A stretch of DNA of 64,000 nucleotides, taken from the NCBI GenBank assembly GCA_963692905.1, contig OY843583.1, forward strand, positions 21,703 to 85,702, given 5' to 3'. The DNA comes from Spirochaetia bacterium. GTDB lineage: Bacteria > Spirochaetota > Spirochaetia > G963692905. The notes beneath the pieces are model-generated. The model made no database searches. It saw only the letters and a program-made list of their open reading frames with translations, and was not told the DNA's origin. Position numbers and translations under genes: made by a program. This document shows positions 1 to 64,000 of this stretch, one piece after another (the stretch's first letter is position 1; every line of letters starts with the position of its first letter).

Positions 1-708
1 CAATATCTTTTCAAAGATGCCCATCTCTTGGAATTGGCAGAGAAGGGAGATCGCGAGATGGTGGAGCAACTGTTGCCTATTTTAGCCAATTTACAGAAAA
101 TTGAACCGGCAGTAATTATTGAGGCGCGCAAGATAATATCGATTCGTTTTTCTGATATGGAGATTGCCGAACTTCTCCCCCGTAAGAGACAATCCTCCAA
201 CGACGCAACCGACCATACCTTCCGAACCATATTATCTAGCTATATTAGTAAGCAGCGGGAACTACAGCATATTCACGATGTGAAGGTGCCAGAAAACTCT
301 AGAGAAATTCAGCGGGCGCGAGAAATGGGTGATCTCAGAGAAAATGCCGAATATAAGAGCGCTAAAGAGCGCCAACAGCTACTGAATGCCACTGCGGCCC
401 GTCTAGAGCGAGAGATTACTCGCGCGGTGGTAACCGAAAAAGAGAGTATTAATACTAACAAAGTGGGCTTTGGTACGCAAGTATTGTTGAAAGATATCAC
501 CAATAGTCAACCGGAAGACTACACGCTGCTAGGCCCATGGGAATCTGATCCCGATAATCTGATAATATCCTATCAGTCACCGCTAGGTAAAGAGCTGCTT
601 AACCATACAGTAGGCGATGCCATTAAATTCCAGCGCCATGGAGAGTGGCATTCCTACCTTATTGAAAAAATTGAATTGGCGCCCCAGTTCGCTGTAAAAG
701 CGAACTAG
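1..708 (+). CDS. greA: Transcription elongation factor GreA, C-terminal part. The reading frame is open from base 1, so the gene continues upstream of the window, consistent with the long spirochete-type GreA.
   Basis: GreA C-terminal signature MGDLRENAEYKSAKERQ, with an FKBP-like C-terminal domain. The frame-1 ORF reaches the window edge without an upstream stop. Confidence 0.75.
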   Translation, partial: QYLFKDAHLLELAEKGDREMVEQLLPILANLQKIEPAVIIEARKIISIRFSDMEIAELLPRKRQSSNDATDHTFRTILSSYISKQRELQHIHDVKVPENSREIQRAREMGDLRENAEYKSAKERQQLLNATAARLEREITRAVVTEKESINTNKVGFGTQVLLKDITNSQPEDYTLLGPWESDPDNLIISYQSPLGKELLNHTVGDAIKFQRHGEWHSYLIEKIELAPQFAVKAN

Positions 709-2079
709 CTATTCAGAACTTAACCAACGATTTCGCACTAGAGCGGCGCGTCTTTGTATCTCTCTATCGCCATTCTCCTCTTGCAACTTGGCGACATGCG
801 ATTCCAACTCTCGCAGATTATTACGCCCTATGCCCTGCAGAGCATAGAGCAGCACCTCTCGCGAATTGCTCTCTAAAAGAGTGCGGTATAACTCAGCGGC
901 CTGTGGCGCATCTAGACTGCCCAATGCCTGGGCCAGCGCCAAGAGTAACGTAGAGCGCCTATAGGAGATGTGCTTGTGAAGCAGCGCTAGAAGCTGGGAT
1001 CTGCTGGCTGCATAATCTTTGCTAACCAGTAGCTCTACTACCTGCGCCCGTTGGGCAATGGTTATATTGGGCCTTTCTAGAAGTTGACGCAAAAAATGGA
1101 ATGAACTCTCTCTGCCATTATCTGCTAGGAAGGCAATAGCCTCTCGGCGCACTCGAAAATCGGGATCATATTCCGCCTTATACTGTACAGCCTTATATAG
1201 CGAATCTTCCAACTGACGGCCCTCTAGCGCTTCCAATGCCTTGCTCCGCACCTGCCAATGCGAGTCGCGAAGCGCCTCATTGAGGATGGCATTAATCTTA
1301 CTCATTGAGTAGTTACCTAGCGCCTCTATTACTTGGGCGCGCAAGGTAGCATTGGGATCATTGAGATATGCCTTAAGCTGCGCCACTGAAGATGGCTGCT
1401 GCAATTTGCCCAAAGAGGTAGCTGCATAGCGGCGCAGATAGATTGGTTCAGATATATCATCTAATATTGCTGAGAGAGACTCTTGTGCCGCGCTGTAACC
1501 AATTTCCCCTACCGCTAGAATGGCGCCACCTCGCACATCATCAGGCTTATCGCTGTCGGTAATAATCTCAGTGAGATAGGCTCCCTCGACAACAGTGCCA
1601 TGCACAGCAAGCACATCCAGTGCGCTACGCGCCACTACCACCCTATCGCTCTGCCCCACAATCGGCATCTGCATACGTAGCGGTGGGGAGAGCTCTGGAC
1701 TAGCCTTAAGATAGCTGAGCAACTCCAGAATTAACTTTTCATTATGATCATCATGCTCTTTAAGTAATTCCAAGACTCGCGCTTCTATGCTAAATATCTG
1801 TAGCTCTCGAAAAAAACGAATGGCCGCCTCTAGCAGCTTACTGTTATTGGAATTATTAACTATCTCTTGGAGATCGGCAGAGAACTCGGTTATCCGTTGC
1901 TCAATAAGCAGCGGCAAAATATCAACCACCTCTGAATCTGTTCCATACTTAATGGTTAAACGCAGACGCTCAATCTGTGATTTGATAGCTTCTTCCGAAG
2001 AGCTTGCCTCTTCTTGAGCAATAACCGCTAGGGGCACAGTAGAGATACAGAAAAAAGAGATCCCGAGGACTAGGAGCAT
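709..2079 (-). CDS. Secreted HEAT/PBS-lyase-like repeat protein.
   Basis: Repeated motifs VRSKALEALEG, VRREAIAFLAD and LRAQVIEALG are typical of HEAT repeats. A signal peptide begins at the internal Met (MLLVLGISFFCISTVPLAVIAQ). The ORF-track start at 2235 is probably too long. Confidence 0.5.
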   Translation of the reverse strand: MLLVLGISFFCISTVPLAVIAQEEASSSEEAIKSQIERLRLTIKYGTDSEVVDILPLLIEQRITEFSADLQEIVNNSNNSKLLEAAIRFFRELQIFSIEARVLELLKEHDDHNEKLILELLSYLKASPELSPPLRMQMPIVGQSDRVVVARSALDVLAVHGTVVEGAYLTEIITDSDKPDDVRGGAILAVGEIGYSAAQESLSAILDDISEPIYLRRYAATSLGKLQQPSSVAQLKAYLNDPNATLRAQVIEALGNYSMSKINAILNEALRDSHWQVRSKALEALEGRQLEDSLYKAVQYKAEYDPDFRVRREAIAFLADNGRESSFHFLRQLLERPNITIAQRAQVVELLVSKDYAASRSQLLALLHKHISYRRSTLLLALAQALGSLDAPQAAELYRTLLESNSREVLLYALQGIGRNNLRELESHVAKLQEENGDREIQRRAALVRNRWLSSE

Positions 2080-2099
2080 CCTTACCACATTGATATCTC

Positions 2100-3659
2100 T
2101 TATCGGCGCCGCAATAGGCGATGAATAGCAGGTTGTACTTGAAACCACCGGTAACATAGTAGTGTACTGCAAATATATAAGATAGTAAATAGTCCCAGTA
2201 GTAGTGTGTTGCGAGGAGTGCCTCCTTCCAACCACTGATTACCAAAGCGGAGCGCATATACAATAAGTAGCGAAGTGGGCAGAAGTAATGCCATTGCCAC
2301 GCGGAACAATCGGCGGGCCAGCAAAAGATAACGTGGGGGATAGTGAGGAATATGCTCTCGAATGCCGATCAACAGATAGATAAGGCCGCTGCTAAATGCA
2401 ATACTATTGGCATAGGCCAACCCCACAACCCGTAGGGCAGTTTCCTTGAGCCATAGTGAAAGCGCTATATCAATTATGAATACTATCAGCGCTGCATAAA
2501 TTGGCCTTCTATAATTATAGCATGAGTAATAAAAGCGCTGTACAAAATAATAGATAATAGTTGGCAGCAGGGCGCAACTGTAGGCAAAGAGCATACGGGA
2601 GGTCAACAGGGTATTGTGAGCTGTGAAAGCGCCTCGCTGAAGAGCGACGCCAATTATTGCGCGCGGCAGAATAAGCAGATAGATTGTGGCGGGTAGCACG
2701 GTCACTATCAGATAGGAGATGCCATATTCCAGCGTATCTCTCAATGCCTGCTGATTGCCAATAGCGCGTTGGTTGCTCATTCTAGGATAGAGCACCGTCA
2801 ACACCGATATTCCCAATAATCCAAAGGGAAGATGCCAGAAAGTAAGCGCATTAATCATCGCTGAAGCGCTTCCCTCCTCTAATCCGCTGGCAAAGTAGCT
2901 GGCGATCTGCTGATTAATGGAGAAAAGCGCGGCACTTATCGTTACTGGACCCCAAGAGCGCATTACCTTACGAAAAAGCGGGTCACGAAAAGAGAAGCGA
3001 GGCAGTATCCCGTAACCCAGCTTTATGAGATGCGGTAGCTGCACCACTACCTGAATAGACCCACCCAACAATACTCCTACCGATACGGCATAGATACCCA
3101 GCCGTCTATGCAGTAGTAAAATGGCGCTAATAACCGTTATCGAGAAGAGAATGGGAGCCATAGCCGGTACAATAAAACATCTATGGCTATGCAACACTGC
3201 CATAATTACCGCAGCTATGCTAATGGGGAAAATATGCCAAACAAGTATCTTGAAAAGATTATCAGCTATCTCGGTTAACTCGGCAGTGGGAAAATCAAAA
3301 AGTGCGCCGGTTATCTCTTGAGAGAAGATAACACTAATAGTGAGAAGCGGTAGAAAGATGAGCCATTGGAGACCAAAAAGACGCTTCAATAATAGGCGTG
3401 TCTCAGTAGTGGCCCACCTGTGATTTAGTAACGTTGAGGAAAAGACCGGCAAAAAGGCCGATGAGAGCGCTCCCTCTGCCAGCAGGCGACGGAGGTTATT
3501 GGGTATTTGAAATACCAGATGGAGCACATCGGCCGCGCCCTCAGCACCATAGAATCTACCAATTACCGCTATCCGTACAAATCCCATAATCCGCGAGAGC
3601 GCGGTGCAGAGCATCACCCCTAAGATAGAGCGTGAGGTGACAGATGGATGATTACTCAT
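2100..3659 (-). CDS. murJ: Lipid II flippase MurJ (MviN).
   Basis: N-terminal motif SRIMGFVRIAVIGRFYGAEG and a polytopic membrane profile. The start was trimmed to the internal Met, since the ORF-track start at 3905 overlaps tgt. Confidence 0.8.
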   Translation of the reverse strand: MSNHPSVTSRSILGVMLCTALSRIMGFVRIAVIGRFYGAEGAADVLHLVFQIPNNLRRLLAEGALSSAFLPVFSSTLLNHRWATTETRLLLKRLFGLQWLIFLPLLTISVIFSQEITGALFDFPTAELTEIADNLFKILVWHIFPISIAAVIMAVLHSHRCFIVPAMAPILFSITVISAILLLHRRLGIYAVSVGVLLGGSIQVVVQLPHLIKLGYGILPRFSFRDPLFRKVMRSWGPVTISAALFSINQQIASYFASGLEEGSASAMINALTFWHLPFGLLGISVLTVLYPRMSNQRAIGNQQALRDTLEYGISYLIVTVLPATIYLLILPRAIIGVALQRGAFTAHNTLLTSRMLFAYSCALLPTIIYYFVQRFYYSCYNYRRPIYAALIVFIIDIALSLWLKETALRVVGLAYANSIAFSSGLIYLLIGIREHIPHYPPRYLLLARRLFRVAMALLLPTSLLIVYALRFGNQWLEGGTPRNTLLLGLFTILYICSTLLCYRWFQVQPAIHRLLRRR

Positions 3660-4788
3660 GGCTATTGGTGCGCCACTGCTGGAGAAAATTGGCGGCGAAA
3701 CTCTGGAATTCACCATTGTGGATGGCCTGGCGAAGCTGCAGCATAAACTGCTGGTAAAAATAGAGATTATGATAGGTGAGTAGCATAGGCGCCAACATCT
3801 CTCGACATTTAAAGAGATGTCGCAGGTAGGCGCGAGAGTAATTTGCGCATACCTTACAGGTACAACGGCTATCAAGAGATTGATTGGCGCGGCGATGCGC
3901 AGCATGTTTAAGATTAAACATGCCCTGACTGGTACAAGCTACACCATTGCGGGCCACCCTAGTAGGATAGACGCAGTCAAAAATATCAATGCCTTGGCTC
4001 ACCGCCTCTAGGATATAATCGGGAGTGCCTATCCCCATCACATAACGCAATTTATCTGTGGGAAGCAGAGGAGCAGTATGCGCTAGTATTTCATAAAAAC
4101 TGCTCGGTGACTCCCCTACTGAAAGCCCGCCTATGGCATAGCCGGCCAAATCCAGCTCCACCGTGTGCTGTGCGCTGACAGTACGCAATTCCGGATAGAG
4201 GTTTCCTTGAATAATCCCAAAGAGCTGGCCATGATATTCCGAGCTCTCTGAGTACCTCTCTCTCTGATGGTTGCGACTGGTCCGTAGCCAATTGACAGAA
4301 CGCCATACTGCCGCCTCCGCCTCTTGATATTCAATACCGGGAGGAGTGCATTGATCCAAGGGCATAATAATATCACTTCCCAGCGCCTGTTGAATATCAA
4401 TAATCTGCTGAGGGGTAAAATAATGCTTACTTCCATCAATGGGCGAGCGTATGCATACTCCCTCCTCATATATGGTGGTAAGCTGTGCAAGTGAGAATAT
4501 TTGGTAGCCGCCCGAATCGGTTAGGATATTCTGCTCCCAGTTCATAAAACTATGCAGGCCACCTAACTCTTGAATAGTACGGTGTCCAGGTTGCAGATAG
4601 AGATGGAAACTGTTGGCCAGCAGCATCTCGTAGCCTAGCTTATGGAGCTCATGGCTCTCTAGGCCGCGAATACTAGCACGAGTAGCAACCGGTATAAAGG
4701 CTGGCGTATGGAGTGGACCGTGTGCTAAGGTTACCATAGTGGTCCGGGCATCACTCTCTTTGTCATTTGCGGTGATGGTGATCTGCAT
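3652..4788 (-). CDS. tgt: Queuine tRNA-ribosyltransferase.
   Basis: TAHGPLHTPAFIPVAT N-terminus and the zinc site CTCKVCANYSRAYLRHL. The LTDSGGYQ motif is present. Confidence 0.85.
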   Translation of the reverse strand: MQITITANDKESDARTTMVTLAHGPLHTPAFIPVATRASIRGLESHELHKLGYEMLLANSFHLYLQPGHRTIQELGGLHSFMNWEQNILTDSGGYQIFSLAQLTTIYEEGVCIRSPIDGSKHYFTPQQIIDIQQALGSDIIMPLDQCTPPGIEYQEAEAAVWRSVNWLRTSRNHQRERYSESSEYHGQLFGIIQGNLYPELRTVSAQHTVELDLAGYAIGGLSVGESPSSFYEILAHTAPLLPTDKLRYVMGIGTPDYILEAVSQGIDIFDCVYPTRVARNGVACTSQGMFNLKHAAHRRANQSLDSRCTCKVCANYSRAYLRHLFKCREMLAPMLLTYHNLYFYQQFMLQLRQAIHNGEFQSFAANFLQQWRTNSHE

Positions 4789-4811
4789 CACCCTACCCGC
4801 CGGAGAGTGGC

Positions 4812-5894
4812 TTAAGTTTTGGCATAACGGATCAATACCACAGTACCAGTAACAGTAAAGAGTACCACCGGAAACCAAGCGGCCACAATGGGAGCTAAGA
4901 TAAAATTATAGGCTAGTAGCTCGGTCACTAGCCCAACAACATAATAGACAACCGCCGAACAAAGCGCCATTACCATACTTAGAATGAGGGTGTTGCGACG
5001 TAATAGCGCCCCTATGCCACAGGAAATAATTGCCAACACCAATGGCGTAGTAGAGAAGGCATAACGAGAATAATATTGAGTAAGTACCTCTCGATAGGGC
5101 AAGCCGCTTCTCTGTAACTGAGCAATATGCTCGCGAACTTCGCGCAGGGTAAGCTCATCTACATCCCGTATCGCGCTGGCAAAGATGGAGGGAGACGTGT
5201 TGAAATTTGGAGCATCAGCTGCGGGATATCGCTGATATTCAACCTGGCCATTCGCTCCCCAAGTATAGCTAGTTACCTCAAAGAGTCTCCAATAGCTCTC
5301 CTCTTGCCAGACAGCCGATCGCGCATCGATACGCCGAACAATCTCTCCCTGTCTATTGCGTTCAATAATTATAAGATTTTCTAGTGATTGCCCTTGAGCA
5401 TTAAAAAACTCAGCATAGTAAATATCAATGCCATCCTCACCAAATACTGCAATGTTGCTGTTATCTGCGCTGCTATTAATAAGCAGTGCACTCTCTTTGA
5501 GTTGTTGATAATTTCGTTGAGATTGCACTACCACCCGATCCTCAAATATTAATGCTGCTATTGATAGAAGCAGCGCAAAAAATACAATTGGCGTGCAAAA
5601 GCTCGCTAGTGATCTACCAATCCCGAATACCGCCTGTAACTCATTGTTGCCATGCATGTTCCCTATACTAAAGGAGATCGAAAAAAGTATGGCAATCGGT
5701 AGCGCATAGAGAAGCGTGCGCGGAAGCGCATAGAGCAGTATTCTTCCTACATCAGCAATAGGAACATCTAACTCAATATAGCTGATAAGATTAATCACTA
5801 TCTCAATAATCTCCAGTATAAGCACAAAAAAGAGCACCGATATTAAGAAAATAGGTATAATCTGACGGAGCGAATAGCGAGAGATAATGCTCAT
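4812..5894 (-). CDS. LptF/LptG family permease (YjgP/YjgQ).
   Basis: N-terminus MSIISRYSLRQIIPIFLISVLFFVL and a topology of six TM segments with a large periplasmic loop. It is adjacent to a paralog, as in the lptF-lptG pair. Confidence 0.7.
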   Translation of the reverse strand: MSIISRYSLRQIIPIFLISVLFFVLILEIIEIVINLISYIELDVPIADVGRILLYALPRTLLYALPIAILFSISFSIGNMHGNNELQAVFGIGRSLASFCTPIVFFALLLSIAALIFEDRVVVQSQRNYQQLKESALLINSSADNSNIAVFGEDGIDIYYAEFFNAQGQSLENLIIIERNRQGEIVRRIDARSAVWQEESYWRLFEVTSYTWGANGQVEYQRYPAADAPNFNTSPSIFASAIRDVDELTLREVREHIAQLQRSGLPYREVLTQYYSRYAFSTTPLVLAIISCGIGALLRRNTLILSMVMALCSAVVYYVVGLVTELLAYNFILAPIVAAWFPVVLFTVTGTVVLIRYAKT

Positions 5895-7201
5895 TGATTG
5901 CGTAACCGTAGCATACAGATAACAATTCCTAGCATGCCCAAAACTACATTAGGGGTCCACATTACCACTAGTGCCGACAGACTTCTCTCTTGAAAAATGT
6001 ATGCCTGCCCCCCAATAAGCAAAACCCAGTAAAGTACTGATGCGGCAAGTCCTATACCAAAGCCCATACCCCAGTTGGAGCGGCGCAGTCGGATTCCCAC
6101 CGGAAAGGCAAAGAGGGTAAGAAAAAAGCAGGCTACCGGCAGTGAGAATTTGCGATAATATTCAGTCTCGTACACCAGATATTCGCTATCGGTTGTATCC
6201 TCTTGGAGGATGGTGTTTAGGCTATTTAACTGCTGTGCTACCTGACTTTCGGATGGATTAATCTGCACCCCCAGCTGGATTTGGCTGGCAAGCGCTTGAT
6301 AATAGTGTCCCAAGCGTACCTCGCTGAGCGCAACACTCCGTTGATGATTATATTCAAGCATCTGTACCTCTGGCTCTCTCTCTTGTAGGTAGCTTCGCAC
6401 CTCCTGTAATTGCAATTCTCGAGGGGTTAGGGGGCGCAGTGCCACATTAAGCCCCCGTAACAAAATATTATAGTCCATTCTTTCGGCAGTGAAATAATCA
6501 TAGTGTTCGGAAATATCTACAGGTCGGCTATGCCCACTCACATTATGGAGCGAAAGCGACAGCACTCCGCTCTCTAGATTGGCCAAAATAGTTGCATGTT
6601 CTGCAGAGACCACCCGACGAGTGCTCTCTTCGGTATTGGGTTCGATAATAAGCGGGCGTTCAATTCTATTGCCTTCAACCCTTCCGGTAACCACAATGTT
6701 GTCAAGATATTGACGAATACTGTAGGATTCTAGCTCTAGGGCCGGCGCTGAGAAGAGTATCTCCTGATAGAGGCGAACAAATCCTACCGCTGCTCGAGGC
6801 GCTAAATATTCGTTGGTTACAAATGAGGCGCCGGTAAATAGCATCCCCAATATTCCTATAGGGACATAGCAACGCACAACAGATATACCTAATGATTGAA
6901 TAGCCAGGAACTCAAGCTGCGAAGCATGACGTACTGCTGCAATAATAGTTGCTAACAGGGTAGAAAAGGGGAAGGTATAGGAAAGCACACTAGGTATAGT
7001 GAAAAGAATAAGAAGTAGTACATAACGAAAGGTTACACTCTTAGCCAGAATGTCCTCGGCCAGCAACAATATATTGTTCACCAGAAAAATAGCGAAGAAG
7101 AAGGCGAAGGAAACCCCGAACCATCGCAGGGTCTCTGCTACAAGAAAGCGATAGAGAATATTATATCGTCTTCGTCCTTTCACTCGCTGCTGAGTAGACA
7201 T
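5891..7201 (-). CDS. LptF/LptG family permease (YjgP/YjgQ).
   Basis: Contains ILYRFLVAETLRWFGVSFAFFFAIFLVNNILLLAEDIL. The start was trimmed to the Met of MSTQQRVKG. It overlaps the upstream paralog by 4 nt. Confidence 0.7.
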   Translation of the reverse strand: MSTQQRVKGRRRYNILYRFLVAETLRWFGVSFAFFFAIFLVNNILLLAEDILAKSVTFRYVLLLILFTIPSVLSYTFPFSTLLATIIAAVRHASQLEFLAIQSLGISVVRCYVPIGILGMLFTGASFVTNEYLAPRAAVGFVRLYQEILFSAPALELESYSIRQYLDNIVVTGRVEGNRIERPLIIEPNTEESTRRVVSAEHATILANLESGVLSLSLHNVSGHSRPVDISEHYDYFTAERMDYNILLRGLNVALRPLTPRELQLQEVRSYLQEREPEVQMLEYNHQRSVALSEVRLGHYYQALASQIQLGVQINPSESQVAQQLNSLNTILQEDTTDSEYLVYETEYYRKFSLPVACFFLTLFAFPVGIRLRRSNWGMGFGIGLAASVLYWVLLIGGQAYIFQERSLSALVVMWTPNVVLGMLGIVICMLRLRNQ

Positions 7202-7226
7202 CAAGATATCCCGGTCTCCGATTGTG

Positions 7227-7667
7227 CTACCTACCAGTAGATCCAAAACCACCGCTATCCCGTTGGGTAGCGCTAAGCTGATCGCGATATTGCCAAGCGA
7301 TGTCAGCCAGCGGGGTTATAATGAGCTGGGCAATGCGCTCTTGAGGATAGATAATCTGAATAGCATCGCCTATGTTGGTAAGAATAACCTGTATCTCTCC
7401 TCGATAATCGGCATCAATGGTTCCCGGCGAATTGGGAATGAGAATATGGTGTTTGGAAGCTAGACCGGAGCGGGGGCGTATTTGTCCCTCATAACCGCTA
7501 GGAATTTCGATGAACAGATCGGTAGGGAAGCGATAGTTCTGCTTAGGAAAAAGATAATAGCTATGCTGTAGAGAGGCGCAAAGATCTATTCCTGCCGATC
7601 CGCTAGTGGCCGCAACCGGAATGCGCACCTCGGAGTGCCTTCGTCGTATATAAGCAATCTCTTTCAC
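7227..7667 (-). CDS. dut: dUTP diphosphatase.
   Basis: dUTPase motifs AGIDL, RSGLASKH, GTIDADYRGE and a C-terminal GGFGSTG. Confidence 0.85.
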   Translation of the reverse strand: MKEIAYIRRRHSEVRIPVAATSGSAGIDLCASLQHSYYLFPKQNYRFPTDLFIEIPSGYEGQIRPRSGLASKHHILIPNSPGTIDADYRGEIQVILTNIGDAIQIIYPQERIAQLIITPLADIAWQYRDQLSATQRDSGGFGSTGR

Positions 7668-7712
7668 ATTGACGATGTAGAGCGCTTAGCCTTTGGCAAT
7701 AGCGATCAGCAG

Positions 7713-9893
7713 TTATCGGCGGTGGTGGCGCGGGGTACTTCGTGAACGCTCTCTCGAAGAGTGTGATCGATAATTAGAACGCGGCGCATATTCGGAATTG
7801 TGATTGGACTGTGAGGCCACCGGGTTACCCTGTTCATCTACCACGCAAAGATTAACTCGACCCAGTTTATCTATCTCTATAATTTTAACGGGTATCTCCT
7901 GATTTATCTGTAGCACATCGGAGACTGAGTTAATTCGTCGCTCTGCGATCTTAGAGATATGGCAAAGACCCTCTTTGCCAGGGAGAAATTCGATGAATGC
8001 ACCAAAATCTACTATTCTCTTTACCGTTCCTTGATATACCTTTCCTACCTCTGGCTCTTCAAGTAATTTCAAAAAGGCCTGCTGTGCCTCTTCGCCGCTC
8101 TTGCTATCTGAACTATAGATGGTAATGCTGCCATCATCATCTATATTGGTATTAACCGTGAAACGTTCATTAATAGACTTAATAGTCTTACCAGAGGGAC
8201 CAATCAATATACCCAAATTTTCGGGGTTAACGCGAAAGGTAACAATGCGGGGCGCATATTGCGAGAGTTTTTTCTCATAACTGGAAAGGGTTTTATTCAT
8301 CTCATTAAGCACATGCAAGCGTCCCACCCGTGCTTGCTCTAAAGCCTCCTGCATTATTTTAGAATCAATATTTTTAATCTTTATATCCATCTGAAAACCG
8401 GTGATACCTCGCTCGGTGCCAGCCACCTTAAAATCCATATCGCCTAGATGATCCTCAACACCCAAAATATCACTCAATATCACATACTGATTCTCCTCTT
8501 TAATAAGCCCCATCGCTATGCCGGCTACTGGTCGCTCTATAGGAACGCCCGCCTGCATCAGCGAGAGACTAGCGCCGCATACGGTAGCCATAGATGAGGA
8601 ACCATTCGACTCTAGTACCTCAGAGACCACCCGTATGGTGTAGGGAAATTGCTCCTTAATGGGAATAGAGGAGCGCAGAGAGCGGTTGGCCAATTCACCA
8701 TGCCCTATCTCTCTTCTTCCGGTAGCCAGACGGCCCGTCTCCCCTACCGAGAAGGGGGGAAAGTTGTAATGTAGCATAAAGCGCTCTCTTCTATCACCAG
8801 CTATATCATCAAGTATCTGCTCATCGTAGACGGTGCCTAAGGTAGTGCTCACTAGCGCTTGGGTCTCACCACGGGTAAAAAGCGCTGAACCATGGGCCCG
8901 TGGAAGAATTGCTACATCGCAACTAATATCGCGTATATGATCCGGAGCGCGTCCATCGCTACGCACCTTTTTGTTGAGAATAGATTCTCGTATTATCTGC
9001 TGCTCAATATCCTCTATGATCTCGCCTACATGATGCTGCTCCTCTTCCTCTATAGCATCAGAGAATTTTTCGGTAGCATCAATAGCAATCTGACGAATAG
9101 CGTTGGATCGATTGTGCTTACCCTTTACAAAGCAGGCCTGTTGCAGCCGGGGGCCACTATATTCTCGTAGCTCCTTCTCCCACGAGAGTTTCGCCTCCGG
9201 CTCTTCAATGGTAAACTTCTCTTTACCGCATAGCTTAACCAGCTCCATTTGTAGCCGGCAAAGTTCAGCAATAGGCTGTTCGGCCTGCTTAAGCGCTCCC
9301 AATAATATCTCTTCGCTAATCTCTTTCGCGCCACCCTCTACCATGATAATTCCTCCCTCTGTGCCAGCTACCACAATATCCAGTGTAGCCTGCTCCATTT
9401 GAGGAATACTAGGATTGACAAGATATTTATCCTCTACATAGCAGATTCTTACCGCGCCCACCGGCCCTTCAAAGGGAACATCCGAGACCATCACCGCGGC
9501 CGATGAGGCATTGATGGCCAATGTGTCGGGAACAAAAGCTGGATCTGAGGAGAGAGTGGTGGGCACTATCTGAAGATCGCGCCGCAGGAATTTAGGAAAC
9601 AGAGGGCGCAACGGCCGATCAATAAGCCGCGAGATGAGAATCTCTCGATCCTTAGGGCGCGCCTCACGCTTAAGGAAGCCTCCGGGAATTTTTCCTGCTG
9701 CATAGTATTTTTCGTTATATTCCACCTGCAAGGGCAGGTAGTCAATATCGCTATTCTCCGGGGCGCAACAGGCTGTGGAAAGTACCGCAGTGCCCTCCAT
9801 TAGCGCCAGTACCGAACCGTTGGCTTGAGTAGCTAACTTCCCACTCTGGAAGGTTATAGTATGTTCACCAATAGTGCTCTTTACTTCATGCAT
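7713..9893 (-). CDS. pnp: Polynucleotide phosphorylase, with an unusual basic Ser/Arg/His-rich C-terminal tail.
   Basis: Two RNase PH domains, a KH domain and an S1 domain (GKVYQGTVKRIVDFGAFIEF). It lies downstream of rpsO, as in the conserved operon. Confidence 0.9.
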   Translation of the reverse strand: MHEVKSTIGEHTITFQSGKLATQANGSVLALMEGTAVLSTACCAPENSDIDYLPLQVEYNEKYYAAGKIPGGFLKREARPKDREILISRLIDRPLRPLFPKFLRRDLQIVPTTLSSDPAFVPDTLAINASSAAVMVSDVPFEGPVGAVRICYVEDKYLVNPSIPQMEQATLDIVVAGTEGGIIMVEGGAKEISEEILLGALKQAEQPIAELCRLQMELVKLCGKEKFTIEEPEAKLSWEKELREYSGPRLQQACFVKGKHNRSNAIRQIAIDATEKFSDAIEEEEQHHVGEIIEDIEQQIIRESILNKKVRSDGRAPDHIRDISCDVAILPRAHGSALFTRGETQALVSTTLGTVYDEQILDDIAGDRRERFMLHYNFPPFSVGETGRLATGRREIGHGELANRSLRSSIPIKEQFPYTIRVVSEVLESNGSSSMATVCGASLSLMQAGVPIERPVAGIAMGLIKEENQYVILSDILGVEDHLGDMDFKVAGTERGITGFQMDIKIKNIDSKIMQEALEQARVGRLHVLNEMNKTLSSYEKKLSQYAPRIVTFRVNPENLGILIGPSGKTIKSINERFTVNTNIDDDGSITIYSSDSKSGEEAQQAFLKLLEEPEVGKVYQGTVKRIVDFGAFIEFLPGKEGLCHISKIAERRINSVSDVLQINQEIPVKIIEIDKLGRVNLCVVDEQGNPVASQSNHNSEYAPRSNYRSHSSRERSRSTPRHHRR

Positions 9894-9915
9894 ACTTAAA
9901 TTATCCTTCTAAAAA

Positions 9916-10200
9916 TCACTTTTGAACGCGAGAGGTGCTGGAGGAGATAGGGCGTATTTTTAGCTCTTTTATTACTTTTTGAGCACGCTCGCGATCGTTA
10001 CGCATTAAATACTGTATTAATCGCCGACGCTTCCCAATAAGTTGCAAGAGTCCCCGTCGTGTAGAGAAATCCTTCCGATGCACCTTAAGATGACCAGTCA
10101 AATGATGAATACGCTCACTAAAAAGCGCAATTTGCGCGGCACTATTTCCACTATCTTTGACATCTTTCCCAAACTTCTCAATAATATTTTTCTTAAGCAT
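9916..10200 (-). CDS. rpsO: 30S ribosomal protein S15.
   Basis: S15 core LTGHLKVHRKDFSTRRGLLQLIGKRRRLIQYL. It lies immediately upstream of pnp. Confidence 0.85.
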   Translation of the reverse strand: MLKKNIIEKFGKDVKDSGNSAAQIALFSERIHHLTGHLKVHRKDFSTRRGLLQLIGKRRRLIQYLMRNDRERAQKVIKELKIRPISSSTSRVQK

Positions 10201-10215
10201 TAGCTTTCTTTATCT

Positions 10216-10258
10216 TTACTGACATAGTGGCAATATAGCATACAATAGCCACTATGTC
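10216..10258 (-). promoter_or_regulatory. Perfect 11-bp inverted repeat (gacatagtggc...gccactatgtc) with a 16-nt loop. It lies 16 nt upstream of the rpsO start codon and is a possible leader hairpin or operator.
   Basis: Seen directly in the sequence. The position is analogous to regulated rpsO-pnp leaders in other bacteria. Confidence 0.4.
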
Positions 10259-10276
10259 AAGCTTTTTACAGCTTTT

Positions 10277-10306
10277 TGTAAAAGAAAGTTAAAAATGTTC
10301 CTTTCC
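10277..10306. repeat. Copy of dispersed repeat module C (tgtaaaagaaagttaaaaatgttcctttcc).
   Basis: Near-identical 21-mer shared with 10608, 19733, 54236 and 54347. Confidence 0.8.
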
Positions 10307-10548
10307 TCTCGCTATACTAGAGGATTATGACTAGAGCAACAGTATGTATGTGCATCAAAGAGATAGCTCTATACAACGCCGCTATGAGACTTGCCATGCA
10401 CCAATTGCACTTTGGTATATGGTGATAAGTGACGAGAGGCGCGATAGTATGCTCTTCGCAAGAGATGCACAGGCATACAGGCCCTTGCTCTTGCCAATAA
10501 TCTCTTTTAGCAAATATGGGGTAAACACTTTTTTGTGTCTCCTAAAGA

Positions 10549-10645
10549 GCCATTAAATTATTAGATGTATATAAGGGTGTACAGAAATGAGGAATTTTGT
10601 AAAAGAAAGTTGAAAATGTCCCTTTGAAAGAACCATAAAGAGAGA
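10549..10645. repeat. Composite dispersed repeat containing modules A, B and C in order (gccattaaattattagatgtatataagggtgtaca ... tgtaaaagaaagttgaaaatgtccctttgaaagaacc).
   Basis: Module A+B is about 90% identical to 33250-33290. Module C is identical to copies at 54236 and 54347. Confidence 0.85.
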
Positions 10646-10670
10646 GGAGCAGCAGCATCTTCAGCATCTC

Positions 10671-11783
10671 CTATTGGTAGCGGCGTGGTACACGGGAGCT
10701 AATGGAGGTTAAAATCTCATAGGAGATAGTACCGCAGCGGTTGGCCAGATCGGCAGCATCTGACGCCGGTGCTTGCGCCCCAAATAGGGTAACCCGATCA
10801 TAACGCTCCACCGGGGTAATATGTCCCACATCAATCATAAGCTGATCCATACAGATCCGTCCCACAATGGGGGCCAGATAGGACTGCTGCTTGCTATTTT
10901 TGCAATGTACCGCAACATAACCATTATTGGAGAGCCGCCGCGGCAGACCATCGCCATAGCCAATGGGAAGCGTAGCAATAATAGTAGGTCTAGAGCTATG
11001 CCAGGTGCTGCCGTAAGAGATGGGGCTCTGGGCCTCCACCCGCTTAAGAAAGACAATCTGCGACTGCAACTCCATAACCGGTAGGATGCCGGGCGGTGCC
11101 TTATGCTGCGGATCAGGATGATAACCGTAAAGCATAATGCCGGGGCGTACCATATCTAAGTGATCCACGTACTGATTAATGATTGCTCCTGAATTGGCGG
11201 CGTGGCGCAGCCAGGGCCGCTTAGTGGTGGCTATCTGCCGTAGCGCCTGCTGAAATTGCTCATATTGCCAGCTGGTAGACTGGGCATCGGTAGAATTGGC
11301 ATAGTGGGTAGCAATGCCCGCTAGCTGTAGCTCTCTTTGATCATTAATATAGTCAACCAGCGCTGGCAGCTGTTGGGGGGCGGCGCCAATTCGACCCATG
11401 CCGGTATCTACTTTGAGATGTACCGCCACCCGCCTCTGCGCCCGTCGAGCAACCTGCGCCAACTCGCGACAGATCGCAATATCGCAGACAAAGGGCTGGA
11501 GATCATGCTGTACAATATCATGTAGCTCTGATGGATGAGTCAAACTGTAGAGCATAAGTGGCGCGCCAATATGGGCCTCTCGTAATATACGCGCCTCCTC
11601 TATGGTGGCCACCCCCAGTGCCGCTACCCCCTCGGCTAACAATAGACGGGCTACCTCTACCGCCCCATGTCCATAGCCATTGGCCTTAACTGCTGCGCAT
11701 ATTGGCTGTTGCGCCAGCTGGCGCACCACTGCCACATTGGCTCGCAGATGTGAAAGATGAATTATAGCCTGTGTAGCTCTCAT
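10671..11783 (-). CDS. alr: Alanine racemase.
   Basis: PLP-binding motif AVVKANGYGHG near the N-terminus and a C-terminal racemase domain of about 370 aa. Confidence 0.85.
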   Translation of the reverse strand: MRATQAIIHLSHLRANVAVVRQLAQQPICAAVKANGYGHGAVEVARLLLAEGVAALGVATIEEARILREAHIGAPLMLYSLTHPSELHDIVQHDLQPFVCDIAICRELAQVARRAQRRVAVHLKVDTGMGRIGAAPQQLPALVDYINDQRELQLAGIATHYANSTDAQSTSWQYEQFQQALRQIATTKRPWLRHAANSGAIINQYVDHLDMVRPGIMLYGYHPDPQHKAPPGILPVMELQSQIVFLKRVEAQSPISYGSTWHSSRPTIIATLPIGYGDGLPRRLSNNGYVAVHCKNSKQQSYLAPIVGRICMDQLMIDVGHITPVERYDRVTLFGAQAPASDAADLANRCGTISYEILTSISSRVPRRYQ

Positions 11784-11917
11784 AGCCCTAGCATAGCCCT
11801 AGCCTATCTAGCATAATATCGATAGCATTGTATGGTATATATGCATAGAATGCTAGGCTATTGATCGATTATGTTGGGTAGCCTCTTACTCGCCTATTGG
11901 CTATCTATTAATATACA

Positions 11918-13267
11918 ATGGAGACAGTGCGGACATCTCTCTTGGTGCTTCTCTTAGGCATGCCAATGTGGCCACTCGCTGCAGCGGATTTATGCCACAT
12001 TGAATATAGTATTCTGCTCTATCACCCGGTAGAGGGAGAGAAGGTGGAAAGAGACGAACCACAGAATGACGCCACTAGCGATATCCGATCATCCCGCATA
12101 GTGAGCGCTGTTCAAGAGGGTTTACGCCGCACGCTGCTCAACTATTTTGCGCTTCCGGTGAGAGAGCAGAGTCTGCAAAGTCCCACAAGTGAGAGAGAGG
12201 TGGATCCACAGCAACTTCCATACCTAACGGTTACCCCCACTATCTCCAGCTTGCAGATAACCAAGCCCCGCAGCGCCATTGAGCCGCCCCTAGAGGCAAC
12301 TATTGATGAGCCGCCACTAGAAGCAACTAGTGATCAAATCCGGTTAGAACTTCGCACCGTCGACCTTACTTTATCGTTAACACTCAGTTCGCCTACGACC
12401 AGCATTGCAGATGTGCAACATGAGATAGCGCTCTCGCTGAGCAATGTTTCCGATGAGGAGCTTCCGCAACAGATAGCCGCCCAACTTAGCCAGGAACTTA
12501 ATAGCTTCCTGATAGCCACTGCTGGAGAGGTTACCCGAGGACGTATTCTCTATGTTGATGGCGATTTAGTCTTTGTTTCGCTAGGGGGTAGCGATGGATT
12601 GCGTCTGGGGGATGAGCTGCTCTCAGCGGCTCTGCAAGCTCCCTCCCAGTGTCGCACTGGGGAAGACAAGGGAACTCAGCTATTCAAGGTACTAGTAGTA
12701 GAGCAGAATAATGCTACTGCTCAGCTAATAATGGGCGCACCAAATGCAGTTATCAATGAGCCACTGGAGTTAGATCGTCGATATGTGGCGTTGGAGCCCT
12801 ACGCCAGTTCGCTTATTGACCTCTCCTTTCGCTCAGCATTGGTGACCGCCGGTCTACGCATCTATCCTATAGTCGATTTTTTCATAATCCGACCCTTTGG
12901 CGCACTGGAGCTGGCAGTTCCAGTGGGAAGATCTACTACCCTTTTTCCTCTGCATCTCTATGGAGGGGTAGAGTTGAACTGGTATATTGGGCCGCTTCTC
13001 TTTTCACCGCGTATTGGAACTGGGGTAGCATTGGGCTTGGGGCTTAGCAATGGCCAGAGCTTTTTCTTTACCCACATTGGGGTTATTGGTAGCCTTACCA
13101 CATCGATTTGGCTAGTAAGAGACATAGGGCTCTCTATTGATCTGGGTTATGGCTACTGGTTTGGTATCTACAATTCACTAGATCGGGCAGCCGATAGCGC
13201 AACCGCCGATCTGTTACGGGGATATGGCGGTATACTGGTGGGAGTAGGGCTTCGATTTAAGCTATGA
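11918..13267 (+). CDS. Hypothetical secreted protein, possibly an outer-membrane beta-barrel. It contains a tandem peptide repeat (IEPPLEATIDEPPLEATSD).
   Basis: N-terminal signal peptide. The C-terminal 170 aa are rich in Gly and aromatic residues with alternating hydrophobic residues, ending GVGLRFKL. It overlaps the mnmE start by 4 nt (ATGA). Confidence 0.45.
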   Translation: METVRTSLLVLLLGMPMWPLAAADLCHIEYSILLYHPVEGEKVERDEPQNDATSDIRSSRIVSAVQEGLRRTLLNYFALPVREQSLQSPTSEREVDPQQLPYLTVTPTISSLQITKPRSAIEPPLEATIDEPPLEATSDQIRLELRTVDLTLSLTLSSPTTSIADVQHEIALSLSNVSDEELPQQIAAQLSQELNSFLIATAGEVTRGRILYVDGDLVFVSLGGSDGLRLGDELLSAALQAPSQCRTGEDKGTQLFKVLVVEQNNATAQLIMGAPNAVINEPLELDRRYVALEPYASSLIDLSFRSALVTAGLRIYPIVDFFIIRPFGALELAVPVGRSTTLFPLHLYGGVELNWYIGPLLFSPRIGTGVALGLGLSNGQSFFFTHIGVIGSLTTSIWLVRDIGLSIDLGYGYWFGIYNSLDRAADSATADLLRGYGGILVGVGLRFKL

Positions 13268-14688
13268 ATGCTATCCCACAGCAGCCTCCCATCATTGCGC
13301 TAGCAACACCCTGGGGGAGAAGCGCCATTGCCCTGTTGCGCATTAGTGGCCGGGGTTGTATTGAGGAATTTGCAAAGCTCTTCTCTCCCGCGCAGAAACT
13401 GCAGCAGGCGCCGGCCAATTCTCTCACAGTGGGAACCATCTATAATCCCCAAGATGGTCTGCGCATTGATCAGGTAGTGGTAGCGCTGTACCGCTCACCA
13501 CACAGCTACACTGGAGAGGATGCGCTAGAGATTAACTGTCATGGCAGTCCGGTAGGTATACGCAAGATATTGGCGCTCTGTTATGCCCACGGTTTTCGGG
13601 CAGCGGCAGCGGGAGAGTTTACCCATCGGGCGCTGTTGGCCGGCAAAATGGACCTTACCCAAGCCGAGGCAGTACAGGAGATTATTGAAGCTCGTAGTAT
13701 GCAGGCCCATAGTCATGCTTTTCATCGCTTAGCGGGCACGCTCAGTGCCAGCATTATCCAGGTAGTAGAACAGATAAAAAATTTATTAGCGGCAATTAAT
13801 ATCCAGTTAGATTATCCGCAAGAGGAGAGCGCTGATATTCATTTTGACAATCAAGTGCTGACTAGCTCCATTAGACAACTGGCCGAGATCGAGAGAAGTT
13901 ATCAATATGGCTGTCTCTCTCAGGAGGGACTAGCCGTGGTGCTTACTGGCGCTGTAAATGCCGGTAAATCATCGCTCTTTAATCTATTGTTAGGTGAAGA
14001 GCGGGCATTGATTGCCAAGAGCCCTGGCACCACCCGTGATTATCTAGAGGGTCACCTAGAGATCGCGGGGATCCCCATACGGCTCTATGACACTGCCGGC
14101 CTGCGAAGCAATTCGGCAAAGGTGGAGGAGGAGGGAATCCGACGGGGTATGGAATTGGCGCGCAATGCGCATATTCGACTCCAAGTGATTGATATTATTG
14201 CTATGAATGATGCTCAGCAAGAGGAGCATATACTGCAGCAGCCTAGGGCCGAGGAAGATGCTAATAAAACTGAGCGTACGCTAGCGCTTACCCTCTATAA
14301 CAAAATTGATCGCGCCACTCCCCAACAGCTACAGTCCATTCCTGAGGGGGCCCTGGCCATTAGCGCCACCCACGGTCAGGGAATAACACATCTAATGGAA
14401 AAAATACGGCAGCTTATCCAGCAGCAATGGGGAGGCGCCCCTGACCGAACTGCACCGGCCGGGAAGGCGCAGGTGGCGCCCATTGTCTCTGAGAGACAGC
14501 ATGCATTGATGAAGCGGGCCTTAGCGGCGCTGCGTCGAGTGGAGCGGGAAAGCGAGAGAGGTCTCTCAGCCGATATGCTGGCACTTGATCTACAGGAGGC
14601 GCTGCAAGCCTTAGGCGAAATAACTGGCGAAGTCACCACCGAAGAGATATTGGACACTATGTTTAGTCGCTTTTGTGTAGGGAAATAG
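13264..14688 (+). CDS. mnmE: tRNA modification GTPase MnmE (TrmE).
   Basis: G domain motifs GAVNAGKSSLFN and DTAGLR, and the C-terminal CVGK tetrapeptide. Confidence 0.9.
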   Translation: MNAIPQQPPIIALATPWGRSAIALLRISGRGCIEEFAKLFSPAQKLQQAPANSLTVGTIYNPQDGLRIDQVVVALYRSPHSYTGEDALEINCHGSPVGIRKILALCYAHGFRAAAAGEFTHRALLAGKMDLTQAEAVQEIIEARSMQAHSHAFHRLAGTLSASIIQVVEQIKNLLAAINIQLDYPQEESADIHFDNQVLTSSIRQLAEIERSYQYGCLSQEGLAVVLTGAVNAGKSSLFNLLLGEERALIAKSPGTTRDYLEGHLEIAGIPIRLYDTAGLRSNSAKVEEEGIRRGMELARNAHIRLQVIDIIAMNDAQQEEHILQQPRAEEDANKTERTLALTLYNKIDRATPQQLQSIPEGALAISATHGQGITHLMEKIRQLIQQQWGGAPDRTAPAGKAQVAPIVSERQHALMKRALAALRRVERESERGLSADMLALDLQEALQALGEITGEVTTEEILDTMFSRFCVGK

Positions 14689-14710
14689 CTAATGCTCTAT
14701 CAATGTGCTA

Positions 14711-15754
14711 TCAATGTGCTGTCAATGTGCTATGAGGAAAGCTGCTTCGGGAATGGACCTCCCAGCTAGTATTATCGCGGTATGATCGGGGATAGTCCTG
14801 CAGCTGTGGATGATGGTCAGCCAGCGCCGCCACCATGGCGCCATTATCGCTACAGAGAGAGGCGCTAGGGCAAAAAGTGGTATAGCGAGCGCGGGAATTG
14901 AGCGCCGCGCGCAGGGCGGAGTTTGCGGCTACACCACCGCCCATAACTAGGGTTGATAATCCGGTCAGTGCCGCCGCGTTATCAAAGGCCTTCACCAGCA
15001 TATTTATGGCTGCCTGCTGAAGAGCCGCGCAGATATTTTCTGTGCTCTGAGGAAATCTGTGGTTCCAAAAGCTGTCCCGCTGATGTATGACGGCGCTCTT
15101 AAGACCAGAGAAAGAGAGGTCACATCTATTTTTGAGGCCAGCAGAGGGAAAGGCGGCGGCCTGAGCGCTACCCGATTGAGCCTGTTGCTCTATGGCCGGG
15201 CCACCGGGGTAGCCTAATCCTAGATGAACCGCAACTTTATCAAAGAGCTCACCACAGGCATCATCAATTGTGCCTCCTAGCAATTCGAAATGAAAAGGGT
15301 CGACGCTAATACCTATCAAGCTATGTCCGCCAGAGATAACCGCGCCTAAATAGGGATAGGGGACTCTCTGCTCTATCTGTATGGCATACAGGTGCGCCAA
15401 AATATGGTTAATGGCTACTACCGGAATATGCCACGCGTAGGCTAACGACCTAGCAAAGGAGAGACCCACCATAAGCGAGCCGCTAAGACCCGGTTCGGTG
15501 GTAACTGCGATGGCCGCTATCTGCTCTTGCTTAAGGGCTGCCTGATGCATAAGCGCCCGAAAGCTATCCAAAATAGTCGCTACATGGGCCCGGGAGGCCA
15601 ATTCAGGCACTACACCATGATAGGGGGCATGGATGGCGATCTGTGTGGCAGTTACTTGGGCAATGAGGGTTGTGCCATTCTCAATCAGCGCCAAGGAACA
15701 TTCATCACATGAACTTTCAATTCCTAAAATTATCATGATTAGCGATATAGTCAA
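14711..15754 (-). CDS. tsaD: tRNA N6-adenosine threonylcarbamoyltransferase TsaD.
   Basis: ILGIESSCDECSLAL N-terminus and a Kae1/Gcp family fold. The start is probably the internal Met at 15736. Confidence 0.85.
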   Translation of the reverse strand: MTISLIMIILGIESSCDECSLALIENGTTLIAQVTATQIAIHAPYHGVVPELASRAHVATILDSFRALMHQAALKQEQIAAIAVTTEPGLSGSLMVGLSFARSLAYAWHIPVVAINHILAHLYAIQIEQRVPYPYLGAVISGGHSLIGISVDPFHFELLGGTIDDACGELFDKVAVHLGLGYPGGPAIEQQAQSGSAQAAAFPSAGLKNRCDLSFSGLKSAVIHQRDSFWNHRFPQSTENICAALQQAAINMLVKAFDNAAALTGLSTLVMGGGVAANSALRAALNSRARYTTFCPSASLCSDNGAMVAALADHHPQLQDYPRSYRDNTSWEVHSRSSFPHSTLTAH

Positions 15755-16694
15755 AGGTTACCTGTTGGGCATCGCTACTCTGGACATAGTTGGCTATTAT
15801 CCTAGCAGTAGCTTTCACACTTACATGCCCAATCAGTATCGCCTCGCCATTGGTGAGAGCCTGCGCAGCTCCCTTGGCAAGCGCCATCGCAATAGACTGA
15901 GGTTGCGTGACATGATCCAGAAAGAAATGCCGTTCCAAATAGGCCAATCCAATTTCATCAGCCATGTCGCGTCGAATGGTGTTGGCTGAGGTGAGAGAGT
16001 TCACAAAAAAGAGATCTTGGACTTTGAGCTGCTTAAAGAGTATACGCATTATTCGCTCGTCGCTGGAGGCACGTGATCCCATGTGATTATTCACTCCCTG
16101 AATGTTGGGCAAACTAGCAGTCATGGCCATAATTTTGTCCCGTATAACTTGATCACTATCTGAAACTAGAATGGCTTGCGGATCGGTAAGTGATCTATCA
16201 AGGGGCTCCATAGGAAGGTGGAGAATGTATTGGTGACCATGTTGCGCAATAAGCTGTACAGCACTTAATGAATGTTCCAAATTGGGAAGAATAGCAAAGG
16301 TAAGGGGGATATCCAGCGCTAAAAATTGCGAGAGATCTTCCAAGCTATAGCCTACATCATCAATAATTACAAATAACTTGGCCCCTTGCTCGGAAGGGGT
16401 TACCTCTGATGGGGAATCTCTCTCCACGGTAGAAGAGCCATCTTGGGTAAATGTAGGGGTGCTCGGTGAAGATTCGGGAATTGATGGTCGAGGTACACTA
16501 GCTAGCGCCTGGCTTGGGCGCTCAGCATTATCTGGGGTTGCCTCAGCTTCTAGGGCATCAGTCATAGCCGGGTCAGTACTCTGACTAGCAGTCCGTTCCC
16601 ACACTGGAGCGCGCTGACCAATAATCAGCAATAGAGTACCCAAACTCAGCGCCATCATGATGATCGCAGCAGGTATTATCGCCCTTGAATGCAT
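15717..16694 (-). CDS. Divergent polysaccharide deacetylase family protein (YibQ-like), predicted to be exported.
   Basis: Motifs IIDDVGY, LHLPME and NNHMGSR, with an N-terminal TM/signal segment and a Pro/Ser/Thr-rich linker. Confidence 0.6.
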   Translation of the reverse strand: MHSRAIIPAAIIMMALSLGTLLLIIGQRAPVWERTASQSTDPAMTDALEAEATPDNAERPSQALASVPRPSIPESSPSTPTFTQDGSSTVERDSPSEVTPSEQGAKLFVIIDDVGYSLEDLSQFLALDIPLTFAILPNLEHSLSAVQLIAQHGHQYILHLPMEPLDRSLTDPQAILVSDSDQVIRDKIMAMTASLPNIQGVNNHMGSRASSDERIMRILFKQLKVQDLFFVNSLTSANTIRRDMADEIGLAYLERHFFLDHVTQPQSIAMALAKGAAQALTNGEAILIGHVSVKATARIIANYVQSSDAQQVTFDYIANHDNFRN

Positions 16695-16706
16695 TAATGG
16701 TTTCAG

Positions 16707-17510
16707 TTATATAAACCCCTTTGTCAATTTCCGCATCTTACGCAGCGCGCTATCAAGATTTTTCCGCACCTCATATTCACTAAGCTGAAGCTTCTCGCCT
16801 ATATCCTTTAAGGTAACTCTGGTTAGAGGGTTGAAGCGTAGCTCTATTACCCTTCTTTCATCCTCGTTGAGGGCATTAATAGCATTATCTACCGTCTCTT
16901 TCAGTGCTTTGTGGAGCAACTGCTGCTCGGGATTCAATGCACTATCGGCTTTAATTTGCTCGATAATATCCTCATCTTGATCTTCTAATCGGTTTTCAGC
17001 CGGGATTTTTGCCTCATGTATGGCGCTCTGGGTAATTTTTTTAAGCGGTACATTCATATATTCAGCTATTTCTGCATCACTAGGAGCTCGTCCCAACTGT
17101 TGGTTGAATAGAAAAAAGATCTCTTGAACACCTCTAATGGTCTGCTGTACATTCCTAGGAAGGCGAATCAGCTTATGATTTTTCTCTAAAAAATCCTGAA
17201 TGGCCCTGCGTATCCACCATACCGCATAGGTGTTCAATCGTAAGTTGCGTTCCAATTCAAAATGATCAATGGCTTGAATAAGACCTATATGCCCCTCCTG
17301 CAATATATCGGCCATTATCTCGCCGCTAAGCCGATAGCGACGGGCAATCATCAGTACCAAATAAATATTAGACTCAATCAGCTTCACCTTAGCCTGCTCA
17401 TTGCCCTGGAGCGTCACCTTTATTAGATGATACTCCTCCGACTTCGTTAAGCGAGGGGCCCGATGGGCACGTTTAGCGTAGTCCGCTAAAATTTCGCTGT
17501 AGGTACTCAT
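16707..17510 (-). CDS. Sigma-70 family RNA polymerase sigma factor (RpoS-like or FliA-like) adjacent to flagellar rod genes.
   Basis: Region 2 (ILQEGHIGLIQAIDHF, NTYAVWWIRRAI) and region 4 HTH (VTLKDIGEKLQLSEYEVRKNLDSALRKMR). Length 267 aa. Confidence 0.75.
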   Translation of the reverse strand: MSTYSEILADYAKRAHRAPRLTKSEEYHLIKVTLQGNEQAKVKLIESNIYLVLMIARRYRLSGEIMADILQEGHIGLIQAIDHFELERNLRLNTYAVWWIRRAIQDFLEKNHKLIRLPRNVQQTIRGVQEIFFLFNQQLGRAPSDAEIAEYMNVPLKKITQSAIHEAKIPAENRLEDQDEDIIEQIKADSALNPEQQLLHKALKETVDNAINALNEDERRVIELRFNPLTRVTLKDIGEKLQLSEYEVRKNLDSALRKMRKLTKGFI

Positions 17511-17630
17511 CAGATAAACAATCTATTATTGATAAGCGCGCGTTGTATTAACATTTTAAATTACCTCCTAGACCTTAAAACAGATTTGCTATCTTTTCAA
17601 GCCGTTGGCCGGCGATGGTGAGGTTATGCG

Positions 17631-17942
17631 TTAACGTAGCTGTTCGTAGATCAACCTATCTATTCCCAAATTTCCACTATGGGCTAGCATAGTAGCATAC
17701 TCTCGATAGAGGAAGTCTTCAAATATCTCTTGAGAGAGACCGCCATGGAGTGGATTATCTTGATGGTGAACGGTAGTACGCATGGCATTAAGCATCTGCT
17801 CAATCAGTAGCGAACTAAAATCTCGGCTAGTCTCCAATAGCTGATCGGTACTAGGCACTGGAGTTGATAGGCGGGAATTAGCGACCTCAGTAACAGTGGT
17901 GGGGCTTAAGTGGGGGTTTGGACTAGCAGACGATTCAATCAT
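17631..17942 (-). CDS. Rod-binding protein (FlgJ N-terminal domain-like).
   Basis: The core FSSLLIEQMLNAMRTT resembles the FlgJ N-terminal rod-binding domain. It overlaps the flgG stop by 4 nt. Confidence 0.55.
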   Translation of the reverse strand: MIESSASPNPHLSPTTVTEVANSRLSTPVPSTDQLLETSRDFSSLLIEQMLNAMRTTVHHQDNPLHGGLSQEIFEDFLYREYATMLAHSGNLGIDRLIYEQLR

Positions 17943-18733
17943 CGCTTAAGTCCATTGGCTATGCCTAACATGGTATCCGAAGTTTGAATGGCCCGTGAGT
18001 TAAGTTCGTAGGCTCGCTGGGCTACAATCATATTTACTAACTCGGTAACTACCTGCACATTGGATAGCTCCAAGAATCTATGGAGCACTATGCCGTTCCC
18101 ATTCAGACCGGGACTATTGGCAATAGCTGCTCCCGATGCGGGACTCTCTTGAAATACATTCTCGCCAATTGCGGTGAGACCCGCTGGATTAACAAAGCGA
18201 TACAGTTGTAGCTGTCCTATCTGAATTGGCTCGCTCTCGTCTGCTATACGAACAGTTGTCTCGCCATTTTGCGCTATACTAAGTGACTCGCGTACTGCAT
18301 CTTCGGGGAGTACCGTCTCTGGCTGCAGGCGATAGCCATTAGAATTTACTAGTTGCCCAGCGGCATCTATTTTAAAGCTCCCATCTCGGGTATAGGCAAA
18401 ACTGCCATCGGCAAGCAGGAGGCGAAAAAACCCTTCGCCTTCGATTGCTACATCGCCTACCTGACCAGTCTGTCGCAGGCTTCCCTGCTCAAAGATCTTT
18501 TGGGTTGCTGCGGGACGTACCCCATGTCCTACCTGTACCCCGACCGGTACTATGGTCTCCTCAGTAGCCGGAGTCCCCGCATTAAGATGGGTCTGATAGA
18601 GAAGGTCCTCAAAATCGGCTCGATTGCGCTTAAAACCGGTAGTATTGACATTCGAGAGATTGTTAGATATGGTATCAATGTTAAATTGTTGCCCAATCAT
18701 GCCGGAGGCTGCAGTCCATAATGAGCGTACCAT
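17939..18733 (-). CDS. flgG: Flagellar basal-body rod protein FlgG.
   Basis: N-terminus MVRSLWTAASGMIGQQFNIDTISNNLSNVNTTGFKR and the conserved C-terminal rod domain. Length 264 aa. Confidence 0.85.
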   Translation of the reverse strand: MVRSLWTAASGMIGQQFNIDTISNNLSNVNTTGFKRNRADFEDLLYQTHLNAGTPATEETIVPVGVQVGHGVRPAATQKIFEQGSLRQTGQVGDVAIEGEGFFRLLLADGSFAYTRDGSFKIDAAGQLVNSNGYRLQPETVLPEDAVRESLSIAQNGETTVRIADESEPIQIGQLQLYRFVNPAGLTAIGENVFQESPASGAAIANSPGLNGNGIVLHRFLELSNVQVVTELVNMIVAQRAYELNSRAIQTSDTMLGIANGLKR

Positions 18734-18751
18734 AATCTATACCATTCCCGC

Positions 18752-19606
18752 CTAACGCAATACCTGTCGTAGCAACTGCACTGTGCTCTCATCATGTGCC
18801 TGTATTACTCGTTGGCTGGCCTCATAGGCTCGATTAACCTCAATCATACGTACCATTTCGGTAACCGGATTAACATTTGCGGTCTCTAGAAATCCCTGCT
18901 GTATCTTTGGGCCCTCCTCAATCGTCACCGCCTCACCAGAATCTTCGGTGGTTCTCCATAGGCTGGAGCCCTGCTTTTGTAGATAGCGCGGGCGAGGCAC
19001 TCCCACAACACGCAGAGTATCCAACAGATCTTCAGATCGCCAGTCGTTCTCTCTCCGAGAGACCAAACGAAAAGGGTCATCTTGAAAGTCGTTGTTAACA
19101 TAGATGGCGCCGCGAGAATCAACATAAAAATTATTAAGCTTGATCGGTATTCGGCCATTCTCACCTAGCACCGGATAGCCCTCCTTGGTAACCAGAAGAC
19201 TCTCTGGTCCAAGATGGAAACTACCATTACGGGTATAGCGCTCGCCATCGGGGGTCTCTACTACAAAGAAGCCCTCCCCCTCTAAGGCGAAGTCAAATAC
19301 ATTCTCGGTTTGACGCAGGCTGCCCTGCTCAAAAACAGTATATATCTCATTTTGCTCCACCCCAGTGCCCAATCGACCTACCACCGGTGCGCTATCTACT
19401 GATCCCCAACGTCCATCACTATGGGGAATGGTACGCAAACCGTCATCATTAAAGCGTCTAATAAGAATCTCGGGAAAGGCCTTGTGTATTGAAAGATCGC
19501 GCTTATAGCCACTGGTATTCACATTGGCCAAGTTGTTGGCTAAGGCATCCAGTCGCCGTTGTTGCGCTAACATCCCGCTAGCAGCGGTATACCATCCCCG
19601 TACCAT
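18752..19606 (-). CDS. Flagellar basal-body rod protein, FlgF or a FlgG paralog.
   Basis: N-terminus MVRGWYTAASGMLAQQRRLDALANNLANVNTSGYKR and a C-terminal GFLETANVN. It is adjacent to flgG. Confidence 0.75.
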   Translation of the reverse strand: MVRGWYTAASGMLAQQRRLDALANNLANVNTSGYKRDLSIHKAFPEILIRRFNDDGLRTIPHSDGRWGSVDSAPVVGRLGTGVEQNEIYTVFEQGSLRQTENVFDFALEGEGFFVVETPDGERYTRNGSFHLGPESLLVTKEGYPVLGENGRIPIKLNNFYVDSRGAIYVNNDFQDDPFRLVSRRENDWRSEDLLDTLRVVGVPRPRYLQKQGSSLWRTTEDSGEAVTIEEGPKIQQGFLETANVNPVTEMVRMIEVNRAYEASQRVIQAHDESTVQLLRQVLR

Positions 19607-19742
19607 AGATAGTATTATATCGACAGTTTGTAAAATATAATTGAATAAAACTGAAGCCGGACTATGGGCACCATCAGGCCTATTTTCAAAAGAATTGAAA
19701 GAGGGAAAATTGAAAGAAATATGAAGTAAAGTGTAAAAGAAA

Positions 19743-19771
19743 GTTGAAAATGATTGATTAATGGCATATCA
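19743..19771 (+). promoter_or_regulatory. Candidate sigma-70 promoter for tRNA-Thr (TTGAAA, 17-nt spacer, TATCAT). The -35 element lies inside a module C repeat copy.
   Basis: Hexamers and spacing read directly from the sequence. The mature tRNA 5' end is 18 nt downstream. Confidence 0.3.
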
Positions 19772-19788
19772 TGCTGATAGTTTAATCT

Positions 19789-19860
19789 CGCCGCGATAGC
19801 TCAGTGGTAGAGCAGCTCACTCGTAATGAGCAGGTCGTGGGTTCAAATCCCACTCACGGC
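19789..19860 (+). tRNA. tRNA-Thr (anticodon CGT).
   Basis: A manual cloverleaf fold shows an acceptor GCCGCGA/TCACGGC with one mismatch, D arm GCTC-AGTGGTA-GAGC, anticodon stem GCTCA/TGAGC with loop CTCGTAA, and T arm GTGGG-TTCAAAT-CCCAC. No CCA is encoded. Confidence 0.8.
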
Positions 19861-19862
19861 TT

Positions 19863-20252
19863 ATGAATTTTTTCCAAAGAATCTACCGCGGCTATTTGGA
19901 TATTATCAAAAATTCTACAACCCTGCTGATAATAATTGCCATAACCTTCTTGAGTAGCGCGCTGATAGTGGTACCCTTGTGGTATGCGGCAACGCAGCGT
20001 CCCGACATCTATAGAACGCTCTTTCTACTAGCCGTTGCGCTATTGATACTTGCAACATCTGTGGGTTTCATTATTGTACAGGTCAAACGAGGCCATCTGA
20101 GGCAGTTGGCAGGCGCGATAGGCAAAATATGCAGTGTAATAGTAGCCATAGCCATCTTGGGTGCGGCGCTGCTCTTTCAGCATCTATGGATTATTGTGGC
20201 AAGCGCGCTCCTATTAGTGGTAATAGTTGGGCTTGTGGCTGCTCGCCAATAG
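19863..20252 (+). CDS. Hypothetical small integral membrane protein with four predicted TM helices.
   Basis: ORF with hydrophobic segments. The start lies 3 nt after the tRNA and has no obvious RBS, so the true start is uncertain. Confidence 0.35.
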   Translation: MNFFQRIYRGYLDIIKNSTTLLIIIAITFLSSALIVVPLWYAATQRPDIYRTLFLLAVALLILATSVGFIIVQVKRGHLRQLAGAIGKICSVIVAIAILGAALLFQHLWIIVASALLLVVIVGLVAARQ

Positions 20253-20267
20253 ACCGATACAACAAAT

Positions 20268-21239
20268 ATGCTATTATTAATCATACGCCGCACGCTATTG
20301 ACTATGGTGAGTGCATTTTTCGCTATGCTGCCCGCAACACTTATGGGGATTGAGCCCAGTGGCGAGGTGCTACGCATTCATCCCCAAGATGCTCATTATG
20401 CTCAGCAACAGGAGGAATTGGAAGATTGGCACCGCGCACTGGCCCGTCAACAACCGCTACAAGAACTAAGAGAGCTACGGGTGTATCGCTATATGCTTAA
20501 GGAGCCCACCACGCTTATCACGCTGGCGGCCCGCTTTACGCTTCCCTATAGCGCACTCTCTACCATTAATCGCATTTCACGCAACGCTGATCTTACCGAA
20601 AACAGCGAGCTTCTTATACCAGCGGCTCCGGGACTTTTTATACCGCTAGAACCCTCAAGTGATCTGGAGAGACTAATGTATGAGCGGCGCATAAATAGCG
20701 AAGATTTGCCGCCCTATCAGCAGCTTACCATTGATAATGGAGTAGAGCGCCGGCAATTTCTCTTCCTGCCGGGAGAGGATTTTAGCGCCTTAGAGCGCAT
20801 TGCCTTTTTTGGCAGACTCTTTCGCAACCCAATCCGCACTGGCAAAATCAGTTCGCTCTTTGGGACTCGTCCAGATCCCTTCACTGGCGATCCCTCATTC
20901 CATTATGGCGTAGACTTTGCTACTGCAGAACACCAACAAGTATATGCGGCGCGAGAGGGAAAAGTGCAGCAGGTTATCCTTAATGACCCCATATATGGAA
21001 ACTATGTAGTTGTAGAACATGATGGTGGCTTTGAGACACTCTATGCCCACATGAACAGTATTGTAGTTCTTGAAGGACAGCGAGTCACCAATAGTAGCCA
21101 GTTGGGGACGGTGGGGAATACTGGACATAGCACTGGACCGCATGTACATTTTGAAGTACACCACTATGGGAATATCCTGGATCCCACCATATACCTTCAA
21201 AAACTGGATATCATACAATATGCTGGAGATCAGAAATAA
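20268..21239 (+). CDS. M23 family metallopeptidase (LytM-like).
   Basis: C-terminal M23 domain with HYGVDFA ... GNTGHSTGPHVHFEVHHYGNILDP. N-terminal signal/TM segment. Confidence 0.75.
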   Translation: MLLLIIRRTLLTMVSAFFAMLPATLMGIEPSGEVLRIHPQDAHYAQQQEELEDWHRALARQQPLQELRELRVYRYMLKEPTTLITLAARFTLPYSALSTINRISRNADLTENSELLIPAAPGLFIPLEPSSDLERLMYERRINSEDLPPYQQLTIDNGVERRQFLFLPGEDFSALERIAFFGRLFRNPIRTGKISSLFGTRPDPFTGDPSFHYGVDFATAEHQQVYAAREGKVQQVILNDPIYGNYVVVEHDGGFETLYAHMNSIVVLEGQRVTNSSQLGTVGNTGHSTGPHVHFEVHHYGNILDPTIYLQKLDIIQYAGDQK

Positions 21240-21305
21240 TCCTCAGAGGATTGCAGAGATAGCCTATGTATGCTATCCTTATGCTATATTAAGCGGCATC
21301 GGCCT

Positions 21306-22784
21306 ATGAATAAACAGACTAAACGTACACCCCTCTATGTAGGAGGGGTAATTATACTTATATTAGTTTTTTTAGCCTTCTTTGGCGGTCCCTTTCTGGG
21401 GCTGGGGAACCAACAGCGCAGTAAAATTGTTTTTGGCAGATATCGCAATCGTGAGGTAGCATATGCGGCTGGCAATTATTTTGCGGTGAGTTTAGGCAAT
21501 CTCTCCAATCAATTTCAGCAATCCTCCCTCCCGCAGAGTGATGCCGATTATGTACTGTGGCGAGGGGCCTTTGATGAGGCCCTCTTTCACGAGGCACTTA
21601 TGTATTTAGCAGAGACATCCAATATGGATGTTTCTGAACTAGCAGTAGATACCGCGATAGCCAGTAGCGGACAATTTCAAAGTGCAGATGGCTTTGATGT
21701 CACGCAATGGCGTAGTTTGACACAGACCGAGCGGCTGCGTGTACGACGCTATACCCGCGAGGCGCTTATTCATAATCGGGTACTGGGAGATATACAGTCG
21801 GGTATCCTAATTGGGGCACCGGAAATTAAATTTATTGAGGATGCGGCGCAACAGGAGCGGCAGATTCGTTTCGTCTCCATTGGCACCGCCCAGTTGGCCG
21901 ATATCGATATGGAGCGATACATTGCCGAAAACCGATCTCTCTTTGTCCGTATTCGCTCAACCCGATTGGAATTATCTGGCACATTAAATGAGGCTGAGCG
22001 AGTGCGGGATCGGCTGGAGGAGGATGGTTCAAATTTTACCCGTATTTTGCAGGAATACTCTGTAGATGGAGGCGAAGCTAGTGATAGCCCTGCAGGATGG
22101 TACTATTTTTATGAGTTAGCGCGTCAATTTCCCAGCGCTGAGAATGTCTCTTCACTGTTAGAGGTGCCGGAGGGGCGCCTTTCGGAGATAATCTCAGAGA
22201 ATGATCAGCATGCTATCTTTTTTGTTCAGGAACGTCTTCCGGTGGAGGAGCAAAATCTGACAGCGCTCTTAAGCGATGCCCGCGCCTATTTAAGAAACTA
22301 TGACACAGTATCGCTACAGGATTATCTTGCGGAGGTTGCCGGAGATGTTGCCGCCGACAGTCAGCGCAATAATTCGCTCACTGAGACTGCTAAGAGCTAT
22401 AAACTCGCAATAGAAGAGAGCAGCTATTTTAGTATCAATTTTGCTAATAACGAACTCTTTCCGACAGTAGAGGGAGAGAGCGCAGAAATTTTGGAGGGCG
22501 CCGCCAATAGTGAAGATTTTTTTCTCTCAATATTTAGCCTACAAGAGCAAGAGATAAGCCAACCAATAGCTGCCGGCAATAGCTATATTGTGGCCCAGTT
22601 GACCGGGATACGCACCAGCGATCCAGAATTTTATGAGTTCTTCGATAGCTTTTATCACTCTCAGAATGAGCGCTGGCAGGGTGATGATGCACGGCGTATA
22701 TTGCTTAAGCGCGATGTGGTATTTGACAATTTTGAAGAGACATATACGCAGTTAGTTAATAACCAAAATACTCAAACACCATGA
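21306..22784 (+). CDS. Hypothetical periplasmic protein, possibly a chaperone with a SurA/PpiD-like N-terminal domain.
   Basis: N-terminal TM anchor followed by weak resemblance to SurA_N-type domains. No catalytic PPIase motif was recognised. Confidence 0.3.
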   Translation: MNKQTKRTPLYVGGVIILILVFLAFFGGPFLGLGNQQRSKIVFGRYRNREVAYAAGNYFAVSLGNLSNQFQQSSLPQSDADYVLWRGAFDEALFHEALMYLAETSNMDVSELAVDTAIASSGQFQSADGFDVTQWRSLTQTERLRVRRYTREALIHNRVLGDIQSGILIGAPEIKFIEDAAQQERQIRFVSIGTAQLADIDMERYIAENRSLFVRIRSTRLELSGTLNEAERVRDRLEEDGSNFTRILQEYSVDGGEASDSPAGWYYFYELARQFPSAENVSSLLEVPEGRLSEIISENDQHAIFFVQERLPVEEQNLTALLSDARAYLRNYDTVSLQDYLAEVAGDVAADSQRNNSLTETAKSYKLAIEESSYFSINFANNELFPTVEGESAEILEGAANSEDFFLSIFSLQEQEISQPIAAGNSYIVAQLTGIRTSDPEFYEFFDSFYHSQNERWQGDDARRILLKRDVVFDNFEETYTQLVNNQNTQTP

Positions 22785-24400
22785 GCGGCGCCTCTCTACG
22801 CATAGAGAGGCGTAATGATTCACAGCAGGTATACTTTTTAGAAAGGCGACTCTATCGCCATGATTCACCCCGTTTGGGCGCCGAGGAGCGCGCCCAGCAG
22901 TTTAAAGGTTCCCCATCTACCTTAGTTATCGTACCTTCACCATTATTAGGATACGGGATAGATGTATTGCTCCAGCAATGTACTGCAGATTGTCATATTG
23001 TCTGTATTGAGATCGATATAGAGCTAGCGGCCCTGGCTCACCAGTGGCTTCCCCGCTCTTGCAAGAGCTATCATGAGCTAAGTTGTTATCTGCCATGGAG
23101 AGAGGAGGATACTGCAGAAATATATAGAAAGGTACAGCAGTATAATCTGCGCTCAGTAGAGTTGGTATCTCTTAATGGAGGCTATCTACTCCATAATAAA
23201 CATTACCAAGCAATACTAGCCTTCTGCCGACATGTCATTCGCCTCCACTGGCAAAATAGACTTACTCTTATTCGTATGGGAAGACTCTGGATGCGCAACA
23301 TTTTTCGCAATCTAGTGCTCTTTCCTCCGCAAGCCAGCGTGGATCAACTCCAAAGCAATTATCCAATTTTGGTAGTAGGAGCTGGTCCATCAACAGAGGA
23401 ATATATGGAGACTATTGCTACCTATCGTAATCGAATCTGTATTGTGGCGGTGGACAGCGCTCTTTCCATGCTCTATAGCCATCGAATAATACCCAACATG
23501 GTGGTGGTGGTGGAGGCGCGGCAGTGGAATGTGATGGATCTCAGTGAGATGCTACAGTCATCGACGCGCTATATAATGGCCATGGATATCTCTGCTAATC
23601 CTTCGGCGCATAGAATAGGTGCCGCGAAGCGCGCTCTTCAATTCTGCTCGCGCTTTGCGCCGCTCCACTTCTTTAATCGTCTTCAGCAATATGGTGTTGC
23701 TAGTCATCTTCTTCCCGCATTGGGCTCTGTGGGCTGTGTGGCATTATATTTAGCACTACAATTGGGCAGTGCTCCTATCTTTACCGTAGGGCTGGATTGT
23801 AGCTACGAGATTGGAAAAACCCATGCCAAAGGGGCACCGCTACTCCACTGGAACATACTCAACTGGCATCGATTAAGGGCCAATCCGTTGGTAGTTCACT
23901 CTCTAGCGCGACCATCATTCTTCATGAGCGGAAAATCAGAGCGGCGTTATCGAACTGATCTTAATTTAATGGGTTACGCAGAGCAGATCCGCGCCCTAGG
24001 AAGGCAAGATCAGCACTCTCGTCTGTTTGATATTGGCCAATGGGGATTGGACCTGAATTTACCGCTCATTGGAAGAGAGGAGTTTGTTTCGCTAATTCGC
24101 CTCCAGTCGCCGCCACCATCCAAGCATATTAACAGCATGCTACAGGAGCGTAATCCAATTGATTCCCGCCAATCGGCCCAAGCGGCGCGTCAGCTAGTAC
24201 AAGATATAGCAACCGAGCTGAAGGAATATATTGGATTACTAAGGCGAGGAGCGCAATCCAATAGCCGCGGCCGAGAGTTGGCACAGTTACTGGACTTTGT
24301 TAATATCGATAATGCGCAGCGCGCCGCCCATGGCACGCATGCGCTCCATTCGGCTAGTGATTATCTTCGACATATTAGGTCACTTCTCGCGGCAATTTAA
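22781..24400 (+). CDS. DUF115/Maf-like (motility-associated factor, MptE-like) family protein.
   Basis: Central motif ILVVGAGPSTEE...IVAVDSALSMLYSHRIIPNMVVVVE is typical of the DUF115 family. It overlaps the upstream gene by 4 nt. Confidence 0.4.
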   Translation: MSGASLRIERRNDSQQVYFLERRLYRHDSPRLGAEERAQQFKGSPSTLVIVPSPLLGYGIDVLLQQCTADCHIVCIEIDIELAALAHQWLPRSCKSYHELSCYLPWREEDTAEIYRKVQQYNLRSVELVSLNGGYLLHNKHYQAILAFCRHVIRLHWQNRLTLIRMGRLWMRNIFRNLVLFPPQASVDQLQSNYPILVVGAGPSTEEYMETIATYRNRICIVAVDSALSMLYSHRIIPNMVVVVEARQWNVMDLSEMLQSSTRYIMAMDISANPSAHRIGAAKRALQFCSRFAPLHFFNRLQQYGVASHLLPALGSVGCVALYLALQLGSAPIFTVGLDCSYEIGKTHAKGAPLLHWNILNWHRLRANPLVVHSLARPSFFMSGKSERRYRTDLNLMGYAEQIRALGRQDQHSRLFDIGQWGLDLNLPLIGREEFVSLIRLQSPPPSKHINSMLQERNPIDSRQSAQAARQLVQDIATELKEYIGLLRRGAQSNSRGRELAQLLDFVNIDNAQRAAHGTHALHSASDYLRHIRSLLAAI

Positions 24401-26165
24401 GTACCGAAAGAAAGATGTCATGCGGCAGCCGGACCTTGCCAATCTGCTTCAACTTGAACTTTCCCTTTTTTTGTTGAGCTAACAGCTTTTTCTTGCGGGT
24501 TACATCACCACCGTAAAGTCCGGAGGTAACATCTTTTCGGTAGGCTGGAATATTCTCTCGCGCCACAATTCGATTGGCAACTGCCGCCTGCACCGGTATA
24601 ACAAATTGATGGCGGGGTATTTTACTGCTCAAGAGCTGGCAGAGCGCGCGGGCACGACGGGCCACCTGTGAACGATGCACCAGTATCGAAAGCGCCTCCA
24701 TCACTTCGCCAGCTACCAGTATGTCAATTTTGGCTAAATCAACCTCTCGATAGTGATCAAGCTCATAATCAAAAGAGGCAAAACCGCTACTCACTGATTT
24801 CAGTTCATCGTAAAAGTCATAAACTATCTCGGCCAATGGTAACCTACAGTGAAATTCAACCTTCTGTTCATCAAGATAGTGCATATTATGATCAACAGAA
24901 CGTCTATTGTTACATAGCTGCATGATTTTGCCGATGGAGGAATGGGGAGTGATAATAGTCACCCGTACATAGGGTTCGCGAATGATTACAATGTGCTGCG
25001 CTTCGGGGAACTGCGCCGGAGAATTTATAGTATAGGTTGTTCCATCTACCGCATCAATCTCATAACGTACCGAAGGCGCGCTACTAATTATTGAGAGATG
25101 AAATTCACGTTCTAGCCGCTCCTGTATGATTTCCAGATGTAGCAGACCCAGAAATCCGCAACGAAAACCCAATCCCAATGACTGAGAGGAATCGGCCTCA
25201 AAGGTAAAGGAGGTGTCGTTTAACTGCAGTTTTTCCAATGCATTCCGTAGTTTAAGATGCATATCGCGGTTTTCGGGAAAGAAGGAGGAGAATACCGCCG
25301 GTTTTATGTGACGGAAGCCCGGCAAGGGCTGCGCGGCCCGCCGCTCCAGATGACTAAGGGTATCGCCTACTGAGATATCAGAGACCGTTTTGATATTGGC
25401 AATCATGTATCCCACCTCACCAGCTGCAAGTGTGCTGGTAGCCATCCGCTCAATACCAAAATGCCCTACCTCTTCCACCCGGAAGCGCACGCTGTGCTGC
25501 CAGCCGGTTACCACATCGCCCGCCTGGAGACGGCCATTTACCATTCTTAAGTAGACAATTACGCCGCGGTAAGGATCATAATGTGAGTCAAAAATACGGG
25601 CTTGCAAGGGTTGTCGTTCATTCCCCTGTGGAGATGGAATGCGCTTAATGAGTGCACTTAATAGTTCCTCAATGCCTTGATTGGCTTTGGCAGAAATCAA
25701 CAGGGGGTGGCTATCTAATCCCAACAGATGGGCTATTTGATGGCCTACCCCATCAATATCTGCGCTAGGCAGATCAATTTTATTGACCACCGGCAGTATC
25801 TCCAATCCATATTCGGTAGCTAAATAGAGATTGGAGAGGGTCTGCGCCTGTACCCCCTGGGCGGCATCTACCAATAGCAAGGCGCCTTCGCAGGATGCTA
25901 TGGCTCGCGAGACCTCATAGCTAAAATCGGCATGTCCCGGTGTGTCAATAAGATTCAGGATATAGCCGGCGTAGGGAATAGTGATGACATGCGATTTAAT
26001 AGAGATGCCCCGCTCGCGTTCCAGATCCATACTATCTAGAAATTGATTTTTAAAATCACGAGGGGTGGCTATCGCTGAATGTTCAATTATCCGATCAGCT
26101 AGCGTAGATTTACCATGATCAATATGAGCAATAATCGAAAAATTACGGATGGTTGATCTATCCAT
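24375..26165 (-). CDS. lepA: Elongation factor 4 (LepA).
   Basis: N-terminus IRNFSIIAHIDHGKSTLADR, GTPase domain and LepA C-terminal domain. Its 3' end overlaps the convergent Maf-like gene by 26 nt. Confidence 0.9.
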   Translation of the reverse strand: MDRSTIRNFSIIAHIDHGKSTLADRIIEHSAIATPRDFKNQFLDSMDLERERGISIKSHVITIPYAGYILNLIDTPGHADFSYEVSRAIASCEGALLLVDAAQGVQAQTLSNLYLATEYGLEILPVVNKIDLPSADIDGVGHQIAHLLGLDSHPLLISAKANQGIEELLSALIKRIPSPQGNERQPLQARIFDSHYDPYRGVIVYLRMVNGRLQAGDVVTGWQHSVRFRVEEVGHFGIERMATSTLAAGEVGYMIANIKTVSDISVGDTLSHLERRAAQPLPGFRHIKPAVFSSFFPENRDMHLKLRNALEKLQLNDTSFTFEADSSQSLGLGFRCGFLGLLHLEIIQERLEREFHLSIISSAPSVRYEIDAVDGTTYTINSPAQFPEAQHIVIIREPYVRVTIITPHSSIGKIMQLCNNRRSVDHNMHYLDEQKVEFHCRLPLAEIVYDFYDELKSVSSGFASFDYELDHYREVDLAKIDILVAGEVMEALSILVHRSQVARRARALCQLLSSKIPRHQFVIPVQAAVANRIVARENIPAYRKDVTSGLYGGDVTRKKKLLAQQKKGKFKLKQIGKVRLPHDIFLSVLKLPREVT

Positions 26166-26170
26166 CTGGA

Positions 26171-27934
26171 TTAAATAAAGTGCGGTTGGTCCAACAGGCT
26201 GCCAACTTGAACGCCACTATCATTAAAACTATTGCTGCGTTTCTTAACCACTATCCTTATGGAGACCAGACGCCGGTGGCTGTCGACATTCCACTCGTAG
26301 AGTTGAAAGGTATCGCCCTGGCTGATATCTAACTGATCGGCGGTGGTTCCCGGATATACCCGCTGTACTACATATTCCCGGGGTGGGAGATTCCGATTGG
26401 TTCTCTGCACGTCAATACCAAAAAGCGGGGTAAAGAGGTATTCAACCTCTTGAGTCTTTAAGAGCTCTTCAATGGGGCTTTTTGGTCTACTCCCCAACTT
26501 TACTAGTCCACTGTGCTGTGCCTCATTATCAGACCATTCCACCCTCACTAGCGCCTCGGGTCGATGCCTTACCAGCAATTCCTGCGCTTCGCTAATCGAA
26601 CGCGGGGCGCTATTGGCTATTTTGAGCAGGGTACTCCCCTTCTCTATCCCTAGCTTATCTGCCGGACCACCCGGTACCACATACTGGATCTCCAACTTTC
26701 CTTGCGATTCAAAGAGCGATGCGCCTAACCAAGCATGCTCCACCTGTCCCCCGGCATAGAGCTGAGGTATTAACCTCCAGACCCACTGGGCCGGAATGGC
26801 AAAGTTGATGCCATAGAATTCCTGAATACCAGCAAATACTATGCCCATCAATGTCCCCTGATCATCAATAAGTGGGCCTCCAGAATTCCCCGGATTGACC
26901 GGCGCATCTATCTGCAGCGCCTCGCCAATTTGCAGAAACCTCCGATTAGGAGAGGATATCACCCCTGAGCTAATAGAGCTCTGCAACCCAATGGGAGAGC
27001 CTAAGGCAAATATCCGACTGCCATATCCAATATCATGGGGACTGTTCTCCAGTCCAAAAACATAGGTTGGCTCCCATTCAGCCTTAAGCAATGCTATATC
27101 AAATATGGGATCATATCCTATTACTCGCGCTGGTAGGCGCAAATGGAGATTTGAGGGGAGCTGTAGATAGAGACGGCTATAACCTTCGTAGCTACTGTCC
27201 ACCTCGCTAGAGATTATATGATAGTTAGTAAGAACATGCCCCTCAGTGTCAATAAAAAACCCGCTTCCTACAATTCTGTCTGGCACACCTACCCCTCGCT
27301 CTATTCTATAACCTCGATCAACCCACACTGTAACCAAACCATCAAGCACCTCCTCTAGATTAAGGGCGGGAGTTTGGCTGTCGCGGTCTTTCCCCAAAAT
27401 GCGGTTAATTCGCTGAGCAGCTTGATGATGGTTGTGCTGCTGCGCTATGTTCAACAGCTGCTGTAGCTCATCAGTAGCCAAGAGCCCTCCGCTATCGATC
27501 TGGGCAAAAGAAAAGAGCGCCGGAAGTATCTCGCCATTTGCGAGTTGTTGACGAGTAAGCGCTAGGTATATTTGATCACGCGACCATTTTAACTGAGGCG
27601 CAAGCTGTAGTGTCTCTAGAATTTGATGTAATGCTAACGCCTCATCGAATTTCTCTGCACCCACCTGATCGTTAAAATGACTAATAATGTTAGCACTAGC
27701 TTGACTCAGATATTGAGAGAGCTCATCCTCTTCAAAAAGATTACTCTCTCGACCATATAGATCTACTAATTGGATAGCCCGCGCCGGATCATCATCAATA
27801 TGGTTGAGTATGTTACGCTCGTAGAGGGTGCGCTGCTCACTGGGTTCAATCAACCCCGCTGGGCTTTGGGGCTTATAAGAGAGACAGGAAAGCGGTAGGA
27901 CCAGGCCGGCTATTACGGTAAGCCATAGCGCCAT
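26171..27934 (-). CDS. Trypsin-like serine protease of the HtrA/DegP family (S1C), with a long N-terminal domain and PDZ domain(s). Probable lipoprotein.
   Basis: GSGFFIDTEGHVLTNYH and GNSGGPLIDDQGTLMGI catalytic motifs. A PDZ domain follows the protease domain. The start was trimmed to MALWLTVIAGLVLPLSC. Confidence 0.75.
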   Translation of the reverse strand: MALWLTVIAGLVLPLSCLSYKPQSPAGLIEPSEQRTLYERNILNHIDDDPARAIQLVDLYGRESNLFEEDELSQYLSQASANIISHFNDQVGAEKFDEALALHQILETLQLAPQLKWSRDQIYLALTRQQLANGEILPALFSFAQIDSGGLLATDELQQLLNIAQQHNHHQAAQRINRILGKDRDSQTPALNLEEVLDGLVTVWVDRGYRIERGVGVPDRIVGSGFFIDTEGHVLTNYHIISSEVDSSYEGYSRLYLQLPSNLHLRLPARVIGYDPIFDIALLKAEWEPTYVFGLENSPHDIGYGSRIFALGSPIGLQSSISSGVISSPNRRFLQIGEALQIDAPVNPGNSGGPLIDDQGTLMGIVFAGIQEFYGINFAIPAQWVWRLIPQLYAGGQVEHAWLGASLFESQGKLEIQYVVPGGPADKLGIEKGSTLLKIANSAPRSISEAQELLVRHRPEALVRVEWSDNEAQHSGLVKLGSRPKSPIEELLKTQEVEYLFTPLFGIDVQRTNRNLPPREYVVQRVYPGTTADQLDISQGDTFQLYEWNVDSHRRLVSIRIVVKKRSNSFNDSGVQVGSLLDQPHFI

Positions 27935-28072
27935 TCCCCGGAGGCAACGCCACAGTGGAGCTGAAATACTACATCGATAGTAGGTAATCACTGAATAGAT
28001 ACCTGTAATAGCTCTACGGTGCATATCTCCATGCCGGCTACCAAGCCTTCAAAGAGAAAGATGGGGCTGATA

Positions 28073-30013
28073 TCAACCCTTTTTCTTGGTCCGTTTGGTG
28101 ACTTTTGCATTGCTATCTTTAATATCCTGCGCATCTAAAGGGCGTATCTTTCTATTACTGTGATCACGTTTGAGCAGTTTCAAGATATCATCATCGTTAA
28201 GCGTCTCATGCTCCATGAGCTCATTAGTTAAAAGCTCCAACTCATCGCGATGCGCGTCGAGAATACTGCGTACCTCATCCAGACAGCCATCAAGAATGGC
28301 CCGGATCTCCTTATCAATGGTGGTAGCCGTGCTATCCGAGTAATCATGATGGCGCGCAATCTCTTTGCCAAGAAATATCGGTGTCTCCTCTTGACCTAAG
28401 GAGATGGCCCCTAGCGAGCTCATGCCCCACTCAGTAACCATTTTGCGCGCCAAGCTGGTGGCCTGCTCTAGATCTTGCTGTGTACCGGTGGAGGTCTCGC
28501 CATAAATAAGCTCTTCAGCGGCAAAGCCGCCATAACAAATCTTAATCCGATCTAAGAGCCAATTTTTACCGCGACTATAGACATCCTCATCGGGAAGGGA
28601 GAGTGCCAATCCCAACGCCCTGCCTCGCGGAACCACTGTAACCTTATGGAGCGGATCGGCATATTCACAGTAGTAATGCAAAAGCGCATGTCCGCTTTCA
28701 TGGTAGGCGGTTTTGCGCTTCTCCTCCTCTGAGAGAGTACGAGATCTCCGCGCCACTCCCATAAGTATTTTGTCACGAGCCTCTTCAAAATCTTCCATTG
28801 CTACCTGGCTACGGTTATTGCGGGCCGCAAAGAGCGCTGCCTCATTGCTCAAATTAGCCAGATCTGCACCGGAGCAGCCGGGGGTAGCGCGCGCCAATCG
28901 ATGTAGATTAACACTCTTTGACAGCTTTAATTTTATGGTGTGGATCTTTAGAATATCCTCTCGCTCCTTTATATCAGGCATATCAACCACAATCTGCCGA
29001 TCAAATCTGCCAGGACGCAGCAGTGCGGGATCCAACACATCTGGACGATTGGTAGCCGCCAGCATGATCACGCCCTCTTTAGTATCAAAGCCATCCATCT
29101 CTACCAACATCTGATTGAGGGTCTGCTCTCGCTCATCGTGACCGCCGCCATAACCGGCGCCCCGTACCCGACCCACAGCATCTAGCTCATCTACGAAGAG
29201 TATGCAAGGGGCTTGGCGTTTCCCCTGCTCAAAAAGATCACGCACTCGACTAGCGCCCACTCCCACAAACATCTCTACAAAGTCTGAACCCGACATTTGA
29301 AAGAAATTGACGCCCGCTTCGCCGGCACAGGCCTTTGCCAACAGAGTCTTTCCAGTCCCGGGCAAGCCCACTAATAGAATGCCCTTAGGTATTCGAGCGC
29401 CAATTTTGGTAAACTTCTCTGGCTTTTTGAGAAACTGCACCACCTCTTCCAGTTCATATTTTGCCTCTCGCTGACCGGCAACATCGGCAAAGGTAACCTT
29501 CTCTTTTTCTAGATCTACCTTACGAGCGCGACTACGACCAAAGGAGAGCGCCCGATTGCCGCTGCCCTGTAGCTGGCGAAACATAAACCAGATAATTGCA
29601 AAGCCGATTATCCATGGCAGAAGATCAATAAAAACTGAAAAGGGGGTTATCTGACGCGGTGCTCCCGAAAAACGTATCTCCTTTTCACGCAAGAGCTGAA
29701 TTAATTCAGCATCAAAATAGGGAATGTTGGTCTTAAATTGATTATTTATGCGCTCCTCGCCCTTAAGAGCACCCTGTATCTCATACTGATCAATAATACG
29801 AACCGATTCTATCTCACCATCTTGAAGGAGGCCCAAAAATTGCGAATAGGGAATTTCCTGTACCCCGCTGCTCCGTTCTGACACTATTAAGACCATAAAT
29901 GAGCTCACAATAAGCACCAAAAAGATCAGCGCTAGATAATTATTACGAAAGGAGAAGGGGGGGCGTTTGAGGTCTGGCGACTTATTAGTCTGCTGGTTCA
30001 TATTTTTCTCCAC
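28073..30013 (-). CDS. ftsH: ATP-dependent zinc metalloprotease FtsH.
   Basis: Walker [12 protein letters not shown] motif, HESGHAL zinc site and two N-terminal TM segments. Confidence 0.9.
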
Positions 30014-31529
30014 ATCCTATTCCATAGTCGGGAAGAGAGCCATTAATCTGCTGCATATTCTGAAGCGGGCGCGGCAGTGTTGGCTCTCTGCACGCCTCTC
30101 CATGAGTACTCACCCTCCAACTAGCCACCCGTGAATCGGCAATTACATCGCCGACGCTCCAGGCTTGCGCCAACTGTCGAAGGGCGAACAACGCAATCTG
30201 TCCCATTCTATCTTCAAGTATACACCGATAATTAATTATTAGACAACCCGCTTTATTACTCTGTGACGATTGATGTGATAAGCCAACAATCTCTATGTGA
30301 ATGAGTAGGGGATCATTAACCAGCGCGCAGTGGAACCACAGCAATACTGAGCTTAAGCTTCGGTTGCCACCCGCTGGTGGGACGATACGCATAGAGCTCT
30401 CTAGCTGCGGAGTGGCAATGCGAATAAGCGCCGGGCGTGGCGCCTCCTCGACAGAGGAGAGCCGCGCCATATAATGGAGAGGCGCTGGTAGGCGCTCCTC
30501 AATTCTCCAATAGAGCCAGGGTCCCTCTAGGGAGAGGCGAATACCATAGCCGATGCCAATCATTCTAAAATTCTCGGAAGCTCCATACTCAGCTAGGGAG
30601 GCCAGAGCTGCATCAAAAAATCTCCGAGGTATCCGCCGCCGCGGACTGCTCCTATTTAGGAGCTGGTAGAATGAGTAGAATTGCAACAGACGCGGAGCGC
30701 TACAGAAATGCGTCCACTTAATGCGATAGGCCAATGCGGTAAGCGGTTCCCACAAGAGCTGATAGGTGGATTGCTCTTTAATATATGCCAGCATCTCCCC
30801 TAGCTGCTGACTCAGCTGCTGAAGTGAATCACGATAGCCGGGGAAGAGAAATTGGATGGCGGGGATCAGACGACGACGGATGGCATTCCGGAGATGGCGT
30901 GGCGAGCGGTTAGTGGAATCGAGGCTAGCTCGTATATGATGCTGATGGGCATAGTTAATGAGCTCCTTTTTGGAGAATGCATGAAGGGGGCGTAGGTAGC
31001 GAAGCTGGCTACCATGCCATTGCTCCTCCCTCAAGGGAGGAATACCCTGCAGACCGGCGACACCTTCTCCCTGCAGAAGGCGCATAAGTATTGTCTCGGC
31101 TTGATCATCAAGATGATGCGCTAGCAGGAGGGCATCTAAGGCGTAGTGGCGCATAATCCGCCGAAACTGTGCATAACGTAGCTCGCGGGCGGCCATCTCA
31201 ATACTTATTCTTTTTCTCTTTGAGTATCGCATAATAAATCCCCGAGGCACGCTACACACTATCAGTGGGCAGTCAAAGGAAGAGAGGCATCGCTTAATGC
31301 ATTGTAGATCCTGCCGATAGCTACGCGCAGAACGCAGCTGATGATTAACATGGAGGGCTAGCAGTTTGGCAAAGGGATGGGCACTCTGAAGGGTACAGAG
31401 CGCATGCAACAATACCAAACTATCTACGCCGCCCGATACCGCAACGGCAACTCTAGCAGAGCTACCCAGCCCGGCCTCTGTCAGCTGCGCCGCCACCCTG
31501 CGGGGCAACCTTTCAATGGGGGGAGACAT
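29985..31529 (-). CDS. tilS: tRNA(Ile)-lysidine synthetase.
   Basis: PP-loop SGGVDSLVLLH. It lies upstream of ftsH, as in the conserved tilS-(hpt)-ftsH arrangement. Confidence 0.75.
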   Translation of the reverse strand: MSPPIERLPRRVAAQLTEAGLGSSARVAVAVSGGVDSLVLLHALCTLQSAHPFAKLLALHVNHQLRSARSYRQDLQCIKRCLSSFDCPLIVCSVPRGFIMRYSKRKRISIEMAARELRYAQFRRIMRHYALDALLLAHHLDDQAETILMRLLQGEGVAGLQGIPPLREEQWHGSQLRYLRPLHAFSKKELINYAHQHHIRASLDSTNRSPRHLRNAIRRRLIPAIQFLFPGYRDSLQQLSQQLGEMLAYIKEQSTYQLLWEPLTALAYRIKWTHFCSAPRLLQFYSFYQLLNRSSPRRRIPRRFFDAALASLAEYGASENFRMIGIGYGIRLSLEGPWLYWRIEERLPAPLHYMARLSSVEEAPRPALIRIATPQLESSMRIVPPAGGNRSLSSVLLWFHCALVNDPLLIHIEIVGLSHQSSQSNKAGCLIINYRCILEDRMGQIALFALRQLAQAWSVGDVIADSRVASWRVSTHGEACREPTLPRPLQNMQQINGSLPDYGIGCGEKYEPAD

Positions 31530-32067
31530 GAATATACTCAGCTAGACTCTCTATAGCATGCGGATGGCTACAGATAGCTGCCGCGGCATGGTGGGTCACT
31601 TGGTCATAGATGGCCCGCTCCGGCTTGGGGGGTCGAGAAAGCACATAGTGCGGCACCTCGCTATGGGAGGGGGGGCGGCCTATTCCGATATAGAGCCGGG
31701 GGAAATTATTGCCAATACGCGAGATAAGCGATTTCAGTCCACCATGACCGGCGCTGCCTCCTTGAGTTTTAAGGCGTAATTTTCCAACTGGAAGATCCAG
31801 GGTATCGCATATTACCAATAGCCTATGGCTACTCCACAACGCCGCGTAACGTTGACTGAGGGGCGCTATGATCGCCTGTGAATTATTAATGTAGCTCTGT
31901 GGCTTAATCAGCGCCAACGCACCTGCTCCTATATGGCACTCAGCATAGCGGAAGAGACCTGAAGACTCCAATCGAAAACGCATCCTCTGTCGTTGGGCTA
32001 TTTTATCAACTACCGCAAAGCCCACATTGTGCCGCGTGCCATGATAAACTCTCCCGGGATTGCCCAA
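31513..32067 (-). CDS. pth: Peptidyl-tRNA hydrolase.
   Basis: N-terminus GNPGRVYHGTRHNVGF. Family length 184 aa. Confidence 0.85.
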   Translation of the reverse strand: MGNPGRVYHGTRHNVGFAVVDKIAQRQRMRFRLESSGLFRYAECHIGAGALALIKPQSYINNSQAIIAPLSQRYAALWSSHRLLVICDTLDLPVGKLRLKTQGGSAGHGGLKSLISRIGNNFPRLYIGIGRPPSHSEVPHYVLSRPPKPERAIYDQVTHHAAAAICSHPHAIESLAEYIHVSPH

Positions 32068-32104
32068 CCCTATTACAATGGAGAGCGGCGACCTAGTTAG
32101 AAGG

Positions 32105-32752
32105 TTATTCTTCGTTGAGGTGCTCTTCCCCTTCCTCTTCCTCGGCCTTAGCTTCAGCTTCAGCTTTGTCGGTTGGGAGCTCTATCTTAGGCATGGCTAC
32201 ATGGCTAACAACCTGATCTTCGCTATTGAGAGTTCGTACTCCCTCGGGAAGACTGATATCACCCACATGAATGCTATGGTTAATCTCCAAATGTGAAATA
32301 TCTACAGCTATCTCTTTAGGTAAGTTACGCGGCAGACATACTATCTCTAATTGGTGCAACGGCTGTTCAAAAATTCCGCCTTTTCGTACCCCTGACGAGG
32401 AGCCAGTAATGGTAATAGGAACATGGGTTTTGAACTCTTTGCCCCTCTCAAACTCCAAGAAATCGATATGCAGTATCTGGCCATTTCGCGGATCAAAGTC
32501 ATAGTCTTTGACTAATACATCACGGCTTTTGGAATCTATATGCAGAGCAATGATAACATTTTCCGGGACTGGATAATAGCGATGCATGAAGCTATGCTCA
32601 TCTATGCTAATGGCTACTGGTTTGGTATGACCATAGACAATGGCCGGTATTTTGCCGGCGGCCCGTAACCTTTGAACGGCGCGCTTATGGGTGGGGATTC
32701 GTTTCTCAGCGTGGAGGATATTGCGAGCGCCTTCATCTGTGGATGCTACCAT
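32105..32752 (-). CDS. rplY: 50S ribosomal protein L25 / general stress protein Ctc, with an acidic C-terminal tail.
   Basis: IPAIVYGH motif and an L25/Ctc beta-barrel domain. It lies upstream of pth, as in the conserved ctc-pth arrangement. Confidence 0.8.
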   Translation of the reverse strand: MVASTDEGARNILHAEKRIPTHKRAVQRLRAAGKIPAIVYGHTKPVAISIDEHSFMHRYYPVPENVIIALHIDSKSRDVLVKDYDFDPRNGQILHIDFLEFERGKEFKTHVPITITGSSSGVRKGGIFEQPLHQLEIVCLPRNLPKEIAVDISHLEINHSIHVGDISLPEGVRTLNSEDQVVSHVAMPKIELPTDKAEAEAKAEEEEGEEHLNEE

Positions 32753-32819
32753 CTATATCCCCTTAAGTATGACCCCATCTTGACTGTTCTCTCAAAACTC
32801 TCTCAAAACCTTTTCAAAG

Positions 32820-32891
32820 CTGGGACGGTAGGATTCGAACCTACGATCCCGGGACCAAAACCCGGTGGCTTAACCCCTTGCCCACGTCCCA
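32820..32891 (-). tRNA. tRNA-Gln (anticodon TTG) with a U1:A72 pair.
   Basis: Manual fold of the reverse complement gives acceptor TGGGACG/CGTCCCA, anticodon stem CCGGG/CCCGG with loop TTTTGGT, and T arm GTAGG-TTCGAAT-CCTAC. U1:A72 is the typical bacterial tRNA-Gln identity pair. Confidence 0.75.
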
Positions 32892-33249
32892 TTCTATACT
32901 ATTGTAGCATCTATGGCAAGTTACTGTCCATACTCCCTAAGGAAAATAAAGAGAGAGTTGACCGCTCTCCAACAAGAAATACAGCGGAGAGCTGCGTTTC
33001 TGCCTACAATAAAAAGGGCCATGAAAACATGATAACTATTGAATATAGAATGACCAATTAGATATGGAATGGGTAATCAAAAAAGGCCGAGGGCCGGCGA
33101 TTAAACACAAGTCCTCAACCCATTATTATTTAGAAGGAAGGTTTCTTATGAAGCTTAATTATTTTAGTTGTTTGTAGGATACAACAGTCTTGCCATTAAT
33201 CTTTCTTAGCAAGTATAGGATACAGGCCTTTTTTGCCTCTCCTTAAAGT

Positions 33250-33290
33250 GCCATTTAATTATTAGATGTATATGAGGGTGTACAATGGTT
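33250..33290. repeat. Copy of dispersed repeat modules A+B (gccatttaattattagatgtatatgagggtgtaca).
   Basis: About 90% identical to 10549-10585. Confidence 0.8.
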
Positions 33291-33394
33291 GAAGAGTGAT
33301 AATAGCTTAACCATTAGGAAATTAAAAGAGAGGGCTGACCTCCTCTCTCTCCTCACTCCCGAAACTGTGCCACGGAGAAATGAGACTCGCTACA

Positions 33395-33424
33395 CAAAAA
33401 ATAGGGAGGGGTTAAACCCTCCCT
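33395..33424 (-). terminator. Intrinsic terminator for the paralog-1 lipoprotein gene (stem AGGGAGGG/CCCTCCCT, loop of 6 nt, then AUUUUUU on the minus strand).
   Basis: Hairpin and T-run read directly from the sequence. It lies 52 nt downstream of the gene end. Confidence 0.55.
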
Positions 33425-33475
33425 ATCCTATCTTTAGACGCGCTTCTCTACCTCTGGCCCTTTTGCGGCTATCTA

Positions 33476-34471
33476 TTATTGATAGCGGAGTGCATAGAGG
33501 GCATCATTTGTAAATCCCACCATATAGAGGGTGCTGCCAATGGCCGCTAGACCGGCTGGTTGGACTTCGCTCACGCCAAAGTTGGTTGCACTGCCCACTT
33601 GGGTTGCGCTACCGGTAATAGTGTCTAGGGTAACCAGGACATCACTGGACGCCGCCGCCATATAGAGGGTGCCACCAATGGCGGCCAGGCCGGCAGGATT
33701 GTCTTCGCCCTCGCCAAATTCGGTTGCACTGCCTACCCGGGATGCCATACCATCGGGGGTCATATCAGCGGAGTCAATGTTGATGGTATAGAGGGCAGTT
33801 TGAGCCCGTCCTATCATATAGAGGGTGCCATCAATGGCGGCCAGGCCGGTTGGTTGGCCTTCGCCCACGCCAAATTGGCTTACACTGGCATCACTCACCA
33901 GGGTGGCTCTACCGGTAGTAGTATTTAGGGTATAGAGGACCGCTTGGCCCCATCCCGTCATATAGAGGGTGTCACCAATAGCTTCCAGAGCATATGGTGA
34001 GATTTCGCTCACGCCAAAGCCGGCGGGCGTATTTCCCACCTGGGTTGCTGTACCGTTATCGGCGGAGCCATCCTCGTCACTAATATCTAGGGTATACAGG
34101 ACATCATTTGTAAATCCCACCATATAGAGGGTTTCGCCGATGGCGGCTAGGCCGCTTGGAGCGTCTTCGCCCTCGCCAAATTGGTTGGCCCTGCCTATGC
34201 GGGTGGCCTCTCCTACCGCTACTTGCCCACAGCTTCTGCCAACTACATCAGTGGTGCCATCCAGTCTATAGAGCAGATTGCAGCTAGCACAGCGGGTTAG
34301 ACCATCGGCAGTGGCATCTCTGAGCGATGAGGCGCTGCCGTTGGCACAGGCATATCTATATTGGGATCCACCACCAGGACCTCCCCCTCCATTATTCGCA
34401 GCCGGACAGGCTACCAATACTACCAGGGCCACCAATACCATTAAGGCGATCCCCAGGGTGCCCCCAAGCAT
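33476..34471 (-). CDS. Repeat-containing lipoprotein, paralog 1. It has an N-terminal Cys-containing segment and six copies of a roughly 48-aa repeat (consensus ...FG.GE..P.GLAAIG.TLYM.G....LYT.N...G), which looks like a beta-propeller.
   Basis: Signal peptide with lipobox LVAC and a Gly-rich linker. The internal repeats are visible by eye. There is an RBS (AAGGGGAGG) upstream of the ATG. Confidence 0.6.
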   Translation of the reverse strand: MLGGTLGIALMVLVALVVLVACPAANNGGGGPGGGSQYRYACANGSASSLRDATADGLTRCASCNLLYRLDGTTDVVGRSCGQVAVGEATRIGRANQFGEGEDAPSGLAAIGETLYMVGFTNDVLYTLDISDEDGSADNGTATQVGNTPAGFGVSEISPYALEAIGDTLYMTGWGQAVLYTLNTTTGRATLVSDASVSQFGVGEGQPTGLAAIDGTLYMIGRAQTALYTINIDSADMTPDGMASRVGSATEFGEGEDNPAGLAAIGGTLYMAAASSDVLVTLDTITGSATQVGSATNFGVSEVQPAGLAAIGSTLYMVGFTNDALYALRYQ

Positions 34472-34534
34472 CCTCCCCTTAAGCGGGGAATGCGAGGAGC
34501 TGTGGTTCTCTCTCTGGCAAGTATTAAGAGAGCT

Positions 34535-34607
<73 letters not shown>

Positions 34608-34977
34608 GCGTTTTACGAGTGCTCAGTCGCTCCTTCACTCTCTCATTCTCTCCTAAAAGGAAAGAAATTGGATTATGTAATATCATTACTATAATCCTCC
34701 TTATTTATATTTATTTGGTAGGCACAAAATGAACTATAACTAGGGGAGAGGAGCATAGCTTCCCTCCGCATAGCACACTATAGCCAACTGGTGCATTACC
34801 ATAGGTATATGTATACCCTATTGGATATGTAATGGCAAGGTTTTTTTAAGAAATTTAGGAAAATAAAGAGCCATCCTGACCCCTTTCTCCAGCAAGAAAT
34901 GTAACGGAGAGCTGCGTTTCTGCCTACAATAAAAGGAAATTAAAGAGAGAACTGGCCGCTACTTCGGCAATTTCTGC

Positions 34978-35007
34978 ACAAAAAAAGGGAAGAGTTAAAC
35001 CCTTCCC
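34978..35007 (-). terminator. Intrinsic terminator for the RCC1-repeat lipoprotein gene (stem AGGGAAG/CTTCCCT followed by a T-run on the minus strand).
   Basis: Hairpin and T-run read directly from the sequence. It is homologous to the terminator at 33395-33424. Confidence 0.5.
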
Positions 35008-35123
35008 TATCCTATTGGAATCGCGCTTCTCTGTCTCTGTCCTGTACACCCTCACTCCCTAGAAGCATTGTTACACTCTCTAATCCAACTCAATGGGTTT
35101 TCTCATCTCGGCTAACGGGAAGC

Positions 35124-35816
35124 CTACAGATCAACAAAGGGGAGATTATCGCCCATCTCACCGGGCCCATCGCCTCGAGCATCGCCATCTTCCAGACCTA
35201 GCTGGCCAACAGTGTTTCTTCCCCAACACTTAACGCGGTCATTATCCAACAGGGCACAGCTGTGATTGACACCTGCATCTATCTGGGTGGCAGTTCGGCC
35301 GCTCCCTAGATCAATAGCTGGGAAACTATCGCCCATCTCACCGGGCCCATCGCCTCGAGCATCGGTATCGCCCAGACCTAGCTGGCCAACAGAGTTATAT
35401 CCCCAACACTTGACGCTTCCATTGTCCAACAGGGCACAGCTGTGACCTATTTCAGTATTAACTCCACTAATTGTTACTAAATTTCCATTGGCTACTATCT
35501 GAGTAGCGGTTCGGCCAGTGCCTAGACCAATAGCCGGGATAGTAGCCACCCCATCAGTGGTGCTTTCGCCTAGGGTGCGGGCATGACCCTGACCTAGCTG
35601 GCCAACAGTGTTTCTTCCCCAACACTTAACGCGGTCATTATCCAACAGGGCACAGATATGCCCGCGAGCCGCTGCCACCTGTGTGACAGAGGCCAATCCC
35701 GGACCAGGGCCAGGCGCAGGCGCAGCCGGACAGGCTACCAATACTGCTACTAAAAGTAGCACCAGGGCTCCTAAAATAGCCCCTAAAGCGCCATTAAGAA
35801 TCTTATTTCTAATCAT
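35124..35816 (-). CDS. RCC1-repeat lipoprotein, paralog 2.
   Basis: Signal peptide with lipobox LVAC and a Pro/Gly linker. At least four RCC1-type repeats are present (HxCALLDNxxVKCWGxNxVGQLG[LQ]GD). Its 5' end and flanks are homologous to paralog 1. Confidence 0.65.
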   Translation of the reverse strand: MIRNKILNGALGAILGALVLLLVAVLVACPAAPAPGPGPGLASVTQVAAARGHICALLDNDRVKCWGRNTVGQLGQGHARTLGESTTDGVATIPAIGLGTGRTATQIVANGNLVTISGVNTEIGHSCALLDNGSVKCWGYNSVGQLGLGDTDARGDGPGEMGDSFPAIDLGSGRTATQIDAGVNHSCALLDNDRVKCWGRNTVGQLGLEDGDARGDGPGEMGDNLPFVDL

Positions 35817-35988
35817 AACAAATTTCCCCTTTTCTCTCTCTGGGTGCTTGGGGAGCGCTCAGTTACTCTGTACGCTCTCTCTTCCCTAAAAGGAAAGAGG
35901 GAGCGTATTTAATATTGTTACACATTTTTTTAAGGCAGGGCTTAGCCCTGCCCTTTTGTGGCTTAGCATTGGATAGCTATCGCCTTAT

Positions 35989-37389
35989 TCACGGTGCAGT
36001 GCGAATAACATAGAGTGCTCTATTGTCATTTCCAAGCATATAGAGAATAGTGCCAATCCCTGTCAATCCTTGTGGATCCTCCTCATTCACCATGCCAAAG
36101 CCGGCGCCTAATGAACCCACTTGGGCTGCTGTGCCGGTAGTAGTATCAAGAGTATAGAGACGGGCCAAACCGCCTCCTCTCGACAGATAGAGGGTGTTGC
36201 CCACCGCGCCAAGTCCGTATGAATTCAAAAAACCTCGGCCAAATCCTCTTGGGCCCACCCGGTATGCCATACCATCGGAGCTCCCATCAGTGGGATCAAC
36301 ATTGATAGTAAAGAGGGCATGTAGGCTCTCTCCCACCATATAGAGAGTGTTTGTGCTGTCAATACCGGCCAGTCCATCAACCAATCTTTCACCCACTCCA
36401 AAGCCGGCGTCCACACTGCCCACTCGCGTTGCAATACCATTAGTAGTGTTGAGGGTGTAGAGGAATGAAAAGTTTCCGCTTCCCGTTATATAGAGGGTGG
36501 TACCAAGCGCACCAAGTGCCCTGGGTTTCAATGTATTAGTAAGTCCTGTGCCTTGGCCAAAATTGATTGCGTTGCCCACCCGGTATGCCATACCATCGGG
36601 GCTCCCATCAGTGGGATCAATGTTTATGGTGTAGAGTGCACCTGTGTCAACTGAGCTTTGAGCTATCATATAGAGGGTGTCACCAATGGAGGTCAGGCCT
36701 CTTGACATTACAAGCCCCAAACCAAAACCTGCAGCAAGGTCACCCACTTGTCGTGCTTCTCCTAGTGGTACGGCGTTACAGGTAGTGCCCACGATCGGCG
36801 AGGTAGCACTCAGCTCATAGGTAAGATCGCACGCAGTACAGAACGTTTGACCCGCCATAGTAGGGGTCGCTGTGGATGGTGTGCCATTATCACAGCTGTA
36901 GTTCAAACGGTTACAGATCATACCAGCACCTCCGGCTGTCAATGTATAGCCAGTATTGCATGACATACAGTTTTGCCGCGCACTCCTGTCGAACATCATG
37001 ATTGTGCCGCTCACTGGCAATCCATTATCGCAGAGAAAAGGAAAATCAGTTGCACAGACGCTACCTGTCAACAGTGATCCCGTATCACAACTTGCGCATC
37101 TTTCAACATAATTATTGCCAGGAGGCATCCCGGTTTGGGGGACTCCGCCATCACAAGTATACTCAGTGCGGATATCACACCGATTATTGATTAATATGTA
37201 GGTAGAGTCACACGCTATACAATTCTCCCTATCCCTACTAGTGGTCGCGCCAGTAGCCTCCATTCCATTATTGCAGGTAAACGGGCGGGATGTAATGCCG
37301 CCACCAGGGACTGGGGATGGGGATGGGGATGGTTGACATCCTGCTATTACTAATCCTAATAGGATAGCCATTGTGACTATCTTCATCAT
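35989..37389 (-). CDS. Lipoprotein, paralog 3. It has four Cys-rich roughly 40-aa modules (CDNG.P....C..C..GY.L....C) followed by about seven copies of the same roughly 48-aa GLxxIGxTLYM...LYTxN repeat found in paralog 1.
   Basis: Lipobox VIAGC and a PSPSPSPVPGGG linker. The repeat is shared with paralog 1. A hairpin (GGCAGGGC/GCCCTGCC) lies 30-55 nt downstream of the gene. Confidence 0.6.
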   Translation of the reverse strand: MMKIVTMAILLGLVIAGCQPSPSPSPVPGGGITSRPFTCNNGMEATGATTSRDRENCIACDSTYILINNRCDIRTEYTCDGGVPQTGMPPGNNYVERCASCDTGSLLTGSVCATDFPFLCDNGLPVSGTIMMFDRSARQNCMSCNTGYTLTAGGAGMICNRLNYSCDNGTPSTATPTMAGQTFCTACDLTYELSATSPIVGTTCNAVPLGEARQVGDLAAGFGLGLVMSRGLTSIGDTLYMIAQSSVDTGALYTINIDPTDGSPDGMAYRVGNAINFGQGTGLTNTLKPRALGALGTTLYITGSGNFSFLYTLNTTNGIATRVGSVDAGFGVGERLVDGLAGIDSTNTLYMVGESLHALFTINVDPTDGSSDGMAYRVGPRGFGRGFLNSYGLGAVGNTLYLSRGGGLARLYTLDTTTGTAAQVGSLGAGFGMVNEEDPQGLTGIGTILYMLGNDNRALYVIRTAP

Positions 37390-37621
37390 ATTAAATCCCT
37401 TATTATATAATTCTCTAGAATAACTCCGGGTAGCTGAACCGCGCTAGTCATGCTATACATCCGGTCATACCCAAATGGCTTTACAATTATCTTGCACGTA
37501 TATCAATACTTCCCTTATCCATAATATCTATCCTCATGCATATAATATTATATTCAATAATTAAGAAATAATATGAGTATTTTTTTTAGGGGCTGACCTA
37601 CTTAAGCATTGTATGCAATTC

Positions 37622-38050
37622 TTAAGTAAGTATGGAGCGAAAAAGCAGGCTATCTAGCGCACAGATAGAGAAGTTAATAGAACACTTTGTGGTAGGCACT
37701 CCCGCCTGAAGCGCGGCACCGTTTTTGCAAAGTAAGCCGGAAGAGCGCAATTGCCCGGTATCACCGATTGTGTCAAACATCTCGGTAGTATAAGCATTAA
37801 TAATACCTCTTCCAGTAGTAGTGATACTGAAGTAATCGATATCAGAGCCGGTTTCGATTTTTCCCTCTATAGTAGATCCTGATGTTATTAGGGTTGTATC
37901 TGATTGGACATTGCCATAGTCATCAGTAGGAGGGTATCCCCCACAGGTAGCGAGAAAGAGGGCTACTCCTAGCCCTAAAGCTATAAGACCTAATATTACA
38001 AGGCTTAAGGACATAACTAGACCGTTTATCATTTTATTATTAGTATTCAT
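37622..38050 (-). CDS. Small hypothetical lipoprotein.
   Basis: Strong RBS GGAGGA 5 nt upstream of ATG (MNTNNKM), a hydrophobic signal segment and lipobox LATC. A Thr/Gly-rich mature part follows. Confidence 0.4.
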   Translation of the reverse strand: MNTNNKMINGLVMSLSLVILGLIALGLGVALFLATCGGYPPTDDYGNVQSDTTLITSGSTIEGKIETGSDIDYFSITTTGRGIINAYTTEMFDTIGDTGQLRSSGLLCKNGAALQAGVPTTKCSINFSICALDSLLFRSILT

Positions 38051-38364
38051 TTGTCCTCCATTTTGTCTTCCGTTTATCCTCCCCTTTTTCTTTCGTCTAA
38101 TCTCAATCATAAACTACCTCTTTTAATAACACTATTAGCTATGCAAGAATATACTATATATATTCAAGTATTTCAAGCTTTTTTAAGAAAAAATTTAGCA
38201 ATTATTCATATAAGTAGGCTCAACATTTGTTGATATATATTTAATAGGTATTTAATGGTACAGCTCTCCTAAACTGGCACAATGAGAGAGCGTAATCTGA
38301 AAAAGACTGCTTCAATTACTGAATATGATTGCCTAATTTTATAGCTATATGCTACAATTCTAGC

Positions 38365-39981
38365 ATGTCAACCGAATGGTGGCGCAGTGCCCTTATCTAT
38401 CAAATATATCCCTGCAGTTTTTACAGCGCGGGCGGAGAAAACCTAGGTGATCTGGCAGGTATTAGCCAAAAGCTGGATTATCTAAAGGCGCTAGGAATAG
38501 ATATTATCTGGATATCTCCCTTCTTCCCTTCACCTTTGAAAGATGCCGGCTATGATGTAAGTAACTATTGCGATATTGATCCCCGTTTTGGTACCCTGGC
38601 CGACTTTGATCATCTGGTAAGGGAAGCTCATCAACGAAAACTCAAGATAATGATTGACCAGGTCTATAATCATACCTCAGATCTTCACCCGTGGTTTGCA
38701 GAATCTTGTAGCAATCGAGACAATCCTAAGGCCGATTGGTATGTATGGGCCAATCCTAAGGAGGATGGCAGTCCTCCCAACAACTGGCTTTCAGTTTTTG
38801 GCGGTCCAGCCTGGAATTGGCATACCAGCCGCCGTCAATATTATCTGCATCAGTTTCTAAAAGAGCAGCCCGACCTTAATTTTAATAACCTAGCAGTGCA
38901 GGATGCCATTCTAGAGGTGGCTACCTTTTGGATAAAGCGGGGAGTAGATGGCTTTCGGTTAGATACTGTTAATCGCTATGTACAGCACCCGGAGCTGCCC
39001 GATAACCCGCCGTTTACTGCCACAATGGATGCGGGAGCCGATTGGCCGCCTCTACAGCCCTTTCAGATGCAATATGAGCGCTATAATCAGGCACAACCAG
39101 CTAATCTTGATTTTCTACGCAGATTGCGGAAGCTGTGCGACAGGCCGGGAGTCATACTCTTGGGAGAGATCGGAGCAATGAATCAAGAGGAGTTGCTAGG
39201 TGTCTATACCCAAGGTGGCGATGCCCTGCATACTGGCTATACCTTTAATTTACTTCGCGAGGCAATTAGCCCTCAGTTAATAGCGCGGGAGTTGGCCCGC
39301 ATTGAGGCCTATCTGGGGGATGGATGGCCCTGCTGGACCTTCAGTAATCATGATGTAATACGAGCGGTAAGTCGTCATCGTGGGATAACCGAAGAGTATC
39401 AAGGGGCCTATGCCTGTCTACTCCTCACGCTGCTATTGACTATGCGCGGCACCCCCTGCCTCTACCAGGGCGAAGAGCTGGCGCTACCGGAGAGCCTACT
39501 AGAATATGAGGAGTTACAAGATCCAGTGGGATTGGCGCTTTGGCCGGAGGCGCGAGGCCGTGACGGCTGCCGCACTCCCCTACCATGGGACTCCACCCAA
39601 CCCAACTGCGGTTTCAGTAGTGGCACGCCGTGGCTTCCCATTAAGGAGCCACAACAGAGGCGGGCAATTAATCTGCAGGAGAGGGATCCTAATTCTACAC
39701 TGAACTTTTTTCGCGCTTTTATTAAATGGAGAGCTAACCAACCAGCCCTCTGCGGAATGGGGAGGCAAACCATAGAACGCGCCGATGATCAGATACTGAT
39801 TCTTACCCGCAATGCCAATCCCTCATTGCGGATTATCTATAATTTTTCGGCTGAGACCCATCTGCTTCCAGTAGGCTCTCCATCAGAGAAGGTATTAGAT
39901 AGCCCCCTCTGTACCGCTAGGAAAGAGCAGGAACATTGGCATCTGCCACCCTATACTAGTATCTTTATCGAATATCAATGA
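38365..39981 (+). CDS. GH13 alpha-glucosidase (oligo-1,6-glucosidase or sucrose-isomer hydrolase type).
   Basis: Motifs QIYPCSF, GIDIIWISPFFPSP, DAGYDVSNY, DQVYNHTS and GFRLDTVN. The start was trimmed to MSTEWW. Confidence 0.8.
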   Translation: MSTEWWRSALIYQIYPCSFYSAGGENLGDLAGISQKLDYLKALGIDIIWISPFFPSPLKDAGYDVSNYCDIDPRFGTLADFDHLVREAHQRKLKIMIDQVYNHTSDLHPWFAESCSNRDNPKADWYVWANPKEDGSPPNNWLSVFGGPAWNWHTSRRQYYLHQFLKEQPDLNFNNLAVQDAILEVATFWIKRGVDGFRLDTVNRYVQHPELPDNPPFTATMDAGADWPPLQPFQMQYERYNQAQPANLDFLRRLRKLCDRPGVILLGEIGAMNQEELLGVYTQGGDALHTGYTFNLLREAISPQLIARELARIEAYLGDGWPCWTFSNHDVIRAVSRHRGITEEYQGAYACLLLTLLLTMRGTPCLYQGEELALPESLLEYEELQDPVGLALWPEARGRDGCRTPLPWDSTQPNCGFSSGTPWLPIKEPQQRRAINLQERDPNSTLNFFRAFIKWRANQPALCGMGRQTIERADDQILILTRNANPSLRIIYNFSAETHLLPVGSPSEKVLDSPLCTARKEQEHWHLPPYTSIFIEYQ

Positions 39982-40982
39982 GCGATATATGTTTCTTTGG
40001 AGAAGCATTGATTGACCTGTACACCACTGATACACCTGCTGAGCCTGCAGAAGAGGTGGCGCTTACCGCCAATCTAGGTGGCGGCATATTTAATGCAACT
40101 GTGGCAGCCAACCGCTGGCTACAGCGCTATGGTGGAGAGACCAAGCCTCAGATTCATTTTCTTGGGGGGGTTTCAGATGATTTTTTTGGTATGCGTTTTA
40201 TCTCGCTCTTTGAGCGGGAGGGCATCGCCACTCAGTATTGCTATCGCAGCGATGCCCCCAGCTCCTTTGCGCTGGTAAGCCTTGATCAGCAGGGAGAGCG
40301 CAGCTTTCAGTTTTTTCGTAAGGAGAGCGCCGATGTACTCATTCCTACCTCGCATCTTAAGGCCGAGTGGTTTCAACACTTTTCATTAGTGGCGCTAGGC
40401 ACCAACTGTATGACCGATAGCCACTGCGCGGAAACTTCAGCCCGGTTTGTAAGGCTGGCCCAGGAGGCCCATATTCCCATAGCCTTTGATCCCAATATAC
40501 GACCAGCGCTGTGGAGCGAGCCAGATCAGCTGGTGCCCCGTATTCAGCGCACTCTGCGCGAGAGCTCTCTTATCAAGATAGCTGAAGAGGAATTAGCTGT
40601 CGTCTTTCCCCAAGAGGAGCCGGCAGATGCTATTCGCCATATTCTTAAGGAGCAGCGAGCAGAGGTGGGGTGGCGATTGCTTTTTGTCACCCGTGGAGCG
40701 GCTGGCGCTAGCCTCTATTACCCAGAGGGGAGCCATGTCGAATGTCCGACACCATCGGCAACCGCAGTAGATACCACCGGCGCCGGTGATGCCTTTTTTG
40801 GCAGCCTCTGTAGCAGCCTTATTAAGCGCCTGCCTGAACTCTTTGCGAAACCTCCCCTCTCAGCCGCGGCCATCATTGCCAGTGACGAGGGGCACACCCA
40901 AATAGAGGGCGCTCTTAAGGACGCGGTGCACTTTGCCACCCACACCACCGCCCATCGAGGTGCTATTCGCTACTCATTGTAG
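39978..40982 (+). CDS. PfkB-family carbohydrate kinase (fructokinase-like).
   Basis: C-terminal DTTGAGDAFFGSL anion-hole motif and a ribokinase-like fold. The start overlaps the glucosidase stop by 4 nt. Confidence 0.8.
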   Translation: MSDICFFGEALIDLYTTDTPAEPAEEVALTANLGGGIFNATVAANRWLQRYGGETKPQIHFLGGVSDDFFGMRFISLFEREGIATQYCYRSDAPSSFALVSLDQQGERSFQFFRKESADVLIPTSHLKAEWFQHFSLVALGTNCMTDSHCAETSARFVRLAQEAHIPIAFDPNIRPALWSEPDQLVPRIQRTLRESSLIKIAEEELAVVFPQEEPADAIRHILKEQRAEVGWRLLFVTRGAAGASLYYPEGSHVECPTPSATAVDTTGAGDAFFGSLCSSLIKRLPELFAKPPLSAAAIIASDEGHTQIEGALKDAVHFATHTTAHRGAIRYSL

Positions 40983-41015
40983 TTTGGCTGATACCCGTCC
41001 CTTATTGAGCTACTT

Positions 41016-42398
41016 TTGACCCTATTGGGACAAGATGCTATAGTGGAGATGAGCAGGGATGAAGCTATGGCAGCAGATAACAGCCACGCAGCGGGGTCGC
41101 GCTGCAATGTAATACAGGTAGCCCAACAGGCGCGGCAGAGCTCACAACGCTTGGCGGCCTCCTCAGGAGAGAGTCGCCGCGCCGCGCTTCTAGCAGTTGC
41201 TGCACAGCTACGGAGACGCTGCGGCGAGATAGTAGCCGCCAATCAACAGGACTGTCGGCGCGCCGAACAGCAGCGATTGAGCACTCCTCTTCTTAAGCGC
41301 CTGCGCCTAGAACCGGCGGGGGTAGAGAAGCTCTGTCAGGCTATTGAGGAGCTGGCACATAGACCAGATCCCCTAAATCAAAAACTGGAATCGCGTCAGC
41401 TAGATCAGCATCTTATTTTACATCGTCGCACAGTGCCCATTGGTGTCATTGGCTTTATCTTTGAGTCGCGCCCCGATGCGCTGATACAGATTGTCAGCTT
41501 GGCGCTTAAGAGTGCCAACTGCGCCATCCTCAAGGGGGGTAGCGAGGCGCAGGCTACCAATAGCCGATTAGTTCAAATTATAGGTGAAGCGGCAGCGCAG
41601 GTAAAGGAGATCCCAGCCCATTGGCTGGCATTGCTTCCCGATCGGCAGGCGGTACAGGAACTATTGCAGCTGGAAGACTATATCGATTTAGTTATTCCGC
41701 GAGGCTCTAATCAATTTGTGCAGCATATCATGCGCCATAGTAATATCCCAGTGCTAGGGCATGCCGACGGCATCTGCCACCTCTACATTGACAGAGAGGT
41801 TGATAGTCAGATGGCCCAGCGCCTAGCTATAGATGGTAAATGCCAATATGTAGCAGTCTGCAATGCACTAGAGACTATATTGCTCCATCGCACAATAGCA
41901 CCTAAGCTGCTTCCCCAGCTGGTAGGGGCATTACAGGAGCGGGGAGTAGAGACACGAGGATGCGAGCAGTGCCGCTCCCTAATGCCTAAGTTGGCGGCCG
42001 CCACTGAGGAGGATTGGCGCACTGAATATCTGAATACCGTTGTTGCTTTGCGTATAGTGCAGAATCTAGAGGCAGCTATTGCGCATATCAATCATTATGG
42101 CTCGCATCACACCGATGCAATTGTGAGTTCGAACCGCGAGCGGGCTAATTTTTTTATGCAGCGGGTCGATTCAGCCAGTGTTATTCATAATGCCAGCACC
42201 CGCTTTGCCGATGGCTACCGCTATGGACTAGGTGCCGAAGTGGGTATTGCTACCGGCAAACTGCATGCCCGGGGACCGGTGGGATTAGCTGGATTGCTCA
42301 GCTACAAATGGTATCTCTATGGATCGGGAGAGGTGGTAGCCGACTATGTGGGCCAAGCGGCGCGTCCCTTTCTGCACCGCGATCTTAAGGATGAGTAA
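41016..42398 (+). CDS. proA: Gamma-glutamyl phosphate reductase (glutamate-5-semialdehyde dehydrogenase).
   Basis: ProA motifs IPRGSNQFVQHI, HTDAIVS and NASTRFADG. The N-terminal start is uncertain: the first 15-20 codons may not be coding. Confidence 0.85.
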   Translation: MTLLGQDAIVEMSRDEAMAADNSHAAGSRCNVIQVAQQARQSSQRLAASSGESRRAALLAVAAQLRRRCGEIVAANQQDCRRAEQQRLSTPLLKRLRLEPAGVEKLCQAIEELAHRPDPLNQKLESRQLDQHLILHRRTVPIGVIGFIFESRPDALIQIVSLALKSANCAILKGGSEAQATNSRLVQIIGEAAAQVKEIPAHWLALLPDRQAVQELLQLEDYIDLVIPRGSNQFVQHIMRHSNIPVLGHADGICHLYIDREVDSQMAQRLAIDGKCQYVAVCNALETILLHRTIAPKLLPQLVGALQERGVETRGCEQCRSLMPKLAAATEEDWRTEYLNTVVALRIVQNLEAAIAHINHYGSHHTDAIVSSNRERANFFMQRVDSASVIHNASTRFADGYRYGLGAEVGIATGKLHARGPVGLAGLLSYKWYLYGSGEVVADYVGQAARPFLHRDLKDE

Positions 42399-43542
42399 CT
42401 CCTCCTCTTCCGCCGAGAGCCCTCGGGCCTCTCTTGAGCGCTGTCGGCGCATTGTGGTTAAGGTAGGGACCAACACTCTTATTGAGCGGGGAAAGCTCCA
42501 TCTGCCTACGGTGCAGGGACTAGCACAACAAATTTCGCAGTTGCAAGGCGAGGGGAGGCAGCTGGTGTTGGTCACCTCTGGCGCAGTGGGGATGGGGGCC
42601 GCCGCCTTGGGGCTAGCTCCTCCCATACAGGATATTCGCCTGCGACAGGCCGCTGCTGCAGTGGGGCAGCCGCTCCTAATGCAGAGCTACCGTCTGTTTT
42701 TTCAACGCCATCGCCAACTAGTGGCGCAGGTATTGATGGCTCGTGAGCATTTCAATAATCGCCGTCGTTACCTTAATCTACGCAACACCTTGGAGACCCT
42801 ACTGAGCCGCCGGGTAGTGCCTATTTGCAACGAAAATGACAGCGTAGCTACTGACGAACTGGATGAGAGCTTTGGCGATAACGATTATCTATGCGCCCTT
42901 ATTGCTGGCAAATTGGATGCCGATCTTTTGATATTACTAACCGATACCGATGCGCTCTACAGCAGTCATCCTCATGAAAAGGAGGACGCCTATCCTTTGC
43001 GGATAGTGAAAAAAATTGACAGTGAGCTATTATCGCGCGCCTCTTCAGCTTCGCAGGCCTTTAGCAGCGGCGGTATGCATGCCAAACTTAAGGCTATTCG
43101 GGTGGCCCGGCGGGCCGGCTGCCATACGCTCATTGCGTTGGGAAGAGCCTCTCAAATATTGCTACGGCTGCTTCAGGGAGAGGAGCTTGGCACGCTCTTT
43201 CCAGCGGCGCGCTCCCTATCGCAGCGCAAGCGATGGATGTTGGTGGGTACCCCCCAGGGGCGCATTTCCATAGATAGGGGGGCACTACAGGCGCTACAGG
43301 GAGGCAAGAGTCTGCTACCGCGGGGAGTAATTGCTATAGAGGGACACTTTCCAGCACAGGCGCTCATTGAGGTGCATCTAGAGCAGCTGGGCTCTCCCTG
43401 CGCCCGCCTCATAACCACGCTCAGCAGCGAGCAGTTAGGCGCAATAATTGGCAAACGTAGCGATGAGGCGCTACATATTCTACCCAATGTGTCGGCCCTG
43501 ATAGCCCGTCCGGAGCGGATTGTTCTCTTAGAGGAGAATTAG
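42391..43542 (+). CDS. proB: Glutamate 5-kinase with a C-terminal PUA domain.
   Basis: RIVVKVGTNTL N-terminus, an amino-acid kinase fold and a PUA domain. It overlaps the proA stop by 8 nt. Confidence 0.85.
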   Translation: MSNSSSSAESPRASLERCRRIVVKVGTNTLIERGKLHLPTVQGLAQQISQLQGEGRQLVLVTSGAVGMGAAALGLAPPIQDIRLRQAAAAVGQPLLMQSYRLFFQRHRQLVAQVLMAREHFNNRRRYLNLRNTLETLLSRRVVPICNENDSVATDELDESFGDNDYLCALIAGKLDADLLILLTDTDALYSSHPHEKEDAYPLRIVKKIDSELLSRASSASQAFSSGGMHAKLKAIRVARRAGCHTLIALGRASQILLRLLQGEELGTLFPAARSLSQRKRWMLVGTPQGRISIDRGALQALQGGKSLLPRGVIAIEGHFPAQALIEVHLEQLGSPCARLITTLSSEQLGAIIGKRSDEALHILPNVSALIARPERIVLLEEN

Positions 43543-43624
43543 CAACATTCCAATATTGCAATAGAACCCACTAAGTTTTTAAAACATTTAACTTTACAGT
43601 TGCTATTGTCGATACTCAATATGG

Positions 43625-44467
43625 ATGAGTAGAGACTGGCGGATCTGCCTATGGCCAATCGGACTATTGTTTACCTTTGGTAGCACCCTGCTTGATGCGG
43701 AGACTAACCATACTATTCGCAAAGGTGAGACCATTTATTCATTGGCGCGCAAATATCAAACAACTCCCGAAGCCATTATCTCGGTAAATCGTATAGGAGA
43801 TCATACCAATATCTCGGTGGGGGCACAGTTGGTTATACCGCAGTATCACACAGTAGCCAAAAATGAAACCTACTATAGTATCGCCAAACGCTATGCAATC
43901 ACCGTGGGGCAACTTCTGGCACTTAACTCGCGATCCTCTTCAAATATATTGGGTATAGGTGAGCGCTTGGTAGTGCCGGTAGAGAGCGCTACTCTCCCCT
44001 CCGCGGCAGCGGCATCTCCGCCTCCTCCCCCGGAAGTGGGTGGCAGCGCGCCAAAGCCGGTTCCCGCGCCTGTTGCTTCGCCAGTTTCTACTAGGTTGGC
44101 ATCCACCACTTCCGATAACTTCTGGCCACATAGCGGCAAGCGGGGAGAGATGAAGGGCAAGTTTCCCGCAGTAACCTTTGAGGCACAGGCGGGGGATGCG
44201 GTACGGGCGGTATATGATGGACGGGTAATCTATGTGGGTAATAATCCCCATTTTGGCCGAGTAGTTTTTGTTCAGGCCTCTACGGGGCACATCTATATCT
44301 ATGGCGGACACGATAGTGTAGAGGTGCAGGTGGGATCGTTGGTGTCAGTAGGCAGTGTAGTAGGACGAGTAGGACGTCCAGGGGCGCATCAACAGCATCC
44401 CCGGATCTATTTTAGTGTGTGGCATGCCAATCGCTTTGTCGATCCTCAGCTGGCGCCTAGGGGATAG
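43625..44467 (+). CDS. LysM-domain M23 family metallopeptidase.
   Basis: Two LysM modules (IRKGETIYSLARKY, AKNETYYSIAKRY), a Pro-rich linker and a C-terminal M23 domain. Confidence 0.75.
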   Translation: MSRDWRICLWPIGLLFTFGSTLLDAETNHTIRKGETIYSLARKYQTTPEAIISVNRIGDHTNISVGAQLVIPQYHTVAKNETYYSIAKRYAITVGQLLALNSRSSSNILGIGERLVVPVESATLPSAAAASPPPPPEVGGSAPKPVPAPVASPVSTRLASTTSDNFWPHSGKRGEMKGKFPAVTFEAQAGDAVRAVYDGRVIYVGNNPHFGRVVFVQASTGHIYIYGGHDSVEVQVGSLVSVGSVVGRVGRPGAHQQHPRIYFSVWHANRFVDPQLAPRG

Positions 44468-44494
44468 CATCATGAGGCAGGGAAAATAACCCAG

Positions 44495-45355
44495 ATGTAT
44501 TCTCAGGAGGAGAACTATATACCACCCAGCTACTACGAAGAGATGAGCCTTCATCCTCCATTGAACGCTGATGAGGAGCAGCGCTATTTTAAGCAGTACC
44601 GTATTGCGAAGCGGCGTCTAGAGCGCTGTCGACGCGCAGAACGGGCAACAATGGAGCATCAGCATGCCAAACTGCACCGCCTGCTTTTTATCTCCAATTT
44701 GCGTTTGGTAGTTTCAATTGCTAAAAATTATGCCAACCGGGGGATCAGTTTTCATGATCTTATCAATGAGGGCAGTATTGGGCTTCTGGAGGCTGTTGAG
44801 CGCTTTGATGTGGGGCGAGGTTTGCGTTTCTCTACCTACGCCACCTGGGGGATACGGCAGGCGATCATTAAATTAGTAAGTGATCACGCTAACTCAATAC
44901 GACTGCCGCTACACGCGCTCTATTTGCTTAAGAAGTACCGTATGGCCACCAATGAACTAACACAGAAGAATGGACGCCTTCCTAATATTACTGAGGTAGC
45001 AGCATTACTTAATGTTTCACAAAAATGCATTCAGCGGGTGTTGAATGTAACTCAGAATAATGAGTCAGAAGAGTATCATCAATCAAATAGCACGCCCGGC
45101 GACCTCAGTGATCTCCCCGATTCTCGGGGGCGACTATCTCCGGCACTGCCCGATGCACTAGCCAAAATGGTAATTAACAATGCCTTTAAGACCCTCACTG
45201 AGCGGGAGTGTTATATACTGAAAATGCGCTTTGGTCTGGAAGGCTATTGGCCGCATACCTTTGATGAAATTAGCAATCAAATTGGCGTGACCCGCGAGCG
45301 AGTGAGGCAGATTCAAAAGCGGGCGCTGGAGAAGCTACGGGCAACAGTAACTTAA
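44495..45355 (+). CDS. Sigma-70 family RNA polymerase sigma factor (group 2/3, RpoS-like).
   Basis: Regions 2.1-2.4 (DLINEGSIGLLEAVERF, FSTYATWGIRQAI), region 3 and a region 4 HTH (FDEISNQIGVTRERVRQIQKRALEKLR). Confidence 0.75.
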   Translation: MYSQEENYIPPSYYEEMSLHPPLNADEEQRYFKQYRIAKRRLERCRRAERATMEHQHAKLHRLLFISNLRLVVSIAKNYANRGISFHDLINEGSIGLLEAVERFDVGRGLRFSTYATWGIRQAIIKLVSDHANSIRLPLHALYLLKKYRMATNELTQKNGRLPNITEVAALLNVSQKCIQRVLNVTQNNESEEYHQSNSTPGDLSDLPDSRGRLSPALPDALAKMVINNAFKTLTERECYILKMRFGLEGYWPHTFDEISNQIGVTRERVRQIQKRALEKLRATVT

Positions 45356-45478
45356 GGCGGAAAAGTAAATAATTCTCAAAACGCGGTGGGCTGGCATATA
45401 GGAGTGGTTATATATGGCCAAACTACTTGCTACCGATAGCTTATGTTGCATACAATAAAATGGCTAAAGAGAGGTAAA

Positions 45479-45745
45479 ATGGAATTTGGACTAATAATAG
45501 TGCTATTGCTGAGAATATTCCTCATTATAGGGGCAATACTAGGCGGCGTGATATGGATAGAGAGGCGCTTCGACAAGAAAATTGATCGAAAAATTAAAAC
45601 GCAGATAGAAGATCGTTTGTCAAACCAAATTAATGGGGAAGAGACAGATCTTAAGGGAGAAATAGGAAAATCAGAGAAGCGTATGATTGACAGAATGGAT
45701 AAGCTATTCAAAACATATTTCTCCAAATCCAAAGATGAAAACTAA
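45479..45745 (+). CDS. Hypothetical small single-pass membrane protein, Lys/Asp-rich, in an AT-rich stretch.
   Basis: Strong RBS GAGAGG 6 nt before ATG (MEFGLIIV...) and one TM helix followed by a charged tail. Confidence 0.3.
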   Translation: MEFGLIIVLLLRIFLIIGAILGGVIWIERRFDKKIDRKIKTQIEDRLSNQINGEETDLKGEIGKSEKRMIDRMDKLFKTYFSKSKDEN

Positions 45746-45933
45746 TATTTCCAGCCTTGAAGCGACGCTGTAAGGAGCTCCCGCTCTATAGTCTACACAG
45801 CAGTAGATGATTCTCTATAGACATTCTCCTAAGGCGCAAACAACCAATCCAGAGGTAGATGCTGCCTATGGTTGTTTCTTTTTTACAATCAATATAAGAT
45901 AATCGAATAGAAAATGAATGAGGGGTTAGAGGT

Positions 45934-47208
45934 GTGGTTGGCATAGATAACATTGCGCTCTATGTGCCCCGCCAACGTATCCTTTTAGAACAGCTAGTTA
46001 AGCATCGGGCAGAGAATAATCCGGCACTTGTTCGGGCATTGCGTTTGGCTATTCGTAATACTGGCCAGCAGTCTATCCGCTTTCCTTACCTGTGGGAGGA
46101 TACCGCCACCATGTGCGCAGAAGCTGCCCGCCAGCTTTTAACCCATCCCAATGGTTCGCTAGACGCCGCCAGCTATAACAGTAGATCGCTGCGTTATCTA
46201 GCGGTAGGCACTGAAAGCGGCCTGGATCAGGCTAAGGCGCTGGCCTCCTACACTGAGGGGATGCTCCAGCGCTCGGGCATTGCCATTCCTCAGACCATCT
46301 CCACTTTTCAGGTACAACAGGCCTGTGCCGGCGGTTCAGTGGCGCTAGTAAGCATTGCGGCGCTGCTTGAAATGAGCGCTGCCGAAGAGGAGTGCGGATT
46401 AGTTATCTGTTCTGATATTGCCCATTATGAGGCGGGGAGCGCGGCAGAGATTACGCAGGGCGCCGGAGCGGTAGCGCTTTTAGTAAGCAAACAACCGCGT
46501 CTCATTGAATTGGATCTCTCGGCACTAGGACATGCCTCGCAGGATGTAGATGATTTTTTTCGCCCTCTAGGGGCAACTAGCGCACGGGTTAAGGGCCGCT
46601 ATTCGGTTGACTGCTACATTGAAGCATTGCGGATAGCCTTTGCCGATTATTGCCGTTCAGTGCAACGCCCACCTCATGAGTTATTGCAGGAGACAGAGCT
46701 CTTTGTACTGCATAACCCCTTCCGCAATATGGCTGAACAGGCCCTCCATAACCTGCTGCGCCATGACGGTAGACTCTCCTCCTCAGAGATTGAACGCTAT
46801 CTTGCTGAGCGGGGCTTTGAGGCGGCGGTGGCACCTACTGCAGAGGTGGGCAATATCTATTCTGGCTCAACCTACCTTTCATTAGCCTTCCTACTTAAAG
46901 AGCGTTGGCAACATTGGGGCAATGACATTGTCGGTAAGCGTATTTTAATATGCTCCTACGGCTCTGGTAATACCATGCTACTTATTCCCGGCCGGGTTGC
47001 CAAAGCGGCCCCAGCACTCTTGGCTGAATGGGATATTGAGCAAATACATAATGATTATGTAGATGCCACTCTGGAACAATACCAGCAGTGGATGGAGTCT
47101 CCCTTCGGCCGGCCCCTTACTGCCTCCTCTCCGGCAGCTATTCACAATAATCATTATTATCTTTCTAGAATACGTGACGATGGCTACCGTGAATACCAGC
47201 ACCAATAA
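45934..47208 (+). CDS. mvaS: Hydroxymethylglutaryl-CoA synthase.
   Basis: HMGS motifs VGIDNIALYVP, EITQGAGAVA, NIYSGSTYLSL and CSYGSGN, with a C-terminal YYLSRIRDDGYREY. Confidence 0.8.
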   Translation: MVGIDNIALYVPRQRILLEQLVKHRAENNPALVRALRLAIRNTGQQSIRFPYLWEDTATMCAEAARQLLTHPNGSLDAASYNSRSLRYLAVGTESGLDQAKALASYTEGMLQRSGIAIPQTISTFQVQQACAGGSVALVSIAALLEMSAAEEECGLVICSDIAHYEAGSAAEITQGAGAVALLVSKQPRLIELDLSALGHASQDVDDFFRPLGATSARVKGRYSVDCYIEALRIAFADYCRSVQRPPHELLQETELFVLHNPFRNMAEQALHNLLRHDGRLSSSEIERYLAERGFEAAVAPTAEVGNIYSGSTYLSLAFLLKERWQHWGNDIVGKRILICSYGSGNTMLLIPGRVAKAAPALLAEWDIEQIHNDYVDATLEQYQQWMESPFGRPLTASSPAAIHNNHYYLSRIRDDGYREYQHQ

Positions 47209-48277
47209 GAAGATCCCTTTTCGTAAGGCTGAGCATCTAATGCTCTGTCTTGATGATCGCTATCAAGTAGAGTCCGACATATCTACCGGCTTTCAAGAGC
47301 TTCAATTTGTACATAGTGCCTTTCCCGAATCGACTATCTCAGAGATAGATACCTCCACTACTTGGTTGGGCTACAAGTTGGCAATGCCTTTTTTTATCTC
47401 GCCCATGACTGGAGGTTCAGAGGATGGTTATCGCATAAATCGCGATCTAGCCCAGGCTGCGCAGAAGGCGCGGGTGGCAGTAGGTATGGGCTCTATACGG
47501 GTACTTTTTAGCTATCCGGAGGTGCTGAATCACTTCCAGATTAAGAAATTTACCCCTGATGTGCCACTTATTGCCAATATCGGCGCAGTACAACTTACCC
47601 AATATTCGCCGGCCGATATTATCCAGATGGTTCAGCGACTAGAGGCCGATGCGCTCTCGTTGCATCTCAACTGCGGTCAGGAGCTCTTCCAACCACGGGG
47701 CGACAGGGATTTTCGCGGCATAAAGCGGGCTATAGTGCATCTCCGCCAGAAGAGCCCCTTCCCACTGATAGTCAAGGAGACCGGCTTTGGTATCGATCCC
47801 GCCACTATTCGTTGGCTATTGGCAGAGGGCATTGATTTTGTAGATGTAGCGGGTGCCGGAGGAAGTAATTGGATACGAGTAGAGAGCTATCGTAGTGATG
47901 GCCCGCCGCAGCAGGATAATGTATTTAATAGCTGGGGAATTCCTACCGCCTATATTTTAGGTGCACTTAAAGATTGTGCGGCGCATCTTATTGCTTCTGG
48001 TGGCATACGGAATGCGCTAGATATAGCCAAAGCATTGGCGTTAGGCGCCCATCTCACTGCCAGCGCGCTCCCGCTTATCCGTACTCTTTCGCAATCGGGA
48101 AGCGAGGGGCTGGTGGCCTATATTGCCCGATTGCGTCATACCTTGCTCTCTATTATGGTACTCACCTCTTGCCCTACCATTGAGGCGCTGCGTCAACGCT
48201 CATTGATTAAGAACTCCCGGTTTGTAGAGCAGGTGGCGCAACTCTCCTCCTTCAGCGAATATGCCGAGAGTAGATAG
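47180..48277 (+). CDS. fni: Type 2 isopentenyl-diphosphate delta-isomerase (FMN-dependent).
   Basis: IDI-2 motifs FFISPMTGG and GGIRNALDIAKALALGA in a TIM-barrel. The start was trimmed to MATVNT and overlaps the mvaS end. Confidence 0.8.
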   Translation: MATVNTSTNKKIPFRKAEHLMLCLDDRYQVESDISTGFQELQFVHSAFPESTISEIDTSTTWLGYKLAMPFFISPMTGGSEDGYRINRDLAQAAQKARVAVGMGSIRVLFSYPEVLNHFQIKKFTPDVPLIANIGAVQLTQYSPADIIQMVQRLEADALSLHLNCGQELFQPRGDRDFRGIKRAIVHLRQKSPFPLIVKETGFGIDPATIRWLLAEGIDFVDVAGAGGSNWIRVESYRSDGPPQQDNVFNSWGIPTAYILGALKDCAAHLIASGGIRNALDIAKALALGAHLTASALPLIRTLSQSGSEGLVAYIARLRHTLLSIMVLTSCPTIEALRQRSLIKNSRFVEQVAQLSSFSEYAESR

Positions 48278-49547
48278 CTCCCCAGTGCAATCCCTCCCGC
48301 GCTCCTTTCGTAAACTCGCTATTGAGGAGCGACGGCAGCTATTACAGAGCACCTTTGATTATCCCCTGACCGCTGATCCAATAGCCCTAGCCGATGTGAT
48401 GGTAGAGAATGCCATCGGCTATCGACAGATACCTATGGGAGTTGTAACCTCGCTATCTGTTGATAAGGTAACCCGCACCATTCCCCTAGCTACTGAGGAG
48501 CCCTCAGTAATAGCCGCCCTTCAATATGGAGGCGCTATTCTAACGGCACATGGCGGTGTGGCCACTACGGCATCCGCGCCGCTTATGGGTGCCCAGATAT
48601 TTTTAGAGGACTGTCAGCATCAAGCGCTGGTGGCGCTTCAAAAGGCGCATGCTGATTCTCTCCGTTTATTCAACAAGACCTTTCATAGCCTACAGCTACG
48701 TGGCGGTGGGCTGCGAGATCTCCAATATCGCTGGATTGGTCTTGATGGACAATCGCTGACTCGCATACTTGTGGTGGAGTTTTGGGTAGATGTGCGCGAT
48801 GCATTGGGGGCTAATCGTCTTAATAGCGCCGCCGAGGCGCTGGCGTCCCATTTTGCTACTATTGCCGGTGGTCGGCGACTTTTTGCTATTCTTTCTAATG
48901 CTGCCGAACGCCGTTTGGTTACTGCTACCTTTACCCTGCCTATTGCCGCACTGCGTAGCCCGGCGCGCCCTCCCGAGGAGATTGCTAGAGCTATAGTAAC
49001 GGCCTCGGACATTGCTCAGCACGACCCTCGACGAGCTATTACCCACAACAAGGGAATCATGAATGGGGTAAGCGCGGTAGCGCTAGCCACCGGTAATGAT
49101 ACTCGCGCTCTAGAGGCGGCGGTACATGGTTATGCCTCTCGAGATGGCCATTGTCGAGGGTTGTCTCTCTATCAGGTGAGCGGCACTATGTTAACCGCTA
49201 GGCTTACTATGCCTCTTCCTTTAGCACTAGTGGGTGGTGCGGTAGCTTTCCAGAGTGATAGCCGAGCTGCACTGCGCATGCTACAGGTGCAATCCTCCTC
49301 GGAGCTCTCAGCAGTAGCTGCGGCGGTGGGGCTTACCCAAAATTTTGCGGCGCTCTTAGCATTGGTAGGAGTGGGTATCCAAACGGGTCACATGCGGCAG
49401 CATGCGCTACGCTTGGCGTGGCAGGTGGGAGCGCGTCAGGTGCATTTGACTGAAGTGGCTAATGAGCTGCATCGCCGTCGACGCTATACCATTGCTGAAG
49501 CCAAGAAAATATATAAAGATATTCTTAAGCATGAAGCCCATGACTAA
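48261..49547 (+). CDS. mvaA: Hydroxymethylglutaryl-CoA reductase (class II-like).
   Basis: HMGR catalytic-domain motifs IPMGVVTSL, EEPSVIAA and DAMGAN-like LGANRLN. Length 428 aa. Confidence 0.75.
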   Translation: MPRVDSSPVQSLPRSFRKLAIEERRQLLQSTFDYPLTADPIALADVMVENAIGYRQIPMGVVTSLSVDKVTRTIPLATEEPSVIAALQYGGAILTAHGGVATTASAPLMGAQIFLEDCQHQALVALQKAHADSLRLFNKTFHSLQLRGGGLRDLQYRWIGLDGQSLTRILVVEFWVDVRDALGANRLNSAAEALASHFATIAGGRRLFAILSNAAERRLVTATFTLPIAALRSPARPPEEIARAIVTASDIAQHDPRRAITHNKGIMNGVSAVALATGNDTRALEAAVHGYASRDGHCRGLSLYQVSGTMLTARLTMPLPLALVGGAVAFQSDSRAALRMLQVQSSSELSAVAAAVGLTQNFAALLALVGVGIQTGHMRQHALRLAWQVGARQVHLTEVANELHRRRRYTIAEAKKIYKDILKHEAHD

Positions 49548-50541
49548 GCCGGTTCGCTGCCAACTTTCACCCAGTTTAGCGCTCATAAAATATTGGGGGA
49601 AACGGGGGAGGCAACATATTCCCGCCACTACCAGCATTGCTACCTCGTTAAATGCGCTACATAACTCGGTTACTGTAGCTATTGCCTCTAAAGATGAGCT
49701 ACAGCTCAATGGCCAGCAGCTATCAGCTGTAGTGGTGAAGAAATATTATCTCCCCTTTCTTGATCATCTAAGAGCGCATCTTCGGGTATCATGCCATTTT
49801 GCTATTGATATGCTCCTTAATTTTCCGTTGGCTGCCGGATTGGCCAGTTCCTCTAGTATCTTTGCCTCGCTCACCTTAGCATTGACTTCCCTCTGCAATT
49901 ACCGAGGATCTCCGGCTACGCTTTCATCGCTGGCGCGCCAGGGATCTACTTCGGCGGCGCGTGCTATCTTTGGGGGCTTTGTGATCTTCCCAGCGGGGGC
50001 ACGGGCCGCGCGCCCGCTCCCCCTACCCCACCATTGGAGTGAATTGCGAATTATTGTGGCAATTACCGACCACAGTTACAAGCGGGTAAGCACTCGTCCA
50101 GCCATGAGTGTGGTACAGCGAAGCTCTTTTGCCTATCGCGGATGGGTATGGAGCGCCCAGAAAATTGCGACAACCGCCCGCGCCGCTCTGCGGGAACACA
50201 ACCTTGAGAAGTTGGGTGAGGCTATGCGAGCTAGCTATTTGGGTATGCATGCTACCATGTTGGCGGCTCGTCCCCCCATTCTCTATTGGAATGAGAATAG
50301 TATTAAGTTAATTCATCTCTGTGAGGATTTACGTCTTAGGGGCATTGAAGCCTGGGAGACAATGGATGCCGGTCCTCAAGTAAAAATTCTTACCACTCAA
50401 CAACATGTACCGCGCATTATGCGAGAAATAGAGGGCCTGAAGGGGGTAAAATCAGTGGTAAGCGAGCTAGGAGTTGCCCCACAAATAGAGCGTCTAGCAA
50501 CAGTGGCGCCCAAGGAGCTTGTCGAGCTGGTATGCCGATGA
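49531..50541 (+). CDS. mvaD: Diphosphomevalonate decarboxylase.
   Basis: PSLALIKYWGKR signature and a GHMP-kinase fold. The start was trimmed to MKPMTKP and overlaps the mvaA stop. Confidence 0.8.
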   Translation: MKPMTKPVRCQLSPSLALIKYWGKRGRQHIPATTSIATSLNALHNSVTVAIASKDELQLNGQQLSAVVVKKYYLPFLDHLRAHLRVSCHFAIDMLLNFPLAAGLASSSSIFASLTLALTSLCNYRGSPATLSSLARQGSTSAARAIFGGFVIFPAGARAARPLPLPHHWSELRIIVAITDHSYKRVSTRPAMSVVQRSSFAYRGWVWSAQKIATTARAALREHNLEKLGEAMRASYLGMHATMLAARPPILYWNENSIKLIHLCEDLRLRGIEAWETMDAGPQVKILTTQQHVPRIMREIEGLKGVKSVVSELGVAPQIERLATVAPKELVELVCR

Positions 50542-51515
50542 AGAGACGACTTGCGGTGCCGGCCAACCTGCTTCTCTTTGGTGAATATACCATTTTAGAT
50601 GATGGCGGAATAGGCATTAGCTGCGCGACCGAACCCTATATGAGCGCAGAGATTATTCCCGCGCCGGAATTGATTATTGAGAGTCATATGCCTCAGGGAA
50701 GACTTATCTATCGGCCTTTCTCAGAGCCGACATATTCTGATACAACAGCAAATTTTTTAGTTCAGCTCACCGACGCCCTTATAGAAGTACTAGAGCTATC
50801 CGAGAAGGCGCAACAATCGGGTATCCGTATAGTGGTAGATAGCCGCCCCTTCTTTAGCAATGATGACACTAAATTGGGGCTTGGCTCTAGCGCGGCATTG
50901 ACGGTGGCCCTCAGTGCGGCACTCATGATAGTCTATTATGATCATGATATAAGCGACCGTGAGGCCTTAATGCCGGTGGCGGTCGCCGCGCACCGCAGCG
51001 CACAGGGCGGGCGGGGAAGTGGCTATGACATTGCCGCCTCGCTTCACGGAGGATGGGGATATTTTCATGGTGGATTGCGTCCTAAATGGGAGCCTTGCCA
51101 CCTGTCATGGATGCCTCATCTTGCGCTGTGGTTCAGCGATAATGCAGTGCTTACTCCACAGGCAATTCGACGCTACTACCTCTGGGCACATCGCAACTCA
51201 CGCGCTCACCAGGAATACCTACATATTAATGCGCAGGCAATCAGACAGTTAGTGCGAGCACGAGTATGGTCTGAAGCGCAGCCAGTCGCGCAGCAGCTGG
51301 CCGACATCTCTGTCGAATTGGGGCGTCAAATTGGAGTACCAGCGACCATACCTTCTCAACTGCAGCAACAGCTAAATCAGTTATCGGAGAGGGGCGACTA
51401 TCTATGCAAAGCACTAGGCGCCGGTGATGAGCTCTTTCTTATTGCCTCATCTCAACCTAGTAGCTACGGTCAAAGGGTAACATTAGCCTCCCAAGGGCTA
51501 CATTGGCAATCCTAA
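50532..51515 (+). CDS. Phosphomevalonate kinase (GHMP family).
   Basis: LLLFGEYTIL and GHMP motif LGLGSSAALTVAL. Assigned by its position between mvaD and mvk. Confidence 0.65.
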   Translation: MPMKRRLAVPANLLLFGEYTILDDGGIGISCATEPYMSAEIIPAPELIIESHMPQGRLIYRPFSEPTYSDTTANFLVQLTDALIEVLELSEKAQQSGIRIVVDSRPFFSNDDTKLGLGSSAALTVALSAALMIVYYDHDISDREALMPVAVAAHRSAQGGRGSGYDIAASLHGGWGYFHGGLRPKWEPCHLSWMPHLALWFSDNAVLTPQAIRRYYLWAHRNSRAHQEYLHINAQAIRQLVRARVWSEAQPVAQQLADISVELGRQIGVPATIPSQLQQQLNQLSERGDYLCKALGAGDELFLIASSQPSSYGQRVTLASQGLHWQS

Positions 51516-52600
51516 AAGGGAGAGGACATGGAAAGTTACTTCTCTTTGGTGAACATGTCATATTACATGGGTATCCTGCGCTAGGTATCGGGGTTCCTCC
51601 CAGTTTGGAATTACGGGCTCGTTCCCTAGCTACTCCGGGCGTAGTATTTAGCGATGCATTACAACAGGGGTTAAAGCGCTACCCTCATCTTCTCCAACAA
51701 TTTGAAAAGGCATTTTTAGTAGCTGGTCGACGCTGGTGGGGCGCTAGGGGAGTTTCTGTTACTGTTCAGAGCAGTGTGCCTATAGGGCGGGGAATGGGAA
51801 GTTCATCCTCACTTTCAGTAGCTGCGGCTCATCTGGAGCTCTACGGTAAATTCTCTCTCTCAGAGCTTACCGCACATCAGAGAGGAGAGATTTGGAAGCG
51901 GGCTCATCATTTTGAGAGAACCTTCCACCATACCCCTTCGGGAATCGACACGGCCTTAGCGCTTGATGCCCCACTCACTATTTTTCGACCAAATTACCCG
52001 GTTAGAGCAGAGAATAGCGCTTATTCTTGGAGAGGAGAGAGCTCTCCCACTGAGAGAGCATCACTTAATACCGAAAATGCTATATTGGAGGCGGCAATAG
52101 TTATCATTGTGCTGCCCCGCTCTAAAGGGGCAGCAGAGCTTATTGGCAGATTGCGCCACCAAGTGAATCAGCGTCCGGCTACTCAGCGCATTATACATCG
52201 CTTGGGATCACTTACCATACAGGCCGTCGACCACATTGTGGCTGGATTCCCCAGCGCTTCAAAGCGCTCTCAGTGGTTAGAAGAATTGGGTCAATATGCC
52301 AACCAAGCCCATCAATTACTTACTGCATTGGAGCTCAATGACCCACTAGGTGATCAGCTACTGACGCAGGCTCGCCGCTGGGGGGCGCTAGGCGGTAAAA
52401 TAAGCGGCGCCGGCGCCGGAGGCGCGCATTGGCTTATTTTTGACAATAACACTGCCCAGCGCCGGGCGCTGGCGGCTATCTACCGCCAGCTACGACAGCT
52501 GTCCCACGCTCGTAGACTAAGCTATCAGCTTTACAGCGGTCGTATAACTGGCAGCCATTGGCAAAACTTCCGCGAGCGACACAAGGCGCCATCTCCATAA
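51503..52600 (+). CDS. mvk: Mevalonate kinase.
   Basis: KLLLFGEHVILHG N-terminus and GHMP motif PIGRGMGSSSSLSVA. Confidence 0.75.
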   Translation: MAILKGRGHGKLLLFGEHVILHGYPALGIGVPPSLELRARSLATPGVVFSDALQQGLKRYPHLLQQFEKAFLVAGRRWWGARGVSVTVQSSVPIGRGMGSSSSLSVAAAHLELYGKFSLSELTAHQRGEIWKRAHHFERTFHHTPSGIDTALALDAPLTIFRPNYPVRAENSAYSWRGESSPTERASLNTENAILEAAIVIIVLPRSKGAAELIGRLRHQVNQRPATQRIIHRLGSLTIQAVDHIVAGFPSASKRSQWLEELGQYANQAHQLLTALELNDPLGDQLLTQARRWGALGGKISGAGAGGAHWLIFDNNTAQRRALAAIYRQLRQLSHARRLSYQLYSGRITGSHWQNFRERHKAPSP

Positions 52601-52616
52601 AGCCCTGAATACTAGG

Positions 52617-54149
52617 CTAACGCGCATATTCTACTACCCGTGTCTCGCGTATCATAGTTACCTTAATACGTCCGGGGTATTGCAGCTGCTGCTCAATAGT
52701 ACGCGCAATATGTTGCGCTATACTGCGCGCCTCATGATCATCTACAATTTCATTATTAACCAGAATGCGCAATTCCCGGCCAGCCTGAATAGCGTAGGCC
52801 TTCTCTACTCCTGAAAACTCGCCAGCAATCTGCTCTAGATTTTTAAGCCGCTTCAAGTAATTATCAATTGATTCACGGCGGGCCCCGGGGCGAGAAGCTG
52901 AGATACTATCTGCCGCCTGCACAATGGTAGCCTCCGAACAACTGAAGGGCACATCGCCATGATGTGCCTCAATGCAATTGATTACCTCGCTACTCTCTCG
53001 GATACGTTTGGCAAACTCTACTCCCAATTCTACATGGGTGCTATCCTTATCTGATTCTATTCCCTTTCCTACATCATGGAGGATCCCGCCGCGCTTGGCA
53101 ATATCTCGATCGCAACCTACCTCCCCAGCAATCATACTAGCAATTATTGCCACCTCTTTGCTATGTTCTAGCACATTTTGACCATAGCTTTGGCGAAAAT
53201 GGAGTCTTCCAATAGCGGGAATAGCTGCCGGATCAATATGGTGAATCTCCAGCTCGTAGAGAGTCTTCTCTCCCCGTTCTTTGATTATCTCGTTGATATC
53301 TTGCTTTACCTTCTCAGCTGTCTCTTCAATGCGAGCGGGATGTATCCGTCCATCCCGTATCAACCGCTCCAGTGTCTGTCGAGCAATCTCCCGCCGAATT
53401 GGATCAAAGCAGGATATTATCACCATACCTGGAGTATCATCAATGACAATGTCTACGCCGGTTGCCAACTCTATTGAATGGATATTACGCCCCTCCTTGC
53501 CAATAATACGTCCCTTCATATCCTCACTGGGCAGTGCCACAGAGGTGGCGGTCATCTCGGCATTTATTACCGGTATAATGCGCTGGATAGCTGCAACCAC
53601 GATCCGCCGGGCTCGTCGTTGAGCATCAGAACTAGCCTCTTGCTCTATCTTTCTGATAGTATTCTGCGCATCATTGCGCGCGTCATCTTCTAGAGAAACT
53701 ATAAGCGAATGTTTGGCCTCTGCGGCCGACATGCCCGATACCTTCTCTAACTCTTGAACAAAGCGATCTTTCTGCTTACTGAGACCTGCTTCAATCTTTG
53801 TTAAGTGCCTCTCTCGATCGGAGAGTTGCTTTAGTGCCTGATCATGCTCAGAGGTACGCTTTTCAAATTCTGCCTCTTTCTCTGAGAGCCGCCGCTCACT
53901 ATTGTGTACAGTAGCGCGATACTCCTGAATCTCCTGTTCCTGCTTTCGCCGATCCTGCAGTAGACCCTCTTTCGCTTGAAGGATTATATCCTTTCGAGCG
54001 CTATCTGCATTCTGCTCTGCATCAAGTATTAATCTCTCTGCGCGGTTCTCTGCTGATGTCAGGAGAAACTTTCCATATATCCATCTAATCATCCATCCTA
54101 AAGCAATCCCAATAAGAGAAGCGGCAACAATAAATATAATTGTTAACAT
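52617..54149 (-). CDS. rny: Ribonuclease Y.
   Basis: N-terminal TM helix, coiled-coil, KH domain and HD domain (HHGDVPFSCSEATIVQAADSISASRPGARRES). Confidence 0.85.
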   Translation of the reverse strand: MLTIIFIVAASLIGIALGWMIRWIYGKFLLTSAENRAERLILDAEQNADSARKDIILQAKEGLLQDRRKQEQEIQEYRATVHNSERRLSEKEAEFEKRTSEHDQALKQLSDRERHLTKIEAGLSKQKDRFVQELEKVSGMSAAEAKHSLIVSLEDDARNDAQNTIRKIEQEASSDAQRRARRIVVAAIQRIIPVINAEMTATSVALPSEDMKGRIIGKEGRNIHSIELATGVDIVIDDTPGMVIISCFDPIRREIARQTLERLIRDGRIHPARIEETAEKVKQDINEIIKERGEKTLYELEIHHIDPAAIPAIGRLHFRQSYGQNVLEHSKEVAIIASMIAGEVGCDRDIAKRGGILHDVGKGIESDKDSTHVELGVEFAKRIRESSEVINCIEAHHGDVPFSCSEATIVQAADSISASRPGARRESIDNYLKRLKNLEQIAGEFSGVEKAYAIQAGRELRILVNNEIVDDHEARSIAQHIARTIEQQLQYPGRIKVTMIRETRVVEYAR

Positions 54150-54224
54150 ATTACCTATTCCTTATTATCGTTTTAATTTAGTTATGGTGATTATATCAGA
54201 TAATAATAGCACTGTCAACTATAT

Positions 54225-54449
54225 GTACACCCTCTTGTAAAAGAAAGTTGAAAATGTCCCTTTGAAAGAAAGATGAGGGGAGCGCTCTACCCTCACCATC
54301 TTCCACGAAGATCCTCGGTGTGCGATGGAGGTGTAGTACACCCTCTTGTAAAAGAAAGTTGAAAATGTCCCTTTGAAAGAAAGATGAGGGGAGCGCTCTA
54401 CCCTCACCATCTTCCACGAAGATCCTCGGTGTGCGATGGAGGTGTAGTA
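54225..54449. repeat. Tandem direct repeat, 2 x 111 bp. Each unit contains module B (inverted), module C and a GC-rich palindromic hairpin (gatgaggggagcgctctaccctcaccatc).
   Basis: The two units are essentially identical. It lies between the rny start and the 3' end of the BNR-repeat lipoprotein gene. Confidence 0.9.
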
Positions 54450-54776
54450 TTGTTATCCCTATCGAAGGTGGGAGAAAAAAAGGAATTGAGCATGCACCGG
54501 GGGAGTGTGTGAAGCACCTCTTCACACAAGAGTGATTTCAGTTTTTGTATCTCCAGAAAGAGAGGCTGGGAGTACCTGCACTGCATACCGTTATACCATG
54601 AAAGTGCAGAGGCTATGCTATAATCTGAGAGAGGGTTCTTGAGGCCAGGGAGAGGACGCCTTCATGAGGAAGCGGGGCAAGAGAGAGGGTTAATCTCCCT
54701 AGCTCCCTCCCCCCCTAAGTATGGCAAGAAGCGACTCTCCCCCTGCAGGGTGCTGCAGGGGGAGAGGTATTCACCG

Positions 54777-55964
54777 TTACCAGGCTCTGGTTATGGTGCC
54801 GCCGCTCCCCACGGCAAGAAAGCGATCATTGCCATACACCACACCACGCAGATTTGCACTTCCGCCATCACGGGAGCTCCACTGTAGGCCATCATTGCTT
54901 ATGACTACTGTGCCAGAATTTCCTACTGCTACCCAGGTGGAATTGCCGTAGGTGATGCCGTAGAGAGAACTCCCGGCATCGCTAGGGCGAGTACTCCAGC
55001 TGATACCGTCGCTACTAGTGAGGATGGTACTCCCACTAGGACTACTACTTCCCACCGCTACAAACATACCATTATGAGAGGCAATGTCGGTGAGATTTTG
55101 ATTCGTGCCACTTTCATGAGCACTCCACGTAGTAGCGTCGCTACTGGTGAAAACCGAACCGCCACTCCCCACCGCTACATAGCGGTTGGTGCCGTAGGCG
55201 ACTCCTAGAAGATCACGCGTCACATTGGGAGTATGCACGGTCCATCTGAGGCCGTCAGCGCTAGTGAGCACTGCTCCTCCCCCTCCCACTGCCGTAAATC
55301 CCCCATCAGCGAAGATAATACTGTAGATATTGGTAGCAGTGCCACTTTCTGAGGAGCTCCAGCTCCTCCCATCACTACTAGTAAGGATAGCACCTTGCAC
55401 TCCTACTGCCACAAAGGTATTGTTCCCATAGGCGATGTCCAAAAAGGAGGCGTTGCTACCGGAGGCAACACTCCAGCTAGTGCCATCGCGACTAGTGAGG
55501 AGTGCGCCACTCCATCCCACTGCCACAAAGGTGGCATTTCCATAGGAAACCGCATTAAGATCAGTTGAAATACCGCTCTCCAGGGCTTCCCACTGTGTTG
55601 CAGTACATCTCTCTACGCCATCACTGGTGGCCTCAAGGCGTACTGGGCTCCCATTACTACACCCATACATATACATGTCTGGGAGACGACTAGGGGTTGA
55701 TGGTGATGCGAGCAATGGCAGCGCCGTCGGTGCGGCACAACCTATAAGGGCAAATCCCCAGATCATAGCGAGGAGTATCCCGCCACTCCATCGACATAGC
55801 GTGCTCCCCCATAGCGGGGTGCACACAATAAGTCCTCTTTTTAGCAGGCGCCTGCGCGCACCCCTTAAGAGGGAGGTACATGCGCTACATGTACCATACC
55901 ATGTTAAAATACAATTAACCTTTCTCATAAAGAACTCCTTGTTAAAAAAAATTTTGTCGTACAA
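54777..55964 (-). CDS. BNR/Asp-box repeat beta-propeller protein (Ycf48-like). Probable lipoprotein.
   Basis: At least six repeats of the form LTSSDGxSWS...YGNxxFVAVG, which match the Asp-box SxDxGxTW. Candidate lipobox ALIGC. The true start is uncertain. Confidence 0.55.
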   Translation of the reverse strand: MYDKIFFNKEFFMRKVNCILTWYGTCSACTSLLRGARRRLLKRGLIVCTPLWGSTLCRWSGGILLAMIWGFALIGCAAPTALPLLASPSTPSRLPDMYMYGCSNGSPVRLEATSDGVERCTATQWEALESGISTDLNAVSYGNATFVAVGWSGALLTSRDGTSWSVASGSNASFLDIAYGNNTFVAVGVQGAILTSSDGRSWSSSESGTATNIYSIIFADGGFTAVGGGGAVLTSADGLRWTVHTPNVTRDLLGVAYGTNRYVAVGSGGSVFTSSDATTWSAHESGTNQNLTDIASHNGMFVAVGSSSPSGSTILTSSDGISWSTRPSDAGSSLYGITYGNSTWVAVGNSGTVVISNDGLQWSSRDGGSANLRGVVYGNDRFLAVGSGGTITRAW

Positions 55965-56722
55965 TCGACATATATAAATATAGGAAAGGTATGCTAATAT
56001 TGCGTGGTTTTTTTAAAAAATTCCTCAGTAGCCGCGGGTAAGAGGCGCCCATGGCTTATCCTCCATGGCGTAGATCTAGGGGCTGTCCCACTTAACTGAT
56101 TTTTGTCCATTTCCTATAGTAAGGAGATGCAAAAACCAAGATTGTCGTCTAGTATCATTAAGACGCTCATTGATTATTTTGTGCTTGGCGCTACTACTCA
56201 GGTCTATGGCCTAAGATCTATGACTTATATCTATGGCGTAGATCTATAGCGCTCATGAATGTGCGAATAGAGCAGTCATGAAAGAGATCCCCACCATGAG
56301 CCGGCGCTACCGGCTTATGCGCTATCCTCCTAGTAACCCGTGGGACACACTTCTGGTAGAGGTATGCTGCAAGAGATGCGTAAGTCATCTCTGGTGCACT
56401 TTCAAAGGTAGCTTCTAGTGAAGGAGGCCTTTCTCAATGAAGGCGCTTGCATCTTGCCTATTGGGTATGAGGCGGAGCTCCTCTCTCTATCGCTCTTAGG
56501 TTGCGAGAGATGAAAAAACTATTAGCGTATAGTCTTGCTCACAGAGGAAGGGTGGAGGAGGTAGTAGAGTAGCTTTTTGTGGCATTTTGTGTCGGAGAGA
56601 GGGGGCAAATGTCGCTTTATTTTCCGCTTAAAAGGTGCAAAAGCCTGTACAAATACTGTTATATCTTGTTACTATATATTCAACTTACAGTCCGTATGGG
56701 CTAAGGGCTATCATATTGGTTT

Positions 56723-56760
56723 GAGGGTTTGTGCTTGGTCGTAAACCCTCGGCCTTTTTT
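56723..56760 (+). terminator. Terminator-like hairpin on the plus strand (GAGGGTTT/AAACCCTC, 12-nt loop, then ggccTTTTTT). No annotated upstream gene accounts for it.
   Basis: Seen directly in the sequence. The T-run is only on the plus strand. Confidence 0.4.
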
Positions 56761-56939
56761 AATTAATTATTACCTATTTAATTACCCATCCCATATTCAA
56801 CAGCCACCATGTTTTTCATGGCGCTTTTTTATTGTAGGCAGAAGCGCAGCTCTCCGTGGTATTTCTTGTCGGAGAAAGGGGCCAGCGCTCTCTTTATTTT
56901 CCTTAGTGAGGGTGTACAAGTACTTGCACACCATACGCA

Positions 56940-56945
56940 TATAAT
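56940..56945 (+). promoter_or_regulatory. Perfect TATAAT -10 hexamer 15 nt upstream of the 56961 start codon. The transcript would have a short leader or be leaderless, and no SD sequence is visible.
   Basis: Hexamer read directly from the sequence. The -35 assignment is ambiguous. Confidence 0.3.
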
Positions 56946-56960
56946 ATATACTTTGCTACT

Positions 56961-58058
56961 ATGAGTGCACCAGCCTCAGATAAGAAGCCACCAGCTCCCC
57001 GCTCCCCGGGCGCATCAGGTACCAAAGACTATACCCACGCCTTTGATCAGGCCGAGTTGGATGAGATCTATCGCACCATTCAAGCTAGAATACGGACCCA
57101 ACGGAGTAAACAGAGCAGCCTCAAAAGCAGTATGCTTGAATCCGCAGCCCCTAGAAAGAATAGCCGCACCCTGCCGCTCATGGTGATTATTCCCTCAATT
57201 CTCATTGCTTTGGTAAGTCTCTTTCTGCTTCTTGAGCGATTTACCGAGAGTCAAATACTCTCTCGTCTCTTTCCCAATTTACGAGACACCAGCGAAGCGC
57301 CTAGTAATGTGAATCAAAATCAGGTAATCCGGAGAATTCAAGATGAGGCGCAGCAACAAATTGCGGATCTACAGATCGCCCTCCTCAACCAACAGCGTAC
57401 CTTGGAATATGTAGAGGTAGAGCAGGAGCGCATAGTCGTCGATCCCAATGATGCACAGCAACAGAGAAACGCTGAGGAGCTTCAGAGAAGCGCTGAGGAG
57501 CTTCAGAGAGGACAGGAGGCACTCCAAGCTGCGGTGCAGCAGCAACGTCAGTTGGAAAGTGAACTCTCCCAACTTGAAAGTCAGGCGGCGCGCTCATTTT
57601 CGGATTACAATGCGCTTGCGGTGCAGCAGGAGCGTCTGGATCTCTTGTTGAATCAATATCTCTCACTTACCACCAATATCCGAGATGCCATGCAGGCCAA
57701 TAATTCTAGCGCAGTGGAGCGAGAGGTGGGACGACTCCGAAGCTATCTCAATACCTTTTCCGCTAGCGAGGGTGGGATATTGCAACCGCTCTTTCTGAGT
57801 GGCGGTAATTTTATTGCTGCAGCTGATGCCTATCTTGAGGCGCTTCGCACCAGCGATCGTCTTGAAGAGGCAGCAGAAGCGACCGCAGCTTTAGATACGC
57901 CAGTAGCTCCGGAGGGCGGAGACGCTCCCTTAGGGGCCCGAGTAGCGGAGTTGGAGCGCACTATTGAGGGGCTGAGCGCTGAGATAACCAACATCCGTCT
58001 CCGAAAAGATATTTGTGAGGATGATCTCACCCTCTGTAAGCGCGATCAGGTAAATTAG
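56961..58058 (+). CDS. Hypothetical single-pass membrane protein with a long extracytoplasmic coiled-coil and a tandem 7-aa repeat (AEELQRS/AEELQRG).
   Basis: Lys/Arg-rich N-terminus, a TM helix (LPLMVIIPSILIALVSLFLLL) and Gln/Glu/Leu-rich heptad-like sequence. It is followed 13 nt later by the cyclase gene. Confidence 0.5.
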   Translation: MSAPASDKKPPAPRSPGASGTKDYTHAFDQAELDEIYRTIQARIRTQRSKQSSLKSSMLESAAPRKNSRTLPLMVIIPSILIALVSLFLLLERFTESQILSRLFPNLRDTSEAPSNVNQNQVIRRIQDEAQQQIADLQIALLNQQRTLEYVEVEQERIVVDPNDAQQQRNAEELQRSAEELQRGQEALQAAVQQQRQLESELSQLESQAARSFSDYNALAVQQERLDLLLNQYLSLTTNIRDAMQANNSSAVEREVGRLRSYLNTFSASEGGILQPLFLSGGNFIAAADAYLEALRTSDRLEEAAEATAALDTPVAPEGGDAPLGARVAELERTIEGLSAEITNIRLRKDICEDDLTLCKRDQVN

Positions 58059-58071
58059 GGGAAGATAGCCA

Positions 58072-59784
58072 ATGAAGATACGGAGTAGATTAATGCTGAG
58101 TATTGTCCCGCCAGTGATTGCGCTTTTTGTGGTAAGCGGTATCATTGGCTTCTCAGTCAGTCGTACCGGTCTCTATAATCTCCAGCGGGATTCCTTGCGC
58201 TTTAAGGCGCAGCTACTGAGAAACCAGCTAGTCGCACAATGGAATCTTCTGGTGGATTTTTCACTCTTCTCTGAACCGGGATATATACAGACCGCACAGG
58301 AGGCCATACAGGACTTTGCCACCACCATCCTCAAACCTCCGGCCGATGATGCGGGCGAAGATGCCACAAGTTCTCAACTTATCTTTGCCGTCATTTCCGA
58401 AGCAGAGAGTGAATTGCGCTCCCTTGCCATGAGCACCGATCCCAATCTGGTCATTTCGCAAGAAAATCTTGCGACCCTCTTTGCTGAGGGTGACAATGAG
58501 CAGGGGGAGATACCATTTCACACCGCAAGGATAGGAAGAGAGCAATATGCCTATACCGCCTTCTATTTTGAACCCTTTCGCTGGACGATATTTGTGGGCG
58601 AACGGGTGCGAATATTTAATGTTAGTGTGCGTATTGTACAGCAGGTATTGCTTATTACCACCCCACTTTTTATCATTGTGCTCCTTATTATCATCTTTAT
58701 TCTCTCTCAGAGCTTAACCCGTCCACTCAGTAACATGGCCAAAAGCGCCCGTACCATTATGGCTGATACCCTAAACATCAAGGCCGATATTCCCTATGAG
58801 TATAATGATGAGGCAGGAACCCTAGCACTTACCTTTAACTCCATGTTCACGGAGTTAGATGGCACCTATGAGGACTTAAAACAGTATGCCTTTGAGAGTG
58901 CTGTAGCACAGCGCCAAGAGAAACGAATCCGCACTATTTTCCAAAAATATGTACCGCAAGATCTTATTAATCGCTACATTAAAAACCCTGAATCGCTCTT
59001 AGTGGGAGAAGATCGTCCCATGGCGGTACTTTTTAGCGATATTCGCAGTTTTTCCGCTATTTCGGAAAAAATGAAGCCAGATGAGCTGGTGCGTTTTCTT
59101 AACCGTTACTTAGCGCAGGTTGTTGAGGTGATTACCAACGCCGAGGGGGTAGTCGATAAGTTTATTGGTGATGCCGTGATGGCGCTCTTTGGCGCGCCGG
59201 TGGCCCACAAAGATGATGCGCTTCGGGCGGTAGAGTCGGCACTGAAGATGCTAAACATTGTGGAAGCGCTTAATAAGCAGGCAGCTCGCGATCATGTTCC
59301 CACCTTTAAGATTGGCGTGGGTATCCATGCCGGTATCGCCACAGTAGGGAATATTGGAAGTGATAAAAAAGTAGAGTACACCGCAATAGGAGATACTGTA
59401 AATCTTGCCTCTCGCCTTGAGGGACTGTGCAAGCAGTATCAGCAGCCACTTATTATTTCAGACGCAGTAGGCGAAGCGGTGAAGAATCATCATCAGCTGC
59501 GCTTTATTGATAAGGTGATAGTGAAGGGAAAGAGTGATACCACCCAGATCTTCACGGTGCTCAGAGAGAAGCAGCCGGATACCCAGGCGCTGCGCCTCTA
59601 CCATAGCGGCATCGCGCATTACTATAAGGGGGCCTTCCAAGAGAGTCAGCGTGAGCTTAAAAAAGCGCATCAGCAGGGGTTGGATGATGCCCTTACCCAG
59701 CAGTTTTTGGAGCGCACGGCTGAGTTGATACAGCATCCACCACCGCCACAATGGAATGGCGCGGTGCCCTTAGAGAGTAAATAG
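58072..59784 (+). CDS. Membrane-bound class III adenylate/guanylate cyclase with a periplasmic sensor region and a HAMP domain.
   Basis: Two TM helices flank a periplasmic domain of about 150 aa. A HAMP domain is followed by the CHD motifs AVLFSDIRSFS and KFIGDAVMALFGAP. Confidence 0.8.
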   Translation: MKIRSRLMLSIVPPVIALFVVSGIIGFSVSRTGLYNLQRDSLRFKAQLLRNQLVAQWNLLVDFSLFSEPGYIQTAQEAIQDFATTILKPPADDAGEDATSSQLIFAVISEAESELRSLAMSTDPNLVISQENLATLFAEGDNEQGEIPFHTARIGREQYAYTAFYFEPFRWTIFVGERVRIFNVSVRIVQQVLLITTPLFIIVLLIIIFILSQSLTRPLSNMAKSARTIMADTLNIKADIPYEYNDEAGTLALTFNSMFTELDGTYEDLKQYAFESAVAQRQEKRIRTIFQKYVPQDLINRYIKNPESLLVGEDRPMAVLFSDIRSFSAISEKMKPDELVRFLNRYLAQVVEVITNAEGVVDKFIGDAVMALFGAPVAHKDDALRAVESALKMLNIVEALNKQAARDHVPTFKIGVGIHAGIATVGNIGSDKKVEYTAIGDTVNLASRLEGLCKQYQQPLIISDAVGEAVKNHHQLRFIDKVIVKGKSDTTQIFTVLREKQPDTQALRLYHSGIAHYYKGAFQESQRELKKAHQQGLDDALTQQFLERTAELIQHPPPPQWNGAVPLESK

Positions 59785-59850
59785 CCTCCCTCATCATCTG
59801 AAGATACGAAGCTCGCTACGGTGAGGCGTCCGCACCGGCGCTACTATTGC

Positions 59851-59952
59851 TCACTTCCCTTTCTCTGGAGTGATTGGCGATAGTGCTGTAGGAGCTTTTC
59901 TCTCCGCGGCAATTACCGTCGGTGCTGCCTTGGTTCGGAAGGCTGAGTGGGC
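59851..59952 (-). pseudogene. Degenerate fragment of the valS 3' end (copy A), a footprint of segmental duplication.
   Basis: Translates to ...LEAHSAFRTKAAPTVIAAE, matching the valS C-terminal LEAHSAFRSKAAPTVIAAEE. The 58-nt core ctccgcggcaattaccgtcggtgctgccttggttcggaaggctgagtgggcctccag is shared with 61270-61326 and 62714-62770. Confidence 0.7.
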
Positions 59953-60102
59953 CTCCAGGAGAGGAGTATCCCCTAAGCGAGCGCAATACACTATTTTCAC
60001 ATATAATAGCTCTATATTCAAAAATTTCCTTGTAAAAACAACAAAACTATATTGCACACTATTAAGTTATGCTATACAATAACTTATATACAAGGATCTC
60101 TT

Positions 60103-61116
60103 ATGAAATTTTTACGATATATATGCATCGCATTATTGTTTGTGGAAGCTACTGTAGTGGGAGCGGCGCCCCTGCATGATGCGGTGGTCTCCCAAAACCG
60201 CCCCCGTGTGGGGCGACTTTTAGCGCAGGGTGCTGATCCCAACCAGCATGATGAGGCGGGCTTCACCCCCCTGCATTGGGCTATCCGCGATAGACAGTTT
60301 CTAATGGTGGAATTGCTTCTAGATGCCGGCGCCGATCCCACTTTGGCCACCGCCCCACCTGAGGAGAGTGGCTATAGCCCCCTCCACTTTGCCGCCTTTG
60401 AGGGAAACGCGGCCATTGTGCAGCTCCTGTTGGATCAGGGCGCCAACATAAACCGGCGCAGCAAACTGGGCGACACCCCATTACATGTCGCGGGCGCCCA
60501 GGGCCATAGAGAGGTGCTGGAATTGTTGCTGGAGCAGGGCGCCTCGGTGGCCCTGCAAAACGAGGCGGGGCAACGGGCCGCCGAGGTAGCCACCGAGGAG
60601 CTTCAGGAGCTTATCCCCACGAATGCGCTAGGGTGGTTCTTGCGCCCCCTAATAAGCTATGGCTATAACTTTTTCGCACCTTCGGAGCTCTTCTTGGCTC
60701 GCTCCTCATTGCAGCTGGGCGCCCAGCTACAGGTCCGCTGGGGTATCTTTCCGTTATTTCCTGAGAGCTGGATTGTCGATCTTCGTCTGAGGGGGACGGC
60801 GCTCTCCCGGGAGGGCGCTCCCAATCCTCAATTCTCTCTCTCACTCACCACTACCATTCCATATATACCTATTTTTAATGGATATGTTGCTAATGCAGAT
60901 GTGGTTTTTGAGTGGTATTTTTTTAGATTGGGCGCAATATTTAATCTCACCACCTTGGGATTGTCCCTAGCAGTTAGTCCGGGGATTAGTCTGACCATTG
61001 AGGCCATCAACAGTACCCTCTTTGCTGAAGTTGAAATAGTAGCACCAGTCAGCGGCGGTGGTGGTGAACAAGGCATTATACTCGTAGTAGGCTATGCCTA
61101 TCAGTTTCGGCTCTAG
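60103..61116 (+). CDS. Secreted ankyrin-repeat protein with a C-terminal domain resembling an outer-membrane beta-barrel (paralog 1).
   Basis: RBS AAGGATC before MKFLRY. Signal peptide, three or four ANK repeats (GFTPLHWA, GYSPLHFA, GDTPLHVA) and a C-terminal 170 aa with alternating hydrophobic and aromatic residues ending GYAYQFRL. Confidence 0.7.
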   Translation: MKFLRYICIALLFVEATVVGAAPLHDAVVSQNRPRVGRLLAQGADPNQHDEAGFTPLHWAIRDRQFLMVELLLDAGADPTLATAPPEESGYSPLHFAAFEGNAAIVQLLLDQGANINRRSKLGDTPLHVAGAQGHREVLELLLEQGASVALQNEAGQRAAEVATEELQELIPTNALGWFLRPLISYGYNFFAPSELFLARSSLQLGAQLQVRWGIFPLFPESWIVDLRLRGTALSREGAPNPQFSLSLTTTIPYIPIFNGYVANADVVFEWYFFRLGAIFNLTTLGLSLAVSPGISLTIEAINSTLFAEVEIVAPVSGGGGEQGIILVVGYAYQFRL

Positions 61117-61159
61117 AGCAGATAAGAACAATAGGGTGCCGGTGCTGGCATCCATCATC

Positions 61160-61326
61160 CAGCAGCAGATAGCATGCCTTCGGCATTCTAAAGAGTAAGT
61201 GTCTCTCACTTCATCTTTTCTAGGTCGGCCAGCAGGCGCTGCAGAAGCTTCTCTCTCTCCGCTAATTGGAGCGCCCGCTGCTCCTCCGCGGCAATTACTG
61301 TCGGTGCTGCCTTGGTTCGGAAGGCT
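61160..61326 (-). pseudogene. Copy B of the valS 3' end plus its downstream flank. It encodes ...LLQRLLADLEKMK-stop but is detached from valS.
   Basis: About 90% nucleotide identity to 62596-62770. The reading frame is truncated at the duplication junction (gggcctccag). Confidence 0.75.
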
Positions 61327-61483
61327 GAGTGGGCCTCCAGGGGAGGGATGTCCCCTAGGTGAGCGCAATACACTATTGCACATATAATAGCTCCATATTC
61401 AGAAATTTCCTTGTAAAAATAACAAAACTATATTGCACACTATTAAGTTATGCTATATTGTAACTTATAGAAAAGGATCTATT

Positions 61484-62560
61484 ATGAAATTTTTAAGATA
61501 TAAGGTATTACGATACCTATGCATCACATTATTGTTTATGGAAGCTACTGTGGTGGGAGCAACACCCCTGCGTGATGCGGTGGTCTCCCAAAACCGCGCC
61601 CGTGTGGGGCAACTTTTAGCGCAGGGCGCTGACCCCAACCAGCATGATGAGGCGGGCTTCACTCCCCTGCATTGGGCTATCCGCGATCCGCAGTTGCCAA
61701 TGGTGGAGCTACTTCTAGATGCCGGCGCTGATCCCACTTTGGCCACCGCCCCTCCCGAGGAGACTGGCTATAGCCCCCTCCACTTTGCCGCCTTTGAGGG
61801 AAACGCGGCCATTGTGCAGCTCCTGTTGGATCAGGGCGCCAACATAAACCGGCGCAGCAAACTGGGCGACACCCCATTACATGTCGCGGGCGCCCAGGGC
61901 CATAGAGAGGTGCTGGAATTGTTGCTGGAGCAGGGCGCCTCGGTGGCCCTGCAAAACGAGGCGGGCCAACGGGCTGCCGAGGTAGCCACCGAGGAGCTCC
62001 AGGAGCTTATTCCCACGAATGAGCTAGGGTTCTTGCGGTTCCTAGTAAGCTATGGCTATAACTTTACGGCACCTTCAGAGCTCTTCTTGGCTCGCTCCTC
62101 ATTGGAGCTGGGCTTCCAGATGCAGGTCCGCTGGGGTGGGGATTGGTCGCTTTTTGCTGAAAGTTTGACCTTTGATTTTCGTCTGAGGGGGCAGGCGCGC
62201 TCCCGGGAGGGTGCCACTAATTATTTTTCTATATCTGATTCTCAGCCTAATTCTGGATTCTCTCCTTTATTCACCACAACTATTCCATATTTTGCATTTC
62301 TTAATGGATATGTTGGTAATGATGATGTGGTTTTTGAGTGGTATTTGGCTAAAATTGGATTCAGCGCAATTTTAAGGTCCGACAATCAGACTACATTTAT
62401 GCTCGTACTTAACCCGGGGCTTAGTCTGACCATTGAGGCCATCAACAGTACCCTCTTTGCTGAAGTTGAAATAGAATTCCTCGACTTAACCTCTGTCACA
62501 GGTCCATCCTCCCTCAACACTATACTCGTAGTAGGCTATGCCTATCAGTTACGATTCTAG
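61484..62560 (+). CDS. Secreted ankyrin-repeat protein with a beta-barrel-like C-terminal domain (paralog 2), ending in the beta-signal-like ...GYAYQLRF.
   Basis: Over 90% identical to paralog 1 through the ANK region. The C-terminal domain is diverged and carries an insertion (FSISDSQPNSGFSPLF). Terminal Phe. RBS AAAGGATC. Confidence 0.7.
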   Translation: MKFLRYKVLRYLCITLLFMEATVVGATPLRDAVVSQNRARVGQLLAQGADPNQHDEAGFTPLHWAIRDPQLPMVELLLDAGADPTLATAPPEETGYSPLHFAAFEGNAAIVQLLLDQGANINRRSKLGDTPLHVAGAQGHREVLELLLEQGASVALQNEAGQRAAEVATEELQELIPTNELGFLRFLVSYGYNFTAPSELFLARSSLELGFQMQVRWGGDWSLFAESLTFDFRLRGQARSREGATNYFSISDSQPNSGFSPLFTTTIPYFAFLNGYVGNDDVVFEWYLAKIGFSAILRSDNQTTFMLVLNPGLSLTIEAINSTLFAEVEIEFLDLTSVTGPSSLNTILVVGYAYQLRF

Positions 62561-62639
62561 AGTCGACCGGAATGGTGATACCACACTCTCATCCTGCAGC
62601 AGATAGCATGCCTTCGGCATTCTAAAGAGTAAGAGTTTC

Positions 62640-64000
62640 TCACTTCATCTTTTCTAGGTCGACCAGCAGGCGCAGCAGAAGCTTCTCTCTCTCCGCTAAC
62701 TGGAGCGCCCGCTGCTCCTCCGCGGCAATTACTGTCGGTGCCGCCTTGCTTCGGAAGGCTGAGTGGGCCTCCAGACGCTCCCGTAGCGCTGCTAAGCGCC
62801 TTTGGCACTGACTTAATTCCTGCTGCTGACGCTTCATAAGGGGGGCTATTTCCAGAGATTGCGGGAGGGCTACCACTACCTCGCACATCTGCCCCGCTAT
62901 ACCTATCCCCTGGCCTACTGGCTGCGGGGCCGAGAACACCCTAAGTGTGGTGTGGGTAAAAAACTCAATAAGCCCCCGCTCCTCTTTCAGCCAACGGGCA
63001 AGTTCTTCAGCTTGGCTTAAGGCACCAACTACTACCTGGGCCCTAAGCTCCTGCTTAGGGGCTATGGAAAGCTCGCTACGCAGACGTCGCAGAGAGCCTA
63101 CTACATCCTGAAGCAGTGCCATGTGGCGCACGCTTTGCAGGTTGACCCGCTGCGGCCTTTGGGTGGGTTGGGGAGCAATAATCAGCGCCTCATAGCGAGG
63201 AAGGCTGAGAGCCGACACTATCTCTGACAGATGGAGATAGAGCTCCTCGCTGATGAAGGAGAGAAAGGGATGCATAAGGCGCACTATCTCCTCCAAAAGA
63301 ATACAGAGATGGCTGCTGCTGGCGGCTCCTGGATCTTGGCGCTGAGCATATTTGCTATACTCAACATACCAATCGCAGAAATCATACCAAAAATAGGTGT
63401 AAATACTATGCGCCGCCTCGCTAAAGCGATAATGGGCCATGTGGCGCTGTACCTCACCAATAGTCTGATTATGACGATGATAAATCCAGCGATCAATCAT
63501 GTTGTAGCTCAATTCCTCAGACTGTTGCAGTTGGCTCTCGGTAGCTTGCGAAATGATGAAACGGGCGGCGTTCCATACCTTGTTGCAGAAGCGAGAACCC
63601 ACCAAAAAATCCTCCTTAGCCAAGAGAATATCCTGTCCTCCAGCCATCAAATAGGTAAGGCTAAATTTAAGGGCATCGGCGCCGTACTCATCTATTATCT
63701 CTAAGGGATCGATGCCATTACCTAATGATTTAGCCATCTTTCGTCCAGTCTTATCGCGTACTAGACCAGTAAGGTAGATGTTGGTAAAGGGCGCCTTACC
63801 CGTGAACTCCAGTCCGGCCATAATCATCCGCGCCACCCAGAAGAAGATAATGTCGTAGCCAGTAATGAGGGTAGTGGTAGGATAGTAATGCTCAAGATCG
63901 CTGGTTGATGAGGGCCAACCCATGGTGCTAAAGGGCCATAACCATGAAGAGAACCAGGTATCCAGCACATCCTCATCCTGGGTGAGGGCGCTATCCTGTG
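62640..64000 (-). CDS. valS: Valyl-tRNA synthetase, C-terminal part. The N-terminus lies beyond the window end.
   Basis: KMSKS-region KMAKSLGNGIDP, the anticodon-binding domain and a C-terminal coiled-coil (…LLLRLLVDLEKMK). The ORF runs to the window edge. Confidence 0.85.
   Translation of the reverse strand, partial: QDSALTQDEDVLDTWFSSWLWPFSTMGWPSSTSDLEHYYPTTTLITGYDIIFFWVARMIMAGLEFTGKAPFTNIYLTGLVRDKTGRKMAKSLGNGIDPLEIIDEYGADALKFSLTYLMAGGQDILLAKEDFLVGSRFCNKVWNAARFIISQATESQLQQSEELSYNMIDRWIYHRHNQTIGEVQRHMAHYRFSEAAHSIYTYFWYDFCDWYVEYSKYAQRQDPGAASSSHLCILLEEIVRLMHPFLSFISEELYLHLSEIVSALSLPRYEALIIAPQPTQRPQRVNLQSVRHMALLQDVVGSLRRLRSELSIAPKQELRAQVVVGALSQAEELARWLKEERGLIEFFTHTTLRVFSAPQPVGQGIGIAGQMCEVVVALPQSLEIAPLMKRQQQELSQCQRRLAALRERLEAHSAFRSKAAPTVIAAEEQRALQLAEREKLLLRLLVDLEKMK

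What the first reader, a model, noticed from the sequence alone, without database searches (positions are those of the whole stretch)
10277..10645. Modular dispersed intergenic repeat family (modules A, B and C) at six or more sites, including upstream of rpsO-pnp, rny and tRNA-Thr
Three short modules recur in intergenic DNA. Module A is ttaattattagatgtatat, module B is gagggtgtaca (a half-palindrome around TGTACA), and module C is tgtaaaagaaagttgaaaatg[tccctttgaaagaa]. Copies are found as follows. A+B+C at 10549-10645. C at 10277-10306. C at 19733-19754, where it supplies the candidate -35 for tRNA-Thr. A+B at 33250-33290. B(inverted)+C+hairpin as a 2x111-bp tandem at 54225-54449. B at 56908-56918. 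The family behaves like a MITE or REP element, or like a shared regulator-binding cassette. Two of the loci are the leaders of the RNA-decay genes rpsO-pnp and rny, which are autoregulated through leader elements in other bacteria.
Basis: seen in the sequence. Interest (0 to 1): 0.65.

Follow-up and report, generated by a model that had tools for sequence, protein, structure and literature searches.

The report
Shuffled promoter-region repeats in a spirochaete
The short repeats are real and far beyond chance, but they lie upstream of the rpsO and rny promoters rather than in their leaders, and look like lineage-specific copied pieces of promoter and terminator DNA (partly from tRNA promoters), which is a fairly ordinary kind of bacterial intergenic repeat.

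Summary
Module C (21-mer) occurs 5 times against 0.01 expected, A twice, and B 6 times in non-coding DNA plus one degenerate copy. All lie in large intergenic regions. The 2x111-bp tandem is 100% identical.

The modules are parts of longer blocks. C extends to an identical 36-mer in three copies. A+B is the end of a 97-nt repeat. B at 56908 ends a different 165-nt repeat shared by the upstream regions of tRNA-Gln, a lipoprotein gene and ORF 56961.

C contains the -35 (TTGAAA) of the tRNA-Thr promoter, and a relative keeps that -35. A degenerate B supplies the -35 of tRNA-Gln. At rpsO and rny, C points away from the gene and ends 16-17 nt upstream of each gene's own TTGACA promoter, so these are not leader elements.

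None of the modules occurs in 106 kb from related spirochaetes. Homology to the sister species stops at the rny -35 and the rpsO ATG, so the repeats sit at synteny breakpoints.

C is not palindromic, so it is not REP-like. Only the tandem unit has weak terminal inverted repeats, so MITE status is unproven.

Best reading: recently propagated promoter/terminator fragments, similar to 'mobile promoters' and mosaic intergenic repeats. A genome-wide census was impossible because the source genome could not be retrieved.

The parts
10274..10304 (+). Module C copy 1 (core 10277-10297, 1 mismatch). It lies 16 nt upstream of the rpsO -35 and points away from rpsO. It carries TTAAAA-N18-TATACT (10289-10318) on the + strand.
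10489..10583 (+). 97-nt repeat, copy 1. Its right end is module A (10554-10572) followed by module B (10573-10583).
10597..10632 (+). Module C copy 2 with its 36-nt extended block, identical to the blocks in the tandem units. Weak similarity to the unit continues to about 10660. It starts 38 nt beyond the alr stop codon.
19732..19752 (+). Module C copy 3. It contains the -35 TTGAAA (19744-19749) of the tRNA-Thr promoter; the -10 TATCAT is at 19767-19772 and the tRNA at 19790-19861.
33188..33284 (+). 97-nt repeat, copy 2, ending in A (33255-33273) and B (33274-33284).
32916..33093 (-). Copy of the 165-nt 'family 3' block (terminator-like hairpins plus promoter-upstream DNA). It ends in a degenerate B (32925-32935) whose TGGACA is the -35 of the tRNA-Gln promoter, TGGACA-N18-TACAAT (32930-32901).
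34857..34934 (-). Family-3 copy upstream of the beta-propeller lipoprotein gene 33476-34471. It has no B.
35043..35053 (-). Solo module B (exact match), between the stop codon of the RCC1-repeat gene 35124-35816 and that gene's terminator (35008-34986).
54225..54449 (+). Perfect tandem repeat of 2x111 bp. Each unit is B(inverted), then the C 36-mer, then a hairpin, then a B-like end (GGAGGTGTAG). It lies between the beta-propeller gene 54777-55964(-) and the rny promoter.
54190..54218 (-). rny promoter TTGACA-N17-TATAAT (12/12 match, with TG before the -10). B (54224-54234) ends 5 nt upstream of its -35.
10232..10260 (-). rpsO promoter TTGACA-N17-TATATT. It is bracketed by a 12-bp perfect inverted repeat at 10220-10231 and 10248-10259.
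56746..56918 (+). Reference copy of family 3, ending in module B (56908-56918). B ends 5 nt upstream of TTGCAC-N17-TATACT, the promoter of the leaderless-looking ORF 56961-58058.
56559..56625 (+). Partial family-3 copy.

Best explanation
The modules are lineage-specific, recently copied pieces of intergenic signal DNA. They are promoter -35/upstream segments and terminator-like hairpins that have been duplicated and recombined among the large intergenic regions of this spirochaete's chromosome. In behaviour they resemble 'mobile promoters' and mosaic intergenic repeats.

What each module is:
- Module C is the -35 hexamer (TTGAAA) plus the A-rich upstream flank of the tRNA-Thr promoter.
- Module B carries a -35-like hexamer (TGTACA). 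In its degenerate form (TGGACA) it is the -35 of tRNA-Gln. Elsewhere it sits exactly 5 nt upstream of the -35 of the rny and ORF 56961 promoters.
- A+B is the end of a separate 97-nt block.

What the copies can do: the copies beside rpsO and rny lie upstream of those genes' own promoters and face away from them. They cannot act as leader RNA elements. At most they act as upstream (UP- or activator-type) DNA, as divergent promoters, or, in the 111-nt unit, as a hairpin plus U-tract that insulates rny from the gene upstream.

Shown: the existence of the repeats, their extent, their positions relative to promoters, their absence in relatives, and their position at synteny breakpoints.

Inferred: the copying mechanism (duplication or illegitimate/homologous recombination), the tRNA-promoter origin of C, and any effect on transcription.
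For: 1. The copies are identical over 21-36 nt while their flanks are unrelated. That pattern fits copying rather than convergent evolution of binding sites.
2. At tRNA-Thr, C overlaps a promoter with correct geometry. Its GTTGAAAATGA core and N17 spacing are kept in relative L015, but the TGTAAAAGAAA half is not.
3. The C copy at 10277 is followed by TATACT at N18.
4. The degenerate B gives the only geometrically possible tRNA-Gln promoter, TGGACA-N18-TACAAT. The alternative -10 overlaps nucleotide 1 of the tRNA.
5. B ends 5 nt before the -35 at both rny and ORF 56961.
6. The 165-nt family-3 block, with terminator-like hairpins followed by a promoter, is shared by three unrelated transcription units: tRNA-Gln, the lipoprotein gene and ORF 56961.
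7. No A, B or C module occurs in 106 kb from 4-5 related genomes.
8. Homology to the sister species ends 4 nt upstream of the rny -35, at the rpsO ATG and at the alr stop codon. The neighbouring genes differ beyond those points.
9. The perfect 2x111 tandem shows that duplication is ongoing.
10. A relative (L013) has its own, different dispersed intergenic repeats.
Against: - Only 2 of the 5 C copies are followed by an acceptable -10. The tandem-unit copies have none (AGATGA/GATGAG), so most copies are not complete promoters.
- At rpsO and rny, C is in the wrong orientation to drive the adjacent gene.
- The blocks are shorter (21-48 nt) than the 50-nt/80% criterion used to define putative mobile promoters (PMC3488235).
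- No transcription data exist.
- The genome-wide distribution is unknown, because the 1.88-Mb source genome could not be retrieved.
- The near-equal spacing of C from the -35 at rpsO and rny (16 versus 17 nt) is not explained by random copying.
Confidence: 0.5

Rival explanations
1. The family is a non-autonomous mobile element (MITE-like). The 111-nt unit is the full element, B (TGTACACCCTC) is its terminal inverted repeat, and the other sites are partial copies or solo ends.
For: - The unit starts with TGTACACCCTC and ends with GGAGGTGTAG(TA), an imperfect inverted repeat of 9-11 nt.
- The whole unit folds on the minus strand with its ends paired: -35.2 kcal/mol, z = -3.0.
- B marks the boundary of three different repeat blocks.
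- The copies are lineage-specific.
- Correia elements in Neisseria also carry promoter hexamers and sit upstream of genes (PMC1797815).
Against: - The complete unit is seen at only one locus in 64 kb, as a tandem pair. All other copies share only 11-36 nt.
- There is no consistent target-site duplication.
- The inverted repeat has 2 mismatches in 9 nt.
- The 97-nt and 165-nt blocks have B at one end only.
- No transposase or RAYT gene is present in the window.
- No clean filled-versus-empty site comparison is possible, because whole intergenic regions differ from the relatives.
Confidence: 0.15
2. The family is a shared cis-regulatory cassette. C (with B) is the binding site of a trans-acting factor placed upstream of the promoters of rny, rpsO-pnp and tRNA genes, and it coordinates RNA-metabolism and translation genes.
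For: - C (inverted) ends 16 nt upstream of the rpsO -35 and 17 nt upstream of the rny -35, so it is centred near -62, a typical activator position.
- The 48-nt rny upstream block aligns end to end with the rpsO upstream region.
- Three of the four C loci adjoin stable-RNA, ribosomal or RNA-decay genes.
- TTGAAAG/A motifs recur upstream of tRNA-Thr.
- B is half of a 22-bp near-palindrome at ORF 56961.
Against: - The cassette is absent from the rny and rpsO upstream regions of the sister species and other relatives, although the core promoters are kept.
- The copies are 21/21 identical rather than degenerate like binding sites.
- Orientation relative to the gene differs between tRNA-Thr and rny/rpsO.
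- One copy lies just downstream of alr, far from any -35.
- Only two positional coincidences support it.
Confidence: 0.15
3. [quoted passage not shown] B (core palindrome TGTACA) is a short recombination site that bounds diverse spacer blocks, promoting rearrangement and variation of the adjacent surface-protein genes.
For: - B lies at junctions between unrelated repeat blocks at six sites.
- The repeats sit at synteny breakpoints.
- They lie next to expanded beta-propeller, RCC1 and ankyrin gene families.
- NIME architecture and its link to surface-gene variation are documented (PMC1797815).
Against: - There are no arrays of alternating B and spacer, apart from one two-unit tandem.
- B is mostly single rather than paired.
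- No recombinase candidate is present in the window.
- The association with breakpoints could simply reflect that new DNA accumulates there.
Confidence: 0.1

Closest known systems
Putative mobile promoters (PMPs; Matus-Garcia, Nijveen & van Passel 2012, PMC3488235)
   Same: In both, highly similar non-coding upstream segments are found in front of non-homologous genes within one genome, and they are often lineage-specific. tRNA-related sequences are frequent among PMPs. The 165-nt family-3 block (82% identity) upstream of tRNA-Gln and ORF 56961 fits the concept.
   Different: PMPs are defined as alignments of at least 50 nt at 80% identity or more, within about 150 nt of the start codons of non-homologous CDSs. 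Modules C (21-36 nt), B (11 nt) and A (19 nt) are shorter. Several copies are inverted relative to the nearest gene or lie downstream of a gene. One partner of the family-3 pair is a tRNA gene, not a CDS.
Neisserial intergenic mosaic elements (NIME: dRS3 + RS) and Correia elements (PMC1797815); E. coli BIMEs (own knowledge)
   Same: All are mosaic, modular intergenic repeats in which a short motif bounds different repeat blocks. They are located next to variable surface-protein genes and at dynamic loci. Correia elements also carry promoter hexamers.
   Different: There is no sequence similarity. B is an 11-mer with a 6-bp palindromic core, not a 20-bp dRS3 inverted repeat. No long arrays are present. 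No 26-51-bp terminal inverted repeats are present. Copy number in the genome is unknown.
Borrelia upstream homology box (UHB) shared by ospE/ospF-related genes (Marconi et al. 1996, as cited in PMC10016077)
   Same: Both are conserved promoter-containing upstream blocks in a spirochaete, shared by several genes and spread by recombination.
   Different: The UHB flanks members of related lipoprotein gene families on cp32 plasmids. Here the blocks are chromosomal and lie upstream of unrelated genes (tRNAs, rny, rpsO, an ORF). There is no sequence relationship.
REP/REPIN elements with RAYT transposases (PMC8049555; own knowledge)
   Same: Both are short, abundant extragenic repeats, often placed between genes.
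   Different: REPs are imperfect palindromes. The C 36-mer has no hairpin potential (about 0 kcal/mol). No RAYT gene was seen.

Membership tests
MITE (e.g. Correia/CREE-type) | Terminal inverted repeats on each copy | tested here: inconclusive
   Only the 111-nt unit has an imperfect 9-11-nt inverted repeat (TGTACACCCTC ... GGAGGTGTAG). The 97-nt and 165-nt blocks carry B at one end only.
MITE (e.g. Correia/CREE-type) | Several dispersed full-length copies with target-site duplications | tested here: not met
   Within the window the full unit occurs only as one tandem pair. No consistent flanking direct repeat is visible. The whole genome could not be tested.
MITE (e.g. Correia/CREE-type) | Precise presence/absence (filled versus empty sites) among related genomes | tested here: inconclusive
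   The modules are absent in relatives, but entire intergenic regions are non-homologous and the neighbouring genes differ, so no empty site can be defined.
REP/REPIN | Unit is a 20-40-nt imperfect palindrome | tested here: not met
   The C 36-mer folds at -0.3/-0.4 kcal/mol with z about 0 on either strand.
REP/REPIN | Cognate RAYT transposase in the genome | not testable with these tools
   The source genome could not be retrieved. None is present among the window proteins that were scanned.
Putative mobile promoter (PMC3488235) | Alignment of at least 50 nt at 80% identity or more between upstream regions | tested here: inconclusive
   Met by family 3 (165 nt at 82%, and 79 nt at 86%). Not met by C (31-36 nt) or by the rny/rpsO 48-nt block at about 70% identity.
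Putative mobile promoter (PMC3488235) | Downstream and upstream genes are non-homologous | tested here: met
   The downstream units are tRNA-Thr, tRNA-Gln, rny, rpsO, ORF 56961 and a beta-propeller lipoprotein gene, which are unrelated.
Putative mobile promoter (PMC3488235) | The repeat lies in the promoter zone, in the orientation of the downstream gene | tested here: inconclusive
   Met for C at tRNA-Thr, for B at rny, ORF 56961 and tRNA-Gln, and for family 3. Not met for C at rny and rpsO (inverted) or for the C copy downstream of alr.
rpsO (S15) / RNase Y autoregulatory leader element | The element lies in the transcribed 5' leader of the regulated mRNA | tested here: not met
   The modules lie upstream of the -35 of the rpsO promoter (10260-10232) and the rny promoter (54218-54190) and are inverted. 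Relatives also have TTGACA promoters at both genes.
rpsO (S15) / RNase Y autoregulatory leader element | Match to a described leader RNA family, or conservation at orthologous loci | tested here: not met
   Rfam gave no hit at the gathering threshold or at E<=1 in 10150-10720 and 54100-57000, apart from chance miRNA-model hits. The modules are absent at the orthologous loci L014, L016, L013 and L017.
NIME-like mosaic array | A short inverted-repeat motif flanks each of many different spacer blocks, in arrays | tested here: not met
   B bounds three block types, but mostly as a single copy. The only array is the two-unit tandem.

The most novel reading that the evidence does not exclude
The B motif (GAGGGTGTACA) and the C block may belong to a lineage-specific, self-propagating mosaic system. 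In this reading a short recombination or binding site shuttles promoter and terminator fragments between intergenic regions, rewires upstream regions of core genes (rny, rpsO-pnp, tRNAs) and creates the synteny breakpoints seen against sister species. That would be a NIME-like or mobile-promoter mechanism not yet described in spirochaetes.
Probability: 0.15. Interest if true: 0.55.

Novelty: new member of a known kind. Interest (0 to 1): 0.3.

Why it matters
If the copying is real and recent, this genome gives a compact example of promoter and terminator fragments being re-used in front of unrelated core genes in a small, host-associated spirochaete. It also shows such repeats marking the points where gene order has changed relative to sister species. 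That bears on how reduced genomes rewire transcription and rearrange. It does not bear on autoregulation of PNPase, S15 or RNase Y, because the elements lie outside those mRNAs.

Tried and rejected
- Exact scans for the C 21-mer (R allowed at position 15) in genome contigs, metagenome contigs and viral contigs gave only single chance hits in unrelated taxa, or none.
- The source genome, a 1,881,732-bp contig known to the protein index, could not be fetched through exact-protein look-ups.

**Known RNA families.** Rfam gave only the two tRNAs at the gathering threshold. At E<=1 in the two main intergenic regions it gave nothing relevant.

**Coding remnants.**
- Six-frame tblastn of five intergenic regions against relatives found nothing except the within-window repeats.
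- The small ORFs in the regions are not conserved between repeat copies.
- One weak hint remains: B(inverted)+A(inverted) reads LYTLIYI** in both 97-nt copies, resembling the C-termini of beta-propeller paralogs (LYALRYQ*, LYVLRYQ*). The nucleotide identity is only about 50% and the frame was chosen after the fact, so this is not adopted.

**Structured RNA in the 97-nt repeat.** The z-scores range from -1.3 to +0.5 on both strands, so this was rejected.

**C (inverted) as a general terminator U-tract.**
- Only the tandem unit has a strong preceding hairpin (-21 kcal/mol).
- The hairpins at the alr-proximal and rpsO-proximal copies are no better than shuffled sequence.

**Remodelling of the alr 3' end by the repeat.** Rejected. 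The alr C-terminus is conserved to the stop codon.

**The rpsO promoter as a copy of the rny promoter.** Similarity beyond C is within the background seen among unrelated promoters, so this is not claimed.

Full report
**Observation**

All three modules are present at, or within a few bases of, the stated coordinates.
- The C 21-mer occurs five times on the + strand: 10277 (1 mismatch), 10598, 19732, 54236 and 54347. The chance expectation is 0.01.
- A occurs twice, at 10554 and 33255.
- B occurs seven times at up to 1 mismatch, against 0.48 expected.
- The tandem repeat at 54225-54449 has period 111, 2.0 copies and 100% identity.

Self-BLAST and repeat finding show that the modules are overlaps between longer blocks:
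- a 36-nt C block that is identical at 10597-10632, 54235-54270 and 54346-54381;
- a 97-nt block (10489-10583 and 33188-33284, 83.5% identity) whose right end is A+B;
- a 165-nt 'family 3' block (56746-56910, inverted at 33093-32933, 82% identity; also at 34934-34857 and 56559-56625) whose right end is B.

**Context**

The window comes from a spirochaete.
- Its RNase Y, PNPase and FlgF have their best named hits, at about 60-65% identity, in Spirochaetaceae, Spirochaeta and other Spirochaetota.
- G+C content is 49%.

Genes, from Pfam and tRNA scans:

| Gene | Coordinates (strand) |
|---|---|
| pnp | 7713-9893 (-) |
| rpsO | 9916-10200 (-) |
| alr | 10671-11783 (-) |
| flgF-like | 18752-19606 (-) |
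| tRNA-Thr | 19790-19861 (+) |
| tRNA-Gln | 32819-32891 (-) |
| beta-propeller/RCC1 lipoprotein-like genes | 33476-37389 |
| rny | 52617-54149 (-) |
| another beta-propeller gene | 54777-55964 (-) |
| ORF | 56961-58058 (+) |
| adenylate cyclase | 58072-59784 (+) |
| two tandem ankyrin genes | 60052-61116 and 61433-62560 (+) |

All repeat copies lie in the unusually large intergenic regions: 10201-10670, 19607-19789, 32892-33475, 34472-35123, 54150-54776 and 55965-56960.

**Position relative to promoters**

rpsO and rny each have a promoter close to the start codon:
- rpsO: TTGACA-N17-TATATT at 10260-10232;
- rny: TTGACA-N17-TATAAT at 54218-54190, a 12/12 match with TG before the -10.

Relatives have TTGACA-N17 promoters at both genes, and for rny the promoter lies inside the block that aligns with L014.

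C lies upstream of these promoters on the opposite strand. It ends 16 nt (rpsO) and 17 nt (rny) before the -35. The modules are therefore not in the rpsO or rny leaders.

At tRNA-Thr, C is in the sense orientation and its TTGAAA is the -35 of TTGAAA-N17-TATCAT. Relative L015 keeps GTTGAAAATGA-N-TAGTAT at the same place but lacks the TGTAAAAGAAA half.

The remaining C copies:
- The copy at 10277 is followed by TATACT at N18, and 8 nt later by the ATG of a 32-codon ORF.
- The copy at 10598 has only CATAAA.
- The tandem-unit copies have no -10.

For B:
- B ends exactly 5 nt upstream of the -35 at rny and at ORF 56961.
- The degenerate B at 32925-32935 supplies TGGACA. This is the only -35 compatible with the tRNA-Gln 5' end (TGGACA-N18-TACAAT), because the alternative -10 overlaps the first nucleotide of the tRNA.

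Family 3 consists of terminator-like hairpins followed by a promoter. It is shared by three unrelated transcription units.

**Comparison with relatives**

The source genome appears in the protein index as a 1.88-Mb contig but could not be fetched. Exact scans of the genome, metagenome and viral collections for C found only isolated chance hits, so no genome-wide census was possible.

Loci from relatives were obtained through orthologous proteins:
- L014 and L016, the sister species, at about 83-85% nucleotide identity;
- L015, at about 78-80% nucleotide identity;
- L013, L017, L018 and L019.

None of these 106 kb contains A, B or C, even at relaxed mismatch thresholds.

Alignment with the window stops at three precise points:
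- 4 nt upstream of the rny -35 (L014 position 9930 = window 54222);
- at the rpsO ATG (L016 position 9691 = window 10201);
- at the alr stop codon, with the alr C-terminus conserved to the stop.

Beyond these points the neighbouring genes differ: gatCAB or a transaldolase gene upstream of rny, methylase fragments upstream of rpsO, and a DUF4394-like gene after alr. The repeats therefore occupy lineage-specific DNA at synteny breakpoints. Relative L013 has its own, unrelated dispersed intergenic repeats.

**Tests of the proposed classes**

- REP: C has no hairpin potential.
- MITE:
  - The 111-nt unit has an imperfect terminal inverted repeat, and its minus strand folds well (-35 kcal/mol, z = -3.0).
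  - It contains a -21 kcal/mol hairpin followed by UUUCUUUC. This could terminate the upstream beta-propeller gene just before the rny promoter.
  - However, the full unit occurs only once, as a tandem pair. Other copies share only 11-36 nt, there is no target-site duplication, and no transposase lies nearby.
- Leader or riboswitch: Rfam finds nothing.
- Coding relic:
  - There is no protein-level similarity to relatives.
  - A weak hint remains that B(inverted)+A(inverted) (LYTLIYI**) derives from the 3' end of a beta-propeller paralog.

**Interpretation**

The most economical reading is that these are recently copied fragments of promoter and terminator DNA.
- C is shared with, and probably derived from, the tRNA-Thr promoter.
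- B and family 3 are shared with the tRNA-Gln promoter region.
- The fragments have been shuffled among intergenic regions that are themselves new relative to sister species.

This matches the concept of promoter propagation ('putative mobile promoters', PMC3488235). It also resembles mosaic intergenic repeats such as neisserial NIME and Correia elements (PMC1797815) and the Borrelia upstream homology box (cited in PMC10016077). C, B and A are too short to satisfy the formal PMP criterion, and there is no sequence relationship to any named family.

Two alternatives remain open at lower probability:
- a true MITE, with B as its end;
- a regulator-binding cassette, suggested by the matching 16/17-nt spacing of C from the -35 at rpsO and rny.

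**Verdict**

- The finding is a new member of a known kind of feature.
- Interest is modest (0.3). It would rise only if a genome-wide census or transcript mapping revealed a coherent mobile or regulatory system.

Noticed in passing
window 10220-10259: A perfect 12-bp inverted repeat, TGACATAGTGGC ... GCCACTATGTCA, brackets the -10 of the rpsO promoter. It looks like an operator, or like a hairpin if transcription started further upstream. It could be the real regulatory feature of rpsO-pnp here.
   Followed up: no
window 34537-34604; L015 10309-10366: A (TC)34 dinucleotide tract lies in the 5' region of the beta-propeller lipoprotein gene 33476-34471(-). The relative L015 has a (GA)n tract upstream of its DUF4394-like homologue. 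This is a candidate phase-variation switch conserved across species.
   Followed up: partly
window 19606-19625, 56947-56963, 10313-10329; L014 about 9829-9870: Several genes appear leaderless, with the -10 hexamer 6-8 nt before the ATG: the flgF-like gene (TATAAT-7 nt-ATG), ORF 56961 (TATACT-8 nt-ATG), the small ORF 10327-10425, and gatC and rpsO in relatives.
   Followed up: no
window 56710-56930 (+) and 33129-32916 (-): A block of about 220 nt is duplicated in inverted orientation, in front of ORF 56961 and in front of tRNA-Gln. It comprises a strong intrinsic terminator (56721-56752 plus a T-run), two further hairpins, a promoter-upstream segment and B. It may end a small transcript that starts near 56650-56690.
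   Followed up: partly
window 59902-62811: A tandem duplication of about 1.4 kb (89-96% identity) carries two ankyrin-repeat genes, 60052-61116 and 61433-62560. Together with the beta-propeller and RCC1-repeat genes, these suggest a host-associated lifestyle.
   Followed up: partly
window 56911-56932: A 22-bp near-palindrome, GGTGTACAAGTACTTGCACACC, overlaps the -35 of the ORF 56961 promoter. Module B is its left half. It is a possible operator.
   Followed up: no
window 55965-56710: A stretch of about 750 nt has no convincing ORF or Rfam match. It lies between the beta-propeller gene 54777-55964 and the repeat block, and its content is unexplained.
   Followed up: no
L013 13621-13680 / 20330-20270 and 1923-1960 / 6551-6514: A related genome (a 1.15-Mb contig) has its own short dispersed intergenic repeats (87-92% identity), unrelated in sequence to A, B or C. 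Dispersed intergenic repeats may be a general trait of this lineage.
   Followed up: partly

Follow-up and report, generated by a model that had tools for sequence, protein, structure and literature searches.

Correia/NEMIS-type elements have described promoter and terminator activities, and Escherichia coli rrnB P1 and tyrT are strong stable-RNA promoters with UP elements or upstream activating sequences. A further precedent is the upstream homology box (UHB) of the ospE/ospF/erp-related genes of Borrelia burgdorferi (Marconi et al. 1996, J Bacteriol 178:5615, as listed in the references of PMC10016077). Here we describe a spirochaete locus that shares features with each of these systems, in an analysed stretch of 64 kb (the window). 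The locus is an ORF-poor gap of 1032 bp, which runs from ATG 55928 (-) of a beta-propeller gene to the start of a coiled-coil gene at 56961. The right half of the gap comprises two copies of a terminator-plus-promoter block, which is also found 22 kb away before a tRNA gene and a surface-protein gene.

We interpret the gap as a mosaic intergenic region at a rearrangement junction, which consists largely of lineage-specific dispersed repeats and contains no dedicated RNA gene (probability about 0.6). An earlier note on this DNA had proposed a small RNA gene or regulatory hub. Its underlying observation, that the gap contains promoter-like and terminator elements and non-random repeats, holds up, while both features on which the proposal was built turn out to be pieces of a dispersed 240-bp cassette. 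Because the block is reused before tRNA and surface-protein genes, it represents ordinary promoter DNA that has been duplicated, and not a demonstrated small RNA gene or hub. The gap and its flanks contain the following features.

54777-55928, minus strand: beta-propeller (BNR-like) putative lipoprotein gene, the left flank, with its start revised to ATG 55928
55955-56022, minus strand: candidate promoter zone of the beta-propeller gene, with an A/T tract at 56010-56022 and a weak TTAGCA-17-TATATG match, read from the sequence
56048-56087, plus strand: array 1, three 13-nt units, CCCATGGCTTATCC / TCCATGGCGTAGA / TCTAGGGGCTGTC, containing the 14-mer ATGGCGTAGATCTA at 56065-56078
56092-56120, plus strand: sigma-70-like promoter match TTAACT-17-TATAGT between the two 13-nt arrays, a consensus match only
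56127-56249, plus strand: orphan 40-aa ORF, MQKPRLSSSIIKTLIDYFVLGATTQVYGLRSMTYIYGVDL, whose 3′ end overlaps array 2
56203-56255, plus strand: array 2, four 13-nt units, TCTATGGCCTAAGA / TCTATGACTTATA / TCTATGGCGTAGA / TCTATAGCGCTCA, containing the second 14-mer at 56233-56246
56256-56548, no strand: unique DNA of coding-like G+C (0.50-0.53) with short ORFs only (31-56 aa), from composition and the ORF list
56549-56626, plus strand: distal degenerate copy of the repeat core (nhmmer E = 7e-19)
56646-56675, plus strand: promoter-like site of the distal copy, TGTACA (56646-56651), an 18-nt spacer and TG-n-TACTAT (56667-56675)
56682-56762, plus strand: hypothetical ~80-nt transcript from the distal promoter-like site to the terminator (predicted fold -23.6 kcal/mol, z = -2.1)
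56710-56950, plus strand: proximal cassette, a 240-bp copy, ~80% identical, of 33129-32895(-), from blastn and local alignment
56718-56760, plus strand: intrinsic terminator, a hairpin plus T6, the first module of the proximal cassette, from scan and folding
56807-56830, plus strand: second, weak hairpin with a T-run, CCATGTTTTTCATGG CGCTTTTTT, kept in the copy before tRNA-Gln
56826-56903, plus strand: core of the proximal cassette, TTATTGTAGGCAGAAGCGCAGCTCTCCG...ATTTCTTGTCGGAGAAAGGGG...CTCTTTATTTTCC (nhmmer E = 3e-24)
56911-56952, plus strand: candidate promoter of the coiled-coil/cyclase operon, from scan, palindrome search and alignment to tRNA-Gln promoters
56961-59784, plus strand: right-flank operon, a coiled-coil membrane protein (56961-58058) and a HAMP-adenylate/guanylate cyclase (58072-59784)

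The left flanking gene most likely starts at ATG 55928, 6 nt downstream of an AAGGAG Shine-Dalgarno sequence that can be read at 55940-55935. Its translation carries the lipobox FALIGC and gives weak propeller matches in Pfam, and its closest homologues are just ~40% identical and come from other phyla; the gene was probably acquired horizontally. The coiled-coil and cyclase genes of the right flank are kept as a pair in a relative (locus L001), and the gene order breaks exactly at the gap in comparison with the relative, where rny adjoins gatCAB on another contig. Both flanking transcription units very probably have their promoters within the gap. The claim that it lacks any ORF of at least 60 aa is strictly inexact, as a 71-aa TTG ORF spans 56729-56944, and the gap itself is nevertheless real; this ORF lies within the repeat cassette, and the other copy does not preserve its frame. 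Long intergenic regions are common in the 64-kb window.

The central observation is that the right half of the gap belongs to a dispersed repeat family. The 65-bp direct repeat reported by the earlier note is real and longer than claimed: 56559-56625 and 56836-56902 are 75% identical without gaps, and the similarity continues weakly to about 56675 and 56962. It is not a feature of the gap alone, as two further full copies of its core lie ~22 kb away, at 33013-32941(-) and 34934-34858(-), within the following elements.

32895-33129, minus strand: sister cassette, directly 5′ of tRNA-Gln (32891-32819), rplY, pth, tilS and ftsH
34800-34971, minus strand: third full core plus promoter, 5′ of a DUF4394-like gene (34471-33476)

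The proximal cassette consists of three modules, namely the intrinsic terminator, a ~76-nt T-rich core and a sigma-70-type promoter. Its local alignment to the sister cassette (56710-56950 versus 33129-32895) stops 4 nt short of the 5′ end of tRNA-Gln. In blastn, 56746-56927 is 81% identical to 33093-32916(-) over 183 bp, with a range of 78.5-81% for the cassette, and 56827-56903 is 86% identical to 34934-34857(-). A profile of the core finds four full copies in the window (nhmmer E = 3e-24, 1e-22, 3e-21 and 7e-19) and two partial ones; a half-core at 34971-34935 (-) lies beside the third full copy. Similarity thus extends over at least three separate loci (78-86% identity by blastn, four loci by nhmmer), as expected for a dispersed repeat family, whose copies were counted within 64 kb of the source genome. 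The distal core in the gap, a degenerate recurrence at 56553-56625, is the most divergent: it shares 64-67% identity with the other three, and many of the differences are C-to-T changes.

T-rich blocks recur in the core every ~30 nt, and in the proximal cassette 10 nt separate its end from TGTACA. Each of the three good copies is found a short, constant distance 5′ of -35/-10 matches, in the orientation of the downstream gene, and the genes downstream are tRNA-Gln/rplY/pth/tilS, the DUF4394-like gene and the coiled-coil/cyclase operon. The proximal core is 85-89% identical to the other two good cores, above the identity of the promoter segment that follows it, suggesting that the core is either constrained or homogenised. 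Higher conservation of the core could stem from gene conversion instead of function. With respect to a structured cis-regulatory RNA (riboswitch or attenuator) of either flanking gene, folding of the four copies gave neither a consistent nor an unusually stable structure on either strand (z +0.4 to -2.3, with structures that differ per copy). The arrangement suggests that the core is probably an upstream, UP-like promoter element. A second repeat module behaves likewise: it lies directly 5′ of the perfect TTGACA-17-TATAAT and TTGACA-17-TATATT promoters of rny and rpsO, indicating that the reuse of upstream promoter modules is a habit of this genome.

Comparison with the two nearest relatives, both metagenomic and represented by ~64 kb in loci L001, L006, L007 and L008, points to the origin of the family. 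The ~45 nt that directly precede tRNA-Gln are conserved in L007 within the same gene order, and the core and hairpins are absent there, so the tRNA-Gln locus is probably the source and the family probably grew from the tRNA-Gln promoter region. The core is absent from all four loci, including the orthologous region 5′ of the coiled-coil gene in L001, where a 380-bp upstream region has a Shine-Dalgarno sequence and no cassette. The conservation in relatives that the earlier note had named as a check is lacking, as both the core and the 13-nt motif are missing from them; this is a weak test, because the relative with the coiled-coil gene is distant (its coiled-coil protein has 64% amino-acid identity) and another gene lies upstream there. 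Scans of genome contigs found no close genome, and metagenome scans with a 22-mer of the core and with the coiled-coil protein alignment gave no matches.

Transcription of the coiled-coil/cyclase operon most likely relies on the proximal copy. Specifically, a 22-bp near-palindrome, GGTGTACAAGTACTTGCACACC, occupies 56911-56932, and the promoter comprises TTGCAC (56924-56929), a 17-nt spacer and TATACT (56947-56952), for which TGCACA-16-TATACT is an equivalent reading; an extra TATAAT lies at 56940-56945. The homologous promoters are TGGACA-18-TACAAT before tRNA-Gln and TGCACA-18-TACAAT in L007. The -35/-10 hexamers and a spacer within 16-18 nt make this a sigma-70-type promoter by consensus match, in a gap where a consensus scan counts no more promoter-like sites than expected from shuffles. 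The TATACT hexamer ends 8 nt before ATG 56961, and the coiled-coil gene has no Shine-Dalgarno sequence; the predicted transcription start, 1-3 nt ahead of the ATG, would give a nearly leaderless mRNA. A CRP-like operator was considered for the palindrome and rejected, as its half-site spacing misfits TGTGA-N6-TCACA. The palindrome is also present in the tRNA-Gln copy and so is not specific to the cyclase operon. More generally, the cassette precedes tRNA-Gln/rplY and its core precedes the unrelated DUF4394-like gene, so that these elements are not specific to the control of surface-protein or cAMP-signalling genes.

The terminator noted earlier is confirmed. The hairpin at 56718-56754 with its T-run has a predicted energy of -16.4 kcal/mol (z = -3.4), a G+C-rich stable hairpin followed by a U-run as in intrinsic terminators, and the sister copy at 33121-33080(-) reaches -18.1 kcal/mol (z = -2.8) despite changes within the stem that include one U-A to C-G double change. 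By comparison, the hairpin at 56807-56830 has -7.8 kcal/mol in the proximal cassette and only -2.9 in the sister cassette. The terminator follows no protein-coding gene because it is the first module of a copied cassette. Its sister is likewise an orphan, since the gene upstream at the tRNA-Gln locus has its own terminator at 33440-33395, and these two "orphan" terminators hint at a short transcript into the terminator at both loci.

This hint bears on the small RNA reading, in which the distal promoter would fire at ~56682 and transcription would end at 56718-56760, yielding an ~80-nt RNA that acts on the neighbouring surface-protein and cyclase genes in trans or in cis. The distal promoter-like site keeps the 18-nt-spaced geometry of the promoter before tRNA-Gln, both in the window and in the relative, and so the distal copy is perhaps no relic; 40-80 nt further downstream comes a strong intrinsic terminator, the predicted RNA folds at -23.6 kcal/mol (z = -2.1), and the sister terminator is not needed by the gene that precedes it. 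Yet no other member of the family has decayed as far as the distal copy, whose promoter stays below the consensus-scan threshold, the body of the RNA would be ~35 nt of unique sequence plus a repeat-derived terminator, and homologous sequence is absent from the relatives. A duplex-energy screen of the putative RNA against 48 translation-initiation regions in the window, a crude one, gave no target lead, and the neighbouring genes were no outliers. An Rfam scan, which the earlier note had suggested as a check, found only two tRNAs in the whole window at gathering threshold, in agreement with ARAGORN, and at E <= 5 Rfam 15 gave two chance-level matches in 55800-57050 (21 and 17 bits versus gathering scores of 43 and 80) and none for the putative RNA. 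We consider such a gene unlikely, while taking it seriously as an option. A miniature mobile element, in which the 240-bp cassette would transpose in a MITE-like or Correia-like manner with an outward-facing promoter, is very improbable. The family resembles Correia/NEMIS-type elements in its multiple dispersed intergenic copies, four in 64 kb, and in its putative promoter and terminator activities, but the homology borders show no terminal inverted repeats (P = 0.11 and 0.94 versus shuffles) or target-site duplication, and the extent of the copies varies, with the full cassette in two and the core plus promoter alone in others. Viral and JGI metagenome collections gave no matches, and neither did plasmid or phage records. 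Moreover, the cassette ends on the right in the ancestral tRNA-Gln promoter, which is kept in the relative without the remainder, which fits segmental copying and recombination and not insertion. A more elaborate version of copying is improbable as a whole: here the tRNA-Gln promoter region would be a portable "insulated promoter" (terminator, constrained and factor-bound ~76-nt core, and promoter), copied by recombination before surface-protein and cAMP-signalling genes, placing them under growth-rate-type control with leaderless mRNAs, together with a new ~80-nt small RNA made by the decayed upstream copy and the cassette terminator, and with the 13-nt arrays as operators of a regulator.

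The 13-nt arrays and the unique DNA of the left half invite two other readings. The earlier note had reported a palindromic motif repeated three times; two exact copies of the 14-mer ATGGCGTAGATCTA do exist, 168 bp apart, whereas the third, at 56203-56219, has a 1-nt insertion, and the real unit is the 13-nt sequence TC(T/C)ATGGC(G/C)TA(G/T)A in tandem arrays of three and four. Such arrays might bind an oligomeric protein that loops the DNA to control the promoter match at 56092-56120 and/or the beta-propeller promoter. A repeat as long as the 14-mer arises in 0.3% of Markov-1 simulations of the region (P≈0.003), the tandem units flank the promoter-like match, each best unit contains the 8-bp palindrome TAGATCTA, and the 168-bp spacing corresponds to 16 helical turns, in phase. 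Against this, the 13-nt period within an array is out of helical phase, no regulator gene adjoins, the beta-propeller gene has no orthologue in which conservation could be compared, and plain local slippage or duplication would give an identical picture. The motif does not occur beyond chance elsewhere in the 64-kb window and is absent from the ~64 kb of the two nearest relatives, and the palindrome is not enriched in the window (4 sites versus 1.35 expected; 7 of 100 shuffles reach 4). An operator array is thus doubtful; the arrays are best read as a local duplication and may serve as protein-binding sites. The second reading concerns the ORF-poor DNA, especially 56256-56548, which could be debris from at least one gene that was lost where a rearrangement or horizontal transfer took place. 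The G+C content of 0.50-0.53 at 56200-56500 exceeds the 0.37-0.44 of the flanking non-coding parts, the synteny break and the foreign-looking beta-propeller gene adjoin, and extended non-coding stretches are frequent in the window. However, 56256-56548 shows no similarity to the relatives' loci by blastn or tblastx, tblastn with 120 propeller homologues finds no propeller remnants, and ten short ORFs give no Pfam or NCBIfam match at E <= 1 and have intermediate codon scores. We judge gene debris to be improbable, and return to a mosaic of duplicated promoter DNA as the preferred reading.

The zone at 55955-56022 is a probable promoter zone of the beta-propeller gene, and just before the ribosome-binding site lies a small 5-bp hairpin with a T-run at 55970-55955 (-) (-5.1 kcal/mol, z = -1.9). 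The TATAGT hexamer of the match at 56092-56120 ends 6 nt 5′ of ATG 56127, the start of the 40-aa ORF. The public annotation of the source genome calls this ORF as a gene, its exact sequence is a singleton in a public protein collection, and its codon score is intermediate. HMMER found no real homologue among 1.84 billion representatives, and no Pfam or NCBIfam family matched; four apparent matches were dismissed, being highly repetitive proteins in which the summing of repeats inflates the score. A small-protein or type I toxin locus was rejected, as the ORF is a singleton with no true homologue or family match. A replication origin with iterons was likewise rejected: 55929-56960 holds no TTATCCACA-like site with up to one mismatch, the cumulative GC skew is flat, and no rep or dnaA gene adjoins the gap.

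We propose the following arrangement for the gap. The right 400 bp would be two tandem members of one repeat family. The proximal cassette would have been copied from the DNA before tRNA-Gln/rplY, replacing the native promoter and 5′ leader of the coiled-coil/cyclase operon, with its core in the place of a UP or upstream activating element and its promoter embedded in the 22-bp palindrome, so that the mRNA would begin almost at the start codon. The cassette's terminator would shield the operon promoter from read-through from the left. The distal member (56549-56690) would be an older, decayed copy, either inert or firing the ~80-nt transcript that would end at the proximal terminator. The left 600 bp would hold the promoter of the divergent beta-propeller gene, the orphan 40-aa ORF and the two 13-nt arrays flanking a promoter-like site.

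The finding as it stands is of little weight: it explains an odd-looking gap as recycled promoter and terminator DNA, so that neither the orphan terminator nor the private direct repeat stands as an anomaly any longer. It nonetheless offers a small concrete case of promoter recruitment by segmental copying, in which a stable-RNA promoter region appears to have been placed before a signalling operon, and the copying apparently deleted the native leader and Shine-Dalgarno sequence of the operon. It also portrays the intergenic DNA of a poorly sampled spirochaete lineage as a patchwork of a few reusable upstream modules, which is useful for promoter annotation in the source genome and for interpreting rearrangements. 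Should the core turn out to be an upstream element bound by protein, it would open a way into global transcription control in a group that has hardly been studied by experiment.

Among described terminators, the hairpin at 56718-56760 is like Rho-independent terminators in having a G+C-rich stem of 11-15 pairs followed by T6 and in folding far better than shuffles, and differs from the usual ones in that no protein-coding gene precedes it. Like the repeats of the Correia/NEMIS (Neisseria), ERIC (enterobacterial) and BOX/RUP (pneumococcal) types, the cassette is a short multi-copy intergenic repeat able to supply promoters and terminators; unlike them, it has no terminal inverted repeats or target duplications, the ends of its copies vary, and one end is an ancestral promoter that is present in a relative without the repeat. 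As in E. coli rrnB P1 and tyrT, an A/T-rich block lies directly 5′ of the -35 element of a tRNA promoter; here the T-tracts recur every ~30 nt, the block is more conserved between copies than the core promoter, and the core, with its putative UP-like role, does not match the E. coli UP consensus closely. The Borrelia UHB, as far as it is represented by the reference cited above, is likewise a promoter-containing 5′ flanking block common to several spirochaete genes, spread by duplication or recombination and not by transposition, and tied to surface-protein gene families. It differs in that the block described here is common to unrelated genes (tRNA/ribosomal-protein, coiled-coil/cyclase and DUF4394-like), lies on the chromosome and not on prophage plasmids, and brings its own upstream terminator. 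The flanking genes here are not erp-like, and the UHB serves as a functional analogue, alike in organisation only.

The longest gap in the window, 1032 bp (55929-56960) between the divergent beta-propeller and coiled-coil genes, lies at a rearrangement junction and is pieced together from reused modules (terminator, upstream and promoter) and unexplained local repeats. Its features are real but ordinary, and neither gap nor cassette is a member of an Rfam family or an origin. The left flanking gene encodes a beta-propeller (BNR-like) putative lipoprotein (54777-55928, minus strand); its most plausible start codon is ATG 55928, which AAGGAG precedes by 6 nt. The right flanking coiled-coil gene starts at 56961, its N-terminus being kept in 3/3 known homologues. 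The three features reported by the earlier note (motif, direct repeat, terminator) are present close to where it placed them; its description of the gap as ORF-free softens to ORF-poor, given two short ORFs:
56729-56944, 71-aa ORF with a TTG start
56127-56249, plus strand, 40-aa ORF, an orphan, called as a gene in the source genome's public annotation

Window self-comparison, and again a second comparison, reveals that 56746-56927 matches 33093-32916 (minus strand) with 81% identity over 183 bp, and that 56827-56903 matches 34934-34857 (minus strand) with 86% identity. Local alignment stretches the first match to 56710-56950 versus 33129-32895, about 80% over 240 bp. The latter locus stops 4 nt short of the mature tRNA-Gln 5′ end (32891), and tRNA-Gln is followed in the window by rplY, pth, tilS and ftsH. 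Four modules make up the repeated cassette: first an intrinsic terminator, then a second, weak hairpin and T-run, next a core of ~76 nt (TTATTGTAGGCAGAARCGCAGCTCTCCG...ATTTCTTGYYGGAGA...CTCTTTATTTTCC) and lastly a promoter-like segment. A core profile search of the window returned four full and two partial copies:
56827-56902, plus strand, full core c2, proximal copy in the gap (E = 3e-24)
34934-34858, minus strand, full core cC, before the DUF4394-like gene (E = 1e-22)
33013-32941, minus strand, full core tQ, before tRNA-Gln (E = 3e-21)
56553-56625, plus strand, full core c1, distal degenerate copy in the gap (E = 7e-19)
34971-34935, minus strand, partial core (E = 1.4e-3)
33378-33317, minus strand, partial core (E = 7e-3)
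Therefore, the 65-bp direct repeat noticed earlier is real, being c1 against c2, but is one pair within a dispersed family rather than private to the gap. By the same token, the supposedly orphan terminator (56718-56760) exists as the first module of the c2 cassette, not as a stand-alone element. The terminator folds at -16.4 kcal/mol (z = -3.4) in c2 and at -18.1 kcal/mol (z = -2.8) in tQ; the two stems differ internally, including one U-A to C-G double change, and both still fold well.

Copies tQ, cC and c2 are all sense-oriented, a short distance upstream of a gene, and each core is followed by a promoter match (consensus scan/alignment/sequence reading):
tQ, before tRNA-Gln/rplY, TGGACA-18-TACAAT
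cC, before the DUF4394-like repeat protein gene with a short ORF in between, TTGCCA-17-TATACA
c2, before the coiled-coil/cyclase operon, TTGCAC-17-TATACT
From the end of the core it is 10 nt to TGGACA (tQ) or TGTACA (c2) and 19-21 nt to TTGCCA or TTGCAC. The core is T-rich, with T-blocks about every 30 nt, and occupies the same position as the UP and upstream activating sequences in strong stable-RNA promoters. Core identity between copies is 85-89%, higher than that of the downstream promoter segment, suggesting that the core is under constraint or homogenised. Among the copies, the core RNA has neither a consistent nor an unusually stable fold on either strand, and no ORF frame is held in common, which leads us to read the core as a candidate DNA-level upstream promoter element.

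The most diverged family member, c1 (64-67% identity), still pairs TGTACA (56646-56651) with TG-n-TACTAT (56667-56675) across an 18-nt spacer, the geometry of the conserved tRNA-Gln promoter. A putative sRNA of ~80 nt, starting near 56682 and terminating at about 56762, would fold at -23.6 kcal/mol (z = -2.1). The promoter spacing shared with tRNA-Gln speaks for it, as does the terminator upstream of tRNA-Gln, which is also dispensable for the preceding gene, that gene having its own (33440-33395). However, the c1 promoter lies below the consensus-scan threshold, no Rfam match and no homologue in the relatives was found, and a target screen gave no lead; we consider such an sRNA rather unlikely. 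The proposed reading as an sRNA or regulatory hub is only partly supported.

In the left half of the gap, the TAGATCTA-containing motif is indeed repeated, but as a 13-nt unit in two tandem arrays rather than as three separate sites:
56048-56087, plus strand, array 1, 3 units
56203-56255, plus strand, array 2, 4 units
Positions 56065 and 56233, 168 bp apart, carry identical copies of a 14-mer, ATGGCGTAGATCTA; a repeat of that length arose in 0.3% of simulations. Between the two copies lie a promoter-like match (56092-56120) and the point where the 40-aa ORF begins. The arrays could be protein-binding sites forming a loop, which we regard as quite unlikely, or simply a product of local slippage and duplication. 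Elsewhere in the window the motif is no more frequent than chance, and the conservation in relatives that the earlier note proposed checking was not found. An origin or iteron reading was rejected since there are no DnaA boxes and no skew inflection. Searches turned up neither remnants of propeller or other genes nor any plasmid or phage similarity.

The nearest relative reached is a metagenome assembly (ENA ERZ19489113), with protein identities to the window of 83% (L25), 78% (cyclase) and 64% (coiled-coil protein). It retains the order tRNA-Gln, rplY, pth, tilS, ftsH, and lacks the core and hairpins upstream of tRNA-Gln; the pre-tRNA-Gln DNA in common is only the last ~45 nt, TGCACAAT-TCTTGCTATTAATGATACAATAATATAGAAT. 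Because c2 and cC carry a diverged version of this ancestral promoter segment in the alignment, the tRNA-Gln locus is the likely cassette source, and the other copies would be segmental duplications of it. Terminal inverted repeats and target duplications were not found on the cassette; a MITE identity was rejected on that ground, and recombination is therefore a better mechanism for its spread than transposition. Upstream of its coiled-coil gene, the relative has 380 bp that include a clear Shine-Dalgarno sequence and lack the cassette. In the window, cassette homology reaches 10 nt before the ATG, with no Shine-Dalgarno sequence, and the c2 -10 match stops 8 nt short of the ATG, which predicts a nearly leaderless coiled-coil/cyclase mRNA.

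Synteny breaks at the gap locus: in the relative, rny adjoins gatCAB on a contig other than that of the coiled-coil/cyclase pair. For the beta-propeller gene, the relatives offer no orthologue and the matches found include no close one, the best being ~40% identical (Verrucomicrobia, Planctomycetes, Deltaproteobacteria and similar groups); its G+C is 0.52-0.59 against a window mean of about 0.49, and it was probably acquired horizontally. The coiled-coil gene has two paralogues (P0001, P0002) on the same 1.88-Mb (1,881,732-bp) contig as the window, one 99% identical and the other, of 575 aa, 86% identical with its C-terminus replaced by DUF4394-type repeats (a fusion). Such paralogues are consistent with active duplication and recombination in this gene neighbourhood, and point to a putative surface-protein family that has recently undergone duplication and domain shuffling.

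Downstream of the cyclase, a ~1.4-kb tandem duplication (59902-61340 and 61284-62774; segments 89% and 80% identical) yields two paralogous genes of 354 aa (60052-61116) and 375 aa (61433-62560). The DUF4394-like gene (33476-34471) and an RCC1-repeat gene (35124-35816) have 3′ flanks that are 82% identical (33390-33456, 34974-35039) and contain GGATAGGGAGGGTTTAACCCCTCCCTATTTTTT, a strong intrinsic terminator (-20.2 kcal/mol), with a half-copy of the cassette core behind it. The 50-aa ORF that separates the cC promoter from the DUF4394-like gene encloses a run of perfect 6-nt tandem repeats (34537-34604; self-matches at offsets 6-44, 100%). In L001, a contig of the relative, 9740-9920 upstream of the coiled-coil gene holds a direct repeat of its own, of ~35 nt (CTATTGCACCCTGTAGAG... 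and CTATTGCACATTGTAGAT...); both copies resemble a TTGCAC...TATA promoter, so a tandem promoter-like duplication arose there independently. On the same contig, leucyl-tRNA synthetase is broken up over three ORFs in a row (467, 243 and 83 aa; 12906-15595, minus strand). The break reflects a pseudogene or frameshifts in the assembly, and may be a hint of genome decay in the lineage.

A second module, CTTTCAAAGGGACATTTTCAACTTTCTTTTACAA (36 nt), is unrelated to the cassette and likewise sits directly upstream of promoters, namely that of rny (a perfect TTGACA-17-TATAAT; 54218-54190, minus strand) and that of rpsO (TTGACA-17-TATATT); reusable upstream modules therefore appear to be a general feature of the source genome. 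Upstream of rny, a perfect 111-bp tandem duplication (54225-54338 = 54336-54449, 100%; window 54205-54449) holds this module, which recurs twice near 10.3-10.6 kb (10244-10304, 10595-10632). A ~97-nt repeat beginning TGTACACCCTYATATACATCTAATAAT (83.5% identical), which could be a short transcription unit, lies at 33188-33284, between the terminators of the DUF4394-like gene and the tRNA-Gln cassette, and at 10489-10583, just downstream of an rny-type module.

The mosaic gap belongs to a sparsely sampled spirochaete lineage. The cassette resembles the UP and upstream activating elements of stable-RNA promoters. In organisation it is also like the Borrelia upstream homology box, a 5′ block with a promoter that several genes have come to share through recombination (Marconi et al. 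1996, as cited in PMC10016077).

Follow-up and report, generated by a model that had tools for sequence, protein, structure and literature searches.

Spirochaete outer membranes have few known integral proteins, and sequence searches rarely reveal new barrel families. Two adjacent ankyrin-repeat genes of a Spirochaetia bacterium (GCA_963692905.1), ank1 and ank2, raise the question of what their unusual C-terminal domains are, where these would place the ankyrin repeats, and how the gene pair arose. We analysed a stretch of 64,000 nucleotides (OY843583.1:21703-85702), here called the window, together with two related metagenomic contigs, L082 and L083. We judge it reasonably probable that the two genes are tandem paralogues in a spirochaete family specific to one lineage, with an orphan tail forming a small outer-membrane barrel, a periplasmic ankyrin domain, and the duplication history reconstructed below.

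The initial annotation described two head-to-tail ankyrin genes with near-identical 5' parts, and this description holds: both ORFs are intact, their products are 76% identical, and self-BLASTN of the window aligns 59902-60815 with 61284-62211 at 89% and 60831-61340 with 62257-62774 at 80%. The two upstream regions (59959-60102 and 61341-61483) share ~91% identity, and no further copies of the unit were detected by self-BLASTN within the 64 kb. The locus is laid out as follows:

58072-59784, plus strand: HAMP-adenylate/guanylate cyclase gene (Pfam Guanylate_cyc 1.9e-23, HAMP 1.7e-07), left flank of the array
59851-59901, minus strand: decayed left part of valS relic R0, with stop-codon motif TCACTTC, degraded codons and a 29-bp deletion
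59902-59958, minus strand: well-kept right part of R0, a 57-bp fragment reaching the common junction
59959-60102, plus strand: ank1 upstream region, with an AAGGA ribosome-binding site and a promoter-like site at ~60051-60080 (consensus promoter scan)
60103-61116, plus strand: ank1, 337 aa, ATG start behind the AAGGA ribosome-binding site; predicted signal peptide at aa 1-21, then four ANK repeats (aa ~22-165); the beta-rich C-terminal domain spans aa ~179-337 (60637-61113)
60369-60569, plus strand: 201-bp tract of perfect identity in ANK repeats 3-4 (partner 61765-61965), putative gene-conversion tract
61117-61154: spacer 3' of the ank1 stop, not alignable with the spacer 3' of ank2
61155-61340, minus strand: valS relic R1, comprising 51 bp of 3' flank, the stop and the last 44 codons; 96% identical to 62589-62774
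61341-61483, plus strand: ank2 upstream region, with ribosome-binding site and promoter-like site
61484-62560, plus strand: ank2, 358 aa, ATG start behind an AAGGA ribosome-binding site; predicted signal peptide at aa 1-26 containing a 5-aa duplication, then four ANK repeats; the beta-rich C-terminal domain spans aa ~183-358 (62030-62557)
62561-62639: intergenic region between the convergent ank2 and valS; 62589-62639 is the flank copied in R1
62640-64000, minus strand: 3' half of functional valS (stop at 62640-62642), continuing past the window end
62640-62774, minus strand: valS segment duplicated in R1 and R0

Neither ank1 nor ank2 has a partner (toxin, enzyme or other) encoded next to it, and the neighbouring genes in the window give no pointer to a partner or function of the ankyrin domain.

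The N-terminal parts are readily classified. Both proteins score 105-108 bits against Pfam Ank (cut-off 21.1, E ~1e-31, four stretches) and 87-88 bits against Ank_2, and a homologue encoded on L082 likewise exceeds the Pfam ankyrin threshold. By inspection, the ank1 and ank2 products appear to carry a Sec signal peptide, judged by eye from its basic n-region, hydrophobic core and small-x-small cleavage site: MKFLRY-ICIALLFVEATVVGA/AP and ...ATVVGA/TP in the window proteins and ...ATLVEA/AP in the L082 protein, the slash marking the predicted cleavage. The position and context of Cys in these predicted signal peptides do not match a lipobox.

The C-terminal domains (~160-185 aa) are orphans. 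Searches of Pfam and NCBIfam gave no match at E <= 10 other than MipA/OmpV (PF06629) in ank2 only, which at E = 0.04 and 14.5 bits lies below its gathering cut-off of 24.2; the curated families of 8-stranded outer-membrane barrels (OmpA_membrane, OMP_b-brl, OmpW, Ail/Lom) gave no profile match, nothing in the PDB matched by sequence, and no relative emerged when 1.84 billion representative proteins were searched exhaustively. Several sequence statistics point to a barrel: for the beta hydrophobic moment, z is 3.5, 3.5 and 4.8 in the C-terminal domains of the three proteins and 0.6-0.8 in their ANK domains; the predicted strands pair a hydrophobic face with a polar one; the charged fraction is 11-15%, compared with 18-21% for the ANK part, and the aromatic fraction 13-17%. 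Lys is almost absent. GRAVY lies between +0.2 and +0.6; classical outer-membrane barrels are less hydrophobic than this, which counts against a barrel. The window proteins terminate in YAYQFRL and YAYQLRF, and residues 1, 3, 5, 7 and 9 from the C-terminus are hydrophobic in all three proteins (V-G-Y-A-Y-Q-L-R-F, V-G-Y-A-Y-Q-F-R-L and, in L082, I-H-F-S-I-G-Y-A-L). The ends YQLRF and YQFRL had been put forward as BAM-type beta-signals, and inspection agrees, a terminal aromatic or hydrophobic residue preceded by alternating hydrophobics recurring even in the divergent L082 protein, although this pattern may not be the preference of the bacterium's own BAM.

AlphaFold models the domain as an all-beta meander with 8-9 long strands, each 10-16 residues, at low confidence (pLDDT 48.7, pTM 0.37, two sequences only); in a Foldseek search with this model, the OmpA transmembrane domain (E = 7e-5), NspA, Ail and OmpX rank highest. 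Since model confidence is low and only two sequences underlie it, these fold matches are suggestive only. The barrel-like C-terminus proposed at the outset is thus plausible from beta periodicity and fold matches, but it depends on this model and on sequence statistics; most likely the domain is a small, probably 8-stranded, outer-membrane beta-barrel. It could instead be a soluble beta-barrel or beta-sandwich of the lipocalin or YceI kind, or a targeting barrel of type 11 secretion, in which case the products would be free periplasmic or secreted ankyrin proteins. This appears unlikely given the scarcity of charge and Lys, the positive GRAVY, the length of the predicted strands, the retention of the C-terminal hydrophobic pattern with a final F or L, and the fact that transmembrane barrels head two independent fold searches; moreover, type 11 secretion has been described for Proteobacteria, not spirochaetes. 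Type 11 cargo has a TbpB-like C-terminal barrel and depends on a cognate DUF560/Slam outer-membrane protein; in Pfam, the domain shows no similarity to known cargo domains.

Where, then, would an outer-membrane barrel leave the ankyrin repeats? BAM would insert it via the C-terminal strand, and an even-stranded barrel would have both ends facing the periplasm, so that under the 8-stranded model the N-terminal ankyrin domain is predicted to be periplasmic. It would form a protein-binding module tethered on the periplasmic side of the outer membrane, with surface exposure limited to the variable barrel loops. Display of the repeats on the surface, as originally envisaged, is the less likely topology, the domain being too small for an autotransporter barrel. 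The products do resemble type Va autotransporters in the predicted order of their parts, in which a signal peptide and an N-terminal functional domain precede a C-terminal beta-barrel. The autotransporter beta-domain, however, has 12 strands, about 250-300 aa and a pore-filling helix, unlike the ~8 strands and ~170 aa predicted here; the window proteins have no match to Pfam Autotransporter (PF03797), and the C-terminal model has no helix after the ANK domain. We therefore do not expect so small a barrel, lacking both linker helix and Autotransporter match, to translocate the N-terminal domain. A miniature autotransporter or export device that presents the ankyrin domain on the cell surface, for contact with a eukaryotic host, is for these reasons highly improbable: the C-terminal domain has just ~160-180 aa, the fold searches rank 8-stranded barrels highest and the lumen of these does not let a polypeptide through, and there is no N-terminal strand that would make the ANK domain a surface loop. 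Periplasmic bacterial ankyrin proteins, furthermore, are on record: in Bdellovibrio Bd3460 (PMC4686830) and Rickettsia RARP-1 (bioRxiv 10.1101/2022.02.23.481736) a Sec-exported ankyrin domain acts within the bacterial envelope, not in the host cell. There is a slim chance that the orphan domain represents a new outer-membrane barrel family restricted to one lineage (three members known among ~15 billion proteins) that either exports the ankyrin domain to the cell surface in a manner unlike known type V secretion or makes of that domain a novel type of outer-membrane tether in the spirochaete periplasm. For a periplasmic tether, a partner in the envelope or the periplasmic flagellum may be given as an example.

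The related contigs indicate how the locus was once arranged. On both L082 and L083, valS and the cyclase gene are direct convergent neighbours, 103-160 bp apart with nothing between them; the cyclase gene shares about 74% nucleotide identity, and the window valS 72-74% amino acid identity, with its counterparts on these contigs. Of the two, L082 has an ankyrin homologue as well, which lies beyond valS, upstream of it. The product of this homologue has the same layout as those of ank1 and ank2 (predicted signal peptide, four ANK repeats, ~160-aa beta-rich tail) and is 45% identical to the window proteins over aa 1-190, and the proximal ~75 bp of the ank1 upstream region are conserved 5' of the L082 homologue too. 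The C-terminal domains of the window and L082 proteins have no detectable similarity; from the common architecture and the homologous N-terminal 190 aa we infer that they are homologous as well. As seen in these relatives, the ancestral order was cyclase> <valS ank>, which makes the window arrangement a derived one.

Relics of valS record the steps between. R1 (61155-61340) is 96% identical to functional valS (62589-62774), with 5 differences in 135 coding bp, and holds an intact 55-aa minus-strand ORF (61206-61373). The right part of R0 (59902-59958) is a secure match, 95% identical to valS (62718-62774) and 98% to R1 (61284-61340), whereas its left part (59851-59901) is marginal, with 63-70% identity to the valS tail and z = 2.6 against shuffles; farther left, 59785-59850 does not resemble the valS 3' flank beyond chance (z about 0). 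These fragments do align to valS, as had been claimed, and the further statement that a valS 3' fragment precedes each ank gene stands for R1 and for 57 bp of R0. R0 and R1 end at a common junction, ...GGGCCTCCAG/G, and the repeat units of 1382 and 1434 bp lie head-to-tail with this identical junction; the direct repeats, the single junction and over-long identity tracts mark the array as a tandem segmental duplication with gene conversion. Because a single duplication cannot place a valS fragment upstream of the first copy, more than one event is needed, in keeping with the two or more rounds first postulated. That each round captured valS is another matter, since the one breakpoint shared by R0 and R1 indicates that the valS 3' end was captured once and the unit re-amplified afterwards.

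The sequence of events is a reconstruction. From the order found in the relatives, valS and ank would have been duplicated together, and the valS body may then have been lost from the cyclase-proximal copy, joining the valS tail to the ank promoter region; recombination between valS-tail repeats could have produced the second ank copy. This scheme predicts a third ank copy upstream of valS, beyond the window end. The ankyrin repeats and R1 are near-identical while the barrel parts retain old divergence, a pattern that later gene conversion would account for.

Divergence between the paralogues is indeed mosaic. The 201-bp tract has zero differences, for which the chance is ~1e-8 on a background of 89% identity, and R1 is 96% identical to valS, yet the adjacent spacer cannot be aligned with its counterpart. 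dS between ank1 and ank2 is 0.07 in codons 81-160 and 0.36-0.67 in the C-terminal domain, with omega at 0.18 in the ANK part and 0.63 in the C-terminal domain. This indicates that gene conversion probably homogenised the ANK part and that, judged by dS, the C-terminal divergence is old; the contrast between the two parts would arise because conversion evened out the former, as the identical tract suggests. The C-terminal domains have diverged as first reported, one with an insertion (10 aa in ank2, which together with smaller indels is placed in predicted loops). The diversifying selection read from that divergence finds no support, dN/dS for the domain as a whole lying below 1 and dS being high too. 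Positive selection on surface loops, rather than age combined with gene conversion elsewhere in the gene, would fit the drop in amino acid identity, which is ~95% for the ANK part but ~61-69% for the C-terminal domain, an omega of 1.33 in the last 17 codons, and the position of most indels, the larger ones (2-10 aa) lying in or beside predicted loops L2, L3 and L4 and those of 1 aa where the first strand begins and beside turn T1. We nonetheless hold it to be rather improbable: omega is 0.51 in predicted loops and 0.76 in strands, a difference that is not significant (Fisher p = 0.53), dS is raised as much as dN, the 201 bp free of synonymous changes are a signature of gene conversion, and a comparison of two sequences cannot resolve single sites. 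Still more remote is the prospect that the array is an assembly artefact with one real ank copy. Artefactual duplicates would be near-identical, whereas in these copies divergence rises from 11% in the 5' part to 20-50% in the 3' part, and several in-frame indels separate them; both intact ORFs are under purifying selection, and a single contig of 1,881,732 bp carries the records of both proteins. Local differences of 4-50% thus make an assembly duplication very unlikely.

Several known systems come close to the preferred reading, tandem genes for a periplasmic ankyrin domain on a small outer-membrane barrel. The ~160-180 aa, the predicted meander of eight long amphipathic strands, the variable alternate loops and the aromatic or hydrophobic end of the C-terminal strand recall the small 8-stranded barrels: the OmpA transmembrane domain, OmpX/Ail, NspA, OprF-N, PagL, OmpW and four barrels of Treponema pallidum. 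Such barrels are reported to share little sequence similarity and to vary in their extracellular loops (PMC8407342). The domain described here matches none of their profiles and lies C-terminal to a folded soluble domain. The predicted union of an outer-membrane barrel and a periplasmic domain in one polypeptide is also found in OmpA-type bipartite proteins and in the treponeme Tpr/MOSP proteins. A Tpr has its periplasmic portion (MOSP-N) at the N-terminus and its barrel at the C-terminus. A bipartite membrane topology is supported for full-length Tprs (PMC8407342). OmpA differs in order, its barrel preceding a peptidoglycan-binding domain, Tpr barrels are far larger and unrelated, and the periplasmic module here would be an ankyrin-repeat domain. 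An exported ankyrin-repeat domain, for which a signal peptide is predicted here, is common to Bd3460, RARP-1 and AnkB of Pseudomonas, another periplasmic ankyrin protein; to our knowledge, none of the three is fused to a C-terminal beta-barrel. Finally, the head-to-tail order, mosaic identity, long identical tract and flanking-gene relics at unit junctions are those of tandem duplicates undergoing concerted evolution, and the duplication and gene conversion seen here are textbook genome dynamics, with nothing unusual about them.

The practical impact is limited, as the evidence on structure is weak and only one poorly sampled lineage has the family. The locus is all the same a clean example of housekeeping-gene relics dating and ordering duplications, and it shows that gene conversion can pass for differential selection. 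If the prediction holds, these proteins would unite ankyrin repeats with a small outer-membrane barrel, a combination that our literature search did not find described, and would add to the few cases of bacterial ankyrin repeats working within the envelope, not in a host cell.

A HAMP-adenylate/guanylate cyclase gene and valS enclose a head-to-tail array spanning 59902-62774, resolved by self-comparison into units of 1382 and 1434 bp that carry two ankyrin-repeat paralogs, ank1 and ank2. Both the tandem genes and the relics of the valS 3' end described in the initial annotation are real, and the locus has the following layout:

58072-59784 (+), cyclase gene, left flank of the array
59851-59958, left valS relic (R0), upstream of ank1
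60103-61116 (+), ank1, 337 aa, ATG start at 60103
61155-61340, middle valS relic (R1), upstream of ank2
61484-62560 (+), ank2, 358 aa, ATG start at 61484
62589-62774, end of valS (minus strand; stop codon 62640-62642), made up of the final 44 codons with their stop plus 51 bp of 3' flank

The interval 59902-60815 is 89% identical to 61284-62211, and 60831-61340 is 80% identical to 62257-62774; no further copy of the unit was found by self-comparison within the 64-kb window. R1 repeats the valS segment 62589-62774 at 96% identity. A more decayed copy had been placed at 59851-59952, of which the right part of R0, a clear 57-bp valS fragment at 59902-59958 (95% identical to valS, 98% to R1), is secure, and 59851-59901, which begins at the stop-codon motif, is a weaker continuation (63-70% identity, 29-bp deletion, z = 2.6 against shuffles). 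For the 66 bp directly downstream of the cyclase stop (59785-59850), homology to the valS 3' flank was not demonstrable (z about 0). R0 and R1 end at one identical breakpoint (between GGGCCTCCAG and G), beyond which the ank upstream region begins. R1 also contains an intact 55-aa ORF (61206-61373, minus strand, GTG start), which joins 10 new codons to the final 44 of ValS and shows three amino-acid changes; its intactness is probably due to gene conversion from valS, not to function.

The two proteins are 76% identical, and each has four ankyrin repeats (Pfam Ank 105-108 bits). In these proteins and a homolog from a related metagenomic contig, L082, the first repeat forms the start of the predicted mature protein, directly behind a plausible cleavage site (VGA↓AP, VGA↓TP, VEA↓AP). 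TTG starts further upstream, at 60052 and 61433, were rejected because the preferred ATGs follow an AAGGA ribosome-binding site kept in L082. A lipoprotein reading was likewise rejected: there is no hydrophobic core ahead of the Cys (position 8 in ank1, 13 in ank2), and its context is not lipobox-like. An imperfect 15-bp tandem duplication (KFLRY-KVLRY, 61487-61516) sits in the signal-peptide n-region of ank2 and is absent in ank1.

As an outgroup we used two related metagenomic contigs, L082 (sample ERZ19489113) and L083 (sample ERZ25070167; coverage only 2.13x, per its contig name), in which ValS is 72-74% identical to the window protein over the C-terminal 442 aa and coding DNA is 73-77% identical. 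Among the matches listed, the closest named ValS relatives come from Spirochaetia, Spirochaetales and Treponema MAGs and reach only 39-46% identity; the genome therefore belongs to a poorly sampled spirochaete lineage. The HAMP-cyclase gene and valS face each other as immediate convergent neighbors on L082 and L083 alike, separated by 103-160 bp with nothing in between. On the far side of valS, L082 has a divergently transcribed gene whose product combines a signal peptide and four ANK repeats with a beta-rich tail of about 160 aa. Over residues 1-190, a stretch that takes in the first predicted beta-strand, this product is 45% identical to those of ank1 and ank2, and about 75 bp of the gene's proximal promoter and ribosome-binding region are also conserved in front of both copies in the window. 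The L082 valS (1353-4042) is called as three pieces of 83, 243 and 467 aa, which reflects frameshifts or assembly errors in the metagenomic contig.

The gene order of L082 and L083, together with the position of the L082 ankyrin gene beyond valS, indicates that the arrangement in the window is derived. Since R0 and R1 have one breakpoint, valS sequence was captured once and then re-amplified, not captured twice independently; a lone tandem duplication cannot put a valS fragment ahead of ank1, which means that two or more events must have taken place. The earlier proposal of two or more duplication rounds capturing valS is thus upheld in the number of events and revised to a single capture. We infer an order in which an ancestor with cyclase and valS convergent and ank divergent from valS (cyclase> <valS ank>) would have undergone tandem duplication of the valS-ank block; loss of the valS body from the cyclase-proximal copy would then have created the junction and R0, and unequal recombination between valS-tail repeats would have added a second ank with R1. 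On this model a third ank, again with signal peptide, ANK repeats and barrel, would lie just past the window end, at about 65.3-66.6 kb in window coordinates, upstream of valS and transcribed away from it.

Further features lie upstream of the array:

43625-44467 (+), LysM-LysM-M23 peptidase gene
44495-45355 (+), sigma-70 family sigma factor gene
45934-52600 (+), complete mevalonate-pathway operon (HMG-CoA synthase, FMN-dependent dehydrogenase (IDI-2-like), HMG-CoA reductase, diphosphomevalonate decarboxylase, two GHMP kinases)
56961-58058 (+), gene for a 365-aa coiled-coil membrane protein

The mevalonate operon, notable for a spirochaete outside Borrelia, is syntenic in the closest related contig, L081 (1-9829; rny cluster at least 90% identical). 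This synteny ends right after rny, at about 54150 in the window, where L081 continues with gatCAB and ABC-transporter genes and the window with a beta-propeller-like gene followed by the coiled-coil/cyclase/ank block. In a collection of 15 billion proteins ank1 and ank2 are each singletons, and a single contig of 1,881,732 bp is recorded for both. The coiled-coil protein has a 99%-identical twin (P0127, three substitutions), recorded on a contig also of 1,881,732 bp; this points either to another recent copy at a different place in the genome or to another version of the assembly.

Divergence between the units is strongly mosaic.

Sliding-window identity between the two units, and of R1 with valS
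Promoter, signal peptide and first ANK repeats: 85-95%, with 68-70% in two windows over the 15-bp signal-peptide indel
ANK repeats 3-4 (60369-60569 = 61765-61965): 100% over 201 bp
C-terminal domain: 35-93%, mostly 50-80%, several in-frame indels
Spacers directly after both stop codons: not alignable
valS relic R1 against valS: 95-98%

The identical 201-bp run has a probability of about 1e-8 given the 89% background, and R1, as neutral DNA, would have decayed like the left part of R0 if it had not been homogenized. The initial annotation had read the diverged C-terminal domains as consistent with diversifying selection. Nei-Gojobori estimates for ank1 against ank2 gave dS 0.14 (0.07 in codons 81-160) and omega 0.18 for the ANK part, and dS 0.36 and omega 0.63 for the whole C-terminal domain; within the latter, predicted loops (dS 0.67, omega 0.51) and strands (dS 0.24, omega 0.76) did not differ significantly (p = 0.53). 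Diversifying selection is not supported, as there is no evidence for omega above 1 in the ANK part or the C-terminal domain, loops or strands, in estimates that rest on two sequences and that positive selection at a few loop sites could escape. The mosaic points to gene conversion: the C-terminal halves preserve an old divergence, and the ANK part and R1 have been recently homogenized.

The C-terminal domain matched no Pfam or NCBIfam family (sole match MipA, ank2, E = 0.04, 14.5 bits against a cut-off of 24.2); the remaining matches in these libraries were to generic ANK models and to models of Legionella Ank effectors, scoring far under their cut-offs. A profile search found no PDB sequence match, and an exhaustive HMMER profile search of 1.84 billion representative proteins recovered only ank1 itself and one low-complexity chance match. 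A word-indexed search with the domain gave no match, a weak negative as the query's own protein was also missed, and a full-length search was dominated by generic ANK proteins, none spanning the C-terminus. None of the 30 ANK loci from a JGI metagenome scan with a three-protein alignment has the beta-rich tail. A family found there through PLHFAAFE-type patterns (contigs L088, L091, L098) consists of secreted all-ankyrin proteins of about 315 aa, with signal peptides and without that tail. Using hhalign, no similarity was detectable between the window C-terminal profile and the L082 C-terminus, which is too diverged for this method, yet of the same character as the window tails.

That character is seen in a 180-degree hydrophobic moment well above shuffled sequence in the three tails (z = 3.5, 3.5 and 4.8; ANK domains 0.6-0.8), with 11-15% charged residues, Lys nearly absent, 13-17% aromatic residues and positive GRAVY. 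Within their last nine residues, positions 1, 3, 5, 7 and 9 are hydrophobic and the terminal residue is F or L, as is classical for the C-terminus of outer-membrane proteins. AlphaFold2 with a two-sequence alignment modeled the ank1 tail as an all-beta meander with 8-9 strands, each 10-16 residues long and with one hydrophobic and one polar face, at low confidence (pLDDT 48.7, pTM 0.37); full-length ank2, run as a single sequence, gave no informative AlphaFold model (pLDDT 45). Foldseek matched the low-confidence tail model to the OmpA transmembrane domain (E = 7e-5), NspA, Ail and OmpX (TM-score up to 0.58). The larger indels between ank1 and ank2 (2-10 aa) fall in or beside predicted extracellular loops (L2 +10; L3 +2, +3, -2; L4 +4), and single-residue indels lie where the first strand begins and next to predicted periplasmic turn T1. 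The barrel-like C-terminus noted initially is plausible, its support being sequence statistics and a low-confidence model, and we consider it reasonably likely that the domain is an integral outer-membrane barrel.

Surface display of the ankyrin repeats had also been suggested. Autotransporter-style display is unlikely, as the tail falls short of an autotransporter barrel by about 100 aa, has no linker helix and gives no Autotransporter profile match. Because all predicted strands follow the ANK domain, and an even-stranded barrel has both termini in the periplasm, the ankyrin domain most likely sits in the periplasm, tethered to the outer membrane on its inner side. This predicted topology shares the bipartite layout of OmpA-type proteins with the domain order reversed, and is reminiscent of treponemal Tpr proteins, described as having a periplasmic domain plus a barrel. 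Bipartite topology of Tpr proteins is supported (PMC8407342), and periplasmic ankyrin proteins include Bd3460, which inhibits the predator's own endopeptidases (PMC4686830), and RARP-1 (bioRxiv 10.1101/2022.02.23.481736). The cyclase and valS, which relatives have in the same order without ank between, give no hint of a partner.

The duplication and relic architecture is confirmed and well explained, but as genome dynamics it is nothing out of the ordinary. What is unusual is the joining of ankyrin repeats to an orphan, predicted barrel, a combination of which no description was found in the literature searched and which is confined to this lineage, where three members were found.
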